NCBI GenBank assembly: GCA_964247055.1
Contig: OZ176055.1
Location: 3,720,001 to 3,784,000 of the forward strand
Direction of reading: 5' to 3'
DNA from: Paragordius varius
Lineage: Eukaryota; Animalia; Nematomorpha
Length of the DNA stretch: 64,000 nucleotides
Shown here: in pieces, positions 1-64,000 of the stretch
Layout: every line of letters begins with the position of its first letter
How positions within the stretch are numbered: position 1 is the first letter of the stretch
Translations under genes and position numbers: made by a program
Notes under the pieces: model-generated
What the model saw: the letters and a program-made list of their open reading frames with translations, nothing else
Told to the model about the DNA's origin: nothing
Databases searched by the model: none

Positions 1-113
1 ATTAAAGATGGTAACTGGAAATTTTTTAGATAAAAAATGACTAAAGTGTTAAAGCAATTTTGAATTCTTCCTCGGGTAACTATTTTATTTTGGATTTCGT
101 AATAAGGGCGCGC

Positions 114-1624
114 TAATGTGACAAGATATGCTGTTTTTCGCAGTACAGTACTGGGTTTTCAGAAAAAAACTGCTCCTGTACTGCGTCCACTTTTGTACTG
201 CTTTTTGAAATTAAAAAAATATATTTTTTATGATTAGATATTAATTGCCTTTTATTTATTCAAAAAAAATATTTCATAATTTAATATAGTACCTCTGTAA
301 AATAACCCAATAATTTGTAAAGAAATGGTTCATTTTTAGGTAAAAAAACTAAGATTGCCCTGTTTTTAATTGGTTAATATTTTTTCTGCTAGAAATACAC
401 ATATAATTGATATTTAAATCGGTAAAACCTCTTATGATTGCAGCCTTTCCCGCTAGGCGAAACTAAATCTCGCACCGTAATAATTAGGCTAATGGCTCTT
501 TTACTCAAGGCTTTCGCAAAAAGATGTGCCTCAAAATTTAATAACAACATTAATTTATGATATTTTCATAAATGTTGGATCAAGTTTAGAAAGTTCATTT
601 TTTTGTTATAATAATATCAAACGGAAAATTATGTAAAAAATTATATTTCCATAACATATTATTTAAAATTTATTATATATTACATATGATTTCGAAATAA
701 CCTGTTTTCGTATTAAAAAATTAGGAGATTTTTACGTTTTCTATACTCATTAGGTAAGGGGTATGATATTTCTTAAATTTTTTCCTAAAATATAATTATT
801 TTTTTCTCATTTTTTTCCATAAACAAATTTGAGATATGTTGCAGCGTACTTCTAACGGTTTTGAAGCATGATAGACACGGTATAACGCTTTAAGATATAA
901 TAACCCTTTTTCTAAAATAATGTTGAACATTACTATAGTTTAGTATTTTAATTTAATGGTTTGTTTGCTTGCAAATTTTGGTGAATTTATTTGAAAAAAC
1001 AATAATTTAGAGTGAGAAAAAGGTACAGCATTATCGAATATATATATAAAATGTTATAACATGTCAACCCATTATATGGTTTCCTTCATGCTAAAAATAG
1101 TATATAGTACGCATCAACAAAATTTTGTTAAAAAATTAAATTTTTTGCATTTATTTAAGAATTATGATATCAAAATTTAGCATATATTTAGAATTATTGA
1201 ATGTCGGAATTTTTGTGTTTTCTTTAAGAGAACAGTCCATTAAGGTCAAAAAATTTGGGACTTTTAGAGCCACATCTAACAATTTAAAATTTTTACAAAT
1301 ATTGTTTTTCCTTTTATATGCAGTTTATAGTAGATTTTAGTGATATTTTTTGAAAAAAAGCATTTAGTATTTGAAAAAAATTGCCCACCTTTTGCAATTT
1401 TATACGGAGTACCTACCATAAAAGTGTAAATAATTCTTTAATAACTCATAAAGGTTGAAACCAAAAGCACCATAATAATCCTGATATTTTCCTATCAGAA
1501 TATATATTTTTCATCAGGATATTTTTTGTGGAAACTGTGTAATATACCACACCAATGGTGAGAAACGGGCAATGTATATTTTAATTTTGTACTGCGTCAA
1601 AGTTTAAAATATCTGGTCACATTA
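114..1624. mobile_element. Non-autonomous hAT-like DNA element with 16-bp TIRs
   Basis: TAATGTGACAAGATAT at 114 and ATATCTGGTCACATTA ending at 1624 are 15/16 inverted. They resemble the TAAGGTGACCAGAT end at 63217. No clean TSD and no ORF. Confidence 0.5.
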
Positions 1625-1714
1625 CCCTAGGGATGCCCCTATTTAGGAACGACATTAATATATATCTTGTCGATTTCATTTTTAAATTACTTACTAGCGT
1701 GAATCCTTGTATAA

Positions 1715-3850
1715 GGGTTTCTGCTCTCGAGGAACTTAATGTTTAGGCTAGCTTTCGATTCAAGGGCAAATATTTGTTTGGTTATAAGAACTCTCGTGTC
1801 TTAAATCAGTTATAGATGCCAAATGGACTAGTGCGAGAATGGCGCCTTAATCTGAAATTTTTTGGTCTTTTGATGATTCTTTTCAATCAAACATTCCGAG
1901 TTTTCTGATATCCCTCAAGACAATCGCTCAGCTGTTGTTTCTAACCTCAATTCTATTAACAAAAAGTTAAAGGATACTGAGCTACATCATTTTGCTTTGC
2001 AGGGTCGGGTGATGGAGTGCGTTGCTGATGATAAAGTCAATCACCACTTACAGTAATTGTTATTTTTTAATATCAAGAATTTTTTTTAATCTGTGTGGCA
2101 TTTTTTTATCCTTTGAAAAGTTGTTTTACAAGCATATAAAAAATAACACTTACATATATATTTAAATGTACATACATGTCCCTTTTCAGACATATATGAG
2201 AGATACATTAACGCAATATGTTCCCCTTCTCGCTACATATCTTATTAGATAAATGGTAACATTGCATATGGATGTGCCTACTTCGATAAAAAATTAGGTT
2301 TGATATATCATTTTTTTATAAAATTAGGTATTAATTAGTATGTTATGTGTTCTGCATACTTTGATTATTAATTTATAAGTTTGATATATTATTTTTTGTA
2401 AATATTAAGTTTTTATCAATTTAATATAGATGTAAGTTTGCCATCTACATTAGATTCAAACTATGGGAACACATTGATTCAGACTCCAGAGATTAAAAAA
2501 AGTCAGGAAAGATGCCATTTCAATGTGGAAGAATTGATTTAACTCAAATTCTTGAAAATTTTCAGCGCATTCATTTTCTTAAGTATTATGAGCACACCGA
2601 AAAAATTGTCAAAAATATTTGCTAAAATAAATTACCACTTATAAAATAATTATAAATGATATTATTTTACCATTTTTCGTCGACATTTCTTAGTTTAACT
2701 AATTTTAGGTGATATTAAATAATTTTTTAGGTTTTATATATATTTTTTTTTATAAAAAATTAAGTTTTTATCAATTAATTAAAAAATATTTCAGAAAATC
2801 ATAACTGATATCAAATAAGACTATAAAAAAATATATTTGAAATTAACATATAAATCGCTTATGTGCGTAATAAAACTTGTTTATACAAATTTAAATAATG
2901 ATTTGATTTTGCTGACTTTTTTTGAAAACATTATATCACCTAAAGTATGCAGAACACATAACATACTGATTAATACCTAATTTTATAAAAAAATGATATA
3001 TATAAAACCTAATTTTTTATCGAAGTAGGCACAACCATATGCAATGTTACCATTTCTCTAATAAGAAATGTAGCGAGAAGGGGAACATATTGCAATGTTA
3101 ATGTATCTCTCATATATGTGTACCGAAAAGGGACATGTATGTACATTTAAATATATATGTAAATGTTATTTTTTATATGCTTGTAAAACAACTTTTAAAA
3201 GGATAAAAAAATGCCACACAGATTAAAAAAAAAATTCTTGATATTAAAAAATAACAATTATTGTACATTACAATAATATGGACGATTTAAAGACTTCTAT
3301 TTCCCTACGAGCGCGACTCCATCTCCTACAAACAGATTGTCCCAGGACGTCTGAAAAAAATATGCCTTCGCTGTGGCAAGTCAAATATTAAGCACAAGTT
3401 CCAAATTATTGTTTCAAAGATGATAAACTGAAAGACACAACACATCATAGTGGACCTGATGAATAACCTCCCAGTCCTTAGTAAAAACTCTATTGATTCT
3501 TAGAAACTAAGCCCTGACCTCATTGTAACAATGGCACTGATTGCCTTATCATTGTTCCTATATTACCTTTTAAAAACAGGTGAAATCATTCGAACGGCTT
3601 TAAACAATAAAATAATGTATCAGTTGCAAAAGATCTACATCAAATACTCAAGTTATCCCTATTGTTGTAGGTCTTGGTACGCAAAAAACAACTTCCTTTG
3701 ACAAACTCAAGTTTTATTACCCTGCGCATCTCAAGAAATCACTTCTCACCAATACAATCAAATCTTGTGACATGTACCATATGTTTATGGGCGGTCGAAA
3801 TTCTCTCATAGACAACAAACCGAAACCCACTGCATTTATTTTATTTTTAT
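1715..3850 (+). pseudogene. Degraded RLE non-LTR retrotransposon 3' half (copy F), split by a MITE
   Basis: Remnant peptides KWTSARMA and QGRVMECVADDKVNH lie before 2050. RARLHLL, CLRCG, SPDLIV, VIPIVVG and CDMYHMFMGGRN lie after 3264. They are collinear with the intact ORF at 5285-9127. No U1 fragment follows this copy. Confidence 0.7.
2051..3263. mobile_element. Foldback MITE with long TIRs and TA target duplication (Tc1/mariner-type)
   Basis: Arms of ~350 bp (2051-~2420 vs ~2930-3263) are near-perfect inverted repeats. Ends read TA|CAGTAATTG...CAATTATTG|TA. It interrupts copy F. Confidence 0.8.
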
Positions 3851-5121
3851 ATGCACATTTCTTCATAATTTCTGAATTATTATATATTAAAAAAATTATA
3901 TTATTTGTGTAGGCATACTTTGCTAGTTTTCATATATAGCCAGATATAAAGCAAAGGGAATCAATTGATCTATAGTTATTTTTTAGCTTTTTACTGCTAT
4001 TAGCCAATAATATTCTTTAGTTTAAAATATATCCATAATATCCCCTTGTTTAATTAATGTAAAAATTAATCATGATTGAATACAGTTAACATGTATGATA
4101 TACATTTTTAATCATACCAAATTAAATTGTGGAGTTAAAATACATGTTTGCAATGAAATATTATGTTTTGATATAACAAGTTTCATTAGAAAATAACATA
4201 AATTTAATCAATTAAAAATCCTTGTTTTGTTTCCATTATTGTTTTATCCAGTAGTGTATGTTAAAAATTGTTGATAAAATACAGGCATAAAACAATGTTA
4301 TTTCATAAAAGAATAACAAAAATGTTTTTCTATGGATATGTGTACACACACTACATATATATGCTACTGTAAAGTCTTAAAACATACGGGAAAATCGTTT
4401 GATTTCAACCATCTATTGGTTGTTACCATAAGCCATTGTAAATATTTAAACCCCTTTTAATATATTTTTATCCAGTAGCGTAGAGTATAAGAATGCATGT
4501 CCATAATTTAATAAACAAAATATATGGTAAAACATAGAAAAAAATTGTTCGGTTTAAATCATTGTTTGTTACCATACGTTACTTATCAAGGAACTTATTT
4601 TACGGCATCCACATCATTTTATTTACCAACCTATAAGTAAATATTAATTATGGCTAACTTGCAAACAACGCCTATGTCTTTTCCCTAAACACTTTTATAA
4701 TAATTAATATAGAAAATATATGCTAAAAGACATATAATTTTAATCTCCCTTTAGGCCTAATTTACAGTCCATCCCTGTGATATTATTATAATATAAAAAA
4801 GCTAATTAAGTATATCCATCCTTACAATTTTTAACCAATCCATTTACGGAAAGACATGATATGTTGTTAAATATGATAGATTGTATATACATATTGATTC
4901 TAAGTATATATGCGCCCCCTATAGTTATATTATCCGATAAAAAACAGATATGTATATAATGATTAATAAATTGAGTGTAATTACATAAAAATATCTTTAT
5001 GATAGGAAAATTTTGGACATATATAACACCGTAATTAATTAAATATTGAAAGATTTTATAATTGGCCACTAGTGTGAGAATAAAAAATGAATTAATATAA
5101 AGCTGCGGTATTCCTACAAAA

Positions 5122-5138
5122 ATACTTACCTGGCGCGG
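5122..5138 (+). ncRNA. RNU1: U1 snRNA 5' end (nt 1-17), interrupted by retrotransposon insertion
   Basis: ATACTTACCTGGCGCGG is the canonical U1 5' end including the 5'-splice-site-pairing ACUUACCUG. GCGC (nt 12-15) is complementary to the GCGC before the Sm site in the 3' fragment at 9244-9387 (U1 closing helix). Confidence 0.85.
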
Positions 5139-8100
5139 AGCTCTGCCCAAATTTTATTTGATTTTCTGCCTCGCTTTTCAACTTTTTTTACCTTTTTTTG
5201 TTTAACCCTACACATTTCCTCTCAATCCAACTATTTAATCTCTTACAATTTTTTTAACATAATCCAAATTTATTTACCTATATTATGCCAAATGATCATT
5301 CGTCAGATGAGGAGGATAGCCTCAAACTGATAATTGATGAGGAACACTTCCCAAGATTACCCTTTAAGGCGTCTGAATCAACAGCAACCTCCACTCACAC
5401 ACATCACGATATTGGTCTACCACACGAAATTAGCCAACCAGAATCCATTAAAACACCCCATTCCCTAACACATAATCTATCCACAATATATTATAGTTCG
5501 ACGATCAACACAATAGCGGGATCTATGCCACCTACAATCTACACTACCTCAACTACTACGACTAGACCCGGTTTTGAAGCCGCTGCAATGTTCTTTGACG
5601 ATCAACCTTGCGATGACCACTCCTCCTCCGCACTACAGAACATAACCAACATACGTGCCAACAAACGCAAGGCCACGATAGACACATACAATACTAAAAT
5701 TAACAAAACTAATACGTCCATACTAGCTAACAACCCTTTAATGTTATTAAATCAACCTACACTAGATGACAACACCCTCACGTTTTATTTCCCAGTGCCA
5801 AATCATTTCAACTGCCCGCTAGTAACTTGCAAAGAAATATACCGAGGCAGATATTGGACGGCTCAAAAAAGATCGCTACTTCATCACTTAGCCAGAAAAC
5901 ATAATCTATTTCCAAGAATTATAAACCGCTGTTCCCCATGTAACATAATAATAGGAAGCTCTCCAAGCGATCACATTAGATACTGTGAAAACTGGCGAGC
6001 AAATCCACCAATGATTGAGTTCCCGTTTAAATGTCAGATATGTCAAATGTCCTTCCCCAAGAAATCAAACCTAACAGCCCACATGAGACTGCACGCAATC
6101 AAAACAAACCCTATTCCTAAAAAAGTGTCATACTACGACCTAAACTTCGACCCAACCATCAAACAACCGTTACAATTAAACCCGCCTCTTTCAAGCGTAA
6201 CTGTTATCCCCACCTCTGAAACCCAACTCACACAAGACGCATCCTTAGCTCTCCACCCTGACGTCCCTACCAGCAACAGATTCTCGGCACTCGTCAATCT
6301 TAACGACTTTGAAAATTCTCTAGATTATAATAATAATAATGTGACAAAACCAATAAAGTCCCAACAATCTAACAAGAACAACAACACTAATTCTAATACA
6401 CAAACAAATTATCCCCCATCACTGGACCAGCCGATCCCCAACAACAGGAGCTTACTAAAACTTGACTCCAACGCACTAATACAAAAAATCTGCGAAATTC
6501 ATAACACCCCAGATGAATGGAATAATTTTGAAACAATCTTAGCCGAAATAACGATACCATGTCCAGACCCTTCATCACATCCCCGCGGAGATATTCCCCG
6601 CAAACCTAACTACATACAGAACGTCTATAAGTTTAACCGCAAGAAAGCCATCCGACTAATCGTAGAAGGACCCCCCAAATACTGCAATATCGACAGTGAA
6701 ACGATTGAAAATTATTACATAAACAAAATTGGTAACACTCCGCCACTGGTTTTAGAACCAGTCACATTTGAGGGAGAAGAATTATTCGAGCTAGAGCCAT
6801 TTTCTCATTGTGAAATAAAAAAGAAATTATACAAGATGAATAACTCGTCCCCTGGTAATGATGGTATCACTTACAACACGTGGAAAAGATTAGACCCACA
6901 CTGCCTCCTCCTGGAGAAAATTTTCAACACGTGCATCAAATTTGGCAAGATCCCCTCGCATTGGAAAACCACAAAATCTATTCTAATCCCAAAGAAAAAT
7001 TCTGACCTTTCTATTATCAAAAACTGGCGTCCAATAGCCTTGTGCAACACAATATATAAAATATTTACGGCATTATTATCGGATAGAATCAATAATTACG
7101 CAAAACTTAACAACATATTTGACCCAGCACAGAAAGGTTTTATGCCATACGACGGATGCCTAGAACATAACTTCACAATCAGTTCCCGCATAAGGCATAG
7201 TAAAACACATAAAACACCTCTATTTATAACATGGCTGGACATCTCGGCCGCCTTTGATTCTGTTCCTCACAAATGTATTTCCGACTGCCTCCAGAAAATT
7301 GGCCTTAGTAGTAGTTTTACCAACCTTATCAGCGATATCTATAAAAACGCTGCTACCTCTTTCATGACTGGCAATGGTCACACCAAGCTAATAAATTTCA
7401 ACTCTGGCATCAAACAAGGGTGCCCACTATCCGGCACCCTGTTCAACCTCGTCATCAATGACACCCTGAAGTTCCTTAGATTAGACGGCCACGATGCGTT
7501 AGCATACGCTGACGACATATGCCTGATATCGATAGAACACCACAATCACCAACGCGCCATAAATTCAGTACAACAGTCACTGAGCAAGATTGGACTTCTT
7601 CTTAACCCACAAAAGTGTAATTCGCTCATCAGCCACAGCGATCAGACCCCATTCATAATAGACAGCTTGCCAATCAACATAATAAATGAAGCCGACACAA
7701 TCAATTTCCTTGGCAACCCAGTCGGCCTCCACTTTTACAAACAAATCCCTAACTGCGAATTAGTCGATAAAATCCAACAATCCAGTCTGAATCCCGCTCA
7801 AAAACTTGACGCAATAAAAACATTTTTCTACCCTACCCTTACACACATGCTCAGGCATAACCAGCTTAATTATAATATTAGCAACACAATCGATTACAAA
7901 ATATGTAAAGCAGTAAAACAAATCCTCGCAATCCCAAAAAGTGCGGCCAATAGTTACCTATTTGGTTCTCGCAGCAAAGGAGCATTAGGGCTTCCATTAA
8001 CAAAAGATGACATGAACATCTTCCGGATTGACTCGGCCTTCAAATTACTAACCAGCAACGACGAAGTGGTCCGGAACACCGCTGTTCATGAACTAAGTAA

Positions 8101-9243
8101 AACCGCAGGTAAGAGATTCAAACTCAACTCTCCGTCACATAGCGAGCTTGCTTCATTTCTATCAGGGGACAACCCACCCGACTCCATCAACAGAAACAAT
8201 GGGTTCGACAATGTATGGACCAAAGCCCGAATGGCTTCCAGAAGCCTCAAGGTCAGTTGGTCACTCGACCCAACGCCCTCAGTAGCGTTTAACAACATTA
8301 CAATCGATATAAAGAATCGACACAATGTAGTATCGCTCCTGCGCAAGTGGAAAAGAGATCATATCGACCGTGATCTTGAACACACGGCCTCGCAAGGAAA
8401 GGTGATGCAGTGTGTCGCACAACACAAAGCATCACATTTCTTCCTATACAACTTCCGAAACCTAAGATACAGGGACTGGAAGTTCATACACAAAGCAAGG
8501 CTTAACCTCCTACCCACAAAAAGCCAAAGGTTTGCCAATTCATATGATCGAAACTGCCGGAGATGCAACGAGCCCAACGAATCCACAGGCCATATTCTTG
8601 GGTTCTGTGCCAACAGCAGCCGCTTAATTAACTTGCGGCACGATAATATAGTACGTCACATCAAAGAAAACCTCCCATCCAATGCACGACTCATAGCCGA
8701 AAATCAAGCACTGGACTCGTCAAGACTTCGACCCGACCTTGTAGTGGCAGTTGGCAACAAGTGCATCATCATCGATCCAACTGTTACCTACGAGAACGGG
8801 CCTAACGCCCTAGACGAAGCACACAATATTAAGATAGAGAAGTATCGTCACCTCACAGTCTCACTTTCCGGCCAATTTGACGAGGTGTACATCATCCCAA
8901 TCGTCGTGGGCGCACTTGGGTCATGGCATTACAAAAATGAACGACTATTTGAAAATATAAACATGAAAAATAAGTCCGAGATGAGAAAGGATATAGTTAT
9001 CGACACTATTAAATTCTCCTCTGACATATTCTTTGAATTCACTAGTGGGAGAAACTATATCCCCTCTCTCTCGGAGACACCTACCTCCAACTTCATCCGG
9101 TCCAACAGCGAACCCGAAACACAATAATTGTCAATATTCCTATTTCTATATTTAATTCTAATGTGATCCTATATTTATATTTTTTTCAGCATTGTTTTTC
9201 TATATCCATTACATATATTTTTTTTACTAAAATAAATAAATAC
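5139..9243 (+). mobile_element. Full-length RLE-type non-LTR retrotransposon (NeSL/Utopia/R2-like), subfamily A, inserted in U1 snRNA
   Basis: It has a ~146-nt pyrimidine/AT-rich 5' UTR, a single long ORF, and a ~116-nt AT-rich 3' UTR ending AAATAAATAAATAC. It is flanked exactly by the two parts of U1. No TSD is visible. Confidence 0.93.
5285..9127 (+). CDS. Retrotransposon polyprotein: N-terminal zinc fingers, reverse transcriptase, CCHC knuckle, PD-(D/E)xK restriction-like endonuclease
   Basis: 1280 aa, uninterrupted. Zinc fingers: CPLVTC..HLARKH, CSPC..HIRYC, FKCQICQMSFPKKSNLTAHMRLH. RT motifs: SPGNDG, NWRPIALC, QKGF, DISAAFDSV, GIKQGCPLSG, AYADD. CCHC: CRRCNEPNESTGHILGFC. RLE: RHDNIV, LRPDLVV, IIDPTV..KIEKY. 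Confidence 0.96.
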   Translation: MPNDHSSDEEDSLKLIIDEEHFPRLPFKASESTATSTHTHHDIGLPHEISQPESIKTPHSLTHNLSTIYYSSTINTIAGSMPPTIYTTSTTTTRPGFEAAAMFFDDQPCDDHSSSALQNITNIRANKRKATIDTYNTKINKTNTSILANNPLMLLNQPTLDDNTLTFYFPVPNHFNCPLVTCKEIYRGRYWTAQKRSLLHHLARKHNLFPRIINRCSPCNIIIGSSPSDHIRYCENWRANPPMIEFPFKCQICQMSFPKKSNLTAHMRLHAIKTNPIPKKVSYYDLNFDPTIKQPLQLNPPLSSVTVIPTSETQLTQDASLALHPDVPTSNRFSALVNLNDFENSLDYNNNNVTKPIKSQQSNKNNNTNSNTQTNYPPSLDQPIPNNRSLLKLDSNALIQKICEIHNTPDEWNNFETILAEITIPCPDPSSHPRGDIPRKPNYIQNVYKFNRKKAIRLIVEGPPKYCNIDSETIENYYINKIGNTPPLVLEPVTFEGEELFELEPFSHCEIKKKLYKMNNSSPGNDGITYNTWKRLDPHCLLLEKIFNTCIKFGKIPSHWKTTKSILIPKKNSDLSIIKNWRPIALCNTIYKIFTALLSDRINNYAKLNNIFDPAQKGFMPYDGCLEHNFTISSRIRHSKTHKTPLFITWLDISAAFDSVPHKCISDCLQKIGLSSSFTNLISDIYKNAATSFMTGNGHTKLINFNSGIKQGCPLSGTLFNLVINDTLKFLRLDGHDALAYADDICLISIEHHNHQRAINSVQQSLSKIGLLLNPQKCNSLISHSDQTPFIIDSLPINIINEADTINFLGNPVGLHFYKQIPNCELVDKIQQSSLNPAQKLDAIKTFFYPTLTHMLRHNQLNYNISNTIDYKICKAVKQILAIPKSAANSYLFGSRSKGALGLPLTKDDMNIFRIDSAFKLLTSNDEVVRNTAVHELSKTAGKRFKLNSPSHSELASFLSGDNPPDSINRNNGFDNVWTKARMASRSLKVSWSLDPTPSVAFNNITIDIKNRHNVVSLLRKWKRDHIDRDLEHTASQGKVMQCVAQHKASHFFLYNFRNLRYRDWKFIHKARLNLLPTKSQRFANSYDRNCRRCNEPNESTGHILGFCANSSRLINLRHDNIVRHIKENLPSNARLIAENQALDSSRLRPDLVVAVGNKCIIIDPTVTYENGPNALDEAHNIKIEKYRHLTVSLSGQFDEVYIIPIVVGALGSWHYKNERLFENINMKNKSEMRKDIVIDTIKFSSDIFFEFTSGRNYIPSLSETPTSNFIRSNSEPETQ

Positions 9244-9387
9244 CAATCGTGATCATGAAGGCGATTGCCCTAGTTTGAGACGTGTCCATTGCACCTCGGC
9301 CACGTTGAAGACTACGATTGCCCCAAATGGGGGCAAGCCGAGCGCATAATTTCTGGTTGCTGGGCTCTGCGTACGCGCAGAAGCCCT
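9244..9387 (+). ncRNA. RNU1: U1 snRNA 3' part (nt ~19 to end), copy 1
   Basis: Stem-loop I CAATCGT-GATCATGAAG-GCGATTG (U1-70K loop), U1A loop CCATTGCAC, stem III GATTGCCCCAAATGGGGCAAGC, Sm site ATAATTTCTGG, and terminal hairpin GGGCTCTGCGTACGCGCAGAAGCCC. Order and spacing match metazoan U1. Confidence 0.95.
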
Positions 9388-9468
9388 TATATTTCTAATT
9401 GAAAATATAACTTCTCCATTCATTTCGTCCAAAATCTGGCGTTTAGTTCGGATAATTAACTTTAAAAA
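9388..9468 (+). repeat. U1 downstream flank shared by three U1 copies (also 13775-13950 and 16039-16210)
   Basis: Near-identical block TGAAAATATAACTTCTCCATTCATT..GTCCAAGATCTGGCGTTTAGTTCGGATAATTAACTTTAAAAA follows all three + strand U1 3' parts. Confidence 0.9.
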
Positions 9469-9512
9469 CCTTCATGATCACGATTTATTTTTTTTCATTA
9501 AAATAAAAATAT
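9469..9512 (-). repeat. Inverted stub: subfamily-A 3' tail joined to U1 nt ~20-38
   Basis: Reverse complement reads ..TATTTTTATTTTAATGAAAAAAAATA|AATCGTGATCATGAAGG. Confidence 0.75.
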
Positions 9513-9514
9513 AC

Positions 9515-12500
9515 ACGTAATCGATGCGTCCTATGAAGATATTCCCAGACTAATAATTGACAAGGAACACTTCCCCAGTTTACCATGCCACGCGTCAAGT
9601 TCAACTGCTGCCTCTAATTCATTTTCCATCCCACATGTTACCCATGTCATTCTACCGTCTCCCAGTCAGATTACATCGTCCTTATCATCCTATCTTTTAT
9701 CACTCAACATAACTTTAATACATTCTAGTCCAGTTATCAACACAATCGCTTCATCATCTCCAAGCTGTACCACTTCATCAACAATAAGTAGACCTGGTTT
9801 TGAAGCTGCTGCAGTCTTTGATAATCCACCCTGCCAAGACCTCACTAATGAGTGTTTGAATATACCAAGCAATATCAAGAAGTCCAATCCCGCTACACCA
9901 CTCGCACACTCGACAAAAAAAATACACCAAAACTGTGAACCCGGCATTTGGCAAACACCCTACTTTAGTAAATAATAATCTCACCTTTTTTTTCCAGTGG
10001 CAAACCATTTTGTTTGCCCTTACTATGACTGCTTGATGTCCAGCCGCTGCTCAATCTGGACATCACGGAAGTTGTCCCTGATCAGACACCTGAAGGAAAA
10101 GGACAATTGTACCCCAACAGTCACTCACAGATGCTATCCATGCAATGTGGATATTGGGCCAAGCCCTAGTTCACACCTGCCATCCTGCCCCCATTGGGAC
10201 AGCCCCATACCTTTAAAAAGTTTTTTCTACAAATGCTCTAAATGCTCCCTATCGTTCCAGAGGGCTTCAAGCCTACGTAAGCACGAAAGATCCCATGACC
10301 CGCCTCGTAATCCAATTACCAAAACTAAATCATTACTTGATCTGAAATTCCATTCCAATCTAACACACCGCAACACTAATAGCAATAATAATAACGAGGA
10401 CTCAGATGACCTTGTTCAGTCTGACTTCTATAATCCTTCCACACCTCACATTGATCTAAGTAATCGATTCAACATCCTGACCTCGATCGAGTCTGAGTCT
10501 CCCACTACCTCCTCAAACTGGAACATTGGAGATGATAATTCTGCTTCTACCTCCAAACCCTTGAGTAAGAGGAAAAAGGCTGTAAACCAATCCAACATCA
10601 ATCCAAACAAAAAGTCTAATTTTAACCCTATTGATATCACTATCTCATCACTAAATCCACCCTCAGCTGATCCAATTAGCTCCTCACCGAACCTCAAACT
10701 CTAAGCTCGCTCCTCCATAAGCTTACCTTATTTCATTTGGATAATTGGGAAGAAATTAATACATTCGTATCAGAATTAAATGACTTCTTGCATCCATGAC
10801 ACCCATTCAACCCAAGAACACAAACCAGTCCCAGCAAATTTTATTCCCCAAATACATCCAAAAAATATATCATTTCAACAGGAGAAGAGCCATCCGGCTA
10901 ATTACCCAAGGTCCACCAACCTACTGCACCGCCCCGATTGCCGAGATAGAACAACACTTCCAATGCCTATACAATAATACCCTTCCAGCACCATTCATTA
11001 ATAATGATTCTGATTCCCCTCCAATGATGCCGGATATCTCTTTTACTTGTACAGAGGTGTCCGATAAACTTGGGAAAATGGAAAACAGTTAACCAGGACC
11101 TGATGGTATAAGCTACAGGGACCTTAAAAATAAGGATCCTAAAGCTCTTATTCACTAGGCTATTTGATCTCTGTCTCCAACACAGGAAGATTCCCACTTG
11201 AACCACTCCACCACCATTTTAATCCATAAACATGGTGATAAAGCCAGTTTAAAAAATTGGCGACCTATCGCCCTCACCAGTTGCCTGTATCGGCAGTTTG
11301 CAGCCCTAGTCGCCAATAAAATAAGTCAGCATCTCATAAAAAACCAACTTCTAGATCCCCGTCAAAAGGGCTTCCTCCCCCATGACGGGTGCTTTGAGCT
11401 CAATTACATCATAAAACAAACTTGATCTCTTCAAAAAAAGAAAAAACAAGCTCATGTCACGTGCATTGACATTTCAAATGCGTTTGACAAAATCCCGCAC
11501 CCGATCATCCTAAACAACCTGAAAAGGGTAGGTGTATCGGATGGCATCATATCCCTCATTGCAAACTCTCTCTCACTGGTAAAAAACATCTATACGTGCC
11601 GGTAATGAGATCACTTCTCCGATAAACCTTAACAGGGGCATCAAACAAGGTTGCCCCCTCTCAGGGCTCCTGTTTATAATTGGTTTGAATGAGATCATGA
11701 AGCGGGCCTCCAATAATGGGATTGATTTTTATGCATATGCTGATGACATCATATGCAAATTGAACATCAAAGCAACATCAACTTTATTGTTAACGAACTG
11801 AATCTGATTCATCTTAATGTCAATCCTGAAAAATGCTCAAACATCAACGTCAACAGCGATTCCAGATTTTTGATAAATAATATAAGGATCCCCAATCGTG
11901 GGGTCCACCAAACGATAAAATACCTGGGAAACCCAATAGGGTTGTTCCCAACCATCCCACTACCTGATGTCGAATTAGCCGACAAAATTGCCAAATCAAA
12001 TCTCGCTCCTTGGCAAAAGTTGGATGCTATCAAAAGCTCCTACTACCCCACCTTAACATATTACCTCCGTTTAAATCAATTTAATTACGCTACAAGTGAC
12101 AAACTTGAAAGGCAGCTGTTAAGTATGTTACAATACTAGAGCTCCCAAAAGATGCTACTAACAATTGCATCTTTGCATCGAGGAGTAAGGGAGCCCTGGG
12201 CATCCAGCAGATAAAGTGTGATTTCAACATCTTTAAAATTTATGCTGCTTTTAAACTGCTTCATTCAAATGACCCAATGGTCAAAAAATATGCCCAGGAT
12301 GAACTCAATACTACAATAAAAAAAAGGTAGAGACTTACCACGTCTCCATCCCCTGCAATTATGCAATTATCTCTCCGGCAAGGAAGAGGATGCGAATGGC
12401 CATATCAATTACGCGAATGTATGGTCACTTGCTCGCAAGTCCTCAATCTCACTGGGTGGACCTGGGTCCCCCTAGGTGACTCTTCCTTCGCCATTCAGTT

Positions 12501-13630
12501 CCATCATTGATAGTCCCTGATCTAAAAAATTCTCTTGTCCACCTTCTCCGGAATGCAATAAGAGGTGAGAAGGACCGGAATTTCCAACACCTTGCAAACC
12601 AAGGAAGGTTTATGGAATGTGTCGCCTTGGATAAGTCTTCCCATTCCTTCTTATTCTCAGGCAAAAACCTGAGGTGGAGATTTATTTATAGGGCCAGACT
12701 CAAACTTCTCCCTCTTAACAGCAAACCGGGAAGGTTTGACGATACATCTTGCAGAAGGTGCAAGAACCGGATCGAATCTGAATCTCATGTAATAAATTAC
12801 TGCGTGTTAGACACAGGTATTGTCACCGAGCGCCACAACAAAGTGGTCGATTACATTAAATCTATATTACCCAAAAAATTCTCTATTATATCTGAAAATC
12901 TAAAGGTTGATGACTCAAACCTACGTCCCGACCTAGTGATAACTGATAATACAAATTGTTACATTATCGACCCCACAATCTTCTATGAGAACAGAGTTTT
13001 ATCTTTGGACGATGCATTTAACACAAAGCTCACAAAATACGATCATTTGATTTGCTCCTTCTCTGAAAAATACTCTAAAGTTGAGATTATCTCAGTGGTG
13101 ATAGGCGCTCTAGGCTCATGGTACCCCCGAAATGACAAACTTTTGAATGCACTTGGGATAAAAAACCCTAACCGTATCAAACAAGACCTCATTGCGGAAG
13201 TACTAAAATTTTCATGTGACATCTACCACCTTTTCATCAGTAGTCGGAACATCCAACCGCCAAGTGTGACTCCCATAGTCGACCCTTTCAACGAATAGCT
13301 TCCTTGCTCAAGTCAAATTAAATCTATCCATCGCATTTCATCCCCATTGTTACTCTTTATATTTTATTACATATAATTTATTAAAACATTCAGTTTTATA
13401 TTACAACAAAATATGTGATATGTTTTCTTTGCAATCTCCCATTCAAGCTTTGTCTTCTTTCCCCTATTATTATTATTTACATATATATCATTTTAAAATT
13501 CAAAATGAGTGTTAACTTTGCTACATATTATATATCCTATATGTATGATCCAGAAGTAATTCCTACCTTTGTCTTTCCTTTTACAGCAATGTATTTAAAA
13601 TATTTATATTATTTATTTAATAAATTGTAA
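9515..13630 (+). pseudogene. Near full-length, frameshifted RLE retrotransposon, diverged subfamily B, ending at a U1 3' part
   Basis: N-terminus LIIDKEHFPSLP is homologous to copy A. Zinc-finger ORF 9997-10704. RT fragments 10796-12139 (NWRPIAL, QKGF, GIKQGCPLSG, AYADD). CCHC+RLE ORF 12507-13298 (CRRCKNRIESESHVINYC, LRPDLVI, IIDPT). Its ~330-nt 3' UTR differs from that of A. Multiple stops and frameshifts. Confidence 0.92.
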
Positions 13631-13774
13631 CAATCGTGATCATGAAGGCGATTGCCCTAGTTTGAGACGTGTCCATTGCACCTCGGCCGCGTTGAAGACT
13701 ACGATTGCCCCAAATGGAAGCAAGCCGAGCGCATAATTTCTGGCTGCTGGGCTTTGCGTACGCGCAGAAGCCCT
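13631..13774 (+). ncRNA. RNU1: U1 snRNA 3' part (nt ~19 to end), copy 2
   Basis: Differs from 9244-9387 at only a few positions and starts at the same CAATCGTGATCATGAAGG. Confidence 0.95.
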
Positions 13775-13949
13775 TATATTTTCAATACAATTTATCAATT
13801 TCTCAAAAATAAAGGCGAATTGATATTAAAATTATATGTAATAGGTCATTGAAAATATAACCTCTCCATTCATTCCGTCCAAGATCTGGCGTTTAGTTCG
13901 GATAATTAACTTTAAAAAACAAAAGTAACACATATCAACCCGCAAACAA

Positions 13950-14905
13950 CCTTCATGATCACGATTTTTTATATTTATTTTGATAAAAATAAAAACATAA
14001 GGGTTACAAAACAATGCTAATAAGAAAATAAATAGGGGATCACATGGACATAATTTATATATTAATAAAAATTGAGCGTTATTGTGTTACGGATTCGCAG
14101 TAGGACCGTGGGATGAGGTTGGAGGTGGGTGTTTCCGGGAGGGAGGGGATATAGTTTCTACCACTGGTAAATTCAAAGAATCCAAGTGCGTACATGACGA
14201 TTATTGGCCGGAAGAAACTGTGAGGTGACGATTCTCTATTGTGTGCTTCGTCTAGGGCGTTGGGTCCGTTCTCGTAGCTGACAGTTAGATCGATGATAAT
14301 GCACTTATTGCCAACTGCACCACGAGATCGGGTGGAAGTCTTGACGAGTCCAGCGCTTGATTTTCGGATATTAGTCGTGCATTGGATGGGAGGTTTTGTT
14401 TGATGTGACGCACTATATTATCGTGTCATAAGTTAATTAATCGACTGCTGTTGGAGCAGAACCCAAGAATATGGCCTGTGGATTCGTTGGGCTCGTTGCA
14501 TCTCAGGCTGTTGCGATCATATAAATTGGCAAACCTTTAGCCTTTTGTGGGTAGGAGATAAGGCCTTGCTTTGTGTATGAACTCGGAAGTTGTATGGGAA
14601 GAAATGTGATGCTTTGTGTTGTGCGACACACTGCATTACCTTTCCTTGAAAGCCGGTGTGTTCGAGATCACCGTCGTTGTGATATCTTTTCCACTTTCGC
14701 AGGAGCGATACTGCATTTTATCGATTGTTTATATCGATTGTAATGTTGTTAAAAGCTATGGAAAGCGTTGGGTCGGGTGACCAACTGACCTTGAAGCTTT
14801 TGGAAGCCATTCGGGATTTGGTTCAAACGTTGTCAAACCCATTGTTTCTGTTGATGGAGTCGGGTGGGTTGTCCCCTGAATGATAGAAACGAAGCTAGCT
14901 CGCTA
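13950..14905 (-). mobile_element. Inverted 3' fragment of a subfamily-A-like element with U1 nt ~20-38 stub (13950-13966)
   Basis: Reverse complement matches ~8140-9120 of copy A with internal deletions, then a 3' UTR, then AATCGTGATCATGAAGG. Confidence 0.88.
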
Positions 14906-15955
14906 TCGTCGTGGGCGCACTTGGATCATGTCATTACAAAAACGAAAGATTATTGAAAACATTAATATGAAAAATAAGGCTGAGATGAGAACGGATATAG
15001 TCATCGACACCATTAAATTTTCGTCTGCTAGATTCTTTGAATTTACCAGTGGTAGAAAATATATCCCCTCTTTCCCGGAACCAGCGAAAATGGAAAAGAT
15101 ATCACAACGACGGGATCTCGAACACACCGCCTTTCAAGGAAAGGTAATGTAGTGTGTCGCACAACACAAAGCATCACATTTCTTCCCATACAACTTCCGA
15201 GTTCTTACACAAAGCAAGGCTTTATCTCCTACCCACAAAAAGCTAAAAGTTTGCCATTTATATGATCGCAACAGCTTGAGATGCAACGAGCCCAACGAAT
15301 CCACAGGCCATATTCTTGGGTTCTGCACCAACAGCAGTCGATTAATTAACTTATGACACGATAATATAGTGCGTCACATCAAACAAAACCTCCCGTCTAA
15401 TGCACGACTAATATCCGAAAATCAAGCGCTCTCGTCAAGATTTCGACCCGATCTCATAGGTGGCAGTTGCCAACAAGTGTATTATCATCGATCTAACTGT
15501 CACCTACGAGAACGGGGCCAACGCCCTAGACGAAGCACACAATATTAACAAGAAGTATCGTCACCTCACAGTCTCACTTTCTGGGCATTTGACGAGGGTT
15601 ACATCATCCAAATCGTCGTGGGCGAACTTGGATCATGGCACTACAAAAACGAAAGATTATTCGAAAACATTAATATGAAAAATAAGGCTGAGATGAGAAC
15701 GGATATAGTTATCGACACCATTAAATTTTCGTCTGATAGATTCTGTGAATTTACCAGTGATAAAAAATATATCCCCTCTTTCCCGGAAACACCCACCTCC
15801 AACCTCATCCCACGGTCCCACTGCGAATCCGTAACACAATAACGCTCAATTTTTATTAATATATCAATTCTGTTCATGTGATCCCTATTTATATTTTTAT
15901 TACCATTGTTTTTTTATAACCCTTATATTTTTATTTTTATCAAAATAAATACAAA
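14906..15955 (+). mobile_element. Rearranged 3' fragment of a subfamily-A-like element
   Basis: 14906-15075 matches ~8900-9075 of A. 15085-15840 matches ~8345-9125 (ORFs 15460-15678, 15618-15842). A 3' UTR follows, then U1. Confidence 0.88.
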
Positions 15956-16038
15956 AATCGTGATATGAAGGCGATTGCCCTAGTTTGAGAAGTGTCCATT
16001 GTTTCTGGTTGCTGGTCTCTGCGTACGCGCAGAGGCCC
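15956..16038 (+). pseudogene. RNU1: U1 snRNA 3' part with internal deletion, copy 3
   Basis: AATCGTGATATGAAGGCGATTGCCC..GTCCATTG is joined directly to TTTCTGGTTGC..GCGTACGCGCAGAGGCCC, so stems II/III are largely deleted. Confidence 0.85.
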
Positions 16039-16224
16039 TTATATTGTCAATACAATTTGTCAAAAATAAACGCCTTTAATTTATATAAAATTTAATCTAA
16101 TACATGTCATTGAAAATAACTTCTCCATTCATTCTGTCCAAGATCTGGCGTTTAGTTCGGATAATTAACTTTAAAAAAACAAAAGTAATACATAGCAACC
16201 CGCAAACAACCAACTCAATAATCC

Positions 16225-16700
16225 TCAGCGGAGAACAGATTAAAACCGTAAACATTTAACGTATTTAGGCAATATTATAAACAATGACAACAACTTAACT
16301 CCAGAAATAAAACGAAGAATTGCCATTGCAAAAGCAATTACATTCAAATACAACTAGATTTAGACATTACATGATATCAACCTAAAAAATCATGTTAATT
16401 AAGGCAACAATATTCCCCACATTACTATATGGGGGAAAGCTGGACGCTGAAAAAATATGACGAACGAATAATTTTCTTTCGAACTATAATGTTTGGAGGA
16501 AACTTCTCGAAACAAAATGGTCAGACAACTTTTCTAACTCAACCATTTTAAATAATATTAATCCTGAAATGTCACTGATGGGCAGCCTAATACACCAAAA
16601 ACTATCCTATTTTGGCCACATTATGAGATCTAAAAAATAAGTGGTCCTCGTAAATTATAAAGAAGAACTCGTTAGATGAATAACATCCTCAAAGAGACCA
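16225..16700 (+). mobile_element. RTE/BovB-like non-LTR retrotransposon 3' fragment
   Basis: Degraded peptides YLGNII..EIKRRIAIAK, IFPTLLYG.ESWTL and YFGHIMR are typical of the RTE-clade C-terminus. Confidence 0.7.
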
Positions 16701-16882
16701 ACCAAACATAAAATTTAATCCTTATTTAAGTCATTGTAAAATAAAATTTTAAATGTAAAATCAACTAAATTAATACAGATTCCTTCTAATCTATCCTTAG
16801 TATCAAACAATATATTTTATCATATCTTTTAAAACTTTTACCTATTACTCGCAAGACTAGCTACCAAACGTTGTTATATTTC

Positions 16883-16993
16883 CCTAACTCAGAGAAACCA
16901 AAAATTAGGCTTTGACCCCATTTAGGACAATCGCAGTCTCAAACGTGGCCGAGAGGACACGTGTCAAACCAGGTCGCCTTCATGATCATGATT
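16883..16993 (-). pseudogene. RNU1: Degenerate U1 3' part, copy 4
   Basis: Reverse complement AATCATGATCATGAAGGCGA..GGTTTGACACGTGTCC..CTCGGCCACGTT..GCGATTGTCCTAAATGGGG..TAATTTTTGG. Confidence 0.8.
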
Positions 16994-17940
16994 AAAAAAT
17001 TGAATATATGTTCATATGCCTATGTTGCTGTAAGAAAACCCAATAATAATTTAATTAATTATATCATATTCTAAATATTATGCATTAAAAACAATGCGAA
17101 TATACATGTGATTGTGTGATAGCACAATAATGTAAAAAAGAGGAAGGAAAACGGATAATTAAGAGTATAGGGTGGTTGTGAAATTACATTATACTCATAA
17201 GAAATATTTCTTCCACTAATAAACACGTACATATCACGCTTTGATAATGATAAGATATTATATAATTTTTGTCCGATTTTTTGTATCAAGCATATTTAAT
17301 ATTTTATACGAGCGGTATACCAGGATCCTAAAGCTTCTGTTTGTTATTTAACGTTTAACAAACGCTCAAAGTTTGCTATTTGCGTATACCTTATTATTTT
17401 GTTGTTAAAGGCATCTTCCTTAGATACTTATCCATCTTCATATGGTATGGTTGGATCTAATATAAAGCGGTTTTGGGTATCTGCTATAATTATAAGATCC
17501 GGTCTAAAGCTAGAAGCATTAACTGGTTGATTCTAAGAAATTATTTTAAATTTTGCGGGGACTATTGATATTTATTAACTACTATATTATGTTTCGTGAG
17601 AGGTTCGCTCGCATGGAAACAATAGTTGCTTGCATAAAAGCCGGTTTCATTCCTGTTGTTATTTAGTTTTTGGTTGCCTAAATGCCATTTAATGGTAGAA
17701 TATTTTTTGCTCGATAAATAAATCTCTAGTCATAAAATTTTAAATCTTGCTCATTAAATCGAAATTGATGGGATGTTATATCGAGGGCAACCTGTCGATT
17801 TGAGAGATGGTAAAATTATTTTTGTTTTCTTTTAACATAGCTCTTAGTTAGCTATATGCTTTAAATCAGCATTGGATAGAGAAGCATCTGTAAGATATCT
17901 TTAACAAGAAATAAATCGAGGGTTTTTTCCAAATTGAAAT
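16994..17940 (-). pseudogene. Degraded RLE element 3' end, subfamily C (B-like), abutting U1 copy 4
   Basis: Remnants RFIYRAK, FRPDLII, ILDPTIPYEDG, DAFNNK and ALGSWY. A further + strand piece of the same subfamily lies at ~17975-18165. Confidence 0.8.
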
Positions 17941-18576
17941 AATTCACTTTAATCATAGGGGCTTTGGGATCCTGGTAGACGCGCTCGGATAAAATTTTAG
18001 ACATATATGATACAGAAAATCGGACAAATTAAAGGGGATATCACCATTATTAAAGCGTGCTGTGATATATATCACAAATTTATTAGTGGACAAAGCATCC
18101 AATGATGACGGCATTATCAGAAATTATTCCACATACTCTTAATCTAGGCATTCCCCCCCCCCTTCTTTACATAATTTTGAGTAGCAAGGTATAAAGGGTA
18201 TATGAGATCCACGTCATTACTGCCCATTAAATACGTCTCTTGATGTACACCAGTGAATGGTTGTTCAGTAGCAGCCGCCTAGTTTCTCGGGGGTTGAGTT
18301 CACTTCGAGGGAAATAATGATATGATATACATATAAGATATGTAAAAATATTTGGTATAAACTAGTTTTTTCTCTACAGAAAAAATCAAATCTTACTATA
18401 TGCTATGTATTCATACAAATGGTTCATTTTTATAGTATGTAATAACATTTTTTTAAATAATTTATATATTGCAACCTAATTTATTATAAAGACTTTGTGA
18501 AATACAGATTATTTTTTATATTTTATTAACTTGATGACTAATAATTGAAACAAGTTTTACCTCGTGTTGGATATTG

Positions 18577-18700
18577 AGGGCTTCTGCGCGTCTAAGACTA
18601 GCAACCAAAAATTATGCGCTCAACGTACCCCGTATTTGAAATAATCGCAGCCAAGGTATAATGGACACGTCTCTAACTAGAACAATCGCTTTCATAATCC
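18577..18700 (-). pseudogene. RNU1: Degenerate U1 3' part, copy 5, preceded by a C-type 3' UTR (18701-18850)
   Basis: Reverse complement GATTATGAAAGCGATTGTTCTAGTTAGAGACGTGTCCATT..GAGCGCATAATTTTTGGTTGC..ACGCGCAGAAGCCCT. The upstream tail resembles 16995-17120. Confidence 0.8.
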
Positions 18701-19241
18701 AAAACTGCAAAAATATATTTATTAAAATATATTCATATGCTTATGTGATTGTAAAGAAAATAAATGAATAAATTTATTGTATCACATTCTAAATACGAGC
18801 AAATATGTATGTGATTGTGGGGACTCATTTTGTTTAATTTTAATTGAATATCCCTATCATGCATTTTTTATTGAAATTGTTTCAATTACTACACAAATTG
18901 TTTTTAGAGTTTAAAAAATTTAAAGGGGAATTCGGCATAAACTGAATAATAAATGTTTAGGGTTAGATTCAAGGTGTGAATGGATTTTACCTAAAAAGGT
19001 CCAATTTCATTATGCTAATTCATTTAATGATTCGGATTATCCTCTCAAAAAAATATTTGGAAATTGATTGACTGGGAAATGATATATTTTTAGTAACAAA
19101 CACCTTTATATTTTATCATATCTTTTAAACATACCCTTCTTTATTTACCCACTTAGTCGACTTATCAACTCAATGGTAGGTAATGCTAATAGCTCACAAG
19201 ACGCGCTACCAAAACTTGATATAAATTCCCCTAACTTACAT

Positions 19242-19332
19242 CAGCCAAAAATTATTCGCCGGCTTTCTCCCATTTGGGGCAATCGGACTCTTAAACGTGA
19301 CATCAAACTAGTGGAATCGCCTTATGCGATTT
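19242..19332 (-). pseudogene. RNU1: Degenerate U1 3' part, copy 6
   Basis: Reverse complement AATCGCATAAGGCGATTCCACTAGTTTGA..CGATTGCCCCAAATGGG..GCCGGCGAATAATTTTTGGCTG. Confidence 0.72.
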
Positions 19333-21040
19333 ATGTAGAAAATAAGTATAAGAAATATGCTAAAAATTAATCATATAGAGATATAGATATTAGATCATTA
19401 AAGAGTGAAAGTAAATGCTTTATGATGACATAGTGGGAATAGGCGTTGGGGTTGTTGGTGTGGGAGAGGAAGCTATTGATAAGGGTGAAATAGTTTTTAT
19501 CGCCGATGAATTTGGAAAATATAACATCGGATAATTTGATATCAATAATTATACCCTTTCTCAACTAGGCTATATTTTTCATTTTGAATAAGTCGAAAAA
19601 TCGCCCATTTTTAAATACCATGATCCAGGAAGGCCTACGACGATCGGGATGATGTGGACCTAATATCATTCGGAACGCTGCTATGAGTTGATTGTATTTT
19701 TGCAGCTTATTATTCTGTGACTTGTCTAGAGCCTAGGTCCGTTTTAATATGTGACTAATGGATCAATGATAAGGCACTGCCCGTACCCACCACGGGTGTA
19801 AGTCTAGAGTCCAGCACTTGGTTTTCAGATATTAACCGCTAGTTGGGTGTGAGGTTTTGTTTGATAGATCGCACGAAGTTGTCGTATCGCAGGTTGATCA
19901 GGCGACTGCTGTTGGTGCTGTACCTAAAAAGGTGGGGTGCGGATTTGTTTAGCTCGTTGCATCGCCGACAGCTGTTTTATTTTTAGCTATTTGTGAGTTA
20001 TAGAAATACGCGCCTTGTGTATCCCAGTCCCTTCAGGTTCCTGAAGACAGAATGAAATGAGAGGCAAGATATTAGCAAACACATTGCATTATTTTTTCCT
20101 GCTAAAAGGTCTCGAGATCGCTGTCAATTTGATATCGTTTACTATTTCGATTGTAATGTAAACGTGGGCGTTGGAACGAGCTACCAGCCGGCTTTTCGAA
20201 GCCCTTCGGGCTTTGCACACATTATAAATCCATTGGTTAAATTCGAGTTTGGGTGGGTTATACCTCGAGAGAAACGATGCTAGCTCATAAGGCGACAAGG
20301 AATTTAGTATGATGCGGTTTTACTCAGTTCAAAATCTCCGCTTCCTCGTTACTTAAACGCTGAATCTACCGGAATATGTTCATATTGTCTTTCGTCAAAG
20401 AAACTCCTAGTGTCTTTGCTACGTGAGCTAAAAAGTTCATGTCTTCCGCACTTTTTGGGACGACGAGAATTTTTTTTAACAGTTTTACATTAGTAGTGCT
20501 AAATGTAGTTAAGTTGGTTATAGCTAAGCATAAGGGTTAGGGTTGGATAGAAGAAATTTTTTATTGCATCGAGTTTTTGCGCGGGATTGAGATTGGATTG
20601 GATGATTTTGTCGTCGAGTTCATAGTTTAGAACTTGATTGAAGAAATGGAGGCCGATTGGATTGCCTAGGAAATTGCTTGTTTCTGTCATATTTATTATT
20701 TTTGGCGAATCAGCTATTGAAAATGGTATAGGATCGCTGCGATTGATTAATGCAACACTTTTTTGCAGATTCAGAAAAAGTTTAATTTTACTGGTGGACA
20801 CCTAGCTTATAGCGTCTTGATGTTTGTCATGATCTTGTGATAACACATAGATCGTCGGCGTATGCCAAAGCATATGCGCTGTATAACCTTGGGCACTTAA
20901 GCGTATTATTGAGAACGAGGTTGAAGATGATTCCAGATAGTGAGCAGCCTTGTTTAATCTCAGAAGAGAATCGTATTAGATTAATGAAACCATTTCTGTT
21001 CATATATGATAGAGTTTCGGTAAATATCGCCGAAGAGTAA
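19333..21040 (-). pseudogene. Degraded RLE element (RT to 3' end), subfamily D, abutting U1 copy 6
   Basis: IKQGCSLSG, AYADD (20827-21117), QKLDAIKNFFYPTL (20499-20801), VCKARRAS, RHDNFV, KGIIIDIKLSD. Confidence 0.85.
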
Positions 21041-21059
21041 AGTAAAATTAACGCTAAAG

Positions 21060-22190
21060 AAAAGCTTCCTATTTGTAACATGGCTGGACATTTCGGCCGC
21101 CTTTGACTCTGTTGCACACAGAAATATCTCCAATGTCTTCAGAAAATTGGCCTTGGTAGTATTTTTACCAACCTCATCAGCGATATCTACCAAAACGCTG
21201 CCATTTATGACCAGAAAAGGTCCCACAAAGTTAATACGGTTCAGTATGGCATTAAACAAGGGTGCCCACTGTCCGGCACTCTGTTCAACCTCGTCATCAA
21301 TGACACTCTGAAGCTTCTAAGATTAGACGGCCACGATGCGTTAGCATACGCTGAAGACATATGCCTGCTATCGATAGAACACCACAAACATCAAAGCGCC
21401 ATAAATTCAGTACAACAGTCACTGAGCAAGATCGGACTTCTTCTTAATCCACAAAAGTGTAATTTGCTTATCAGCCACAGCGATCAAACCCCATTCATTA
21501 TAGACAGCTTGCCAATCAACATAATCAACGAAGCAGACACAATCAATTTCCTAGGCAACCCAGTCGGCCTCCACTTTTACAAACAAATCCCTAACTGCGA
21601 ATTAGTCGATAAAATTCAACAATCCAGCCTGAATCCCGCTCAAGAACTTGACGCAATAAAAACCTTTATTTACCTTACCCTAACCCGCATGCTCAGGCAT
21701 AATCAACTTAATTATAATATTAGTAATACAATCGATTATAAAATATGTAAAGCAGTAACAAATCCTCGCAATCCTGAAAATTTGGTTCAGGTAGCAAAGG
21801 GGCATTAGGGCTTCATTTAACGAAGGATGATATGAACATATTCCGGATCGAATCGGCGTTTAAAAGTGAAGCCGCAGGTAAGAGAGTCAAACTCAATCCT
21901 CCGTCACCTAGCGAGCTAGCTTCGTACATCAGGGGACATCCCACTCGACTCTATTTAAGTATCAATTGGTTCTGTAACGTTTAGATCAAAGCCCGAATGG
22001 TCTCGAAAAGCTTCAGAGTCAGCTGATCACTCGACCCAAGGCCCTCAATGGCGTTTAATATTACAATCGACATAAACAACCGACACAGAGTAGTGTATCT
22101 CCAGCGCAAGTGGAAAAGAAATCACATCGATCGTGATCTTGAACGCACATCGCAAAGAAAAGTAATGCAATGTGTTGCACTACAAAATTC
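21060..22190 (+). pseudogene. Internal fragment of subfamily A (RT domains to thumb)
   Basis: High nucleotide similarity to ~7215-8450 with deletions. ORF 21464-21808 is nearly identical to the matching part of the A protein. Confidence 0.9.
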
Positions 22191-22446
22191 ATCCCACTTC
22201 TTTTGTTTAACCTCGTTATCAATAATATGCAAAAGCTTCTAAGGTTAAACGGCCATGATACTTTAGTTTTCGCTAAAGACATATAATTGCTATTGAAAAA
22301 CCACAACAAATACCATAAGGCTATAAACTTGGTCCACCAGTTTCTAAACAAAATTTAACTTAGTCTAAATTTGTAAAAATGTATTTCATTAATCAATCAC
22401 AGAGACCCTACACAATTTTCAATAGCTAACTTGCCAATCAAAATAA

Positions 22447-24426
22447 CACTGTGCAACAAATTTTATCCTTTTCTTTTAGACCAGAGTGAAAATTACGACA
22501 TCTTATAGAGAATTTTTTTCTGAAAATAATGATATATTTAATATTTTCCTAGCACTTTTTCACAAGCCGCTAAAAGGTTTCAAAAATCCAAAAACCATCA
22601 AAAATGCCTGTTTTTGTAACCCTATAACTTTTTGAATTATATAGCTTATTATCTTTTTTTGGGGGGATATTACAAATTATATTTTAAAATTCATGTAACA
22701 TTTTAAAATTTTTAAAAGTCTCTACTACTTTTTGATTTATTTGGAAAAAACGAAACTTAGCTCCAAAAAAATAGCGTTTCAAAACAATGAAAAATTAAGA
22801 GACATACTGGCATCATTTGATTGACAGCTTTTCATTATACATTACTAAAATAATAATATTTAATTGCTTTTTTATAAATATGAAAAATAGTATATATATT
22901 TAACACTTGGATACAACACACTCATTTTAGTCCTTCGATTCAAATTGGGGTAGTTGGATACCCCAGGCCTTTTTAAAAACAAATACTTTAAAAAGTATGG
23001 AAATATTCAAAACCATGGCAAAATTTTGCACTTATATAACATTTATAAACCGAAATATATAAAAAATTTTCAAAAATATTTGATATTACTTATTTTAAGC
23101 TAAACCCAAAGGTAAAAATTTCGTCAACGTGACATGTGTCAAATTGTAAAATTAAAAAATAATACAAAATAAACCGCTTTTCTATTTCAATCAATGTTAG
23201 ATGTAAATTATATAAAAAATTAGCTTTAGTTTTACCTTTAAAATCAAATGAAGACGATATTTTGCAAAAATTTTGTAAAAAAATGGCGTCGAAGTAGTTT
23301 AACTTTTTTTTCAAAACAAAATTTTATCAAGATATTTTGGCATATTTATATAATTTTTATCAAGATAGAAGCATAAATTTAAATTGGGACCGTTTCCTTC
23401 TGTATTTTTTAAAAATATTAATTTAAATTTAGTCTGGGGTATTTAGATACCCCAATTTGAATCGAAGTGTTGATGTTATAATAATAAATTTAATAAAATG
23501 ATAATATTTTTAAATTTATTAATGTTAATGGATAATAAACTCTGTGTTTGAATTAATATTATATGATTTTTAGTAATATTTCAATTATGTTATTATATAT
23601 TTTTGTTATTATTTTAAAGTAAATTTATTTATAAACTACTAAGATTTTAAAAAATTTAATACAGAAATGATTTAAAAATTATAAATATATTAAAATATTT
23701 TTAATTAAGACACAATATACGAATATATTTATTATGAAAGAAAAAAACAAATGAATGCCTTTTTTGCTCTGTTAGTTCAACATTTCAGTTTATATTTATT
23801 TGCATGTTTATATTTTTTTGTTGAAAAAAACTTTCGTATATTAAAAAACAAAATATCATGATTCATATAATCACGTACAATACATAATAAATAAATTTGC
23901 ATGTTTAAAAGTATTTCTTATTTATAAATAATATATATCAAATTAATATTATATATTTATTATTTTATTAATTATACTATAAATATACTAATTTATTCCT
24001 AAAATTAATATTTACATTTTTTAATTAAACATGAAATTTTTCCATTTTGTTATGTATAAAAAATGGTATGGTGCCTGCACGTCTCTTAATTTTTCATTGT
24101 TTTGAAACGCTATTTTTTTGGAGCTAAGTTTCGTTTTTTCTAAATAAATCAAAAAGTAGTAGAGACTTTTAAAAATTTTAAAATGTTACATGAATTTTAA
24201 AATATAATTTGTAATATCCTCCAAAAAATAAATAATAAGCTATAAAATTCAAAAAATTATAGGGTTACAAAAACAGGCATTTTTGATGGTTTTTGGATTT
24301 TTGAAACCTTTTAGCGGCTCGCGAAAAAGTGCTAGGAAAATATTAAATATATCATTATTTTCAGAAAAAAATTCTCTATAAGATGTAGTAATTTTCACTC
24401 TGGTCTAAAAATCGTGTTGCACAGTG
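22447..24426. mobile_element. MITE with ~350-bp TIRs (Tc1-like CACTG ends) containing a nested MITE
   Basis: CACTGTGCAAC...GTTGCACAGTG|TA. Arms 22474-22800 vs 24080-24411 are inverted repeats. Confidence 0.8.
22904..23469 (-). mobile_element. piggyBac-like MITE, copy 1 of 3
   Basis: TTAA|CACTTGGATACAA...TTGAATCGAAGTG|TTGA. Homologous over ~570 bp to 33888-34469 and 44045-44624, in the opposite orientation. Confidence 0.8.
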
Positions 24427-26599
24427 TAATTAACGAGACAGAAACAAACAATTTCCTAGGCAATCCAATCGGCCTCCATTTCTGAACAAGTAACTGCAAA
24501 TTTGTTGAGAAAATCCATTAATAATATCCAACCCGCTCAGAAAATCAACGCAAACTTTCTTCTAACTAACCCTAACACATATGCTCGGCATAACCAACAT
24601 TATAACGATACTAGCAATACCATATATATAAAATATGTAAAACCGTTAAAGAAATTCTTGCCGTCCCAAAAAGTGCGGAAGATATGTACGTATTTAGCTC
24701 AGATAACAAAGGGAGTTCCATAAACGAGAGACAATATCAGATTCCAAATAAGCGTTTAAATTCCTAACCAGCAACGACGAAGTGGAGATTAACTAAGTAA
24801 AACTGCAATATAGAGATATAAAATAAATTCTCCGTCCCATCATGAGTTATCATCGTTCCTTTCAAGGAATAACTCACCCAACTCGATCAACATAACCAAT
24901 GGATTTGATATATTTATCAAAGTCCGAATGGTTTCGAAAAACCTTAAATCAGCTTGTCGCTCCTTCCAAGACTTACGGTCACGTTTAACAGCAAAATGGA
25001 CATAGTGTAGTATCCTACTTGCTAAGTAGAAAGAAGATATTATTGACTTAACCGCTTGAAAAATAATGCAATGTTCCCAACACAGAGCCTCTCATTTCCA
25101 GCTTTACTTCCGAAACATGAGATGGATGATCTGGAAGTCACAAGGCGTGTTTAGACCTATCACCTACAGATAGCAAAAGGTTGGCTAACTTATACGACCA
25201 CAACTGGCGCCAATGAATTTGAAGGTAAAATTTATGGGTTCGCCAAAAGCAATAGCCTGATCAGCCTGCGACACGAGGCGACAAATATCGTGATGCGTCC
25301 CTGTTTTGCAAGGTGATGAAAATATATTTTAATTTTCTCTAAACATCGTTGTTAAATTACTAAATAAACAATATTTAGATTCATCACAAGTCAAACGTAC
25401 ATTTGAAATTGAGGGGTTTTAAAGCAAAATGATACTATAGATATGGAAGATTCCACCATCACAAAAGAGACCGGAAAGATAATCCATTATATCTTGTTCA
25501 GTAGGGTTAATATTCTAAATGCCGTAATATGTTAGTGAGTTCTGCTTAAATTGTTTAATTTATTAAGTCAGTTGCTTATTGAATAATAAAGTCAGCATCA
25601 ATGCGATGATAAATAGGGAATTTGCCTTATATGTATGACATTTCAAGGGCACTATATTTCCTAATTCATATAATAAATATTTCGAGGTGTCTCGAGAAGC
25701 AAAATAACTAGATCAAAATTAGGCGCAAATTTAACATTTTAATAGTGGCACAATTGAATAGTAGTAATGTAGGAAATGTAAGAAGAGAGGAATCAGCCAC
25801 CTATAAATAAATCTGGGACAGTCAGTAAGTATGAAAAATCAAATATCTGGGGATTAATTGTGATATATTATAAAAACTTGATTTTCTTTATATATCTTAA
25901 CACATACTTCTAATAACATGTTTTATTAAACATTGAACCCATTCTATGACTGAGAGCAAAAGGAAACAGTGGGATAATTAAAATCCATTAATTTCTATAT
26001 ATTTCGTTGCATAAAAAATCTGCTATACAAAAGCACATCTGGTAACTATATATTATGTTATGAAAATGTAAAAACAAACTTGTAAAAAATGGTATCCCAA
26101 AAACAACGGTAGTTTGGTTTTAAAAACCATACGGTAAAAAGCTTCTTTTCGACGTACTTAAATTTGTGCAAATATATAGCGAGTTGTATAAATGATTACA
26201 ATTATTCAAAATTTTCATTTTAATTAAGGTTAAATATCCCAGGTTTTTAAGAATATATCAGGCGGGACTCAATTTAAATTGATGTTTCCATCTTAAAAAA
26301 TGAACAGTGTTGAAATATTTAAATGTATTTTGGAAGTTCCAGGTTTAATATTCAGACTCCTTTAATTTTTCAAATAATGGTGCTTATATTTTAAGACTTT
26401 ATTACCTATCTATTTTTTGCAGATATTTAGATTAATAAACCCTTAAATCTGTAAATAAACCACTGCTTTAAAAGTCGCCTGTTTGAAAAAGATCGTTTTT
26501 TATATTTTTAAATTTTTTATCCCTCATAGCCTCTATACATTTTATAATTGCATGATAAATATCATATATCTTGTTGACTTTTTCATATGGCAAAGCCTA

Positions 26600-26830
26600 A
26601 CATTTATTCTATTATGATTCATATTATTTCTCGAATAAAGATTAGCAATTGTAATTTAATAATATCTGTGCTTCCATCAATTGACAAAGAGAACGCAACA
26701 AAGTTTCTATATCTTTCTTTTAAGGAAAAATGAATTTCTACTGATATTAGATTCGTCGAATATTATTTTGCGAAAGACATATGCTATTTATTAAATTCTT
26801 ATTGGGACCTTAATGTTAATATTTGAATTA
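26600..26830 (-). pseudogene. hAT (Charlie/SPIN/GTF2IRD2-like) transposase remnant
   Basis: FSLSIDGSTDIIKLQLLIFIR resembles the FS(I/L)xxDESTD...QLxxFIR motif. The surrounding sequence is broken by stops. Confidence 0.5.
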
Positions 26831-28069
26831 TGAGTTTAGCTAGTGAATTAAAAAAAATATTTAAAATTGTTTTATAAAAAAATGTCTTGTAAGTAGGTTA
26901 AAAAAAGATTTTTTGATTTTATAAAGACTTTAACTATATGATTCTAGGCTAGTAATTAAATATGTGATAAATGATAATAAACCATAATATTTCAAGTTTT
27001 ATTATAATTTTTTTAATTATCCTAAATTACCTAATTTTCCCTTTTTGTCCAATATTATTTTCGCTCAATATTACAAAAACTAGGTTTTCAGCAAATAATA
27101 ATTTTCGCGGCAAATGAATTCGCTGGTCATAAGATATCTCTAAAAAAATTTTGGTGTTATGTGTTTTTTTGCATTTAAAATATTTGATTTTATTAACTTT
27201 AAATGATTAAGTAAAAGCTAATAATAATTTTGGTATGGCATATAAATAAGGCTCTGATATGATTATGGTCTGCAATTATGATATTATTCCTCAATTGATT
27301 ATTTTATCAGTGATATTTAACGTAAAGTTTGACAACCTTATTTCATTCGTCAAATTCTCTCTATAATTACTCTACATATAAAAAATATTAATTTAATTCA
27401 AAAAAATTTTTTGTAAACATTTTAAAAATAATATCTCCAATTTGATATCAATATTCTTCAATAGATCTCTATATTGTTTATGCTCTAAAACAGATGATTA
27501 TATAAAAATAACCACATTTTTAACCACATGGATCATTGTAAAAGAGATATGTTCAAATCTAGGTGAAACAAGTAGTGCATTGTTAATATATCTAGACGGC
27601 GAATTTTATTTTAACACAACTATAAAATATTCCACGGTACACACATATTCTAATATATTTTAAAATTGTATGTTAAACACAGTTCAACAGTAATTTTAGT
27701 GGGGTAAGTTTAAATTGTCTTCTTAACACAAAAAATTCAATTTCTAAAATAGAATTTATTATATATTCTGTATCCGTACATTCATCAATTACAAATATAA
27801 AAAAAAAATTAGTTTAATTTGCCCATACATTTGTTCGAGATGTTTTTACACATATTTTAGTATAATTTAAAATTTAGCAATATTACAATACTTTTACTAG
27901 TTTTGTTATTTATATAATAAACACATCTATATATGTTAAAATAAATTTATTCGATACTGGATATACATAAATTCAAATGTGCCTTTCAAGCGTTTGTGTT
28001 GGAACCCATGTTGTATGGTTTAAAATTGGGACTCCAAAATAAGATTGAAACCAACAATATTCAAATGAA

Positions 28070-28375
28070 ATATCAAGCTGGTAAAATGTAGCTTTAGCTT
28101 TTTAAAGTTAATTATTTACATTTTCCAAGCATAATATATGGTTATTTCCAGTTGCAATAGCGAAACAATTTATAGAAAGTAAAATGGCGGCAAAAAAGTT
28201 TGAGATGTTTTTAACATTTTACAACTTTTTATATTTTTTGTATAATGCGCCTAAAAGGCTAAAGAAAATATGTTTTTAAATTCGGCTTAATACCTTAAAT
28301 ACTTTTTAAGATATTCAAATTTCTTCGCTCTGGAACATAAAACTTCCAGAAAAGGTAATGGAGTGTTGAATAGCT
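28070..28375 (+). repeat. Dispersed ~300-bp repeat, second copy at ~52930-53205
   Basis: Shared blocks TAAAGTTAATTATTT, ATTTATAGAAA..AAAATGGCGGCAAA, GTATAATGCGCCTAAAA and TAATGGAGTGTT occur in the same order. Confidence 0.6.
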
Positions 28376-29900
28376 AAGGTACCATGCAAATGAATGTATA
28401 TTAATGTGAATAATTAAATTTTATAAGCTTTCCTAGATTATTTTACCAGCAAAAACTTGATATATATTGATTTTAATATCAGCTCTTCGTGTCGTGTCTG
28501 GAAGCTGTCATAATTTTAGACTCTAAAACAGGGGTAAACAACAGCGGCCCTCCGAATGTGTGACACAAAAAATTTGGAAACATAAGTCCATAATTTTCAT
28601 AAATTAATTAAATATTAGAATTTAAACAAATAATTTTAATAAGTTATTTAAATTGGCACCAAAATAGCGAAAATTGGTGTAAATTTTTATTGTTTTTTCC
28701 CATTTTTTACAGTTTTACATGAATAAAATTATGTTAACGATCATATCTACAAATGCGGTCTGCCGGTTATTTTTGAGTTAAAAATGTCGCGAAGCCATTT
28801 GTTTGGTATATCTCTCCTTTAGAAGTCACAAAACTGTAAAAATATGAGATCTAATACTCTCGAGAAATAGATAATTTTTTTAGCCTAAATAACTTTCAAA
28901 ACAATTGTTTATTTACAAGATTGAGATCTGGGATATAAAGCTACCCCAATATGTCACCGCGGATAAAAAAGGAAAAGGTTTTGAACTAAATTTAGATAGT
29001 TATAAACCATGATTTAAAAGCACAACTGATTTTTATCAATAAATAGTCCTAATAAAAAAATGCTTTACGCAATTAATTATTTATATTTTTACGCTTTTAA
29101 AACTTCTTGACCTTTTTAGGTAGTTTTTGTATCCCTATCTAAAATTTGAACATCTCAAAAAGCATTTCAGGTGTTAGGCCGAATTCAAAAATATGTTTCT
29201 TAGCCTTTAAGGCGTTTAATATATTTTTTTCTAAAAGAACCTCATCTTAAACCTTTTCGCCGCCTTTTATGTTTTTTTCACTGATACAATAAACAAGTAA
29301 ATAAATATTATTGGAAAATGTAATTAATTAACTCTTGTAAGCTTCTTTATATTTAATTTGCTCCGATTTTAAACAGTAGAAGTTACAAACTTAAACAAAA
29401 CCATTTTTAATTATTTTAAAACTTTTAAAACAGTATTAAAGGATTGAGCTCTGGGTTTTAAAACTAGCCCAATTCATCGCGGACAAAAAAGGTAAAAAAA
29501 TCATTAAGTGTAAATACAAAGAAAAAAATGACAGCGAAAAAGTTTGAGATGAGATTTTTACAAATTTACATGTATCAATTTTTTATTATTATTATTATAG
29601 GTAAATGCCTAGAAAAAGCATATTTTTAAATTTTACCCAATTTATTCCTTAACCATTTATTTGAAATTTTTTAACGATTTAACAAAAAATGGACAAAATA
29701 CGGCAAAAAAATTTTTAACATCATTTTTTTCAAAATATTTGATAATGGATATAAAAGGCGACATAATGCTATTTTTGTCAAGCCCCATATCATTATTGAT
29801 ATGCTATTTAAATTCGGGGTTAAACTATCTCAATTTATGAAATATAGTACAACTATATTATAACCATTCTTCTTAATTGGTATAAACTGTATATATCGAA

Positions 29901-30202
29901 CAGGTGTGCCTAACACAAATGGCTTCGCGAGCCGCATTTTTAACTCTACAACCCCCCGGGCCTCATTTGAAAATTAAATGGGCATTCGTAATTTATTACA
30001 CTTCATATATAAAACTGTAAAATGCAAGTACAATATAACAACTTTTTCTCTAGTTCTTGCCAATAGGATAGACTTACCTAGAAAAAATGTATAATAATAA
30101 TAATTTTACAAAGATTTTGTCGGCTTATTTTACAATATGGATTTTTAAATTTTCCCCGGGCCACAGATAAAGTCCAGGAGGGCCGGGTGTCCGACACCAC
30201 TG
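29901..30202. mobile_element. hAT-type MITE
   Basis: Imperfect TIRs CAGGTGTGCCTAACAC / GTGTCCGACACCACTG. Degenerate 8-bp TSD ATATCGAA/ATATAAAA. Shares GGCTTCGCGAGCCGCATT with 56584-56851. Confidence 0.65.
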
Positions 30203-31254
30203 ATATAAAATATCCATGACATATACACTCATATTCTAAATGTATAATTCAAAATTATTGTTTTAACAATATTTATTTTGGTTTTTTTATTTATTATAAT
30301 TAATTTACATAAGTTTCATACATTTAGATATGAAATAGTCTGGCAAGAATTTTATAAGGATTGTAATATCCAGGCAGCGAGACATTTCCAATGTAAATGT
30401 ATATTTACAAAGCCATTTAAAATTGGGTTTGGTAAATAAACGGTAGTGATACTTTGAATTTCTATTATTTATTGTATGTAGAAATTCTGTGTATAGTTGT
30501 ATGACTGATTTCAAAATATTTGCAGACTGAATCTATCAAATTAAATTGACCTTTACCCCTGATACTAATATTGTGTTGGACTTCTTTATCAATTAATAAA
30601 ATGATTATTGTTATTCAGTGCTATACTATTTTTGATAGGTTGGAGTGTTTTTTGTCTCCTTGACGCAATCAGTAACATGAGAACTTTTACTGTTTACTCG
30701 TTATTCTATTTTTATTAACTCGGTGGCCATTTGTTTGTTTACCATACTGATTTAACCATAATGAATGGTGCAGTAATAGAATGAACGGGAGATAAATATT
30801 CAACTTATTTGAAATAGATACGAATTCGCCTTAAAGCCAATATCTATTTAGTTTTAGGTGATCTCTATTTTGTTATTCAAGAAACAAATATTTTTATGTC
30901 TCTATCCGTAATTTTTTTCGCCGTTTTTAATTGATGATCATATTGAATTGACGATATTAGTGTTGTTAATTAAGAGTGTTATTTTCCTTTTTGATCAAAG
31001 TATAAGTTCGGGCACTGGGTACAATAGGATCCGGTTTCTGGTTTATGTTTCTCAATCATATGTCACATTAGGACGAGCATAGATAAATGATATATAATTC
31101 ATTAGTTGTTTGGGATTGGATATCTATAATGAATCATAATATTGCATTTAAAAATTTAATTCTTAAATCGCATTCTAATATTCTAATATCTTAAGTTGTT
31201 GACATTATTGCTTAATTAAAAGTAATCAGTTTTTCAATTAGAACAAAGTATACC

Positions 31255-32405
31255 TTAAAAATGGGAAGAAAAGATAGGAGCCAAGCAACCGGAACCCATT
31301 ATATCTGGCAGATTATGACTGTTTTCCTGACCGGGCAATGGACAGATAGGCACGGGTTCTGTGAAAATTCTACCTCTTCTCCTTCTAATGTACGGAAGAT
31401 CATCGTTTGAATCAGAATTTTCAAAGTACGCACATTTACATCTATAATTAGTGGTTTACAAATTGATATATTATTAAATAAGTTTATAATTTTAAAAGGC
31501 GGGTCTTACTTAGAACACATGATATTTAGCTTTTTCATTCTTGGCATTGGCGATGACTTGCGGGCATCTGCAGACCGAGTTCGCCAAACGCACGAACGAT
31601 AGGGTGTTGGTTTCCCGCTAATAACTCTATGGGTATAATAAGCTGGTATTCGATTGGCAATAGATTGCCTGACCTCACTTCTACTGTGGACACAATTAGT
31701 TTCGCTTCTTGGGGTTTCATCATTTTTCACTATTTGTTGTTTAGGTAATATATTCGATTTTCGCACGATTCGTATAGCTGTGTCTCTCACATTCTTATTA
31801 GTTATACTAATATGTTCACTCATGGTGTTATCAATTTTTTTCTCCATCTTTAACTCTGAGATCGAATTATTTTGACATAGAATACTTAAGTTTAAATTTG
31901 ATGTTTTAATTTCCAAAGGTATATTTTCAGCCATTTTTAATCTCTTATCGCCTCCTTTAACGTTTTTCTTAGCTTCCATTACACGTTTATTGGAAATCCT
32001 TTCTTTTACATTCTTATTAGGTATTTCATGCTTGCGATTCCCTTTGGGGCCATTGTTTTTACTTGATTGATGAATTTTATGTTTGGTAAATTTGTTGGTG
32101 CAAATCTTTTTCATGTTCCGTTTTGAAGTTTCTGCTTTTGTTTTTGGACTTATATAAACGTTCTCGATTTTATTTTTTACCGATTTCTTGGGTTTTGTTA
32201 CAGCACTTGGTTTATTCAAACTTTTTCCCTTAATATTGTTATTTTCCCATTTCATTTTTTTGGGAGGGTTTTCCGTTTTTTTGCTATCGGTTGACTGTTT
32301 GTGTTTTGCTTTTGTCAGTTTACTTTCAATTTTGGATGCCGTGTTTGGAGATATTTTTTGTTTTTTTGAATTATTTTTTAATACAACAGACGATTTGCGT
32401 TTCAT
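31255..32405 (-). CDS. Lys-rich basic protein of unknown function, ~360 aa, two exons (32405-31510, 31441-31255)
   Basis: A 299-codon ORF in very AT-rich DNA. A GTAAGA..TTATAG 68-nt intron restores the frame into a second open exon. No recognisable domain. Confidence 0.5.
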
Positions 32406-33887
32406 TTTTTAAATAATGTGAGTAGTGGTATTCAATCAATGATAAAATGATTGTTACCCTAATATTATAAAATAAATTATAAATATTAAAATATATTATA
32501 GCACCAACAATTAAAACCAGCATTATCAATTTTTTATATATGAATAATATTAAAATATTCGGTAATAGTATATAAATTTTTCATCTCTATAGTTTGTTAA
32601 TAAAATGTTTTTAAAAAACATCTCCTAGCAAAACTAAACAAGGATCAGATGATTAAAAGTTTTAAAATTTATATAATAATAGCTCTACAAAATTAATAGT
32701 TAAATGACATCATAATTTCTATCATTTAAAAATGTATATGTTACAGGGAAAATCTTTAATATTATTTTATTCCATATATATCTGCCTAAAATATTAAAAC
32801 GATTCACTTTGGGTTGGTAATTTTGATCTATTTTGGACTACATTTAGTTATTCCAATGAATAGATCATAAAATAAACCCGTCAAGGTGTACAAAATACTC
32901 CTTGAAATTGTATACATCTATTAAATATTAAATTCTTATACCATTTCATAATAAAGATATGTTTACAGAACTTTTCTAAATTTAAATTTAAAACCAATTA
33001 TGCATTTTTCAACATATTTCGATTTAATAACGGTCCGTCCAAAATAGGATATATAAAAAATACCCTGATGAAATATATATGGATAGAAAAATGTATCAGG
33101 ATTATCATGGTGTTTTTAGTTTTGGCCCTTACAAGTGATTTAAAATATTTACATAACTCACCCATATCAGAAAATGACAAAAATTCCGCACATTTTGTTA
33201 AATTATATTTTTTTGGTGAAAACTAAATGTTATTCCAAAAATACCATTAAATATATCATCATCTATATAGAATGGCAAAATATTTTTATGATTTATAAAG
33301 TTTTGGATGTGGGCTCCGAGAGTTACAACTTTTTCGCCATTAAAAAATGTACTTTTTCTTTAAAATAAACGCAAAAATGCCGAGATTTCGCGAGATTTTT
33401 TTATTTTCTTTAGATTATGACATTAAAAAAATTTTTTTTGGATAAATACTTTGTTCAAAAAAAATTTTAGCAGTATATTATTGAGGCCTACTTCATATTA
33501 TTTTGAAACATGATAACGATAGAAAAACCCTATATCATATTATAAATATAGATTTTTACGAAAATTTAGCGAAATTCGAAAGGAAGCAAACCTCTAATAT
33601 AAAATTTTGAGCCGATAATGTTTGGCATCTTTGGTTTATAGAAAAATATTTTAAGCAGCTTTGAACTATATAGATAAAGTTTAACTATATCAGAGTGTTG
33701 TTTTGACGCTTCAAATGAGCATAAACAATGATTCAACAAAATTTTGCTAAAAATTAAATTTTTGAACTAAATGCAAGATTTATTTGTTATTTTAAATGTA
33801 TGCTCTGAAAGTCTCATATTTTTAATAGCCTGAAACGGTTCTCTTAAAATAAACGAAAAATGCTGGTCTAACACCCTTACCAGTTGA

Positions 33888-34469
33888 CACTTCGATTTAA
33901 TTTGGGGTATATGAATACCCCAGACCAAATTTGAGTTAGGATTTTTTAAAAACTACTGAAGGAAACGGTCCCAATTTAAATCTATGCTTCTATCCTAATA
34001 AAAATTATATAAATATGCCACCAAAATATCTAAATAAAATTTTGTTTTGAAAAAAAAGTTCCATGTCAAACTACTTCGACGCCATTTTTATTTTACAAAA
34101 TTTTTGAAAAATATCGTCCTCATTTAATTTTAAGGGTATAATTAAAGCTATTTTTTTATTTAAATTACATCTAACATTGATATAAATAGAAAAAGCGGTT
34201 TATTCCGTAGTATTTTACAATTTTACCATTCCACACATGTCACGTTCACGAAATTTCTACCTCTCGGTTTTAGCTAAAAAGTAATATCAAGTATTTTTAA
34301 ATAATTTCTTTTATATGTTTCGGTTAATTACTGTTATATAAGTGCACAATTTTGTCATGGTTTCGATTCCTTCCAAATTTTTTAAAGAATTTAATTTTAA
34401 ACAGGCCTGGGGTATTTAACTACCCCAATTTGAATCGAAGGACTTAACTGAATCTGTTGTATCCAAGTG
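33888..34469 (+). mobile_element. piggyBac-like MITE, copy 2 of 3
   Basis: CACTTCGATT...TATCCAAGTG ends with degenerate TTAA flanks. Aligns with 44045-44624. Confidence 0.75.
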
Positions 34470-34949
34470 TGAATATAGTTATGTGGTAACTGCTCCATAT
34501 CAGAAACCGACAAAAGTTGCGCACGTTTTGGTAAATAAAACCTTTTCGGTGAAAGATGGATGCCTCATTTAAAAAATTTACTCCAAAAGTTGAGAATCCT
34601 GATACATTTAATTATAAGAATATATATTTTATTAGGATATTTTTTTATGACGCTGCGTAATTTATCTCAAAATTTTTATATAAAAAAGGAGCGCGATTAT
34701 GCCACAATCTATATTTTCTGCAATATAAGGTAAATATAAATTGTAAAGAATATTTTAAAAAAAGTTAAACGCCCAACCGATTTTTTAAAACATTTGTTTA
34801 TGATAAAAACATAGTCGTTTTGCCTATAGGATTTTTTTTAAAATGTTTCCAAACCAGTTGCTTATTGAAAAAAATGTAAGAGTGATTACCAATTTAAGTA
34901 AGAGAAGTCACAGCAAAAACGCAGGTGATTTATTTGACACGGTTGACAT

Positions 34950-35970
34950 CTAATATCAAAGAAAAAATGCAGACAAGTGGAAGCCCAAAACTTGAGTTTT
35001 TATCTACCAGTTATCTTGTTAAATTTCATGTCTAATTAGAAATATTTGCAGAAAGGACTGTTTTTTTATTACATCAGAAGATAAAAATTGTTGAAAATCT
35101 CATGTGTTGGTAGAAAAATATGGAGAGCATGTGACATAGATTACAAGCGAAACATGGTTTCAAAAATAAAATTCCTGATTTAAATATGAAAAAAATGGGC
35201 TCTTGCATATTACACAACTTCAAAGACGACAAAGTGCAAAGGTTATGGGATGATGACTTGACCCAAGCTCAACGACAATTGGCAGAAGCATTATTATTAC
35301 ACGTATCATAAAAAACATCAATGGAGGACTACGAGCAATGAGAACGATATATAAATGAATTCCAGACAATTTGAATGAACGTTAAATCAAAATTCGAAAA
35401 ATGATTGTGATATGTTGCTTCAACCTAACGCAAAGAAATCATTTTGCATCGATTTATGGCGGAGGATCCGAAGTGGTTTTATTTTGTAAAGCCAAAGCAA
35501 AAAAACTTAGCTACCTTGCCAAGTTGATCCATTAACACTAAGGCCAAATTACTTTGGCAAAAGAGCCATGATCTGAGTCTGGTAGACCATAGGGGAATTG
35601 TGGATTCTGCACTTTTAAAGCCCGGTAAAACCGTTGATACACAACGCCCAACAAATTATTTTAACATGCATTAATCATAAAATGAATGGATGAACCAGAA
35701 CACATGGTAAGATTTGGCTAATGACAATGCTCCGTCTTACAACAAAACAAGTAAATGACCCCTTAAAATTGTTAATATGGGTAATTCTATCGCCGCTATC
35801 TCCTGACATGGGGCCATCTAATTAAAAGATCTTCCCCACTTCAATAATTTCAGAGACGTTTAAAAATGGCGACGAATGGTTTGCTGCAAAAGACATTCTG
35901 TTTTTTAAGCATAGCATTCATAAAGAGATTGGTGAAGTATGCAAAAAACGATTGAAAATATTTTTATAAT
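34950..35970 (+). pseudogene. mariner (Mos1-like) transposase remnant
   Basis: Degraded GGSEVVLF/EDPKWFYF (TGDEKW motif), NDNAPSY (HDNARPH) and LSPDMGPS (YSPDLAPSD). Confidence 0.7.
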
Positions 35971-36399
35971 TTCTTTTCACCAAAAAACAGGTAGAGACTT
36001 ATAACTATATTTGCAACACATAAATTTTGCAATTATATTAACTATTTGTCAAATCATTTTGCATCAACGGTTTTTACATTGATGTGCAAATTTATTATAT
36101 TAAATTCATAAGTTTCTTAAAAAACTATATTAAATTAGAAATTTTATTTATGTAAACTTCAGATGCGAGAAATATTATAATTTGAGATCTTAAACTTAAA
36201 TCTTCATAATATTCAGTTTGTGTTACCGTTCAAAAACGGTTTGTTCTAATTCCTGCTTTCTACCTTTTTATCCTTATTTTTTTAAAATAGGTTGTGCTGT
36301 GTTTGCACCGCTATAAAATTTTCCATAGAATTTATTTAAGCATATAAATTATGATTCTATTTGAAATTGAATAATAATAATAATAAAATGATATTAACA

Positions 36400-39300
36400 T
36401 TATGTTATAATGATATTCTTGTAACACACACTACTGGAATTGAAAGGGGTACCATCTTCAACGTTTTCATCTCCCAAGAAATATCCTTGAGAACCTCCAC
36501 ATCCTTTTACACAGGGGTAGGCCGTTTCTATCAATAAAATGTTTTAAGAGATCGTATCGTCCAAAAGTATAGAAAATATTTATAGATATTGACTATGAAT
36601 ATATTTTTATGCCAAAGAATGTGAGCATTAATGTATAATTATCTCTATTTATTCATAAAAACTATTTTTGATTAAGTTAATTAGAATAGTTGATTTTAAA
36701 TGGCAATAAACCCAAAATATCTACAAAATCTCATTTGTATATAAAAAATCTGAAGAAAGATATGATAGAATTGGTTACTCATCTCAAAGCTAGTCCCAGG
36801 ATAATTCTTATCACAATATGGTTGATTAGCTTGTTGATAGGTTTGAGAAGATGAAGGCTAAATTATATATATTATTATTTTAATATATTTTTAATATTTA
36901 ACAAAAATAATAATTTTAATACCCCTGTGCAGATTGAATAATCCATGAAATCACCATCGCAATAAACTTCATATGCTTGACTATAAATATAAAAAAATCA
37001 TGACTACAATTTATCAAAATGTGTAAATTTAAGATATACAAATTTATTTATATACCATTAAAACTTCTATACTTTTATCAATATAATTTGCTGTATTGGT
37101 CCTAAAATATTTCTAAAAAATTAGCAAATTTAAGCCAAAAATAATTAGCAAATATTATATAATTACACATCTTTTCAAAGTTTTGACTTAAATAGATAGC
37201 ACACAAATCATAGAATTAATACATAATTTGAAAATTAGGTCGAATTGTAATAAAAAGCATTTTAAAAATAAAATATAATTTAATGTGCCACTATTGAGCG
37301 ATTCATAAATCAATATGAATATGATGGCAACAAGTTTGAGATGATAATCGTTTTCCAATTTTATATCTTTGCATAATACGCATAATCCATAAAATACGAT
37401 TTTTTTCGGCTGAATATCATAGATATTTAAGAGAAAGGTAATAAAGTGTTTAAACGTGAATATAATTATATAACCACAAATTATTATATAAAACATTATA
37501 TTTTGTTTAGGATACTTTGTAATTCAAATGAAAAAAGTAATAGAACTTAATATTATTTTGCACCTGTCAGTACTGCATGTCCTATTGCGATATTTATAGC
37601 CTATGGATCCCGAAAATCCCATGCAAGCCGTCCAACTTGTCCATGCGCCCCAATTGCCTATTTGTGCGTTTTGAACGGTTGTTTTATCAACACATTTAGA
37701 TTGGTAACAAATCTAAAAAATATCAAGGATTGATAACACTCTTCCATAATAATATATGGGCCATCACCGGTTAATTATATTGTAAAATAATGCTAAATAT
37801 AAGGTATATAAATTATGCAAAGCAAAAGTTTAGGTTTCTTTTGTAAAGAGCCTTAATTTCAAAAGCAAAAGACTGTCAATTTATATTACGTCCACCATAT
37901 ATTTCGTGCTATAAACCTATACAATTGGGATGTTAAATATGGGGAAGCTGTTAAATTAATTAAGGGTAATCCAATCCATCGCTAATCCTATATGATAAAT
38001 CATACAGAAAAAAGTGTGGATTATATTGTTTGTTAACATAAAAAATCATCACACTCTTTTATATTTTTAAGGTAGTTTTCTAAAAACAAAGTTTACTTTA
38101 GATATATGCCACATATTTTGAGATGTTATCGTAAAAATAAGTTAAGATTTATAGATAGATAAGAACCTTGGATTGTTGAGTAGTAGATAACGCTCCGTTT
38201 GACGTACAATAAGTCCCATCTAATGGGACATAATATTTGGAGTAATCGGATTGTCCGTTGTTGCAAACCAATTTAATGCATGTTGATTTCTGCGTTGAAA
38301 ATAATATTATTTGATAAAATACCTAAGGAAAAAGACTAATCAAAAAACCTTTTTCAAAAAATATTAATATACTTCAGCAACAATTTTATAGCCTGATCCC
38401 ACATCCAATTCACATTGCGTATTTAAATCTGTTTTATCTGCTGGGAATTTATCAACCGCATAATCTGCGCCATAATAATTTTTTTCGGTTAAACATTTCG
38501 CGTTCCCAGATCTATCGCATTAAATATATAAGTTAAATTTAGTTATTATATATCTATTGAAAAAACCACAAATAAAGCACAAATCGATTTTTAAATACAA
38601 TATTGTCAGCATATGCAGTATATAGTATACATTGCTTATTTTTCATTAATTTTTGCCAGATAGCACATTCAGCAAAGGGAATTATTATTGGCTTAAAAAT
38701 ATTTTTTTTTACTATTATTAGCCAATAATAAGCTCTTTGCTATATATGTTATCTGGAAAATTAGGTGGCAATATACCACTCATACTCTATATATAAAAAT
38801 TATAATTTTAAATAGTTTAGTTTAAGAGGGAGGCGAAATAATTAACCTAAGTGTTTGTGTTATTTGAAAGGAACTGCAAGGAGACCATCGATTTTGAGAA
38901 TCTGGAGAGGCTGAATTGTCCATTATACCGACATCATTTGCACATCCATTTACATCATCATGAGCGGATCCAAGACTATATTATATTTATTATGTTTTTA
39001 AAATAGTTAGAAAAAAAGACTTATTTTCAAATAAATAACAGCAACATAGTTTGATATTTTATAAAATTGATTATATTGTTATAGCTTCTTTGATTCGGTT
39101 AAGTAAATATAAAGTTAGAAGAATCTTCCGTTTACTACCAAATCGTATTGGCTTTAAAGAAAAAAATTGGGGATAAAAAAGTGTGGTTGACATAAATAAT
39201 TAACATTTATCATTTTATCTGCCACTCTTTGTAGATAAACTGCGACTTTAACAATTTCCACCTATCATATCCTACAGTATGAGTAAGTATGCATTGCTAG

Positions 39301-42300
39301 TTTTTCATTAATTATTGCCAGATAGCTTATATGGCAAATGGGAATATAATTGGCCTATAATTTCCCATATTACTGGTATTAGCCAATATTAATTCTCTTT
39401 GATGCATATGCTCTCCGACAATATTGGATAAAAACTAGCAATATATATTTACTCATACTATATTTTAATGTAACCAAATATCTTTTAAATAAAAATAATT
39501 ATATTTATATTTTCTTCTTTTCGCTAAGTACAAATTTATTTACGTGTGTCCCATTTCATGGACAATAACTGGATAGGTGAAAAACCCAGAATCTTGGACG
39601 GCAACGACTGACCCATCTTTTTGGCAAACATCACCGGTCATGGAAATCCCTAAAATTAAAGATGAAAATAATTTTACAGTAAAAATTGAAATTACACATA
39701 CAAAATGTTTAAACTAAAACACAAATTTTTGTCAAAAAAGACGGCCATATTTTTTTAATCTTAATTTTTTAAAATATAACTCATTCATTTTGGGTGAAAA
39801 AAAGGGAATAGGTATGTAAATTGTTAGCGCATTTATTTATATATTTCAAAACTGTTATCAATAGTTGTATATATGGGAAAATTGAGGTTCCAGAAGTATG
39901 GTCGCCTTGATTAAAAAAATGTTTGTCTTTTCTTTTTAGATTGTATAATTTCTATATTTAATGTATAGGCAAGTTAAAAATATATACACTACTTGTTTAA
40001 CTCCCATGGTTAATATTTAGCTATTAATGTACAACAAATTGTTTTTTATATATAAAAATTAGTAAAGAATTATTTAAAGGTTTTGTAAAAACCTAGTAAC
40101 CACTGATTATTTTTTATTTTTTATTAGAAATGTCAACAATAAATTTAGACATATTGTCACAAGAAAAATTATTGTAATTTAAATATTCACCGTAAGTCCC
40201 ACCATTAGCATCTTTATATTTCCTGTATAAAGGTAAAATAAATAAATAAATGTAGAGAATGTTCATAAGACACTTAATATTATTTTAAAATAATTTTATA
40301 TTTCTATAAAATAACTTGTATTTAATGATATAAATTATTTAGAGTTATTGAAGTAAACTTACGTGGATAGCATAACTGCAATATCAATGGTAGGAGCATC
40401 TTTTGCCTTATAATTTGCTACATTTTGTCGATTAAGATTATCGTTGTTTGTAACTACTTGATCGGACTAAAATTCATATATAATTTCTGTTAGATTCCAA
40501 GTATAAATTAAGACTCCTTGCATGCAAGAAAAATATTTTTTTAACAAATATTCCCTTTTTTAGACATATTGTCTGTTAATCAAAAATAAATGTGTCATCA
40601 ATTTAATATTTAGAAAAGTAAACAAACTCGTAGGAAAAAAACGTAATATTTTACAAAAAATATATTTGAATAAGATTTAGGCTGAATATCTGTGATGCTT
40701 TTAATCCAAAAAATGACAAATTAACCGAAAAACCAAAGCTTTTTAATATTACAATATATTAATATCAATTTTCAGCGGACCAATTTTCAGAAGTGAAAAA
40801 TTAAAGCTTTTTGTGTTGGACGCCCCACTAAAAGAGCCTTTACTTGCCAAAAATATATGATATTTAAGGACATTTACTTAAATTACACTTACAGGATATC
40901 CCCTTATATCTGAAAGTTGAATTTTAATTTTTGTCCTTAGAGTTGGATTATGGTAAAAGTTATTGATTTGTGATGCCAAAAGTGCCATCAAATAAATGGG
41001 TGTTATTGAGTAATCCGCTGTGTAGTAAAACAAAAGTTCCACTGTTATGGTTTGAGGAACGGGAATATGCCTGGCTATTTTAACGGGTTCATCTAATTTT
41101 TTAAAAAAATATAAGTGTTAAAAAAATTATTTTATATTCAATCAAGTCTATTTATATATTACATATGGCATCGGCATATTGGATAGCATCAAACTTTTGC
41201 CCTTTCATCAAATGATCCGGATATTTGGTTATTTTGAAATTATGGCCCGCAAAACTTCTTTCGGTTATTGAGCGTTTACCGCTAACATTTAAAAGTTGGC
41301 TCAGATCCACCGTCGGTTTTATTTCGTAATGGCTGTCATGCGTGTTTAAACTCATCACCTTTAACAATAGAGTATTAAATTTTACCGACATAACGATTTA
41401 AACATAATATCTAACTTTAATGGGTATATCTGAATTTGAATGTAATATACAGTATAAGTAAGACATTGGTGGTGTTTCGTTAACCAGATATAATAAACAG
41501 CAAAAAATCATTTGCTAATAAAAAGTAAAATAACTGCCCTTTGCTGTATAAGTTATCTGGCAATAATTAGAATAAAAAAACTGGCAATAAATAATTACTC
41601 ATACTGTAATTTTTATTTTTTTGGTTTTACAATGGCATAAAACTAAAATAAAATATTCTAATTTAAACATAAAAATAATTCTACAATGAATTTTTGCAAT
41701 TATGATAAAAAAGTAACCATTTGTTTTGTTAATGGATCATAGATGACTGATAATGGGAATTTGCGAACATTCAAATGTGCGTGGGGCATTGACATAATTC
41801 TTTTTATTTCATTCTTGATATATTGGTGGCTTAAAAAATCATTGTTTGAGCTCTTAGTAGATAATTTCGATATAAGCGCTTTCAAATTCATCATCGTATA
41901 ATCTTTTCCTGTGTTCGACTCTCTCGAATTAGTGTTAAACAGATAAGCTTCTCCCGAATGTAACATATTATCAATGTTTCGAAAATATTCTGGATTTTTA
42001 AAGTGTGTTTGGAAATCGGGTGCCAAAATAGATTGACTGTTTTTCCGTAATTTGAGGAGCAAATATTGTCGCTTAGATTTATGTTTGTTTTTGTTGTCCG
42101 ATTTATTTTTCGTTTTATTTTTATTCTTGTTTTTTGTTTTATTTTTATCAGGCTTAGGAGTCGAACTGACAGTTTGCTCTTCTGGACTATCCATCATTAT
42201 ATTTGTATCAGTGTCAGGTGACGCCTCTTCGTTATCTAAGCTTTCATTTTCTTTAATGGAATCAATGATTTCATTATTCGTTTCATTTTCTAAAGATCCA

Positions 42301-43210
42301 TTTGTAGGATCATTTGCATGTACATTTTCGGGGATATCGGGATCTATAAATGTTTTTTAAATATTAATTTGAATTAAGGCACTAGAGTTTGGATTCGGAT
42401 GGTTAATGCATTCCTAATGGTGACTGTGGCCGTTTATAAAAAAACGAGTCAAAACTAATATTATGAAATAAATAACATAATAAATCATGACATATTTAAG
42501 TAGTACAAAAAATTCTGAATTATTGATGATAATTTATTACATTTTCATTTATTGTTAATATCATTAAGTCCTTTAATGGTTAATTTCTTTGTTAAGCTTA
42601 ATATATATATATGTCAATCTTTTGATATTAATGGCTGATTAATAATAAGTAACCAATTTTTAGACCAAACCCAACCCCAATGTACTTTATTAATAAGACT
42701 TAGGAGAATCTTTAATATCAACCGTTTTCTTCCATTGATGAGTTATTATCGGTGTAATCTGGCAACATTTCTATCGATCCTTCGGCTTGTCGTTTCCATA
42801 ATTTTTGGTGGTGAACAGATACAATTTTATTTTTATCTAAAGCGCCTCCATTTTCTATTCCGTCAGAAACGAGCTCTAACATTATCCAATGGTAAGGGTC
42901 TGAAAGCGCTACCTGATCGCTTCTTTTACCCCCCAACAAATTATGGTAACTAAAATTATTGCGCCGATATGGCCTCAAACTGTCAAACGTGCTTTTATCA
43001 TACAGATTTGCCAAAGAATCCGAAGTTAACAGGGTAGGGTAAGCTATTCCATTTGTTACCATAAGCTTTTCTATTAAATGTTAAGATTGGTTGTGATTAA
43101 TTAAAATAATTTAATGTTTAAAAAATTTACTGAAATATACCTGTAAAACTCCTCTGTATACGGGAAACGCAAATTATGCCGATAATATAAAGCAATCCTG
43201 ATAAATACAT
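36400..43210 (-). CDS. ADAMTS-like secreted M12B metalloprotease, paralog 1 (15 exons)
   Basis: Signal exon 43210-43141 (MYLSGLLYIIGIICVSR). Pro-exons 43070-42723, 42343-41718 and 41358-41163. Catalytic HEMGHT|LGSAHD with Met-turn GIMD (~39660-39545, ~38975-38850). Disintegrin-like QC..PLDGTYC, TSP1 GNWGAWTSWTAC..RNRTC (~37710-37565), and last exon ..DGTPFNSSSVCYKNIIIT* ending 36400. GT-AG phases are consistent wherever checked. Confidence 0.88.
39275..39460. mobile_element. Small TA-flanked MITE; relatives at 41450-41606, ~38620-38790 and ~3910-4030
   Basis: TA|CAGTATGAGTAA...TTACTCATACTA|TA with shared internal TTGCCAGATA..GCAAAGGG..TATTAGCCAATA. Confidence 0.65.
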
Positions 43211-44044
43211 TTGATAAAGTATAAAAATGATTGGTGAATGATATATTATAAGCTCCTTTTATACATTTTTTTGATAATGTGAAAGCCCATTTTAACAGCG
43301 TTTGTGATCTCTAAACCTAATTACCTATATTATTCCCTTTATTTCAAATCATATTTTAATTTTTCATACCCTTTACATAGTTTGATACACGTATCACTTA
43401 AAAATAATTTCATTGGGTATAAATAACCAATTTACACAGGTGTATGCGCCAAATTTAAATTTTAACATAATACAAAATCTAAAATAACCTTTAACAATTT
43501 GTATCAAGTTTTAAATTGTCGTCCCTTTAAATAGATATGTGAATTTATGTGACACACTCCATTTACCTATTTATTATATGGGTATAAGAAAATTTAATTA
43601 TATATCAAATAATCAGTTTCATCCATATTTTTCAGTTTATATGCTACATATAAAAATTCTCATGATTTAAAATGGACTGCATCTGATTTTTAATTTTAAG
43701 TCTTTTCTTTATAATAATTATTTTTTCGGGATAAAAAACGGAATGTATTTGTATTCATGATAATAATTGATTTTGCTAAGTCAATTTTGAACAACATTGA
43801 ATTATGAAAATTTTAGAATGCTTGATTAAGGAATCGAATAAGGGACACAAATAATATAATACTTTTTTTAAAATTATGACATTCTGTACCAATTTAAGGT
43901 ATATTAGTTATTTTTATCAGGGAAGTTGGACAAATATATTTTCATTTCAAAGCTGATCCCTTTAAGGGTTAATTTATTAAAAATTTAAAGGATCCTTTGT
44001 TCACCGCATTAGTGCAATTATCCATTTTTAAACCCTTTTATTAA

Positions 44045-44624
44045 CACTTCGATTCAAATTGGGGTATCTAAATACCCCAGACTAAATTTAAGTTAGGATT
44101 TTTTATAACCTACTGAAGGAAACGGTCCCAATTTAAATTTATGCTTCTATCCTAATTAAAATTATATAAATATGCCAAAATATCTAAATAAAATTTTGTC
44201 TTGAAAAAAAAGTTCCATGTCAAACTACTTCGACGCCATTTTTTTTATAAAATTTTTGCAAAATATCGTCTTCATTTAATTTTAAGGGTAGAATTAAAGC
44301 TAATTTTTTATTTAAATTACATCTAACATTGATAGAAATAGAAAAAGAGGGTTATTTTTTATTATTTTTCAATTTTACAATTGCACGCATGTTACGTTGA
44401 CTAAATTTTTACCTTTCGGTGTTAGCTTAAAATAAGTAATATCAAGTATTTTTGAATAAAATTTTTTATATATATCGGTTTATTAATGTTATATAAGTGC
44501 AAAATTTTTCCATGGTTATGATCCCTTCCATATTTTTTAAAGAATTTAATATTAAACACACCTGGGGTATTTAACTACCCCAATTTGAATCGAAGGACTA
44601 AAATGAATATGTTGTATCCAAGTG
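44045..44624 (+). mobile_element. piggyBac-like MITE, copy 3 of 3 (intact TTAA TSD)
   Basis: TTAA|CACTTCGATTCAA...TTGTATCCAAGTG|TTAA. Subterminal inverted repeats CGATTCAAATTGGGGTA..TACCCCAG are present. Confidence 0.85.
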
Positions 44625-45380
44625 TTAATAGCCAGAAAAGTTGCATTCATTTTTTAAGAGAAGTCATGTTGTCATTTAGACCGCCATCATCTTAAAGCTT
44701 GAATATTAATTTAAAAGTGTAAAACTGTTTGCTAACTTTAGAATTTTTATCTGAATTTTACTGTGCCTTTTAGGCTGATACAGCCTTAAAAACTCAAAAA
44801 TAAATTAAGATATTCATTTATTATCACAAAGTAAATGATAAAATTATTTCCAAACTATCCCACATAAGATGAGAGTATAAAGAACAGAAGTTTGAATCCT
44901 TCTCCGTTTAATGGAAGCCTTAATCTTTTACAGCTTCTTACAAAAATATTTTATTTAATTTGATTTTGTTCCACCAATTCTTATCTAGTTAGCACACAAT
45001 ATTTTTGCCGGTAAAGGATATGTGTAATTTACCAGTTTTGTCAGACAAAGCGGAAATATATCAGTTATAGAAACTTTTATAGTGACAAAAAATAAAGAAC
45101 ATGATGATTTATATATGCGACCTTGTCAAACATAAAATAAAATTATCCGGTTTATTATTTTTTTAATATTTTTTGTAAAATTTTGATGATATTAACAAGT
45201 CATATGAACAATGATACAGATAAATGGATGAATTTATTAATATTATATAAAATCCATAGATAAAAAATATCACAAAAATCAATCTAATTTTTACAATAAA
45301 ACTTTCTAATCAAGATATTAAAATATGTGGGCTTTTGAATATACATCGATATATATAATGTATAAATAATAATCAACATG

Positions 45381-48300
45381 TTATGTAATGATTATTCCTT
45401 TAAAACAGACACCAGTAGAATTAAATGGTGTTCCATCCACAACATTTTCTGTCCCTACGAAATATCCGGCGGAACTTCCACACCCCTTAATGCACGGATA
45501 AGAGGATTCTAGAATAAATTAAAATAAGATAATTTACGATAACATATTCGTTAAAAATTATAATTATTTTTATTGTGATATTAACAGAGAATGCGTGGTG
45601 GTATAGTAAGTAGGGCGCCGGACTCTCACACTGCGTTCCTGAATTCGAACCCCGAAACTACGCAATTTTTCCATCATCACTCTCCTGGGCAGGCGAGTGT
45701 TAAAGCTATCATATGTCCCGAGACAATTTAAGTCCCTACCCTTTAATAAAAAAGGAAAAACGTGACCCTAAACATATATTAAGATATTGACAGAAAACTT
45801 TTCCGCCATGGTTTTGTGATTTTTGCCATATTATTGTGGTTTACGTGTGATATTTTTGGGCTGCTAAATTGAGAATGATATATGAATCCTTATTTTTACA
45901 AATGGATTGTATATTTTACGAAATTTAATATCAAGGTAATAATATATTATTTATCGAAAAAAGGATTTGCAAATATGAAATTTATTTAAAAGATTTTTCA
46001 TAAAGCTTTTTGTTATACGATAAATTTATGCCACAAAACTATAAAAATCTGAGTGGTATTTTATCTAAGTTGAAAAAAACCAGGTTTTATACAAATTCAA
46101 ATATACCCCTAAATGACCCAATATTATGATCATTAAATTAAAATGCTCTTGCGACGAATTTGAATCTGATTATAATTTAAGTGGAACTAACTAGTTAAAA
46201 TATTGATAGGGCAAAGGTCAATTCTTTTACCATTGATTTTCGAAAGTAAAAGTTTCAATTTTATCCAATAAAATATTCAAATATTTTTTGTTTAAAATGT
46301 TGTAGGTTGGAAGATATTTGTTTAAAATTTGCAAAAATTAATAAATAAATTGGTTGCATCTTAAGAGAATGTTTTTTATTAAAAAACTTATGGGATTATT
46401 CAAATAATATATTGTTTACTCAATTCAAAAGTTGTTCCAGGATAATTCTTATCACAATATGGTTGATTGGCTTGTTGATATGTCTGGGATGATGCAGGCT
46501 AGAAGGTAGGTTATTACATTTAAACATTTAAATTATAATATTTCAAAATTTTGTGCTTAAAAATTATGGAAAATATCCAATGAAAAATAATGTAAATTTA
46601 CGCAGTCAATGTCTTTTTTATTATATATACTTTTAAAATTAAGATTCTAATAATTTTTATCTTTTTATGGTTTCTTAAAATTATTATTTTTTAATTATTT
46701 TAATAAAGTAAATTAAATACCCCAGAGCATGTCGAATAGTCCATAAAATCCCCGTCGCAATATACTCCATATGGTTCTCTAAAATTTTAATCAAAATTTT
46801 TATTAATCAACATCTAAGGATTTAATTTTAAGTATTTTGAAAAACTACTTCTACCCCATATACTATTAACTTTTCAAAAATATAACCAATTTTATAAGCT
46901 AATTTTTATTTTCTAAAAAAAATCCATAAGAACTTTAAGTAGATTTTACTTATCAACATTGCATGTACGGTTTCGATATTTATATCCAATTGAACCCGAA
47001 AATCCCAAACAAGCTGTCCAAGATGTCCAAGGTCCCCAATTACCAATTTTTGCATTTTGAACTGTAGTTTTATCGACACATTTGGATTGATAACATACCT
47101 ATATGTTTTGGAATAATATGATATAATATCAGCAAAATTAATAAAAAATTTATTAATGATTTTCGTTAGATTCCTCTAACTTCTTCGGATTAACACAAAA
47201 AAATTAAATTTATTGAATAAAAACTTTTAAGCTATTATGCAAATTAACGCTTAAAGGAGCTTTAAATATTTTACTTTAGATTGAGGTGTGGTTGAAAGAG
47301 CCCCATTTGCCGTACAGTATGTGCCATCCAAAGGTACATAATATTTTTGATAATCTTTTTGTCCATTATTACATACCAATTTGATACACGTGGATTTCTA
47401 TACAATGAAGTGTTGATATATTACACACAGTAAAAATTTAAACTACATACAGACAAAATATAAAAACATAAATATTTTCTAAAAAGAGCTATACTTTTTT
47501 AAATATCTTTCAATTAATTTTCTATTTAAATTTCTTCGATTATCATTATATTACGGATTTCACAACTGTTTTTACAAAACATAATCAATCCGTCATTTAC
47601 CATTAATTAATATAAGTTAATTTATGTAATGGGAATGTAAATTGGTAACACAATCAATTATTTATTTTACAATTAGTATTAAATAGAATGCATTGGAAAC
47701 ATCAAATGGTGGTCTTTTGGAAAAAAATATTTGTCTTTACAGTTTGTCTGTATAAATTGTATTTTAATATATTTTTCAATTTTTCTGAGATTCATACTTC
47801 AGGAACTATCTTGTAACCAGAACCCACATCAGTTTCGCATTGTATGTTAAGGTTAACTTTATCAGCGGGGAATTTGTCGACTTCGTATGCGGCCCCATAA
47901 TAATTTTTTTCTGTCAAGCATTTTGCATTGCCAGATCTATTGAAAATTAATATTTAGAAATAAAAAATTAACGTTTCACCCATACTTATTCTTAATTTTT
48001 TTCTTCTTTGATGTGAATTGGTGTTACACGATGCGCATAAAACCAATGATTAAGTTAGAAAAGTGAATTGATGATTTTCGTTAGTAACCAACAAAAATTG
48101 ATTTTATCATACAAACAGTATCAATACATTTTTTCTTATTTTCTAATTATTTGGTACTTAATTAAGGATTTTCAAGCTATCAAATAAAATTAATAAATTT
48201 TTGGTACACCCCCTTTTATTACTCAGTTATTGTAAACAATTAAGAGTGTATTATTCATAAAATTTATAAATCACAATTTTATATTTTTAAATATAAGTAA

Positions 48301-51300
48301 ATATAATTTTATTTATCCCGATAGAGGTAGTACCTTAAAGTTTGCGTAATTTGAAATGAACTACATGGGGACCAACGACTTTGGCTGTCAGGAGAAGCAT
48401 TATTATCCATAATACCCACATCATTAGCACAACCGTTCACATCATCATGCTGAGACCCTAAACTATAAAAATATATTATTATAAGTAAGTCTTTATTTAA
48501 TCAAACTAAATTTTTTTATCTATGTACATAGCCAAGACATTATAATTAAAATTTAATGGTAACCAAAAAAGATTCTATAAATAGTTTTTTAGATATTTCG
48601 AATTCGTATTTATTTAAGTTAAATAGATAGGATGATAATTTAGTATTTACGTGTGGCCCATCTCATGTACCATAATAGGATAGGTAAAAAAGCCCGAATC
48701 TTGAAGGGCAACAACACTACCTTCGGTTTGGCATACATCTCCAGTCAAAGCAATCCCTAAAAATTTTATTATTCAATAATTTATATAAAAACCATTTTTA
48801 AAACAAAAATACCATAAGTTCCACCATTCTCATCTTTGTATTTGCTAATATAAAATACGATTATAATTTGGGTTTATAAAAATTTCTTTTGCATTCCATT
48901 TTTGTAATAAAAAATTAGCGAGTCCTTACGTCGAGAGCATAATTGCAATGTCAATGGTGGGGGCATCTTTTGCTTTATAACTCGCTACGTTTTGGCGATT
49001 TTTATTATCATTGTTGGTAATAACTAGATCCTCCTATATAAAAATTTTATAGCATTTTGAATATTTTAATTATTAATCGTTTCTTTCTCTGCAAAAATTT
49101 ATGCAATAAATGCAAAAAAAAGTATATAGTTTAAGGGTACATTTTGAAAAAATTATGCCTAATTGGGGGTAAAAAGGAAATTTATGAAATAACCGGGTAT
49201 CCACGTATATCTGATAGTTGTATATTAATTTTGGCCTGTAATGTCGGATTATGGTAAAAATTGTTCACTTGGGACGCAATCAGATAAAGCCAATATATGG
49301 GTGTTGGTGAAAGGTTTAACGTTACATAATATAAAAGTTCCACGGTAAGATTTTGAGTGATCGGCACGTGACGAGGTATTTTAACCAATTCGCCTTTCCA
49401 GACAAAATATATTACAGTAAAAATTTAAATTATACAGACAAAAGGTTATGACACATGTTTTTTTACAAAATATCGCTATATTTTTTAATCTAGAGATATG
49501 TAAATTGGTAACGCAATCAACAATTATTTAGGATTGCAGTTAGATAATTATATGGGAAGTATGGTTGTCTTAAAAAGCATTGTCTCTCTATTTTTGTTCT
49601 TTGTCTGTATCAATAACACTGTATATTTTATATAAACTTTACCAAACTATAGCAATACAAAAAAATAGTGCTCTACAACAAAAATAATTTAATAACTTTT
49701 TGAATCTGGATAAATGATATTATCATATTTTTTGTTTTGGACAAGTGATCGCGGATACATGGTAACTTTGTAATTGTGTGGCTGAAATTCGTGTGTCGGT
49801 GTCAACCGTTTTTTCCTGTTTCCAACTTTAAAGATTTCGGGTAAACCTGGCGATATTATTTCATAATGGCGATCTTTAGTGTTTAGACTTAAAGCCTATT
49901 GTATGTGTAAAAAATATTTAGATATAAACGAATTTTAAGAATATGCTATATTTTTAGAATTATACCATTTGATTGCTGTTTGAATCATATATTACTGATA
50001 ATGGATATTTTTCGATATAATGATTGATATTTGGCAATTGCATCAACTTGCTTAACATGTGTGAAAGAGAGCTATGAGTAATTTTTTTGCCATTACCCGA
50101 AGAAAGTTTATCAAGAAGGTCTTGTATTTTCAATGGAATCAGACTATTAGGTTCTTGGTTTAAATCCACAATATTGGAATTAATAACATAGGCATATCCT
50201 GAATACAACATATCATCGATTTGATGAAAATATTCTGGTGTCTCTACCTGAGTTTGAAAGTCTGGTGCTAAGATTGGCTCTTTATTTTTTTCGATGTTTA
50301 ACAGTAAAAAACGGACCCTACCACCCCTTGTGCTCTCTGAACTATTTAAACCATTTTTATTTTCATTTTTGTTATCCCATTTATTTCTGCCTCTATTTCT
50401 ATCTTTTCGATTACCTTTATTACTTGTTTCATTGGAATCAATACTACTATTTTCTTCTACTGAATCCACAACATTTTCCTTGTTGTGAGTTTTAGAGCTT
50501 GGATTTTCACGCATGTTTCCAAATATTTTTTTATCATGATAGCGTTGAGAAGATGGTTTATGTCCAAACCACGGTCTTCTATTTGTTTCATCAGCAGATG
50601 CTTCATTCGTCTCGGCTAATAAAAACAATTTAAAATAAAATATAAATATATATATTTTTAATACCATTTACACATCAAATGTACCCTTTAACATGTCAAA
50701 TTTACCCTAAAATAAATTAAGTGTTTTTTTAATATTGAAATTATCTATTTTTTCTATTCATAAAAAAGTTAAATTTTATAAAAAATTTACAAACAAATAA
50801 TAAACTATGCCATAAAGAAATATTACATATGGATGGAGTTATATTAGCTTAAAAACACTTAATTTATTTATAGCTTGAATTTGAAATGTTCAGGGATGAA
50901 ATTGAGGTGTAAACGGTATATAAAAAGTTGGTTAAGATTTTTTAAACATACTGTTTATATCTATATTCTCATCATCAATATGCCCTTCATGATCATTGCG
51001 TTTATCGATAAAATTTGCCACTGATGGATTGTAGCTTCCATTTTCTTCGTCAGTCAATGTTAAAAGTATCCAGCGTGGTGAGGTTGTTGAAATTCCTGAT
51101 AATAACCCTCTTTTTTCCATTTTATGATATTCTGCATTAGTATTTATTAAAGATGGGTAAGCGGTTCCTTTGGTAATTTCCAACTTTTCTAAAAAATATT
51201 TTTAGAGTATATTTGTTAATACAATATCTAAAAGTCCGATTTGTTCAAATATTAATTTAATTTTGACATAACCTACAATTTCTCACACACATCTAAAAAT

Positions 51301-51811
51301 AAGGAATGCAATGCCCTTTAATATTTTTTGAAGATTATTTAACTAATCGATTCGTTCTTAATTTTAATTGAATAGCAATTGATATGCCGCCATCTTTGAC
51401 TTACTTACATTTACTTTTATATCTCTGTTCTGTAATATTCGCATTCAAAATATTATTATTTGATCATATTCATTTTTTTAATAATATTATATTCAAATTT
51501 TTTCTAATAAGTTTACCTTTATTTTAATTCAAAACATCAATTTCAATTTTGGTTAAAACCTTTAAATGTAAAAACATACAATATACACTTTTAATGATAT
51601 CGCCAAAAATTTTAATATAATTAATAAATATAGTAAATAAAACATATTTTAATTCCGGTTATATTTAACAAATATTAAAAATTTAACAATAAAAATTTTA
51701 AGATTAAATATATTAAATCTCACAGATAATTTTACCTGCCCATAATCGATCCAAATCAACCAAACAGATAATTCCAATGATTTTTAATATGTCAGAAAAA
51801 TTCAATGTCAT
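45381..51811 (-). CDS. ADAMTS-like secreted M12B metalloprotease, paralog 2 (15 exons)
   Basis: Signal exon 51811-51736 (MTLNFSDILKIIGIICLV). Exons 51188-50952, 50615-49966 and 49895-49697 (furin site RKKR). HEMGHT|LGSQHD..GIMD, PLDGTYC, TSP1 GNWGPWTSWTAC, last exon ..DGTPFNSTGVCFKGIIIT*. Same intron positions as paralog 1. Confidence 0.88.
45593..45663 (+). pseudogene. tRNA-like sequence (Glu-CTC-like pseudogene or SINE head) in the last intron of paralog 2
   Basis: 7-bp acceptor stem GCGTGGT/ACTACGC, A-box-like TGGTATAGTAAG, CTCTCAC loop, B-box-like TTCGAAC and a following T-run. The anticodon and T stems pair poorly. Confidence 0.45.
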
Positions 51812-53393
51812 TGCTCCACAAATATTAAAAAAAGCCTAAGAAATAGAGTAAATTTGGGGACAAATTTTATCTTGAAAATCGAAAAAAAAATGTAATAAAT
51901 TTTTTATGAGTGAAAACCACACTATATATAACATATAAATATAAACTCTTTTTATATTTATAAGAGCCCATTTATTTTACATTATATCCACCTTTGACCC
52001 AATCAATAAATACCAATTTAGGGCTAGAGCACATAAGTAAAACAACACAAAAATAGTATCAATTGCTCAATTTATTTGATTAGCTGTTTAAAATATTTTA
52101 TAAAATATTATCTCATAAAAATTTCATCACAATATATATATTTAATTAAAACGGAAAATATTTTTTGATACTTTTTAACCCACATAAACGCACACAGAAT
52201 GTTTCAAGGTAAACGCAGTTGTTCACACAATCGAAACATTTATTTTTAATTTTGTGATATATGTAATAAATTCTATTAATAAATTTAAATATATTTATTT
52301 GAAATATAATAATAATAATAATATTAATAATATTTTTAATATTTAATATTTGAAGGGTGGTGTTGCATACATTAAAACCGAGTTAAAGGCACTCAATAAG
52401 TATTTTTAGGTAGATCCATTCACCTGGTTAAAATGTATGATAGTTTTTGATTGATTTGAGCATGACAATTATCAATCTATCAAAATATGTAGTATATAAA
52501 TTTCCAAAATATACCATTTAGAGTCCCCCTTCGAACAATCCAAATTCTTACTCTAACAATTCAAATTTACCCTTGACCAATTATTGACCCTAAAAATAAA
52601 TTATGTGTTTTCGGGTTAATATTATCCATTATAAATATGAACATCTTTATGACATAGTTTATTATTTTGCAGTATTATTTTAATTTTAAACGAAATTTCA
52701 TTTTTATAGGTAATTACTTCATTACCTTTACATTTTTTTGTCCTAGTTTACATTATGGGGGTAGTTTTATATCCATGAGCTCGATTTTGTAAAATTATAG
52801 TTTACAAAGCTATTTTAGTTAAATTTAAATTTCTCATGCAAAAAGAGTTCATTTTTTTTATAGTGTGACTTCTAGAGCGTAAAATTAGAACAGCTCACAC
52901 GATTCAAACGAACAGCTGATATTAAAATAATAATATATCAAGTTTTGCTAGTAAAATGTAACCTGAAAGCCATTTAAAGTTAATTATTTTTTCCTAACCA
53001 TAATATACATTTAATGACTGTTGCATTAACGATTAAAACAAATTTATAGAAAAAATGGCGGCAAATTTTTCGTATAATGCGCCTAAAATACTAATGAACA
53101 TATTTTTAAATTTTGTTTCATACCTTGAATACTTTTTAAAATATTCAAAATTCAAATCGCTCTAGGGTATAAATCTATCCCAAAAGATAATGGAGTGTTA
53201 GATAAAAAACACAAAATTTATTTTAGGGTCAATGTGATATGCTCGCGGAAATCGAATTCAAGAATGAATTTAAGGTGTAAAGAGTATATTTAGTAAGAGC
53301 TCTCTTTTTCGCAATAATTTTTGGTTAAAAGTAACATATACTAAAATTTTAACAGTCATCGTTAAAGTTTTATTTATGTCCTTAAAAACTTAC

Positions 53394-56300
53394 TAAGGCA
53401 ATATTTGTTCGTATTGTCCTCCCTTCGCTGTTTTGTATGGGCCGGATGCCATTATCCATAAAGATAATTGGTTCTTCTTTAAGATTTCTTTTAAGCTTTC
53501 TCAGTGCCAGTAGCTAATATAATATCGTATTTGCTTGTATAATTACAAATAAATGATATTTGATAATAATTAAGAGGAAAATGATTGTACCGTATCTATA
53601 TATGCTCAATTTTTTGCAAACTTGTATCGATCAGAGATGGATTTATAAATTTGACTTAATATTAATGCTACTTTTTGATAAAATTTAGCAACATCTAAAA
53701 TTCTTGTACCCAGATTCTCGTGAATTAAAATGCAATGACAGTGTTGAAAACTGAATCAGAGGTGGAGAAACTTATTGAGTTTTTATGATATGTTATGATT
53801 TATTAAAAAATCTGCCAAACCAGATCAGAAACCCAGATATGAGATTGAAAACTAATACTTATCAATAAGGTTTGTGGTAAAATTGTTGACATATACATAT
53901 CAATTTAAGCATTGATGGCGCTTTCAACTATATAGATGTAGTAAAAATTCAATTAGTTTTAAGCACTTAATCTTAAATTTGAACCGTTATTTTTACACAA
54001 TTAAGATTGCGGCTTAAATTTTTTTATCAGTGGGGTTACTTTAATCAATTACAATGATGTTAAAAATAGATAAATGAATGAGAACTTTGATCAAAAACTA
54101 AAATATCAACAAGCTTATAGCTACTCAACATTATAATTTATAAAAAACTAAATGCGAGAATTTAATATTTAGTGGTATTTATAGGTAATGATTCATTAGA
54201 AAATTTAAAAGTAATTAATCTGACCATGTGTAAAAAGTATCTTTAAAAACTAAAAATATATGCTGAAACAAACAACTTTTAACGCAAAGGATTGTTAACA
54301 AACATTCATAGCTCAAGGTATGTTTATTCCAAAAAAGCGCTTTCTTCACCCAAATTTATTGCGGAATTTATAAAAAAAATAATGCTTAAAGTATATTATT
54401 GAACATTTCAAGTGTCATGAAATAATTTTTTTAAATCGTAAATACACAATGCAGAAAATCCGGTGAAGCTAGTGTTGCAGTCTTCCCATTAAAGATCAAT
54501 AAAATTATAAAATATAAGATTTACAATAGAATTAATATGCAAATTATTTGAATACCGAATATGTTGATATAATCATGGCTTTATTCAATATGATCCACAA
54601 TACATTTTCATCACAACTTGGGTATGGTAAAGAGCCGGAATAAGTGATGTATTCTTGTTTGGCAAAATTTAAAAATTCTATTAGATAGCGATCGGAATTG
54701 GCTACAAATGTTGAGTATCCTAAAATGATAAAGTAAAAATATAAGATCACTATTATGTATCTAATATGGACAATTATATCATTTTTTAACACCAATTCTC
54801 TTACAAACGAAATAATTAAAATTGAATACATATAACCTTTGTATTCAAACAAGGGTAAATGATCAATGAGATTGAGCAAGAAATCATTTGTTGAATCGCC
54901 TAGCTATGAAATGAACAAATTTTATATTTTAGGCATTCCATGTTTTTTAATTTCAAGTTTAATAAAAATATAACTTATGATGGCCTTGATATTATACTTT
55001 AAATAAAATAGAAATTATGGCCCATTTATGCATTAACAATTGAGAGTTATTTAGCCTGTCGTCTAATGATTCCATGTTTCTGCAGAATAACTGGAGCTGT
55101 AAAGAATATAAAAAACTAAGTAATATTATGTAAAATTATAAAAAAATTATATTTATGATTGGACTTCTCCAAAAAGGGAAGCCTCTTTGACTACTTATGA
55201 ATGCAGCTTATCATGGTATTAAGCAATATCATTACAATAAATGTAAAATTTATGTTGGTTATAACCCAAACAAATAAAAGTTAACCATTTAAATGTTTTA
55301 ATAATATAAAAATAACAATTAATGATTTGTCAAAATTATAACAAATTTTAGTTTTGTACCAATAATTTACATTAATTTTAATCACGTGATTAACATAAGC
55401 TTTAAGGCAGGGGTGTACAAAACGCGTCCTTCTGAAATTTTATGCGCGGCCCGCAAAAATTTTGAAATCCATAATTTGCAAAATATGCATAAAAAATCCT
55501 AATAAAATGAATATTTCTTAAGCAATTTTTTTAAATAATCTATTCGATTTACAGCTAAAAAATGCTATATTGTGTTTGTATTTTACAGTCTTATGTTAAA
55601 AAATCTAGTACTTTATTTTAAATGCCCATATATATTCCGACGGCCCGCGAAGCCGTTTGTGTTCGACACCCCTGCTTTAAGGTGTCGACTGGTAATTATT
55701 ATAAGGGGTCACATCACGGTTAGAAACGCATTAATGATCGTATCAAAACCAGTTAGACCAAATCTAAATATACCATTTAAAATTTGATATGAGGACGCTT
55801 ACCAATTAAATAACTGTGTCAAATTCAATATGCGATTACTATTGACAAAAGTTGTTTAATATCACTTTTATAGTTTCAGTTTTTCAAACATAACCATTTT
55901 TAACAGGTTTTAATATTATAGAGTAGTGAAATCAAAGTGTGGCCTTAAAAGTGCTTTTTATGGCCATAAATATAAATTTTTTAATACTTTTTTTTAAGTA
56001 TTATTTATGGTGAATGGCCCTTGTGACAAGAAAAATATTTTGGGGCCCTCCCTCTTAACTTATTTGGTGAGTATCACTGGTATTATGAACTATTGATCTG
56101 TAATTATCATTATATAATTACCTCTCCACTAAACGTTTCCCCATTAATTTGATGTTCTGATCCCAGTTGATCGTTTTGGCCAAAATGTATGATCCCGTGG
56201 GAAAAGGCAAATGGATATTGCGATGGACCGCTAATCATGAAAGGATGGCGTAGTGGTGACATCATAATTGTTTTATCAACAACAAAGTTAATATCATTTT

Positions 56301-57184
56301 TATTTATAATGTTTCGATTATTGTTATTACTGTTTAATAATATTGATAATGATGATTCTGTTCCATTTATACTTTGAGGATGAACATTAAAATCGTAATT
56401 ACGTTGATGATTGTTTTTGTTTGATGTCTCTTTGTGTGGTGACATTAATAAAACAATGTTGTGACCATCATTTTTTACCAACATTTGATGCTGTGTAAAA
56501 ATGTAAAAAAATATACAAGTCAAAATTTGGCCCCTCTCATATAGAAAATATTATTAGTAATTTTTAAATACTTTAATTTAGATCAGGGGTGTCCAACTCA
56601 AACGGCTTCGCGAGCCGCATTCGAAAATATGAATGCATTTATAAATATTTTGTTACATTTTAAACATTCAAAAAATATAACTGCTATTTATTCTATCCAA
56701 CTTTGGTTCGTTGCCAAAAAGTCTTATTTAGAACATTTGGTAATATATTTACAAATATTGTGTTAATATATTTCTAGAATTGGGAAATCTATTTTATTTG
56801 GTAATTTTCCAAAATTTTCGCGGTTGGAGAACCGCGTATTGGTCACCCCTAGTTTAGATCCACGATTAAATTAGATGTGACATTTTATGAATTTCAAGAG
56901 TACATAATATTTAAAAATTTGGAGCTAGTCGAAATTTTAGGTGTCACAATTTTTTGGTACATAGTTAAATGTATGAAAATTATAAAAAACTAGTCCGGAG
57001 GAATCGAAATCCAAGGATGAGAGATTTGGATCATATAAAAGTTTAGACGTGTTAATATTGATTGGTGATTGATATTTCCCTTGTTGGCAAGTAATCCAAT
57101 CTTGATTGAGTAAACCCCAATAATTTGGTCCTGATATACCGTCATATGTCCACCATTCTTCAGTATCGGAATATGCATATGAAA
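53394..57184 (-). CDS. Alpha-carbonic-anhydrase-related protein (CARP, CA10/CA11-like), partial model of 6 exons
   Basis: Exons 57184-56991 (WWTYDGISGPNYWGL..QSPINI), 56490-56122 (GIIHFG..GSEH..FSGE), 55096-54998 (LQLF), 54903-54837, 54719-54556 (YITYSGSLPYPSCDENVLWI) and 53513-53394 (NGIRPIQ..RTIRTNI). Phases are consistent. First and last exons not located. Confidence 0.85.
55408..55674. mobile_element. hAT MITE with perfect 8-bp TSD
   Basis: CTTTAAGG|CAGGGGTGT...ACACCCCTG|CTTTAAGG. Confidence 0.9.
56584..56851. mobile_element. hAT MITE
   Basis: ATTTAGAT|CAGGGGTGTCCA...TGGTCACCCCTA|GTTTAGAT (TSD 7/8). Confidence 0.8.
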
Positions 57185-58759
57185 CTAATATATATAATAT
57201 AAAATTGTCAAGGATTGAATAATCGTTAAAGTAAAGTAGTTCTGTTGGGTTTAACCTATGCGGAACTGATGCTTTTGTAAACCGAAATGTTTAAGATATT
57301 CATTACATTTTATAAATTACAATGGACATGTTTGTGATAATGTTGCATTTTAAGTATAATTAAATTATATCAGGAATAAATTTATTTTTAAATCTATGGT
57401 AGTTTTTCTTATTCTAATTTCATATGAGCATAAAAATACTATTAAACGATCTTTCGGTTCGATTGATCCATTTATAGCTTAAGCCGGTCTAAGCCGAAAA
57501 AACAGGTAATTTTGCAAACCGCAGTGTGCATTCACCCTATCTTGGAACTAACAACTCCATTAAACAGCAAATATCAATGACTTATATTTATATATACCTT
57601 TTGTTAAAATTAGAATGAGAATTGATATGAAACAAATATCCATCAAGGGTTAAATGTATTGTTGAATTGATTATGTAATAATGAAAATTGCATTGAATAT
57701 CCTTCCTCTGTTCATACGTTTTGCATTAATTTATTTGTGGATAAAAAAGTATTGAAATTTAAATTTGTAGAGAAAGGCATAATTGGTTCAGTACCAAAAA
57801 CATGACAAACATGACTTTCAACCAATTATTTTTTACAATATAATATGCACTATATATGATAAAGTATATTTGTAAATTAATTGAATTAGTCAAACAAAAT
57901 ATCCACAGAATAAAATAGTATTGCGATATCAGTACTGTTGAAAGTTTTTATTGTAGTTGCCATTCCATTTTTAATGTAAAATAAATAAATGTAAAAGTAG
58001 GCATTTTTATATTGATTCCAAACTTAAAAACTGGTAAATCTTGAATGCGAAATATATATTATTATTATTGTAATAAATCTTTTTTATCGCATATGTAAAT
58101 AATGCTTCCTTATGAGATGGAATATTTTCCCCACACTCATTGTCAATGGAGTGTCCAAAGAATTTAGTCGTTTGTTCGAAAACAAACAATTTGTTTCTTT
58201 GATCTTTTTTTGTTACTTTGCAAAAATATTGTGGATTTTCTTACAGTAGTTTCCTAAATGAATGTATATAATAACTTTTTGGTTTGGATATGTTGTAAAT
58301 TAATGTGATTTTTTAGTGTAAAATAAAAGAGATTAGATAACTAATACCTCAATAAAAAGTGATTTACCAAAACACTGCCTTATAATGCAAAATCAATAAA
58401 TTATCAGAAATAAACCAAAAGTGTTTTTTAATATATATGTTTAAAAATTAAAAATGTTTTAGCAACCATAGAAATGATAGAAGCCAAATTATCTTCCGAG
58501 GTAAATATTTATCCGGTTTTATAGCTGTCATATTTTAGCGAGGCCTTAAGCGCAATTCAGTAGTTTAGTTATATAATTGTCAATAAAATTGCATTATTTT
58601 ACTGACAAAAGCCAAAGTCTCACCATATAATGAATTATATATTTGGAACATTTGCCAAAAGACATCAATTTATAATTTTTTAACAGTTTATATACCAGGT
58701 GTAATCATATACCGGTTTTTGGTAAAAAAAGTGATATTGAAAGGCAATCATTTATTTAT

Positions 58760-59620
58760 TTAATTCAAAATATTGTTATCGGCTTCTACACATTTCGCCA
58801 TTCTCTTAGTTAATATATAAATGCCGCAGATGATTGTAACCATTCTTCAAGCCATTTTCCCATGTCTGGGAAATTTTTGCGAAAGTTTATCCTATTTGTG
58901 CGAAGTTGTATCAGATGGCTCCAGGTAGGGAGATTTCAGCAGAATTTCTCAGCTAAGCCATTTCAAATTGTTATTTTCTGATTTTGCTGTGTGAGACTTA
59001 ATATTGCCATAATCACTCTTCCATGCCTTCTGCCAAATTCGGGTCGTTTTTCAGTTTACAATGCCTTTTGAAGCCTAGTCTTGAAGCTATTTGGGTCTGG
59101 TGTGGAGGAATCGACTTGGTGAGAACGATTTTTTCCACCTTAAATTTACAAAATAAAGCCATTTCACGTCACCCGTCATTCGATGCGATCTTTTGTGAAG
59201 TCGAAGCAGGATTTCACAGTCATGCAATTTTCTATTTGGCGTTCATTTAAATTGTGTTAGACCGATATACCGTTGTTGTTCTGAATGCTCGTAGACATAT
59301 ATTTGTTTTTTTGTGATGCATGTAATGCTTCTGCTAATTGTTGTTATGTTTATGGTTACTCTCCAATAACTCATGCATTTTAGTGTCTTTGTAGTTAAAT
59401 AGTTTACTCCACCAGCAAATTATAACTTTCAGCAGAATTTTTATTTTGATGCTATTGCCCGCAAATGTTCTATTTCAGGCAGAAAATATAATATGATTAT
59501 TATATGATAAAATTAAGACGCTGGTTTTTGGCAAACTCAATCTGTGTGTGTTTAATCAATCAACAAAATGTCTGCTAATCGTCTGTGTACTTTTCACCGA
59601 CGTCGTAATAAATTATAATT
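58760..59620 (-). pseudogene. mariner transposase remnant
   Basis: LHKRSHRMTGDVKW (TGDEKW motif) and C-terminal KWLEEWL..REWRKCVEADN-like remnants. Confidence 0.65.
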
Positions 59621-60024
59621 AAACCTGGTACTATCTTTTGTTTATTATTTTGTATTTAATATTTTTAAAATGATAGTTTGAGTCTTATTATAACGTCTGA
59701 AATAGTCTGAGACGGTTAGATTAATATAGAAAAAAATCACACCAATGTTCTTTAAATCGATTCAATTTTTAGCAGCACCCTTTTTTGTATTTTAAAAAGT
59801 TTATTTAAAAATAATGATTTTATGTAAACAAAAATTAATTGATATTAACATACGTTAGTATACAAATGAAAAGTTTTCATCAAGGGCACGTTATCACACT
59901 TATGAAAAAAATTCCATATCCTTTTAGCCAAAACTCTCCCTTTAGTTCATCTATCTAAATGGGTAGTATATAAAAAAGCATCCTAAAAAGTTCTTATTTA
60001 TTAAAAAACAGATTGGTTCATGAC

Positions 60025-62330
60025 TAAGGTGCACTTTGTCCCGCGTCCCGCTACGTTTTTAAAATGTCCCGCTTTTTCACGATTATATAAAAAAAAATTT
60101 TTTAATACAAATATATCCGTTTAAATTTTTTATCATTAAATATCTTTAAAATCTATATAAATTTTAAATTAAAATTTTTTATTTTTATATTAAAAATATT
60201 TATTTTTTTCGAATTTATATCTTATGATTATACACTTTCCTTCCTACTACTCCTGTCATCATTCAAAAAGCTAAGTTAATACCACAAATCTCTAGATTAA
60301 AAGACAAATTGATACCACAAATCGGTACCTTACACGTTTATTCCAGAAAATTGAGGTAATATAATATTTATTATACTAATAATAGTTTATAAATATGAGC
60401 ACCAAAAGAGGTTGTAAATTCAACGATGAATTAATGAAAGAATTCCTTTTATCAAAAAAACGAAGAATGAATCATCTGTTAAATGTCTTATATGCGAGGG
60501 GGAATTCACCCTAGCACATGGCGGCAAGCATGATATTACAAAGCATATGGAAACACAGAAACATAAAAAATGTTTAGATAATGCGGCATCATCTTACAAA
60601 ATGAGCGATTTTTTTCGAAAAACCGCTTTTGGAGAGGAAGAAAAGAATATGGCACTAGCTGAGGGCGTGATATCTTTTCACGCCGTTAATCACAATCATT
60701 CCTTTAGATCTATGGACTGTACCTTACAGGATATTCGCACCTTATTCAATAAAAAATTTGCATGTGCCCGTACAAAAGCTGAAGCCATAGTCCCAATGTC
60801 CTTTCGCCACATGCATTTTCTCAAATACAAAAAGATTTGCTGAAAATTAATTTCTTATCCCTATACTCTGATGCATCAAATCACCATGAAACAAAATTAT
60901 TTCTCACTTTAATAAGATATTTTGATTCAGAAACCGGAGTAAAAATTAAAATTCTAGATTTAATTTCTCTACCCGGTGAAAATTCCGAAATAATATTTAT
61001 CTAGAAAAAAATAATTTAAACGACAAAATTATCGCATATTGCGCTGACAACATCAATACGAACATTGGTAGAAAAGCAAAGAGGGGAAGAAAAATATTTT
61101 TCATAAATTAACAGATAATCTTAATCAAAACATTATTGGCGTTGGGTGTGCAGCGCATATAATACACAACGCTATTCAAACAGCTACTGATTTGTTACCC
61201 CTAGATGTGGAAATTGTAGTTGTTAAAATAAATTCCTATTTTTATATACACACGGTACGTGTTGAAACGCTTAAAGAATTTTGTGTAAATGCAGAAGTTC
61301 AATATCAAAAATGCTTGGATATTGTAAAACTCGTTGGTTAGCTTTTATGTCAGCTATCGAAAGAATTTTAAAAATCTATGATCCTTTAAAATCTTTTTTT
61401 ATCACATGACAAATGTCCTACAACTTTAAATAAGTTTTTTTGAAAGTGATTATTCAAAAATATGGTTAGAATTTTTACATAATCAAGCTTATCTCTTTCA
61501 AAATGTTATAAAATTTATAGAAGGTGACATTTCGGCTATCGAAGTAGCCTATGAAGTTAGTAATCTAAAATTCCAATGTCAAGAACGGTTAGAAAATAAT
61601 TTTATACCATTAACCATCCGCAATATAATAAATAATTTAGAATGTTTTATACAAACTGTAAAGATTATTTGGAAGACCGGACGACGCAATTCGAGAAAAT
61701 TGATCATTTTCATTAGATAACATTAAAATCAGAATTTAATTGGTGCGATGTTCAAAAATAATTTAATTATATCTGCTCCCGAAAATTCTCAAAAAATAAT
61801 CTTTCAGAAAATGATTTTTTTTCTGAAGTATCATTAGTTAAAAGATATGTTAATAATGAAAAACTTAAATTATGGACAAAAGAAAAATATACAGTAGAAA
61901 AGAAATGGTTGTAAATATTTCATCATTTTGAAGCCAACTATATTACATACAATAATATTTTAGAAATGGGATTCGCACTATTTTACCTGGAACCAACGCT
62001 GCTACTGAGCGCGTTTTTTCCACAGTAAATCAGGTTTGGACATCGGAAATATCAAATTTAAATGTTGAAATTTTAAAGGCCGTTTTATCTGTAAAATATA
62101 ATTTGACAAATTCTTGTGAAGACTTCTACAATATTTAAAAAAATGATGACAATCTGCTAAAACGCATTCACTCAAACAAAATTATACCAAAGAATACAAT
62201 ATTTTCTTATATTTATAAAGTTTTTATGTTAAAAAATAAACAAATTACATAAAATATTGTATAAGTCTTCATAATTTGTCAAATCATATTTGAACACAAA
62301 ATGGCTTTTATTCAACATTTAAATTCCGTG
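60025..62330 (+). mobile_element. Degraded hAT transposon (BED-finger/transposase pseudogene)
   Basis: VKCLICEGEFTLAHGGKHDITKHMETQKH, FHAVNHNHSFRSMDC, GCAAHIIHNAIQTA and PGTNAATERVFS. Multiple frameshifts. Candidate left end TAAGGTG at 60025. Confidence 0.85.
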
Positions 62331-62334
62331 TCCT

Positions 62335-63217
62335 TACTTAATTTACTGTGGAAAAACGCGTTCAATAGCAGTGGTTCAGGTAAAGATAATGCAAATTCTA
62401 CAATTAAAATATTATTGTATGGAACATAATTTGTTTAAAAATGATTATTTTAACCATTTCTATCCTACGTATTTTTTTCTGTTGTCCATAATATAAGTTT
62501 TCATTCAATATATTAATTTAATAATGAGACTTCATCAAAAAGTGTCATTGTGCACCGTTTTGTCTTCCAAATAATCGTTTCTGTTTGTATAAAACATTTT
62601 TATATTCTGGTTATTCATTGAGCCTTGTTTTGGATGCTTTCTAATATTGCGATTAGGTAATGGTATAAAATTATTTTCTAACCTTTTTTGACTTGGAATT
62701 TTGACCTTTGTCCTGTGATAAAAAATAGGATTCCAGGAGATTACATTTTTAAAATATTTCATTGGCTGGCAAAAGAGCTAACCAACAGTTCTACAATATC
62801 CAAGCATTTTAACATCTATATTTTCCACATCCAGGGGTAACAAATCAGTAGCTGTTTGAATAGCGTTGTGTATCTGCCAATAATGTTTTGATTAAGATAA
62901 TTCGCTAAATTGTTAAAAATATTTTTTGTGCCGCTTCTTGCATCACCCAGCGCACTTTGTGATGATTTCGTCTTTATTATTTTTTTCTAGATTATTACAA
63001 TCACTTCACACTTTGTTCATGCACATGTAAATTTACTGAATAAGGTACAAACAACCTGTAAGGTACAGATTTTTTTATATTTATAATGTATTTGTGATAA
63101 AAATAAATAAATATTACAATAAATTTTTTGTATAAAAATTTTTGGTTGGACCCCCCAATGACCCTCCCCCTTCTCAGATTTGTCCTGCTTTTTCCTTCAA
63201 AAAATCTGGTCACCTTA
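62335..63217 (-). mobile_element. Second, internally deleted copy of the same hAT family, tail-to-tail with the first
   Basis: TIR TAAGGTGACCAGAT at 63217. Reverse complement matches 60990-61240, 61400-61640 and ~61975-62030. Confidence 0.8.
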
Positions 63218-64000
63218 TTCATGACCATCAATAAATTTAAAATAAAACTAATAAACATTTATATTGAACTGCTGAATAACCTTGATGGTTTTTTAACATA
63301 AACGTGTTTATATTGTATATTTAGGCTTCGGGAGAAATTTAAAAAATATATTAGACTTTATCATTTACAATTTAAATTATACTTAAAGAGGCAGAACAAG
63401 TAATTTAATGTTAATTTTAGTATCTAAATAACAAACATAATATATTAAAGTATTTAAAATTACCCAGATAGGAATAAATTGTTTTGAGCAACTAACTAGT
63501 TCGCCAATATAATAAAAGTATAGAAAAATATAAATAATAACACATTTTCTTACAAAACCTACATAGTGTCAACTCTGTAATGAAAAAAATATATCTCCAT
63601 TTACACACAGTTAGTAAGAAGTAAAAGATATAATATTGGATAAAAAATCAAATTAATATTCATTTCAAAAACTATATTTAACTCACCAATATATATAATA
63701 ATATTAATATCATTGGGAAATAGATAAGTTAGTCACTGAATTTTGAATTCAATTATATGTGGCGAAATCATGAGGCAGGCATGGTGTTGAACTGTTGTGG
63801 AGTAGGACATGATTTATAAATGTTTAGATTTTCTTTAGCATAAAAATAAAAAAAGTAACATGATAACACTCATTATCATTGAAATTAATAGATTTATTGT
63901 GATTTATTACCAGTTAAACCGTAATAAATAGCTTGATCCTACCCATATCAATTTGTTTCCATAAATTGACTTAAAAAATAATTTTTAAAATAAGCATTTG

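What the first reader, a model, noticed from the sequence alone, without database searches (positions are those of the whole stretch)
5122..9387. Intact RLE non-LTR retrotransposon inserted precisely inside a U1 snRNA gene: candidate new U1-targeting family
Seen: U1 nt 1-17 (ATACTTACCTGGCGCGG) | 4.1-kb element with an intact ZF-RT-CCHC-RLE ORF | CAATCGTGATCATGAAGG...complete U1 3' part. Joining the flanks rebuilds a U1 gene. Stem I predicts GGGCAATCGT pairing with GCGATTGCCC, so about 1 nt appears lost and there is no TSD, as for R2-type integration. Established: RLE elements are often sequence-specific (R2/R4/R5 rDNA, NeSL and CRE/SLACS spliced-leader genes, Utopia U2 snRNA). U1 is known as a target of Dada DNA transposons. 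Inference: this is a NeSL/Utopia-like lineage with U1 specificity. I do not recall one being described, but I cannot search databases.
Basis: partly seen in the sequence, partly recalled or inferred. Interest (0 to 1): 0.95.

Follow-up and report, generated by a model that had tools for sequence, protein, structure and literature searches.

The report
Retrotransposon that targets U1 snRNA genes
An intact, recently active jumping gene of the R2/Utopia type sits exactly inside a U1 splicing-RNA gene, and many older relatives in this genome cut U1 at the same spot, so this lineage homes to U1 genes, a target I found no report of for this class.

Summary
U1 nt 1-17 lies at 5122-5138. A 4,104-bp element follows at 5139-9242, with one intact 1280-aa ORF (three N-terminal zinc fingers, RT with YADD, CCHC, PD..D..K restriction-like endonuclease). 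U1 resumes at 9243-9388.

A contig in public run X1 carries the empty site: the two flanks joined with only GG between them. The insertion is therefore precise, has no target-site duplication, and deleted 2 nt.

Target specificity is supported. At least 14 more copies, from at least four diverged subfamilies, join three different U1 sequence variants within a 3-nt window (U1 nt 19-22). They lie in this window and in a second U1 cluster 3.1 Mb away.

The closest relatives, inside and outside this genome, sit in U2 genes at one shared position, which I take to be the Utopia site. The U1 elements are nested among them. This is a target switch within the Utopia/NeSL group, not a new class.

The window's own subfamily is leakier. 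Two 99.7%-identical, 5'-truncated copies lie off target, and one carries a short U1 tag.

Full-text searches found no U1-specific non-LTR element. Repbase and Dfam could not be checked. Expression is untested.

First-stage notes of this scan (s1-257454, s1-313169) flagged the same family at the other U1 cluster of this genome.

The parts
5122..5138 (+). U1 snRNA gene, nt 1-17 (5' splice-site-pairing arm), left flank of the insertion
   Evidence: Exact unique match. Aligns to the 5' ends of the four intact U1 genes of the genome. The empty-site contig continues from 5138.
5139..9242 (+). Full-length RLE-type non-LTR retrotransposon, 4,104 bp, subfamily A of the U1-targeting group
   Evidence: Boundaries are set by the empty-site joint 5138->9243, which skips 4104 nt. 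A contig of run X6 starts the element at 5139 behind a different flank (table 7).
5139..5284 (+). 5' UTR, pyrimidine-rich, with no detectable ribozyme or stable fold
   Evidence: No Rfam match at E<=1 apart from U1. Fold z-score 0.03. The motif CTCTG(C/T)CCAAATTTTAT is shared with the other full-length copy at C6:575 kb.
5285..9127 (+). Single intact ORF, 1280 aa
   Evidence: It is the only full-length open copy of the U1 group found in the genome (open frame 1289 aa).
5813..6094 (+). Three N-terminal zinc fingers (aa 177-206 CCHH, 216-234 CCHC, 250-270 C2H2); presumed target-DNA binding
   Evidence: Motif scan. Pfam zf-C2H2. The scaffold is conserved in U1- and U2-targeting relatives, but the residues differ.
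6986..7714 (+). Reverse transcriptase domain with YADD at 7505-7516
   Evidence: Pfam RVT_1, E 3.6e-38. Aligned to R2 RT structures.
8555..8608 (+). C-terminal CCHC zinc knuckle (CRRC...H....C)
   Evidence: Aligned to the CCHC of an R2 protein, 9nl3_A.
8729..8845 (+). Restriction-like endonuclease core (RPD ... IIDPT ... KIEKY)
   Evidence: Aligned to KPD...VVDVT...KVRKY of R2, 9nl3_A.
9128..9242 (+). 3' UTR ending in ...AAATAAATAAATA; no poly(A) and no stable fold
   Evidence: The same end occurs in the C4 and C8 copies.
9243..9388 (+). U1 snRNA gene, nt 20 to the 3' end (stem-loops I-IV and Sm site), right flank
   Evidence: Rfam RF00003, 74.4 bits. Alignment to intact U1 genes. Empty-site contig.
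9487..13630 (+). Older, degenerate copy of subfamily B (35-55% aa identity in pieces, with stops and frameshifts), ending ...AATAAATTGTAA
   Evidence: tblastn pieces 9535-13259; sequence; 3' tail.
13631..13775 (+). Second U1 3' part, starting at CAATCGTG directly behind the subfamily-B tail
   Evidence: Rfam 70.1 bits; junction.
14890..15955 (+). 3' fragment of a subfamily-A relative (63-67% aa identity)
15956..16040 (+). Third U1 3' remnant, starting AATCGTG, with an internal deletion
16893..17562 (-). Minus-strand U1 3' part (16893-16993), joined at the same U1 position to an element fragment (17206-17562)
13950..14894 (-). Inverted 3' fragment of a subfamily-A relative. Its tail is followed by a 17-nt U1 tag (AATCGTGATCATGAAGG, 13950-13966) and then non-U1 DNA. 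A paralogous remnant of the tag lies at 9469-9485.
   Evidence: (I25).

Best explanation
This is a full-length, coding-intact RLE-type non-LTR retrotransposon. It belongs to a host-specific radiation of Utopia-like elements that integrates sequence-specifically into U1 snRNA genes at the 5' base of stem-loop I. Shown: the anatomy, the precise insertion with a 2-nt deletion and no duplication, the recurrence of the same junction in many diverged copies, and the U2-targeting relatives. Inferred, by analogy with R2: the N-terminal zinc fingers, possibly with other parts of the protein, bind conserved U1 DNA blocks. These blocks are ACTTACYTGGCGC upstream and GATCA(A/T)GAAGG downstream of the cut. 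The bases at the cut itself differ between the U1 variants that were hit. The endonuclease then nicks the bottom strand at about nt 19-21. The freed 3' OH primes reverse transcription from the A/T-rich 3' end of the element RNA. The top strand is cut 2 nt upstream, after nt 17. Donor RNAs probably read through into the downstream U1 sequence, because off-target copies carry a 10-17-nt U1 tag behind the tail. Transcription may start at the U1 promoter that remains upstream, or within the 146-nt 5' UTR; this is open.
For: Anatomy and motifs. Empty-site contig with GG between the flanks. The filled 5' junction is seen in two studies. Seventeen U1 3' junctions were inspected; 11 lie in the C6:560-640 kb cluster and 4 of those in the window are cleanly placed. 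All of these start U1 within nt 20-22, directly behind element tails, across U1 variants reading CCATCGCG, TTTCTCCG and CAATCGTG. Of the 17 U1 loci that Rfam detects, 4 are intact; the others whose junctions were read begin at that position. Only six U1 5' ends exist genome-wide: four intact genes plus two genes that each hold a full-length element. The second full-length copy (C6:575 kb, about 38% aa identity) has U1 through nt 22 on its left and U1 from nt 22 on its right. 3' ends of subfamilies B-D are found almost only in the two U1 clusters, with one off-target event present in three duplicated copies. Young age: the C8 and C4 copies are 99.7% identical. Phylogeny: all elements of this genome form one clade (100/100) beside arthropod elements that lie in U2 arrays. 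Own-genome families with U2 flanks branch at the base and inside the clade.
Against: Subfamily A, the window's own, is not strict. Of about 8 insertion events with a readable 3' end, 2 are in U1, 2 carry only a U1 tag, and 4 have no U1 flank (C8, C3:5.20 Mb, C6:8.43 Mb, and the C7 array of 11 duplicated copies). Some U1 junctions in the clusters may be segmental duplicates rather than separate events. I count at least 6-8 independent combinations of element subfamily and U1 variant, not 14. No RNA run holds the element, so transcription and current activity are not shown. The empty-site contig could come from an unassembled paralog rather than the other allele; it also differs by 1 nt at 5110. 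Nick sites, TPRT and DNA binding are inferred, not measured.
Confidence: 0.85

Rival explanations
1. One or a few chance insertions into a U1 gene were later multiplied by tandem or segmental duplication of the U1 cluster. There is no real target specificity.
For: The region is clearly duplicated. The unit of U1 3' part plus about 70 nt of downstream flank occurs three times in the window (D6, D10, D13). The C7 array shows that a single insertion can be amplified 11-fold.
Against: The junction recurs in subfamilies that are only 35-50% identical in protein. It recurs on three U1 variants whose sequence at the junction differs, in both orientations, with different 5' truncation points, and in two clusters 3.1 Mb apart. 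A young polymorphic insertion hits the same spot again.
Confidence: 0.05
2. It is a U2-specific Utopia element that mis-integrated into U1; the true target of the family is U2.
For: The nearest intact relative in the genome (50% aa identity over RT-RLE) and the nearest foreign relatives lie in U2 genes.
Against: No copy of subfamilies A-D was found next to U2, and no U2 match occurs in the window or in the C6 U1 cluster pieces scanned. The elements with U2 flanks form separate, well-supported clades.
Confidence: 0.03
3. Subfamily A is a weakly specific or non-specific element that prefers AT-rich DNA. Its presence in U1 is inherited from specific ancestors, or reflects retention because U1 arrays tolerate insertions.
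For: Half of the subfamily-A events lie off target, including both other young copies.
Against: The only full-length young copy made a precise hit at the ancestral site with a 2-nt deletion. At least one off-target copy carries a U1 tag, which shows its donor sat in U1. Off-target copies are 5'-truncated. The Utopia paper reports graded specificity among families (PMC4640811).
Confidence: 0.1

Closest known systems
Utopia (U2 snRNA gene-specific RLE non-LTR retrotransposons, NeSL clade; Kojima & Jurka 2015, PMC4640811)
   Same: Single ORF with N-terminal zinc fingers, RT, and C-terminal ZF + RLE. Precise 3' junction, variable 5' junction, and no TSD in arthropod families. Targets a multicopy spliceosomal snRNA gene. 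Specificity varies in strength between families. The closest relatives by sequence lie in U2 arrays, and this genome holds intact copies with U2 flanks that are 50% identical.
   Different: The target is U1 (nt 17-22, base of stem-loop I), not U2 (nt 38/39 by the Rfam U2 model). The name-giving feature is therefore not met.
R2 (28S rDNA-specific RLE non-LTR retrotransposon; solved structures 8gh6, 9nl3, 9dou)
   Same: Domain order ZF-RT-CCHC-RLE. RT and RLE align at E 1e-36 to 1e-69. From my memory of R2Bm biochemistry, R2 also makes a small target deletion with no TSD because the top strand is cut 2 bp upstream.
   Different: Different target. No Myb motif was found by Pfam. No HDV-like ribozyme or structured UTR was detected. 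It belongs to a different RT clade: relatives with Ulp1 (NeSL-type) and relatives in U2 genes are closer.
NeSL-1 (spliced-leader gene-specific, nematodes)
   Same: Same broad clade. Nematode proteins with the Ulp1 protease domain appear among the hits at 29-31% identity.
   Different: No Ulp1 protease domain. The target is U1, not SL1.
Dada-U1 (DNA transposons in zebrafish U1 genes; PMC3706591)
   Same: The only U1-gene-specific mobile elements I found in the literature.
   Different: They are DDE-type DNA transposons with 6-7 bp TSDs, inserted at a different U1 site (GCGAAT). The mechanism is unrelated.
Keno (U2-specific, APE-type Tx1 group)
   Same: A non-LTR element that targets an snRNA gene (mentioned in PMC3706591).
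   Different: It uses an APE endonuclease, belongs to a different clade, and targets U2.

Membership tests
RLE-type non-LTR retrotransposons (R2/NeSL/R4/CRE/HERO supergroup) | Single ORF with RT followed by a CCHC motif and a PD-(D/E)XK restriction-like endonuclease | tested here: met
   Pfam RVT_1. R2 structures align over RT and over CCHC + RLE, with RPD / D-x-T / K conserved.
RLE-type non-LTR retrotransposons (R2/NeSL/R4/CRE/HERO supergroup) | No LTRs or TIRs; 5' truncation of copies; insertion by TPRT with a fixed 3' end | tested here: met
   No terminal repeats appear among the repeats listed. The C8 and C4 copies are 5'-truncated at element nt 1264 and 1515 and share the 3' end. TPRT itself was not assayed.
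Utopia | RT phylogeny places the element within the Utopia/NeSL cluster | tested here: inconclusive
   The element is nested among elements with U2 flanks from spiders and from this genome, with 99-100 support. No curated Repbase Utopia, R5 or YURE references were available.
Utopia | Insertion at the specific site of U2 snRNA genes | tested here: not met
   Both flanks are U1. There is no U2 match in the window.
NeSL-1 | [quoted passage not shown] | tested here: not met
   No PF02902 hit. The target is U1.
R2 | Insertion in 28S rDNA; self-cleaving HDV-like ribozyme at the 5' end | tested here: not met
   The target is U1. There is no ribozyme family at E<=1 and no stable 5' fold.
Sequence-specific retrotransposon (general) | Independent copies share the same target sequence and the same junction | tested here: met
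   At least 14 junctions fall within a 3-nt window of U1, across three U1 variants and at least four subfamilies, plus an empty site. Subfamily A alone is only partly specific.

The most novel reading that the evidence does not exclude
A previously uncatalogued U1 snRNA gene-specific lineage arose from U2-specific Utopia ancestors within one animal lineage, reported by other agents of this scan to be a horsehair worm. It now coexists with intact U2-specific sisters that are about 50% identical in RT-RLE. The pair is a natural, closely matched system for working out how RLE retrotransposons are retargeted. It comes with a live-looking U1-specific protein and its exact empty target. In the same genome, most detectable U1 loci have been knocked out by the family.
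Probability: 0.55. Interest if true: 0.7.

Novelty: new variant of a known kind. Interest (0 to 1): 0.62.

Why it matters
Site-specific RLE retrotransposons such as R2 are being developed for programmable gene insertion, and how their target choice evolves is poorly understood. This genome holds sister families aimed at two different snRNA genes. They share the same domain scaffold, including the same three-finger N-terminus, and each has coding-intact copies and exactly known target sites. That makes domain-swap and footprinting experiments on retargeting straightforward.

For the host, the family has disrupted most detectable U1 loci. Only 4 of 17 are intact, and two of those four carry a changed 5' splice-site-reading base. 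This bears on U1 gene dosage and on snRNA variant evolution in a lineage that other agents report to have unusual introns.

If no catalogue entry exists, this adds U1 to the list of multicopy RNA genes used as safe havens by non-LTR elements.

Tried and rejected
- Ribozyme or structured UTRs: Rfam at E<=1 found only U1 in the whole window. The 5' UTR, the U1(1-17)+5' UTR chimera and the 3' UTR fold no better than shuffles (z 0.03, 0.09, 1.8). I found no evidence for R2-style self-cleavage.
- Expression: no RNA run holds the element, and the one 'RNA?' run that was laid gave only 19-20-nt scraps. No conclusion is possible.
- Monophyly of the U1-targeting copies: the best small tree groups them, but with support of 43/4.7. 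The larger quick tree gives a trichotomy with the U2f1 family. One origin is neither shown nor rejected. The 'careful' PMSF search did not finish in the time available.
- Shared DNA-reading residues: the zinc-finger region shows no residues shared by subfamilies A and B-D to the exclusion of U2f1. Identities are 43-50% against 37-43%. There is no clear determinant.
- A shared GATCAAG heptamer in U1 loop I and U2: I judged it compatible with chance (about 2 shared 7-mers are expected between two RNAs of this size) and did not use it.
- Foreign relatives in U1: five contigs of the closest foreign proteins were checked. Four show U2 pieces, one shows nothing, and none shows U1.
- The joined flanks could not be scored with the Rfam model, because the tool reads only stored sources. 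They were replaced by an alignment to intact paralogs and by the empty-site contig.
Full report
**1. What is there**

The window is G000:C6:3720001-3784000 of a 110.5-Mb, 44-contig eukaryotic assembly. Other agents of this scan concluded it is almost certainly a horsehair worm; I did not test that.

- At 5122-5138 lies ATACTTACCTGGCGCGG. It is unique in the window, with 0.03 matches expected by chance.
- From 5285 to 9127 runs one uninterrupted ORF of 1280 aa.
- Pfam finds RVT_1 (aa 568-810, E 3.6e-38) and a C2H2 finger (aa 248-270).
- Solved R2 proteins align over the RT and, as a second block, over aa 1021-1252 (E 1.7e-69 for 9nl3_A). In that block the CCHC knuckle (CRRC...H....C, aa 1091-1108) and the endonuclease residues line up with those of R2. 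The residues are RPD 1149-1151, IIDPT 1162-1166 and KIEKY 1183-1187.
- Three N-terminal fingers lie at aa 177-270, and the RT has YADD.
- Downstream, Rfam's U1 model scores 74.4 bits, above the gathering score, ending at 9388. The 5' third of that match is AT-rich element tail, and real U1 starts near 9243.

**2. The insertion is precise, and an empty site exists**

I laid the contigs of four public runs on 4900-9600. Run X1 gave one contig that joins 5138 directly to 9243. It skips 4104 nt and has the two letters GG in between (tables 5 and 5c).

- The uninterrupted gene therefore reads ...GGCGCGG-GG-CCAATCGTGATC.... This matches the intact paralogs of the genome (GGCGCGAGGGCCCATCGCGATC and others).
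- The element is exactly 5139-9242. No target-site duplication was made, and 2 nt (U1 nt 18-19) were lost.
- The filled 5' junction is covered without any difference by contigs from two studies (X1 5014-5346, X3 5014-5323). The join is therefore not an assembly artefact.
- The empty and filled contigs have similar depth in X1 (177 and 213). This fits a heterozygous or polymorphic insertion. However, the empty contig also lacks 1 nt at 5110 and could come from an unassembled paralog.
- A contig of a third organism label (X6) begins the element at the same first base, 5139, behind a different flank. This supports 5139 as the true 5' terminus.

**3. Is U1 a target or an accident?**

- A genome-wide Rfam search finds 17 U1 loci, of which 4 are intact (114-124 bits). 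The rest score lower. For those whose junctions I read, the low score arises because they begin at about nt 21.
- I fetched the second U1 cluster (C6:560-640 kb, 3.1 Mb upstream) and mapped it with tblastn and blastn. Eleven U1 copies there start at nt 21 or 22. In nine of them the start lies directly behind the 3' UTR of a diverged relative of the window's ORF (25-50% aa identity); the other two show the same tail at the junction, but the nearest mapped coding piece is not adjacent.
- The window itself holds several more such junctions (13631, 15956, 16993 on the minus strand, and older remnants).
- Four kinds of tail are seen: ...AAATAAATA, ...AATAAATTGTAA, ...AATAAATTTTAA and ...AATAAATTAAAA.
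- Three U1 variants were hit. At the junction they read CAATCGTG, CCATCGCG and TTTCTCCG.
- All junctions fall within a 3-nt window.
- Only six U1 5' ends exist in the genome. Four belong to the intact genes and two to genes that each hold a full-length element: this window's copy and one at C6:575 kb.
- The C6:575 kb copy is about 38% identical in protein and degenerate. It has U1 through nt 22 on its left and U1 from nt 22 on its right. Its 5' UTR shares the motif CTCTG(C/T)CCAAATTTTAT with the window's element.
- 3' ends of subfamilies B-D occur almost only in the two U1 clusters. The exception is one off-target site present in three duplicated copies.
- Some junctions may be duplicates of each other. 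Counting only distinct combinations of subfamily and U1 variant still gives at least 6-8 independent hits at one spot of a 165-nt gene.

**4. The window's own subfamily is young and less strict**

- Two other copies are 99.7% identical (C8:179941-182788 and C4:7793798-7796391). Both are 5'-truncated and lie in non-U1 DNA.
- The C4 copy carries TACCAATCGTGA behind its tail. That is 10 nt of U1 starting exactly at the junction.
- An inverted subfamily-A fragment in the window carries 17 nt of U1 (nt 22-38) before non-U1 DNA (13950-13966). A paralogous remnant lies at 9469-9485.
- I read these tags as 3' read-through of donor transcripts from U1-resident copies. This is inference.
- Older subfamily-A relatives without U1 flanks exist at C6:8.43 Mb and C3:5.20 Mb. 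A further one is a single fragment amplified 11-fold in a roughly 20-kb tandem unit on C7.

**5. Relatives**

- The best foreign proteins are 36-38% identical, from spiders, ticks and crayfish. Nematode proteins with a Ulp1 protease (NeSL type) are more distant.
- The contig of the best hit, from a spider, is a U2 array with the element between U2 pieces. Three further contigs carry U2 fragments, one of them starting at U2 model position 39 right behind the element.
- In this genome, five intact copies of a family 50% identical over RT-RLE (U2f1) lie immediately upstream of U2 3' parts that resume at AUCUGUUCUUAUCAG. So do copies of a second group at 35-37% identity (U2f2/f3). This is the same U2 position as in the spider contig, and I take it to be the Utopia site (PMC4640811).
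- Maximum-likelihood trees of the RT-RLE region put all elements of this genome in one clade (100/100), beside the arthropod elements with U2 flanks.
- Inside that clade U2f2/f3 branch first. Three well-supported groups then meet in an unresolved node: subfamily A, U2f1, and subfamilies B-D.
- The best small tree unites the U1 groups, but with support of only 43/4.7. A single U2-to-U1 switch is compatible with the data but not shown.
- Degenerate copies entered the tree as tblastn translations with X at every break.

**6. Mechanism (inferred)**

- The domain set and the junction geometry match R2-type target-primed reverse transcription. The geometry is a fixed 3' end, a variable or truncated 5' end, no duplication, and a 2-nt deletion.
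- The bases at the cut differ among the three U1 variants that were hit. The blocks ACTTACYTGGCGC (nt 3-15) and GATCA(A/T)GAAGG (loop I) are conserved. Recognition most likely uses those blocks, with cleavage at a fixed distance.
- The three-finger N-terminus is homologous in U1- and U2-targeting families, but the residues differ. No residue set specific to the U1 families stood out.
- No ribozyme or stable UTR fold was found. How the 5' end of the RNA is made is open. The U1 promoter region and a TATA-like box upstream are retained, so co-transcription is plausible.

**7. Novelty**

- Full-text searches for U1-specific non-LTR elements returned only three kinds of paper: Dada-U1 DNA transposons, the Utopia paper, and SINEs with snRNA-derived heads.
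- Repbase and Dfam were not available. I therefore rate this a new target specificity within a known kind, with moderate confidence that it is uncatalogued.
- First-stage notes of this scan flagged the same family at the other U1 cluster (s1-257454, s1-313169). I tested that cluster myself.

Noticed in passing
window 9469-9485 (-), 13950-13966 (-); G000:C4:7793786-7793797: Off-target or inverted copies of subfamily A carry a short U1 tag (10 or 17 nt, starting exactly at the U1 junction) between their tail and non-U1 DNA. This suggests that the donor RNA reads through into U1. The two in-window tags end at the same U1 base (nt 38) and probably stem from one event that was later duplicated.
   Followed up: partly
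G000 genome-wide; intact U1 at C6:604678-604842, C6:606254-606419, C3:864188-864352, C6:3718553-3718717: Only 4 of 17 detectable U1 loci are intact, and two of the four read ACTTACTTG (C9U) in the 5' splice-site-pairing arm. The others whose junctions were read begin at nt 20-22 behind retrotransposon tails. The U1 gene family is heavily parasitised.
   Followed up: partly
G000:C7:8515524-8735517: Eleven copies of a 3' fragment of a subfamily-A relative (78-84% DNA identity) share an identical non-U1 flank and are spaced about 20 kb apart. This is one insertion carried along in a large tandem duplication.
   Followed up: partly
G000:C5:12783669-12785942, C3:4529774-4532047, C6:8915-11188, C5:12729336-12731609, C3:405976-408249: At least four coding-intact copies (open frames 1276-1293 aa; the fifth copy listed, C3:405976, has one TGA within the matched stretch) of a Utopia-type family lie directly upstream of U2 3' parts that resume at AUCUGUUCUUAUCAG. 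A second family with U2 flanks lies at C3:291256, C8:7393 and C6:10104644.
   Followed up: partly
window 4900-9600, run X1 (table 1): Variant contigs laid on the element differ from it mostly by C>T on the coding strand (46 of about 150 variant places in X1, against 16 G>A). This asymmetric substitution pattern among paralogous copies is unexplained.
   Followed up: no
run X6, loose end before window 5139 (table 7): In a third organism label, a contig starts the element at the same first base behind ...GTAAATCGCGGGA, which is not the U1 5' arm. It is a full-length copy at another site or on a divergent target.
   Followed up: no
window 16212-16700: The 3' end of an unrelated non-LTR reverse transcriptase (translation ...LLYGGKLDAEKI..., SYFGHIMRSKK) abuts the downstream flank of the third U1 unit.
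   Followed up: no
window 22474-22816 / 24068-24410; 33884-34475 / 44041-44630: There is a 343-nt inverted repeat, 96% complementary, with arms 1.25 kb apart. There is also a set of direct repeats about 10.15 kb apart at 88-92% identity. Both are probably other mobile elements and were not examined.
   Followed up: no

What the first reader, a model, noticed from the sequence alone, without database searches (positions are those of the whole stretch)
9244..19332. Eight element-tail/U1 junctions from several diverged subfamilies all start near U1 nt 19-20
Seen: junctions at 9244(+), 9485(-), 13631(+), 13966(-), 15956(+), 16993(-), ~18700(-, degenerate) and 19332(-). All but the degenerate one begin (C)AATC(G/A) at the 5' side of stem-loop I. 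The upstream elements (A, B, C, D) have unrelated 3' UTRs and visibly different proteins. Inference: target specificity is old and was kept through diversification into coexisting subfamilies competing for one site, as with multiple R2 lineages in one rDNA locus. Copy F (1715-3850) has no U1 after it, and some junctions may be DNA-level duplicates.
Basis: partly seen in the sequence, partly recalled or inferred. Interest (0 to 1): 0.85.

Follow-up and report, generated by a model that had tools for sequence, protein, structure and literature searches.

The report
Diversified U1-targeting Utopia retrotransposon lineage
Several long-diverged subfamilies of one jumping-gene lineage all insert at the same spot (base 20-22) of U1 splicing-RNA genes, although their closest known relatives insert in U2 genes, so this is a natural, long-kept switch of target site that I did not find reported.

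Summary
The junctions are real, but they lie at U1 nt 20-22, not 19-20, and represent 5-6 independent insertions, not eight. Copy A (5139-9242) is a full-length ZF-RT-RLE non-LTR retrotransposon with an intact 1280-aa ORF, sitting between the two halves of a U1 gene. A public contig shows the empty site; there is no target duplication. Junctions 9485, 13966 and 15956 are most likely DNA-level copies of one C insertion (C1/C3 share a frameshift and two stops). The core inference holds: A-B share 44% aa with saturated dS while their U1 halves are 96.6% identical, and A-E share 63%. Decay levels show the A/C/E and B/D branches inserting over the same long period. All window copies form one clade (100/100) nested among Utopia elements (AU p=0.0002). 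Nine of nine relatives with a readable 3' end insert at U2 nt 38/39, so U1 targeting is derived. Coexisting families are known for Utopia; I found no report of a U1 target for retrotransposons (Repbase and Fell 2025 not checkable). This scan already reported the U1-targeting lineage about 3.1 Mb away in this genome.

The parts
5122..5138 (+). U1 snRNA gene 5' half, nt 1-17 (nt 1-20, to 5141, if a G18A change is allowed); only U1 5' half in the window
   Evidence: empty-site joint 5138->GG->9243 in run X1
5139..9242 (+). Element A, full length; pyrimidine-rich 5' UTR, one ORF, AT-rich 3' UTR, no target-site duplication
5285..9127 (+). Intact 1280-aa ORF of A: two N-terminal zinc-binding motifs plus a C2H2 finger (aa 248-270), RT (aa 568-810), CCHC knuckle, PD..D restriction-like endonuclease
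9243..9388 (+). U1 3' half after A, nt 20-165 (junction 1)
9469..9520 (-). Junction 2: about 35 nt of a C-type tail plus U1 nt 22-38, fused to the U1 downstream flank; copy of junction 4
9521..13630 (+). Element B, nearly whole coding region, 5' UTR lost, 5 stops and 19 frameshifts, 44% aa to A
13631..13775 (+). U1 3' half after B, nt 21-165, 96.6% to the half after A (junction 3)
13950..13966 (-). U1 nt 22-38 after C1, fused to the downstream flank of the U1 after B (junction 4)
13967..14904 (-). Element C1, 5'-truncated, 87% aa to A
14905..15083 (+). C2, internal endonuclease fragment of the C subfamily, no tail
15085..15955 (+). Element C3, 5'-truncated; shares a 23-bp frameshift deletion and two stops with C1
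15956..16041 (+). U1 3' half after C3, from nt 22, with a 58-nt internal deletion also seen in public contigs (junction 5)
16893..16993 (-). Decayed U1 after D1, from nt 22, about 88%; non-standard sequence after the Sm site shared with junction 8 (junction 6)
16994..17830 (-). Element D1, 5'-truncated, 47% aa to B, 34% to A
17901..18102 (+). D1b, inverted endonuclease fragment of the D subfamily, no U1 after it
18577..18699 (-). Decayed U1, about 81%, alignable from nt 28 (start between nt 21 and 28), standard stem-loop IV (junction 7)
18706..18830 (-). D2, D-type 3' tail only, no coding part detected
19239..19331 (-). Decayed U1 after E, from nt 22, about 88% with deletions (junction 8)
19332..21055 (-). 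Element E, 5'-truncated, 63% aa to A, 12 stops and 19 frameshifts
21060..22203 (+). A2, internal fragment of a further A-like subfamily (82% aa to A), no 3' end
22206..25292 (+). E2, decayed E-like internal fragment split by an inverted-repeat element (22474-24410); no 3' end
1627..3834 (+). Copy F, old member of the same clade, split by an inverted-repeat element (2049-3265); no convincing U1 or U2 after it

Best explanation
A lineage of RLE (R2-group, NeSL clade) non-LTR retrotransposons derived from U2-specific Utopia switched once to a site in U1 snRNA genes, between nt 20 and 22 at the bulge of stem-loop I, and kept that site while splitting into at least five subfamilies in two deep branches (A/A2/C/E and B/D). 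Shown: the junctions, the empty site, the lack of target duplication, monophyly inside Utopia, coding-level selection between subfamilies, staggered ages. Inferred from the R2 group: the single protein binds the U1 gene with its N-terminal zinc fingers, nicks the bottom strand with the endonuclease and copies its RNA from that nick (target-primed reverse transcription), which gives fixed 3' and variable 5' ends. Inferred: full-length copies are transcribed from the U1 promoter left upstream. The local cluster is a graveyard made by 5-6 insertions at different times plus later duplication, inversion and deletion of DNA.
For: A lies between U1 nt 1-17 and nt 20-165, and a public contig joins the halves. 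U1 starts at nt 20, 21, 22, 22, 22 after A, B, C, D1, E; five independent starts within 3 nt of 145 have a rough chance of 5e-7. A-B 44% aa, mismatches by codon position 44/34/66%; A-E 25/19/50%; A-C dS 0.26-0.37, dN 0.06-0.07. Window copies are one clade, 100/100; a tree with the U2 Utopias held together without them is rejected, p-AU 0.0002. Nine of nine relatives with a 3' end stop at U2 nt 39. U1 decay follows element decay: A 0% (0 lesions), B 3.4% (1.9 per 100 aa), C 3.5% (3.2), D1 12% (4.1), E 12% (5.8).
Against: One window only; A's U1 half served as the reference, so its 0% is by construction. Three copies (F, A2, E2) show no U1 junction, though A2 and E2 lack a 3' end. Only A has a U1 5' half. 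Rearrangement is common here and junctions 6 and 8 share a derived U1 3' region under different tails, so recombination at the U1 homology could have shuffled tails. No second species, no RNA evidence, no biochemical test. The group for the AU test was named after an earlier tree had been seen, and the window rows have an odd amino-acid make-up.
Confidence: 0.88

Rival explanations
1. Only one or two subfamilies target U1; the others became attached to U1 halves by recombination, gene conversion or deletion inside an unstable array.
For: Many inversions and deletions; junctions 2, 4 and 5 are copies; junctions 6 and 8 share a derived U1 3' region under different tails; B has lost its 5' end by a deletion.
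Against: Each of A, B, C, D, E keeps its own complete tail up to the same U1 base; recombination within U1 can swap what lies downstream but cannot create a new tail/U1 junction; U1 decay matches the decay of the element in front of it.
Confidence: 0.06
2. The subfamilies were once mobile with loose specificity and carried a short piece of U1 at the 3' end of their RNA, so the 'junction' is copied along with the element rather than made anew at U1 genes.
For: Junctions 2 and 4 carry only 17 nt of U1; Utopia families with weak specificity exist.
Against: A sits in a split gene with an empty site on record; after B, C3 and D2 the U1 runs to its 3' end and, for B and C3, on into the gene's downstream flank; the 17-nt pieces belong to the same dead C copy as the long U1 at 15956, so they were shortened later.
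Confidence: 0.03
3. All junctions descend from a single insertion by segmental duplication and neutral decay.
For: True for C1/C3 (private changes 5/6/6 and 7/7/8 by codon position).
Against: A-B, A-E and B-D diverge far more than their U1 halves and with third-position excess.
Confidence: 0.01
4. The divergence is recent and fast (high substitution rate in this host), so the target switch is young although several subfamilies exist; this rival concerns age only.
For: Long stem branch (0.55 per site) and odd amino-acid make-up of the window rows; decay of B adds to the distance; no relative above about 41% over long stretches in 1.84 billion representatives.
Against: A-B path 1.27 per site, against 0.56 between an Ornithodoros and an Ixodes element and 1.20 between two spider elements; insertions with 12-19% neutral decay exist in both branches.
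Confidence: 0.25

Closest known systems
Utopia (NeSL clade, RLE non-LTR retrotransposons; Kojima and Jurka 2015, PMC4640811)
   Same: One ORF with N-terminal zinc fingers, RT, CCHC and RLE; snRNA-gene target; precise 3' ends; no target duplication as in arthropod Utopia; several families kept in one genome, disrupted genes lacking their 5' part as in Phytophthora; phylogenetically nested.
   Different: Target is U1 nt 20-22, not U2 nt 38/39; the two sites share little sequence (best register 15/49); the conserved S/T/N(-1), G3, N6 of the Utopia C2H2 finger are replaced in both A and B.
NeSL of nematodes (spliced-leader RNA genes)
   Same: Proposed to have branched off Utopia by a change of target to another small-RNA gene: the precedent for this switch.
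   Different: Different target; NeSL has a Ulp1-like protease, not detected in A.
Dada-U1 DNA transposons of fish (PMC8869645)
   Same: Insert specifically in U1 genes; two distant sublineages coexist in zebrafish.
   Different: Cut-and-paste DNA transposons with 6-7 bp duplications and an unrelated target sequence; no RT.
Multiple R2 lineages in 28S rDNA
   Same: Diverged lineages sharing one site in one genome; same enzyme group.
   Different: R2 has a Myb domain and targets rDNA with hundreds of copies; U1 genes are few.
Keno (Tx1 clade)
   Same: [quoted passage not shown]
   Different: APE endonuclease, U2 target.

Membership tests
RLE non-LTR retrotransposon (R2 group) | Single ORF with RT followed by CCHC knuckle and PD..D/ExK-type endonuclease | tested here: met
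RLE non-LTR retrotransposon (R2 group) | Fixed 3' junction, 5'-truncated copies, no LTRs | tested here: met
RLE non-LTR retrotransposon (R2 group) | Target-primed reverse transcription activity | not testable with these tools
   inferred from family
Utopia | RT phylogeny inside the Utopia lineage | tested here: met
   Utopia identity of neighbours taken from their U2 nt 39 junctions, Repbase reference sequences not available
Utopia | One to three N-terminal zinc fingers homologous to those of Utopia | tested here: met
   28-37% identity over the finger region
Utopia | Insertion at U2 snRNA nt 38/39 | tested here: not met
   no U2 target sequence in the window above chance; junctions are in U1
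Utopia | No target duplication (arthropod type) or 20-bp duplication (reptile type) | tested here: met
   no duplication at A; one full-length copy only
R2 proper | 28S rDNA target | tested here: not met
   no rRNA match in the window
R2 proper | Myb domain | tested here: inconclusive
   no Pfam hit; no structure predicted
NeSL proper | Spliced-leader gene target and Ulp1-like protease | tested here: not met
Dada-U1 | DDE transposase, 6-7 bp target duplication | tested here: not met

The most novel reading that the evidence does not exclude
An undescribed, phylum-old branch of Utopia has been retargeted from U2 to a dissimilar site in U1 genes through changes in its N-terminal zinc fingers, and has kept two deep lineages alive on a handful of U1 genes, beside U2-targeting Utopia in the same genome: a natural pair for mapping how R2-type integrases choose and change targets.
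Probability: 0.55. Interest if true: 0.75.

Novelty: new variant of a known kind. Interest (0 to 1): 0.62.

Why it matters
Kojima and Jurka listed only Keno and Utopia (U2) and the DNA transposons Dada-U1 and Dada-U6 as snRNA-gene specialists. A U1-specific retrotransposon adds a new target for the R2 group and a clean case of target switching with a known ancestor state, a dissimilar new site and an intact ORF that can be assayed. R2-type proteins are being engineered for site-specific gene insertion, so natural retargeting bears on which domains set specificity. Persistence of several lineages on a low-copy, essential gene family is an open puzzle raised for Utopia; here it comes with relative dates.

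Tried and rejected
Close relatives in other species: none above about 41% over long stretches among 1.84 billion representatives or above 39% over the RT-RLE region in the clustered set; two metagenome scans were blank. Runs labelled organisms B, C, D hold pieces identical to the window at low depth, so I did not count them as related species. U1 or U2 remnants after F, E2 and D1b: not above chance except a weak 11-nt match after F. Similarity of U1 and U2 target sites: weak (a shared T-x-ATCA in one of three registers), not accepted as an explanation. A structured ribozyme at the 5' end of A: nothing stable predicted, no Rfam hit; not a sensitive test. The 17-nt U1 pieces as natural homology-primed off-target insertions: rejected in favour of later deletion, because C1 shares its lesions with C3. 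Fell et al. 2025 (Nature) is not held and Repbase cannot be searched. No structure prediction was run.
Full report
Observation. Rfam finds two U1 matches, 9224-9388 and 13609-13775, both lacking the true 5' end. BLAST and nhmmer add decayed pieces at 15956, 16993, 18699 and 19331, and two 17-nt pieces at 9485 and 13966. The only U1 5' half in the window is at 5122-5138, directly in front of element A. A public DNA run contains a contig that joins 5138 to 9243 with GG between: this is the empty site. The intact gene is 165 nt, folds as U1 and has human-like numbering. On it the U1 parts begin at nt 20 (A), 21 (B), 22 (9485, 13966, 15956, 16993, 19331) and between 21 and 28 (18699). Because the C tail ends AAATAAATAC before its extra As, the C at nt 20 after A probably belongs to the element, which puts the cut at 20/21 in the two best-kept copies; the others read 21/22, by decay or by a one-base shift. 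Nucleotide 21 is the bulge in stem-loop I. At the 5' junction of A either 2-3 bases are lost or nt 1-20 are kept with one G-to-A change; there is no target-site duplication.

How many events. Not eight. C1 (13967-14904, minus) and C3 (15085-15955, plus) share a 23-bp frameshifting deletion and two stop codons, and their private changes have no codon bias, so they are copies of one dead insertion; copying of a dead template in trans is not excluded. The junctions at 9485 and 13966 show the same rearrangement, U1 cut at exactly nt 38 and fused to the downstream flank of a neighbouring U1, and the 35-nt tail at 9486 is C-type. These three are most simply one event. The tails at 16994 and 18706 are one subfamily (D), but their U1 copies have different 3' regions; the one at 16993 shares a non-standard region after the Sm site with the U1 behind E. 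That leaves five or six independent junctions: A, B, C, D (one or two), E. Five starts within 3 nt of 145 have a rough chance of 5e-7. F has no convincing U1 after it; A2 and E2 have no 3' end.

Subfamilies. Broken reading frames were read with X at each break. A has an intact 1280-aa ORF with N-terminal zinc fingers, RT, CCHC knuckle and restriction-like endonuclease. A-B: 44% identity over 793 codons, mismatches by codon position 44/34/66%, dS saturated. A-E: 63%, dS about 1.5, dN 0.25. A-C: 86%, dS 0.26-0.37, dN 0.06-0.07. A-A2: 82%. D1 is nearer B (47%) than A (34%). The U1 halves after A and B differ by only 3.4%. Both deep branches therefore inserted early (D, E) and later (B, C), which is the evidence for coexistence. 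Competition is not shown.

Relatives. The best protein matches are 38-41% identical and come from spiders, ticks, crustaceans, insects and unlabelled assemblies. Ten loci were fetched; all nine that reach the 3' end stop at TCTGTTCTTA, U2 nt 39, the Utopia site described in PMC4640811. In maximum-likelihood trees the window copies form one clade (100/100) within a strongly supported group of U2-flanked elements, with further U2-flanked elements outside it; one change of target suffices. Holding the U2 elements together without the window copies is rejected (p-AU 0.0002; the group was chosen after an earlier tree, and the targets of the outgroup rows are unknown). U1 targeting is thus derived from U2 targeting. 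The A-B path is 1.27 changes per site, against 0.56 between a soft-tick and a hard-tick element and 1.20 between two spider elements: deep, but inflated by decay of B and perhaps by a fast host rate, so no absolute age follows.

Mechanism. By established knowledge of the R2 group, the protein binds the target with its N-terminal fingers, nicks the bottom strand and primes reverse transcription there; this is inferred, not shown. The U1 and U2 sites are not similar, so recognition must have changed. One lead: in the last C2H2 finger, 42 relatives have S/T/N at position -1 (41), G at 3 (38) and N at 6 (40), whereas A has K, N, A and B has R, S, K. A and B differ from each other there, so this finger has either lost its role or is not the only determinant. 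U1 and U2 genes lie side by side in two of the fetched loci (L004, L008), which offers a route for the switch. Transcription of A from the U1 promoter, giving an RNA that starts with U1 nt 1-17 and could end at the U1 3' end, is plausible but untested; no RNA run holds the stretch. A looks recent: intact frame, pieces identical in two samples, and an empty site present in the same run, though that empty gene may be another locus.

Known versus new. Coexisting families on few snRNA genes are known for Utopia in Phytophthora, a target switch out of Utopia is proposed for NeSL, and Dada DNA transposons use U1. Searches of the paper library found no retrotransposon with a U1 target; Fell et al. 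2025 and Repbase could not be checked. The lineage works like Utopia and descends from it but fails its defining target, so I file it as a new variant. Earlier notes of this scan report the same U1-targeting lineage about 3.1 Mb upstream and a U2 Utopia elsewhere in this genome; I could not fetch that DNA and do not count them as support. What this window adds is the depth of the split (44% aa), the relative dates and the corrected count. The host was not determined here; earlier notes guess a horsehair worm.

Verdict. Observation partly confirmed, interpretation supported with corrections. New variant of a known kind; interest 0.62.

Noticed in passing
window 2049-3265: Non-coding element with 324-bp inverted ends (94% alike) inserted in copy F; MITE-like or foldback.
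   Followed up: no
window 22474-24410: Second element with 343-bp inverted ends (96% alike) inserted in copy E2.
   Followed up: no
window 16212-16700: Decayed fragment of an unrelated LINE (RT C-terminal region of RTE/CR1 style) next to the U1 flank; read by eye from translations.
   Followed up: partly
window 16780-16993 and 19090-19331 (minus): Two decayed U1 copies share a non-standard region after the Sm site and a different downstream flank, yet follow different element subfamilies (D and E): a U1 variant hit twice, or recombination.
   Followed up: partly
window 5139-5177 (runs X6, X7): One low-depth contig in each of two runs matches the first 37-39 nt of element A, continues with a related pyrimidine-rich sequence and is preceded by a U1-like head with altered bases 6-11: possibly the 5' junction of a sister subfamily in a diverged U1 copy. 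Only 30-letter loose ends were visible.
   Followed up: no
L003 2535, L004 1409, L008 2018 versus L001 4284: Among U2-targeting relatives some show the 20-bp target duplication described for reptile Utopia and others none, so that trait varies within this part of the tree.
   Followed up: partly
L004 460-622 and L008 8588-8751: Intact U1 genes lie within 1 kb of Utopia-split U2 genes in two unrelated assemblies.
   Followed up: no
window 41700-42197 and 49960-50667 (minus): Two paralogous ORFs without Pfam hits sharing a motif-rich C-terminal part; the second starts with a hydrophobic, signal-peptide-like stretch.
   Followed up: no
window 54544-56523 (minus): Exons of a eukaryotic alpha carbonic anhydrase gene (Pfam hit at 56110-56523).
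   Followed up: no
window 31506-32405 (minus): 299-aa lysine-rich low-complexity ORF, no Pfam hit.
   Followed up: no
window 3863-3873: Exact 11-nt match to the U1 Sm-site region just after copy F; 7 of 300 shuffles do as well, so probably chance.
   Followed up: yes
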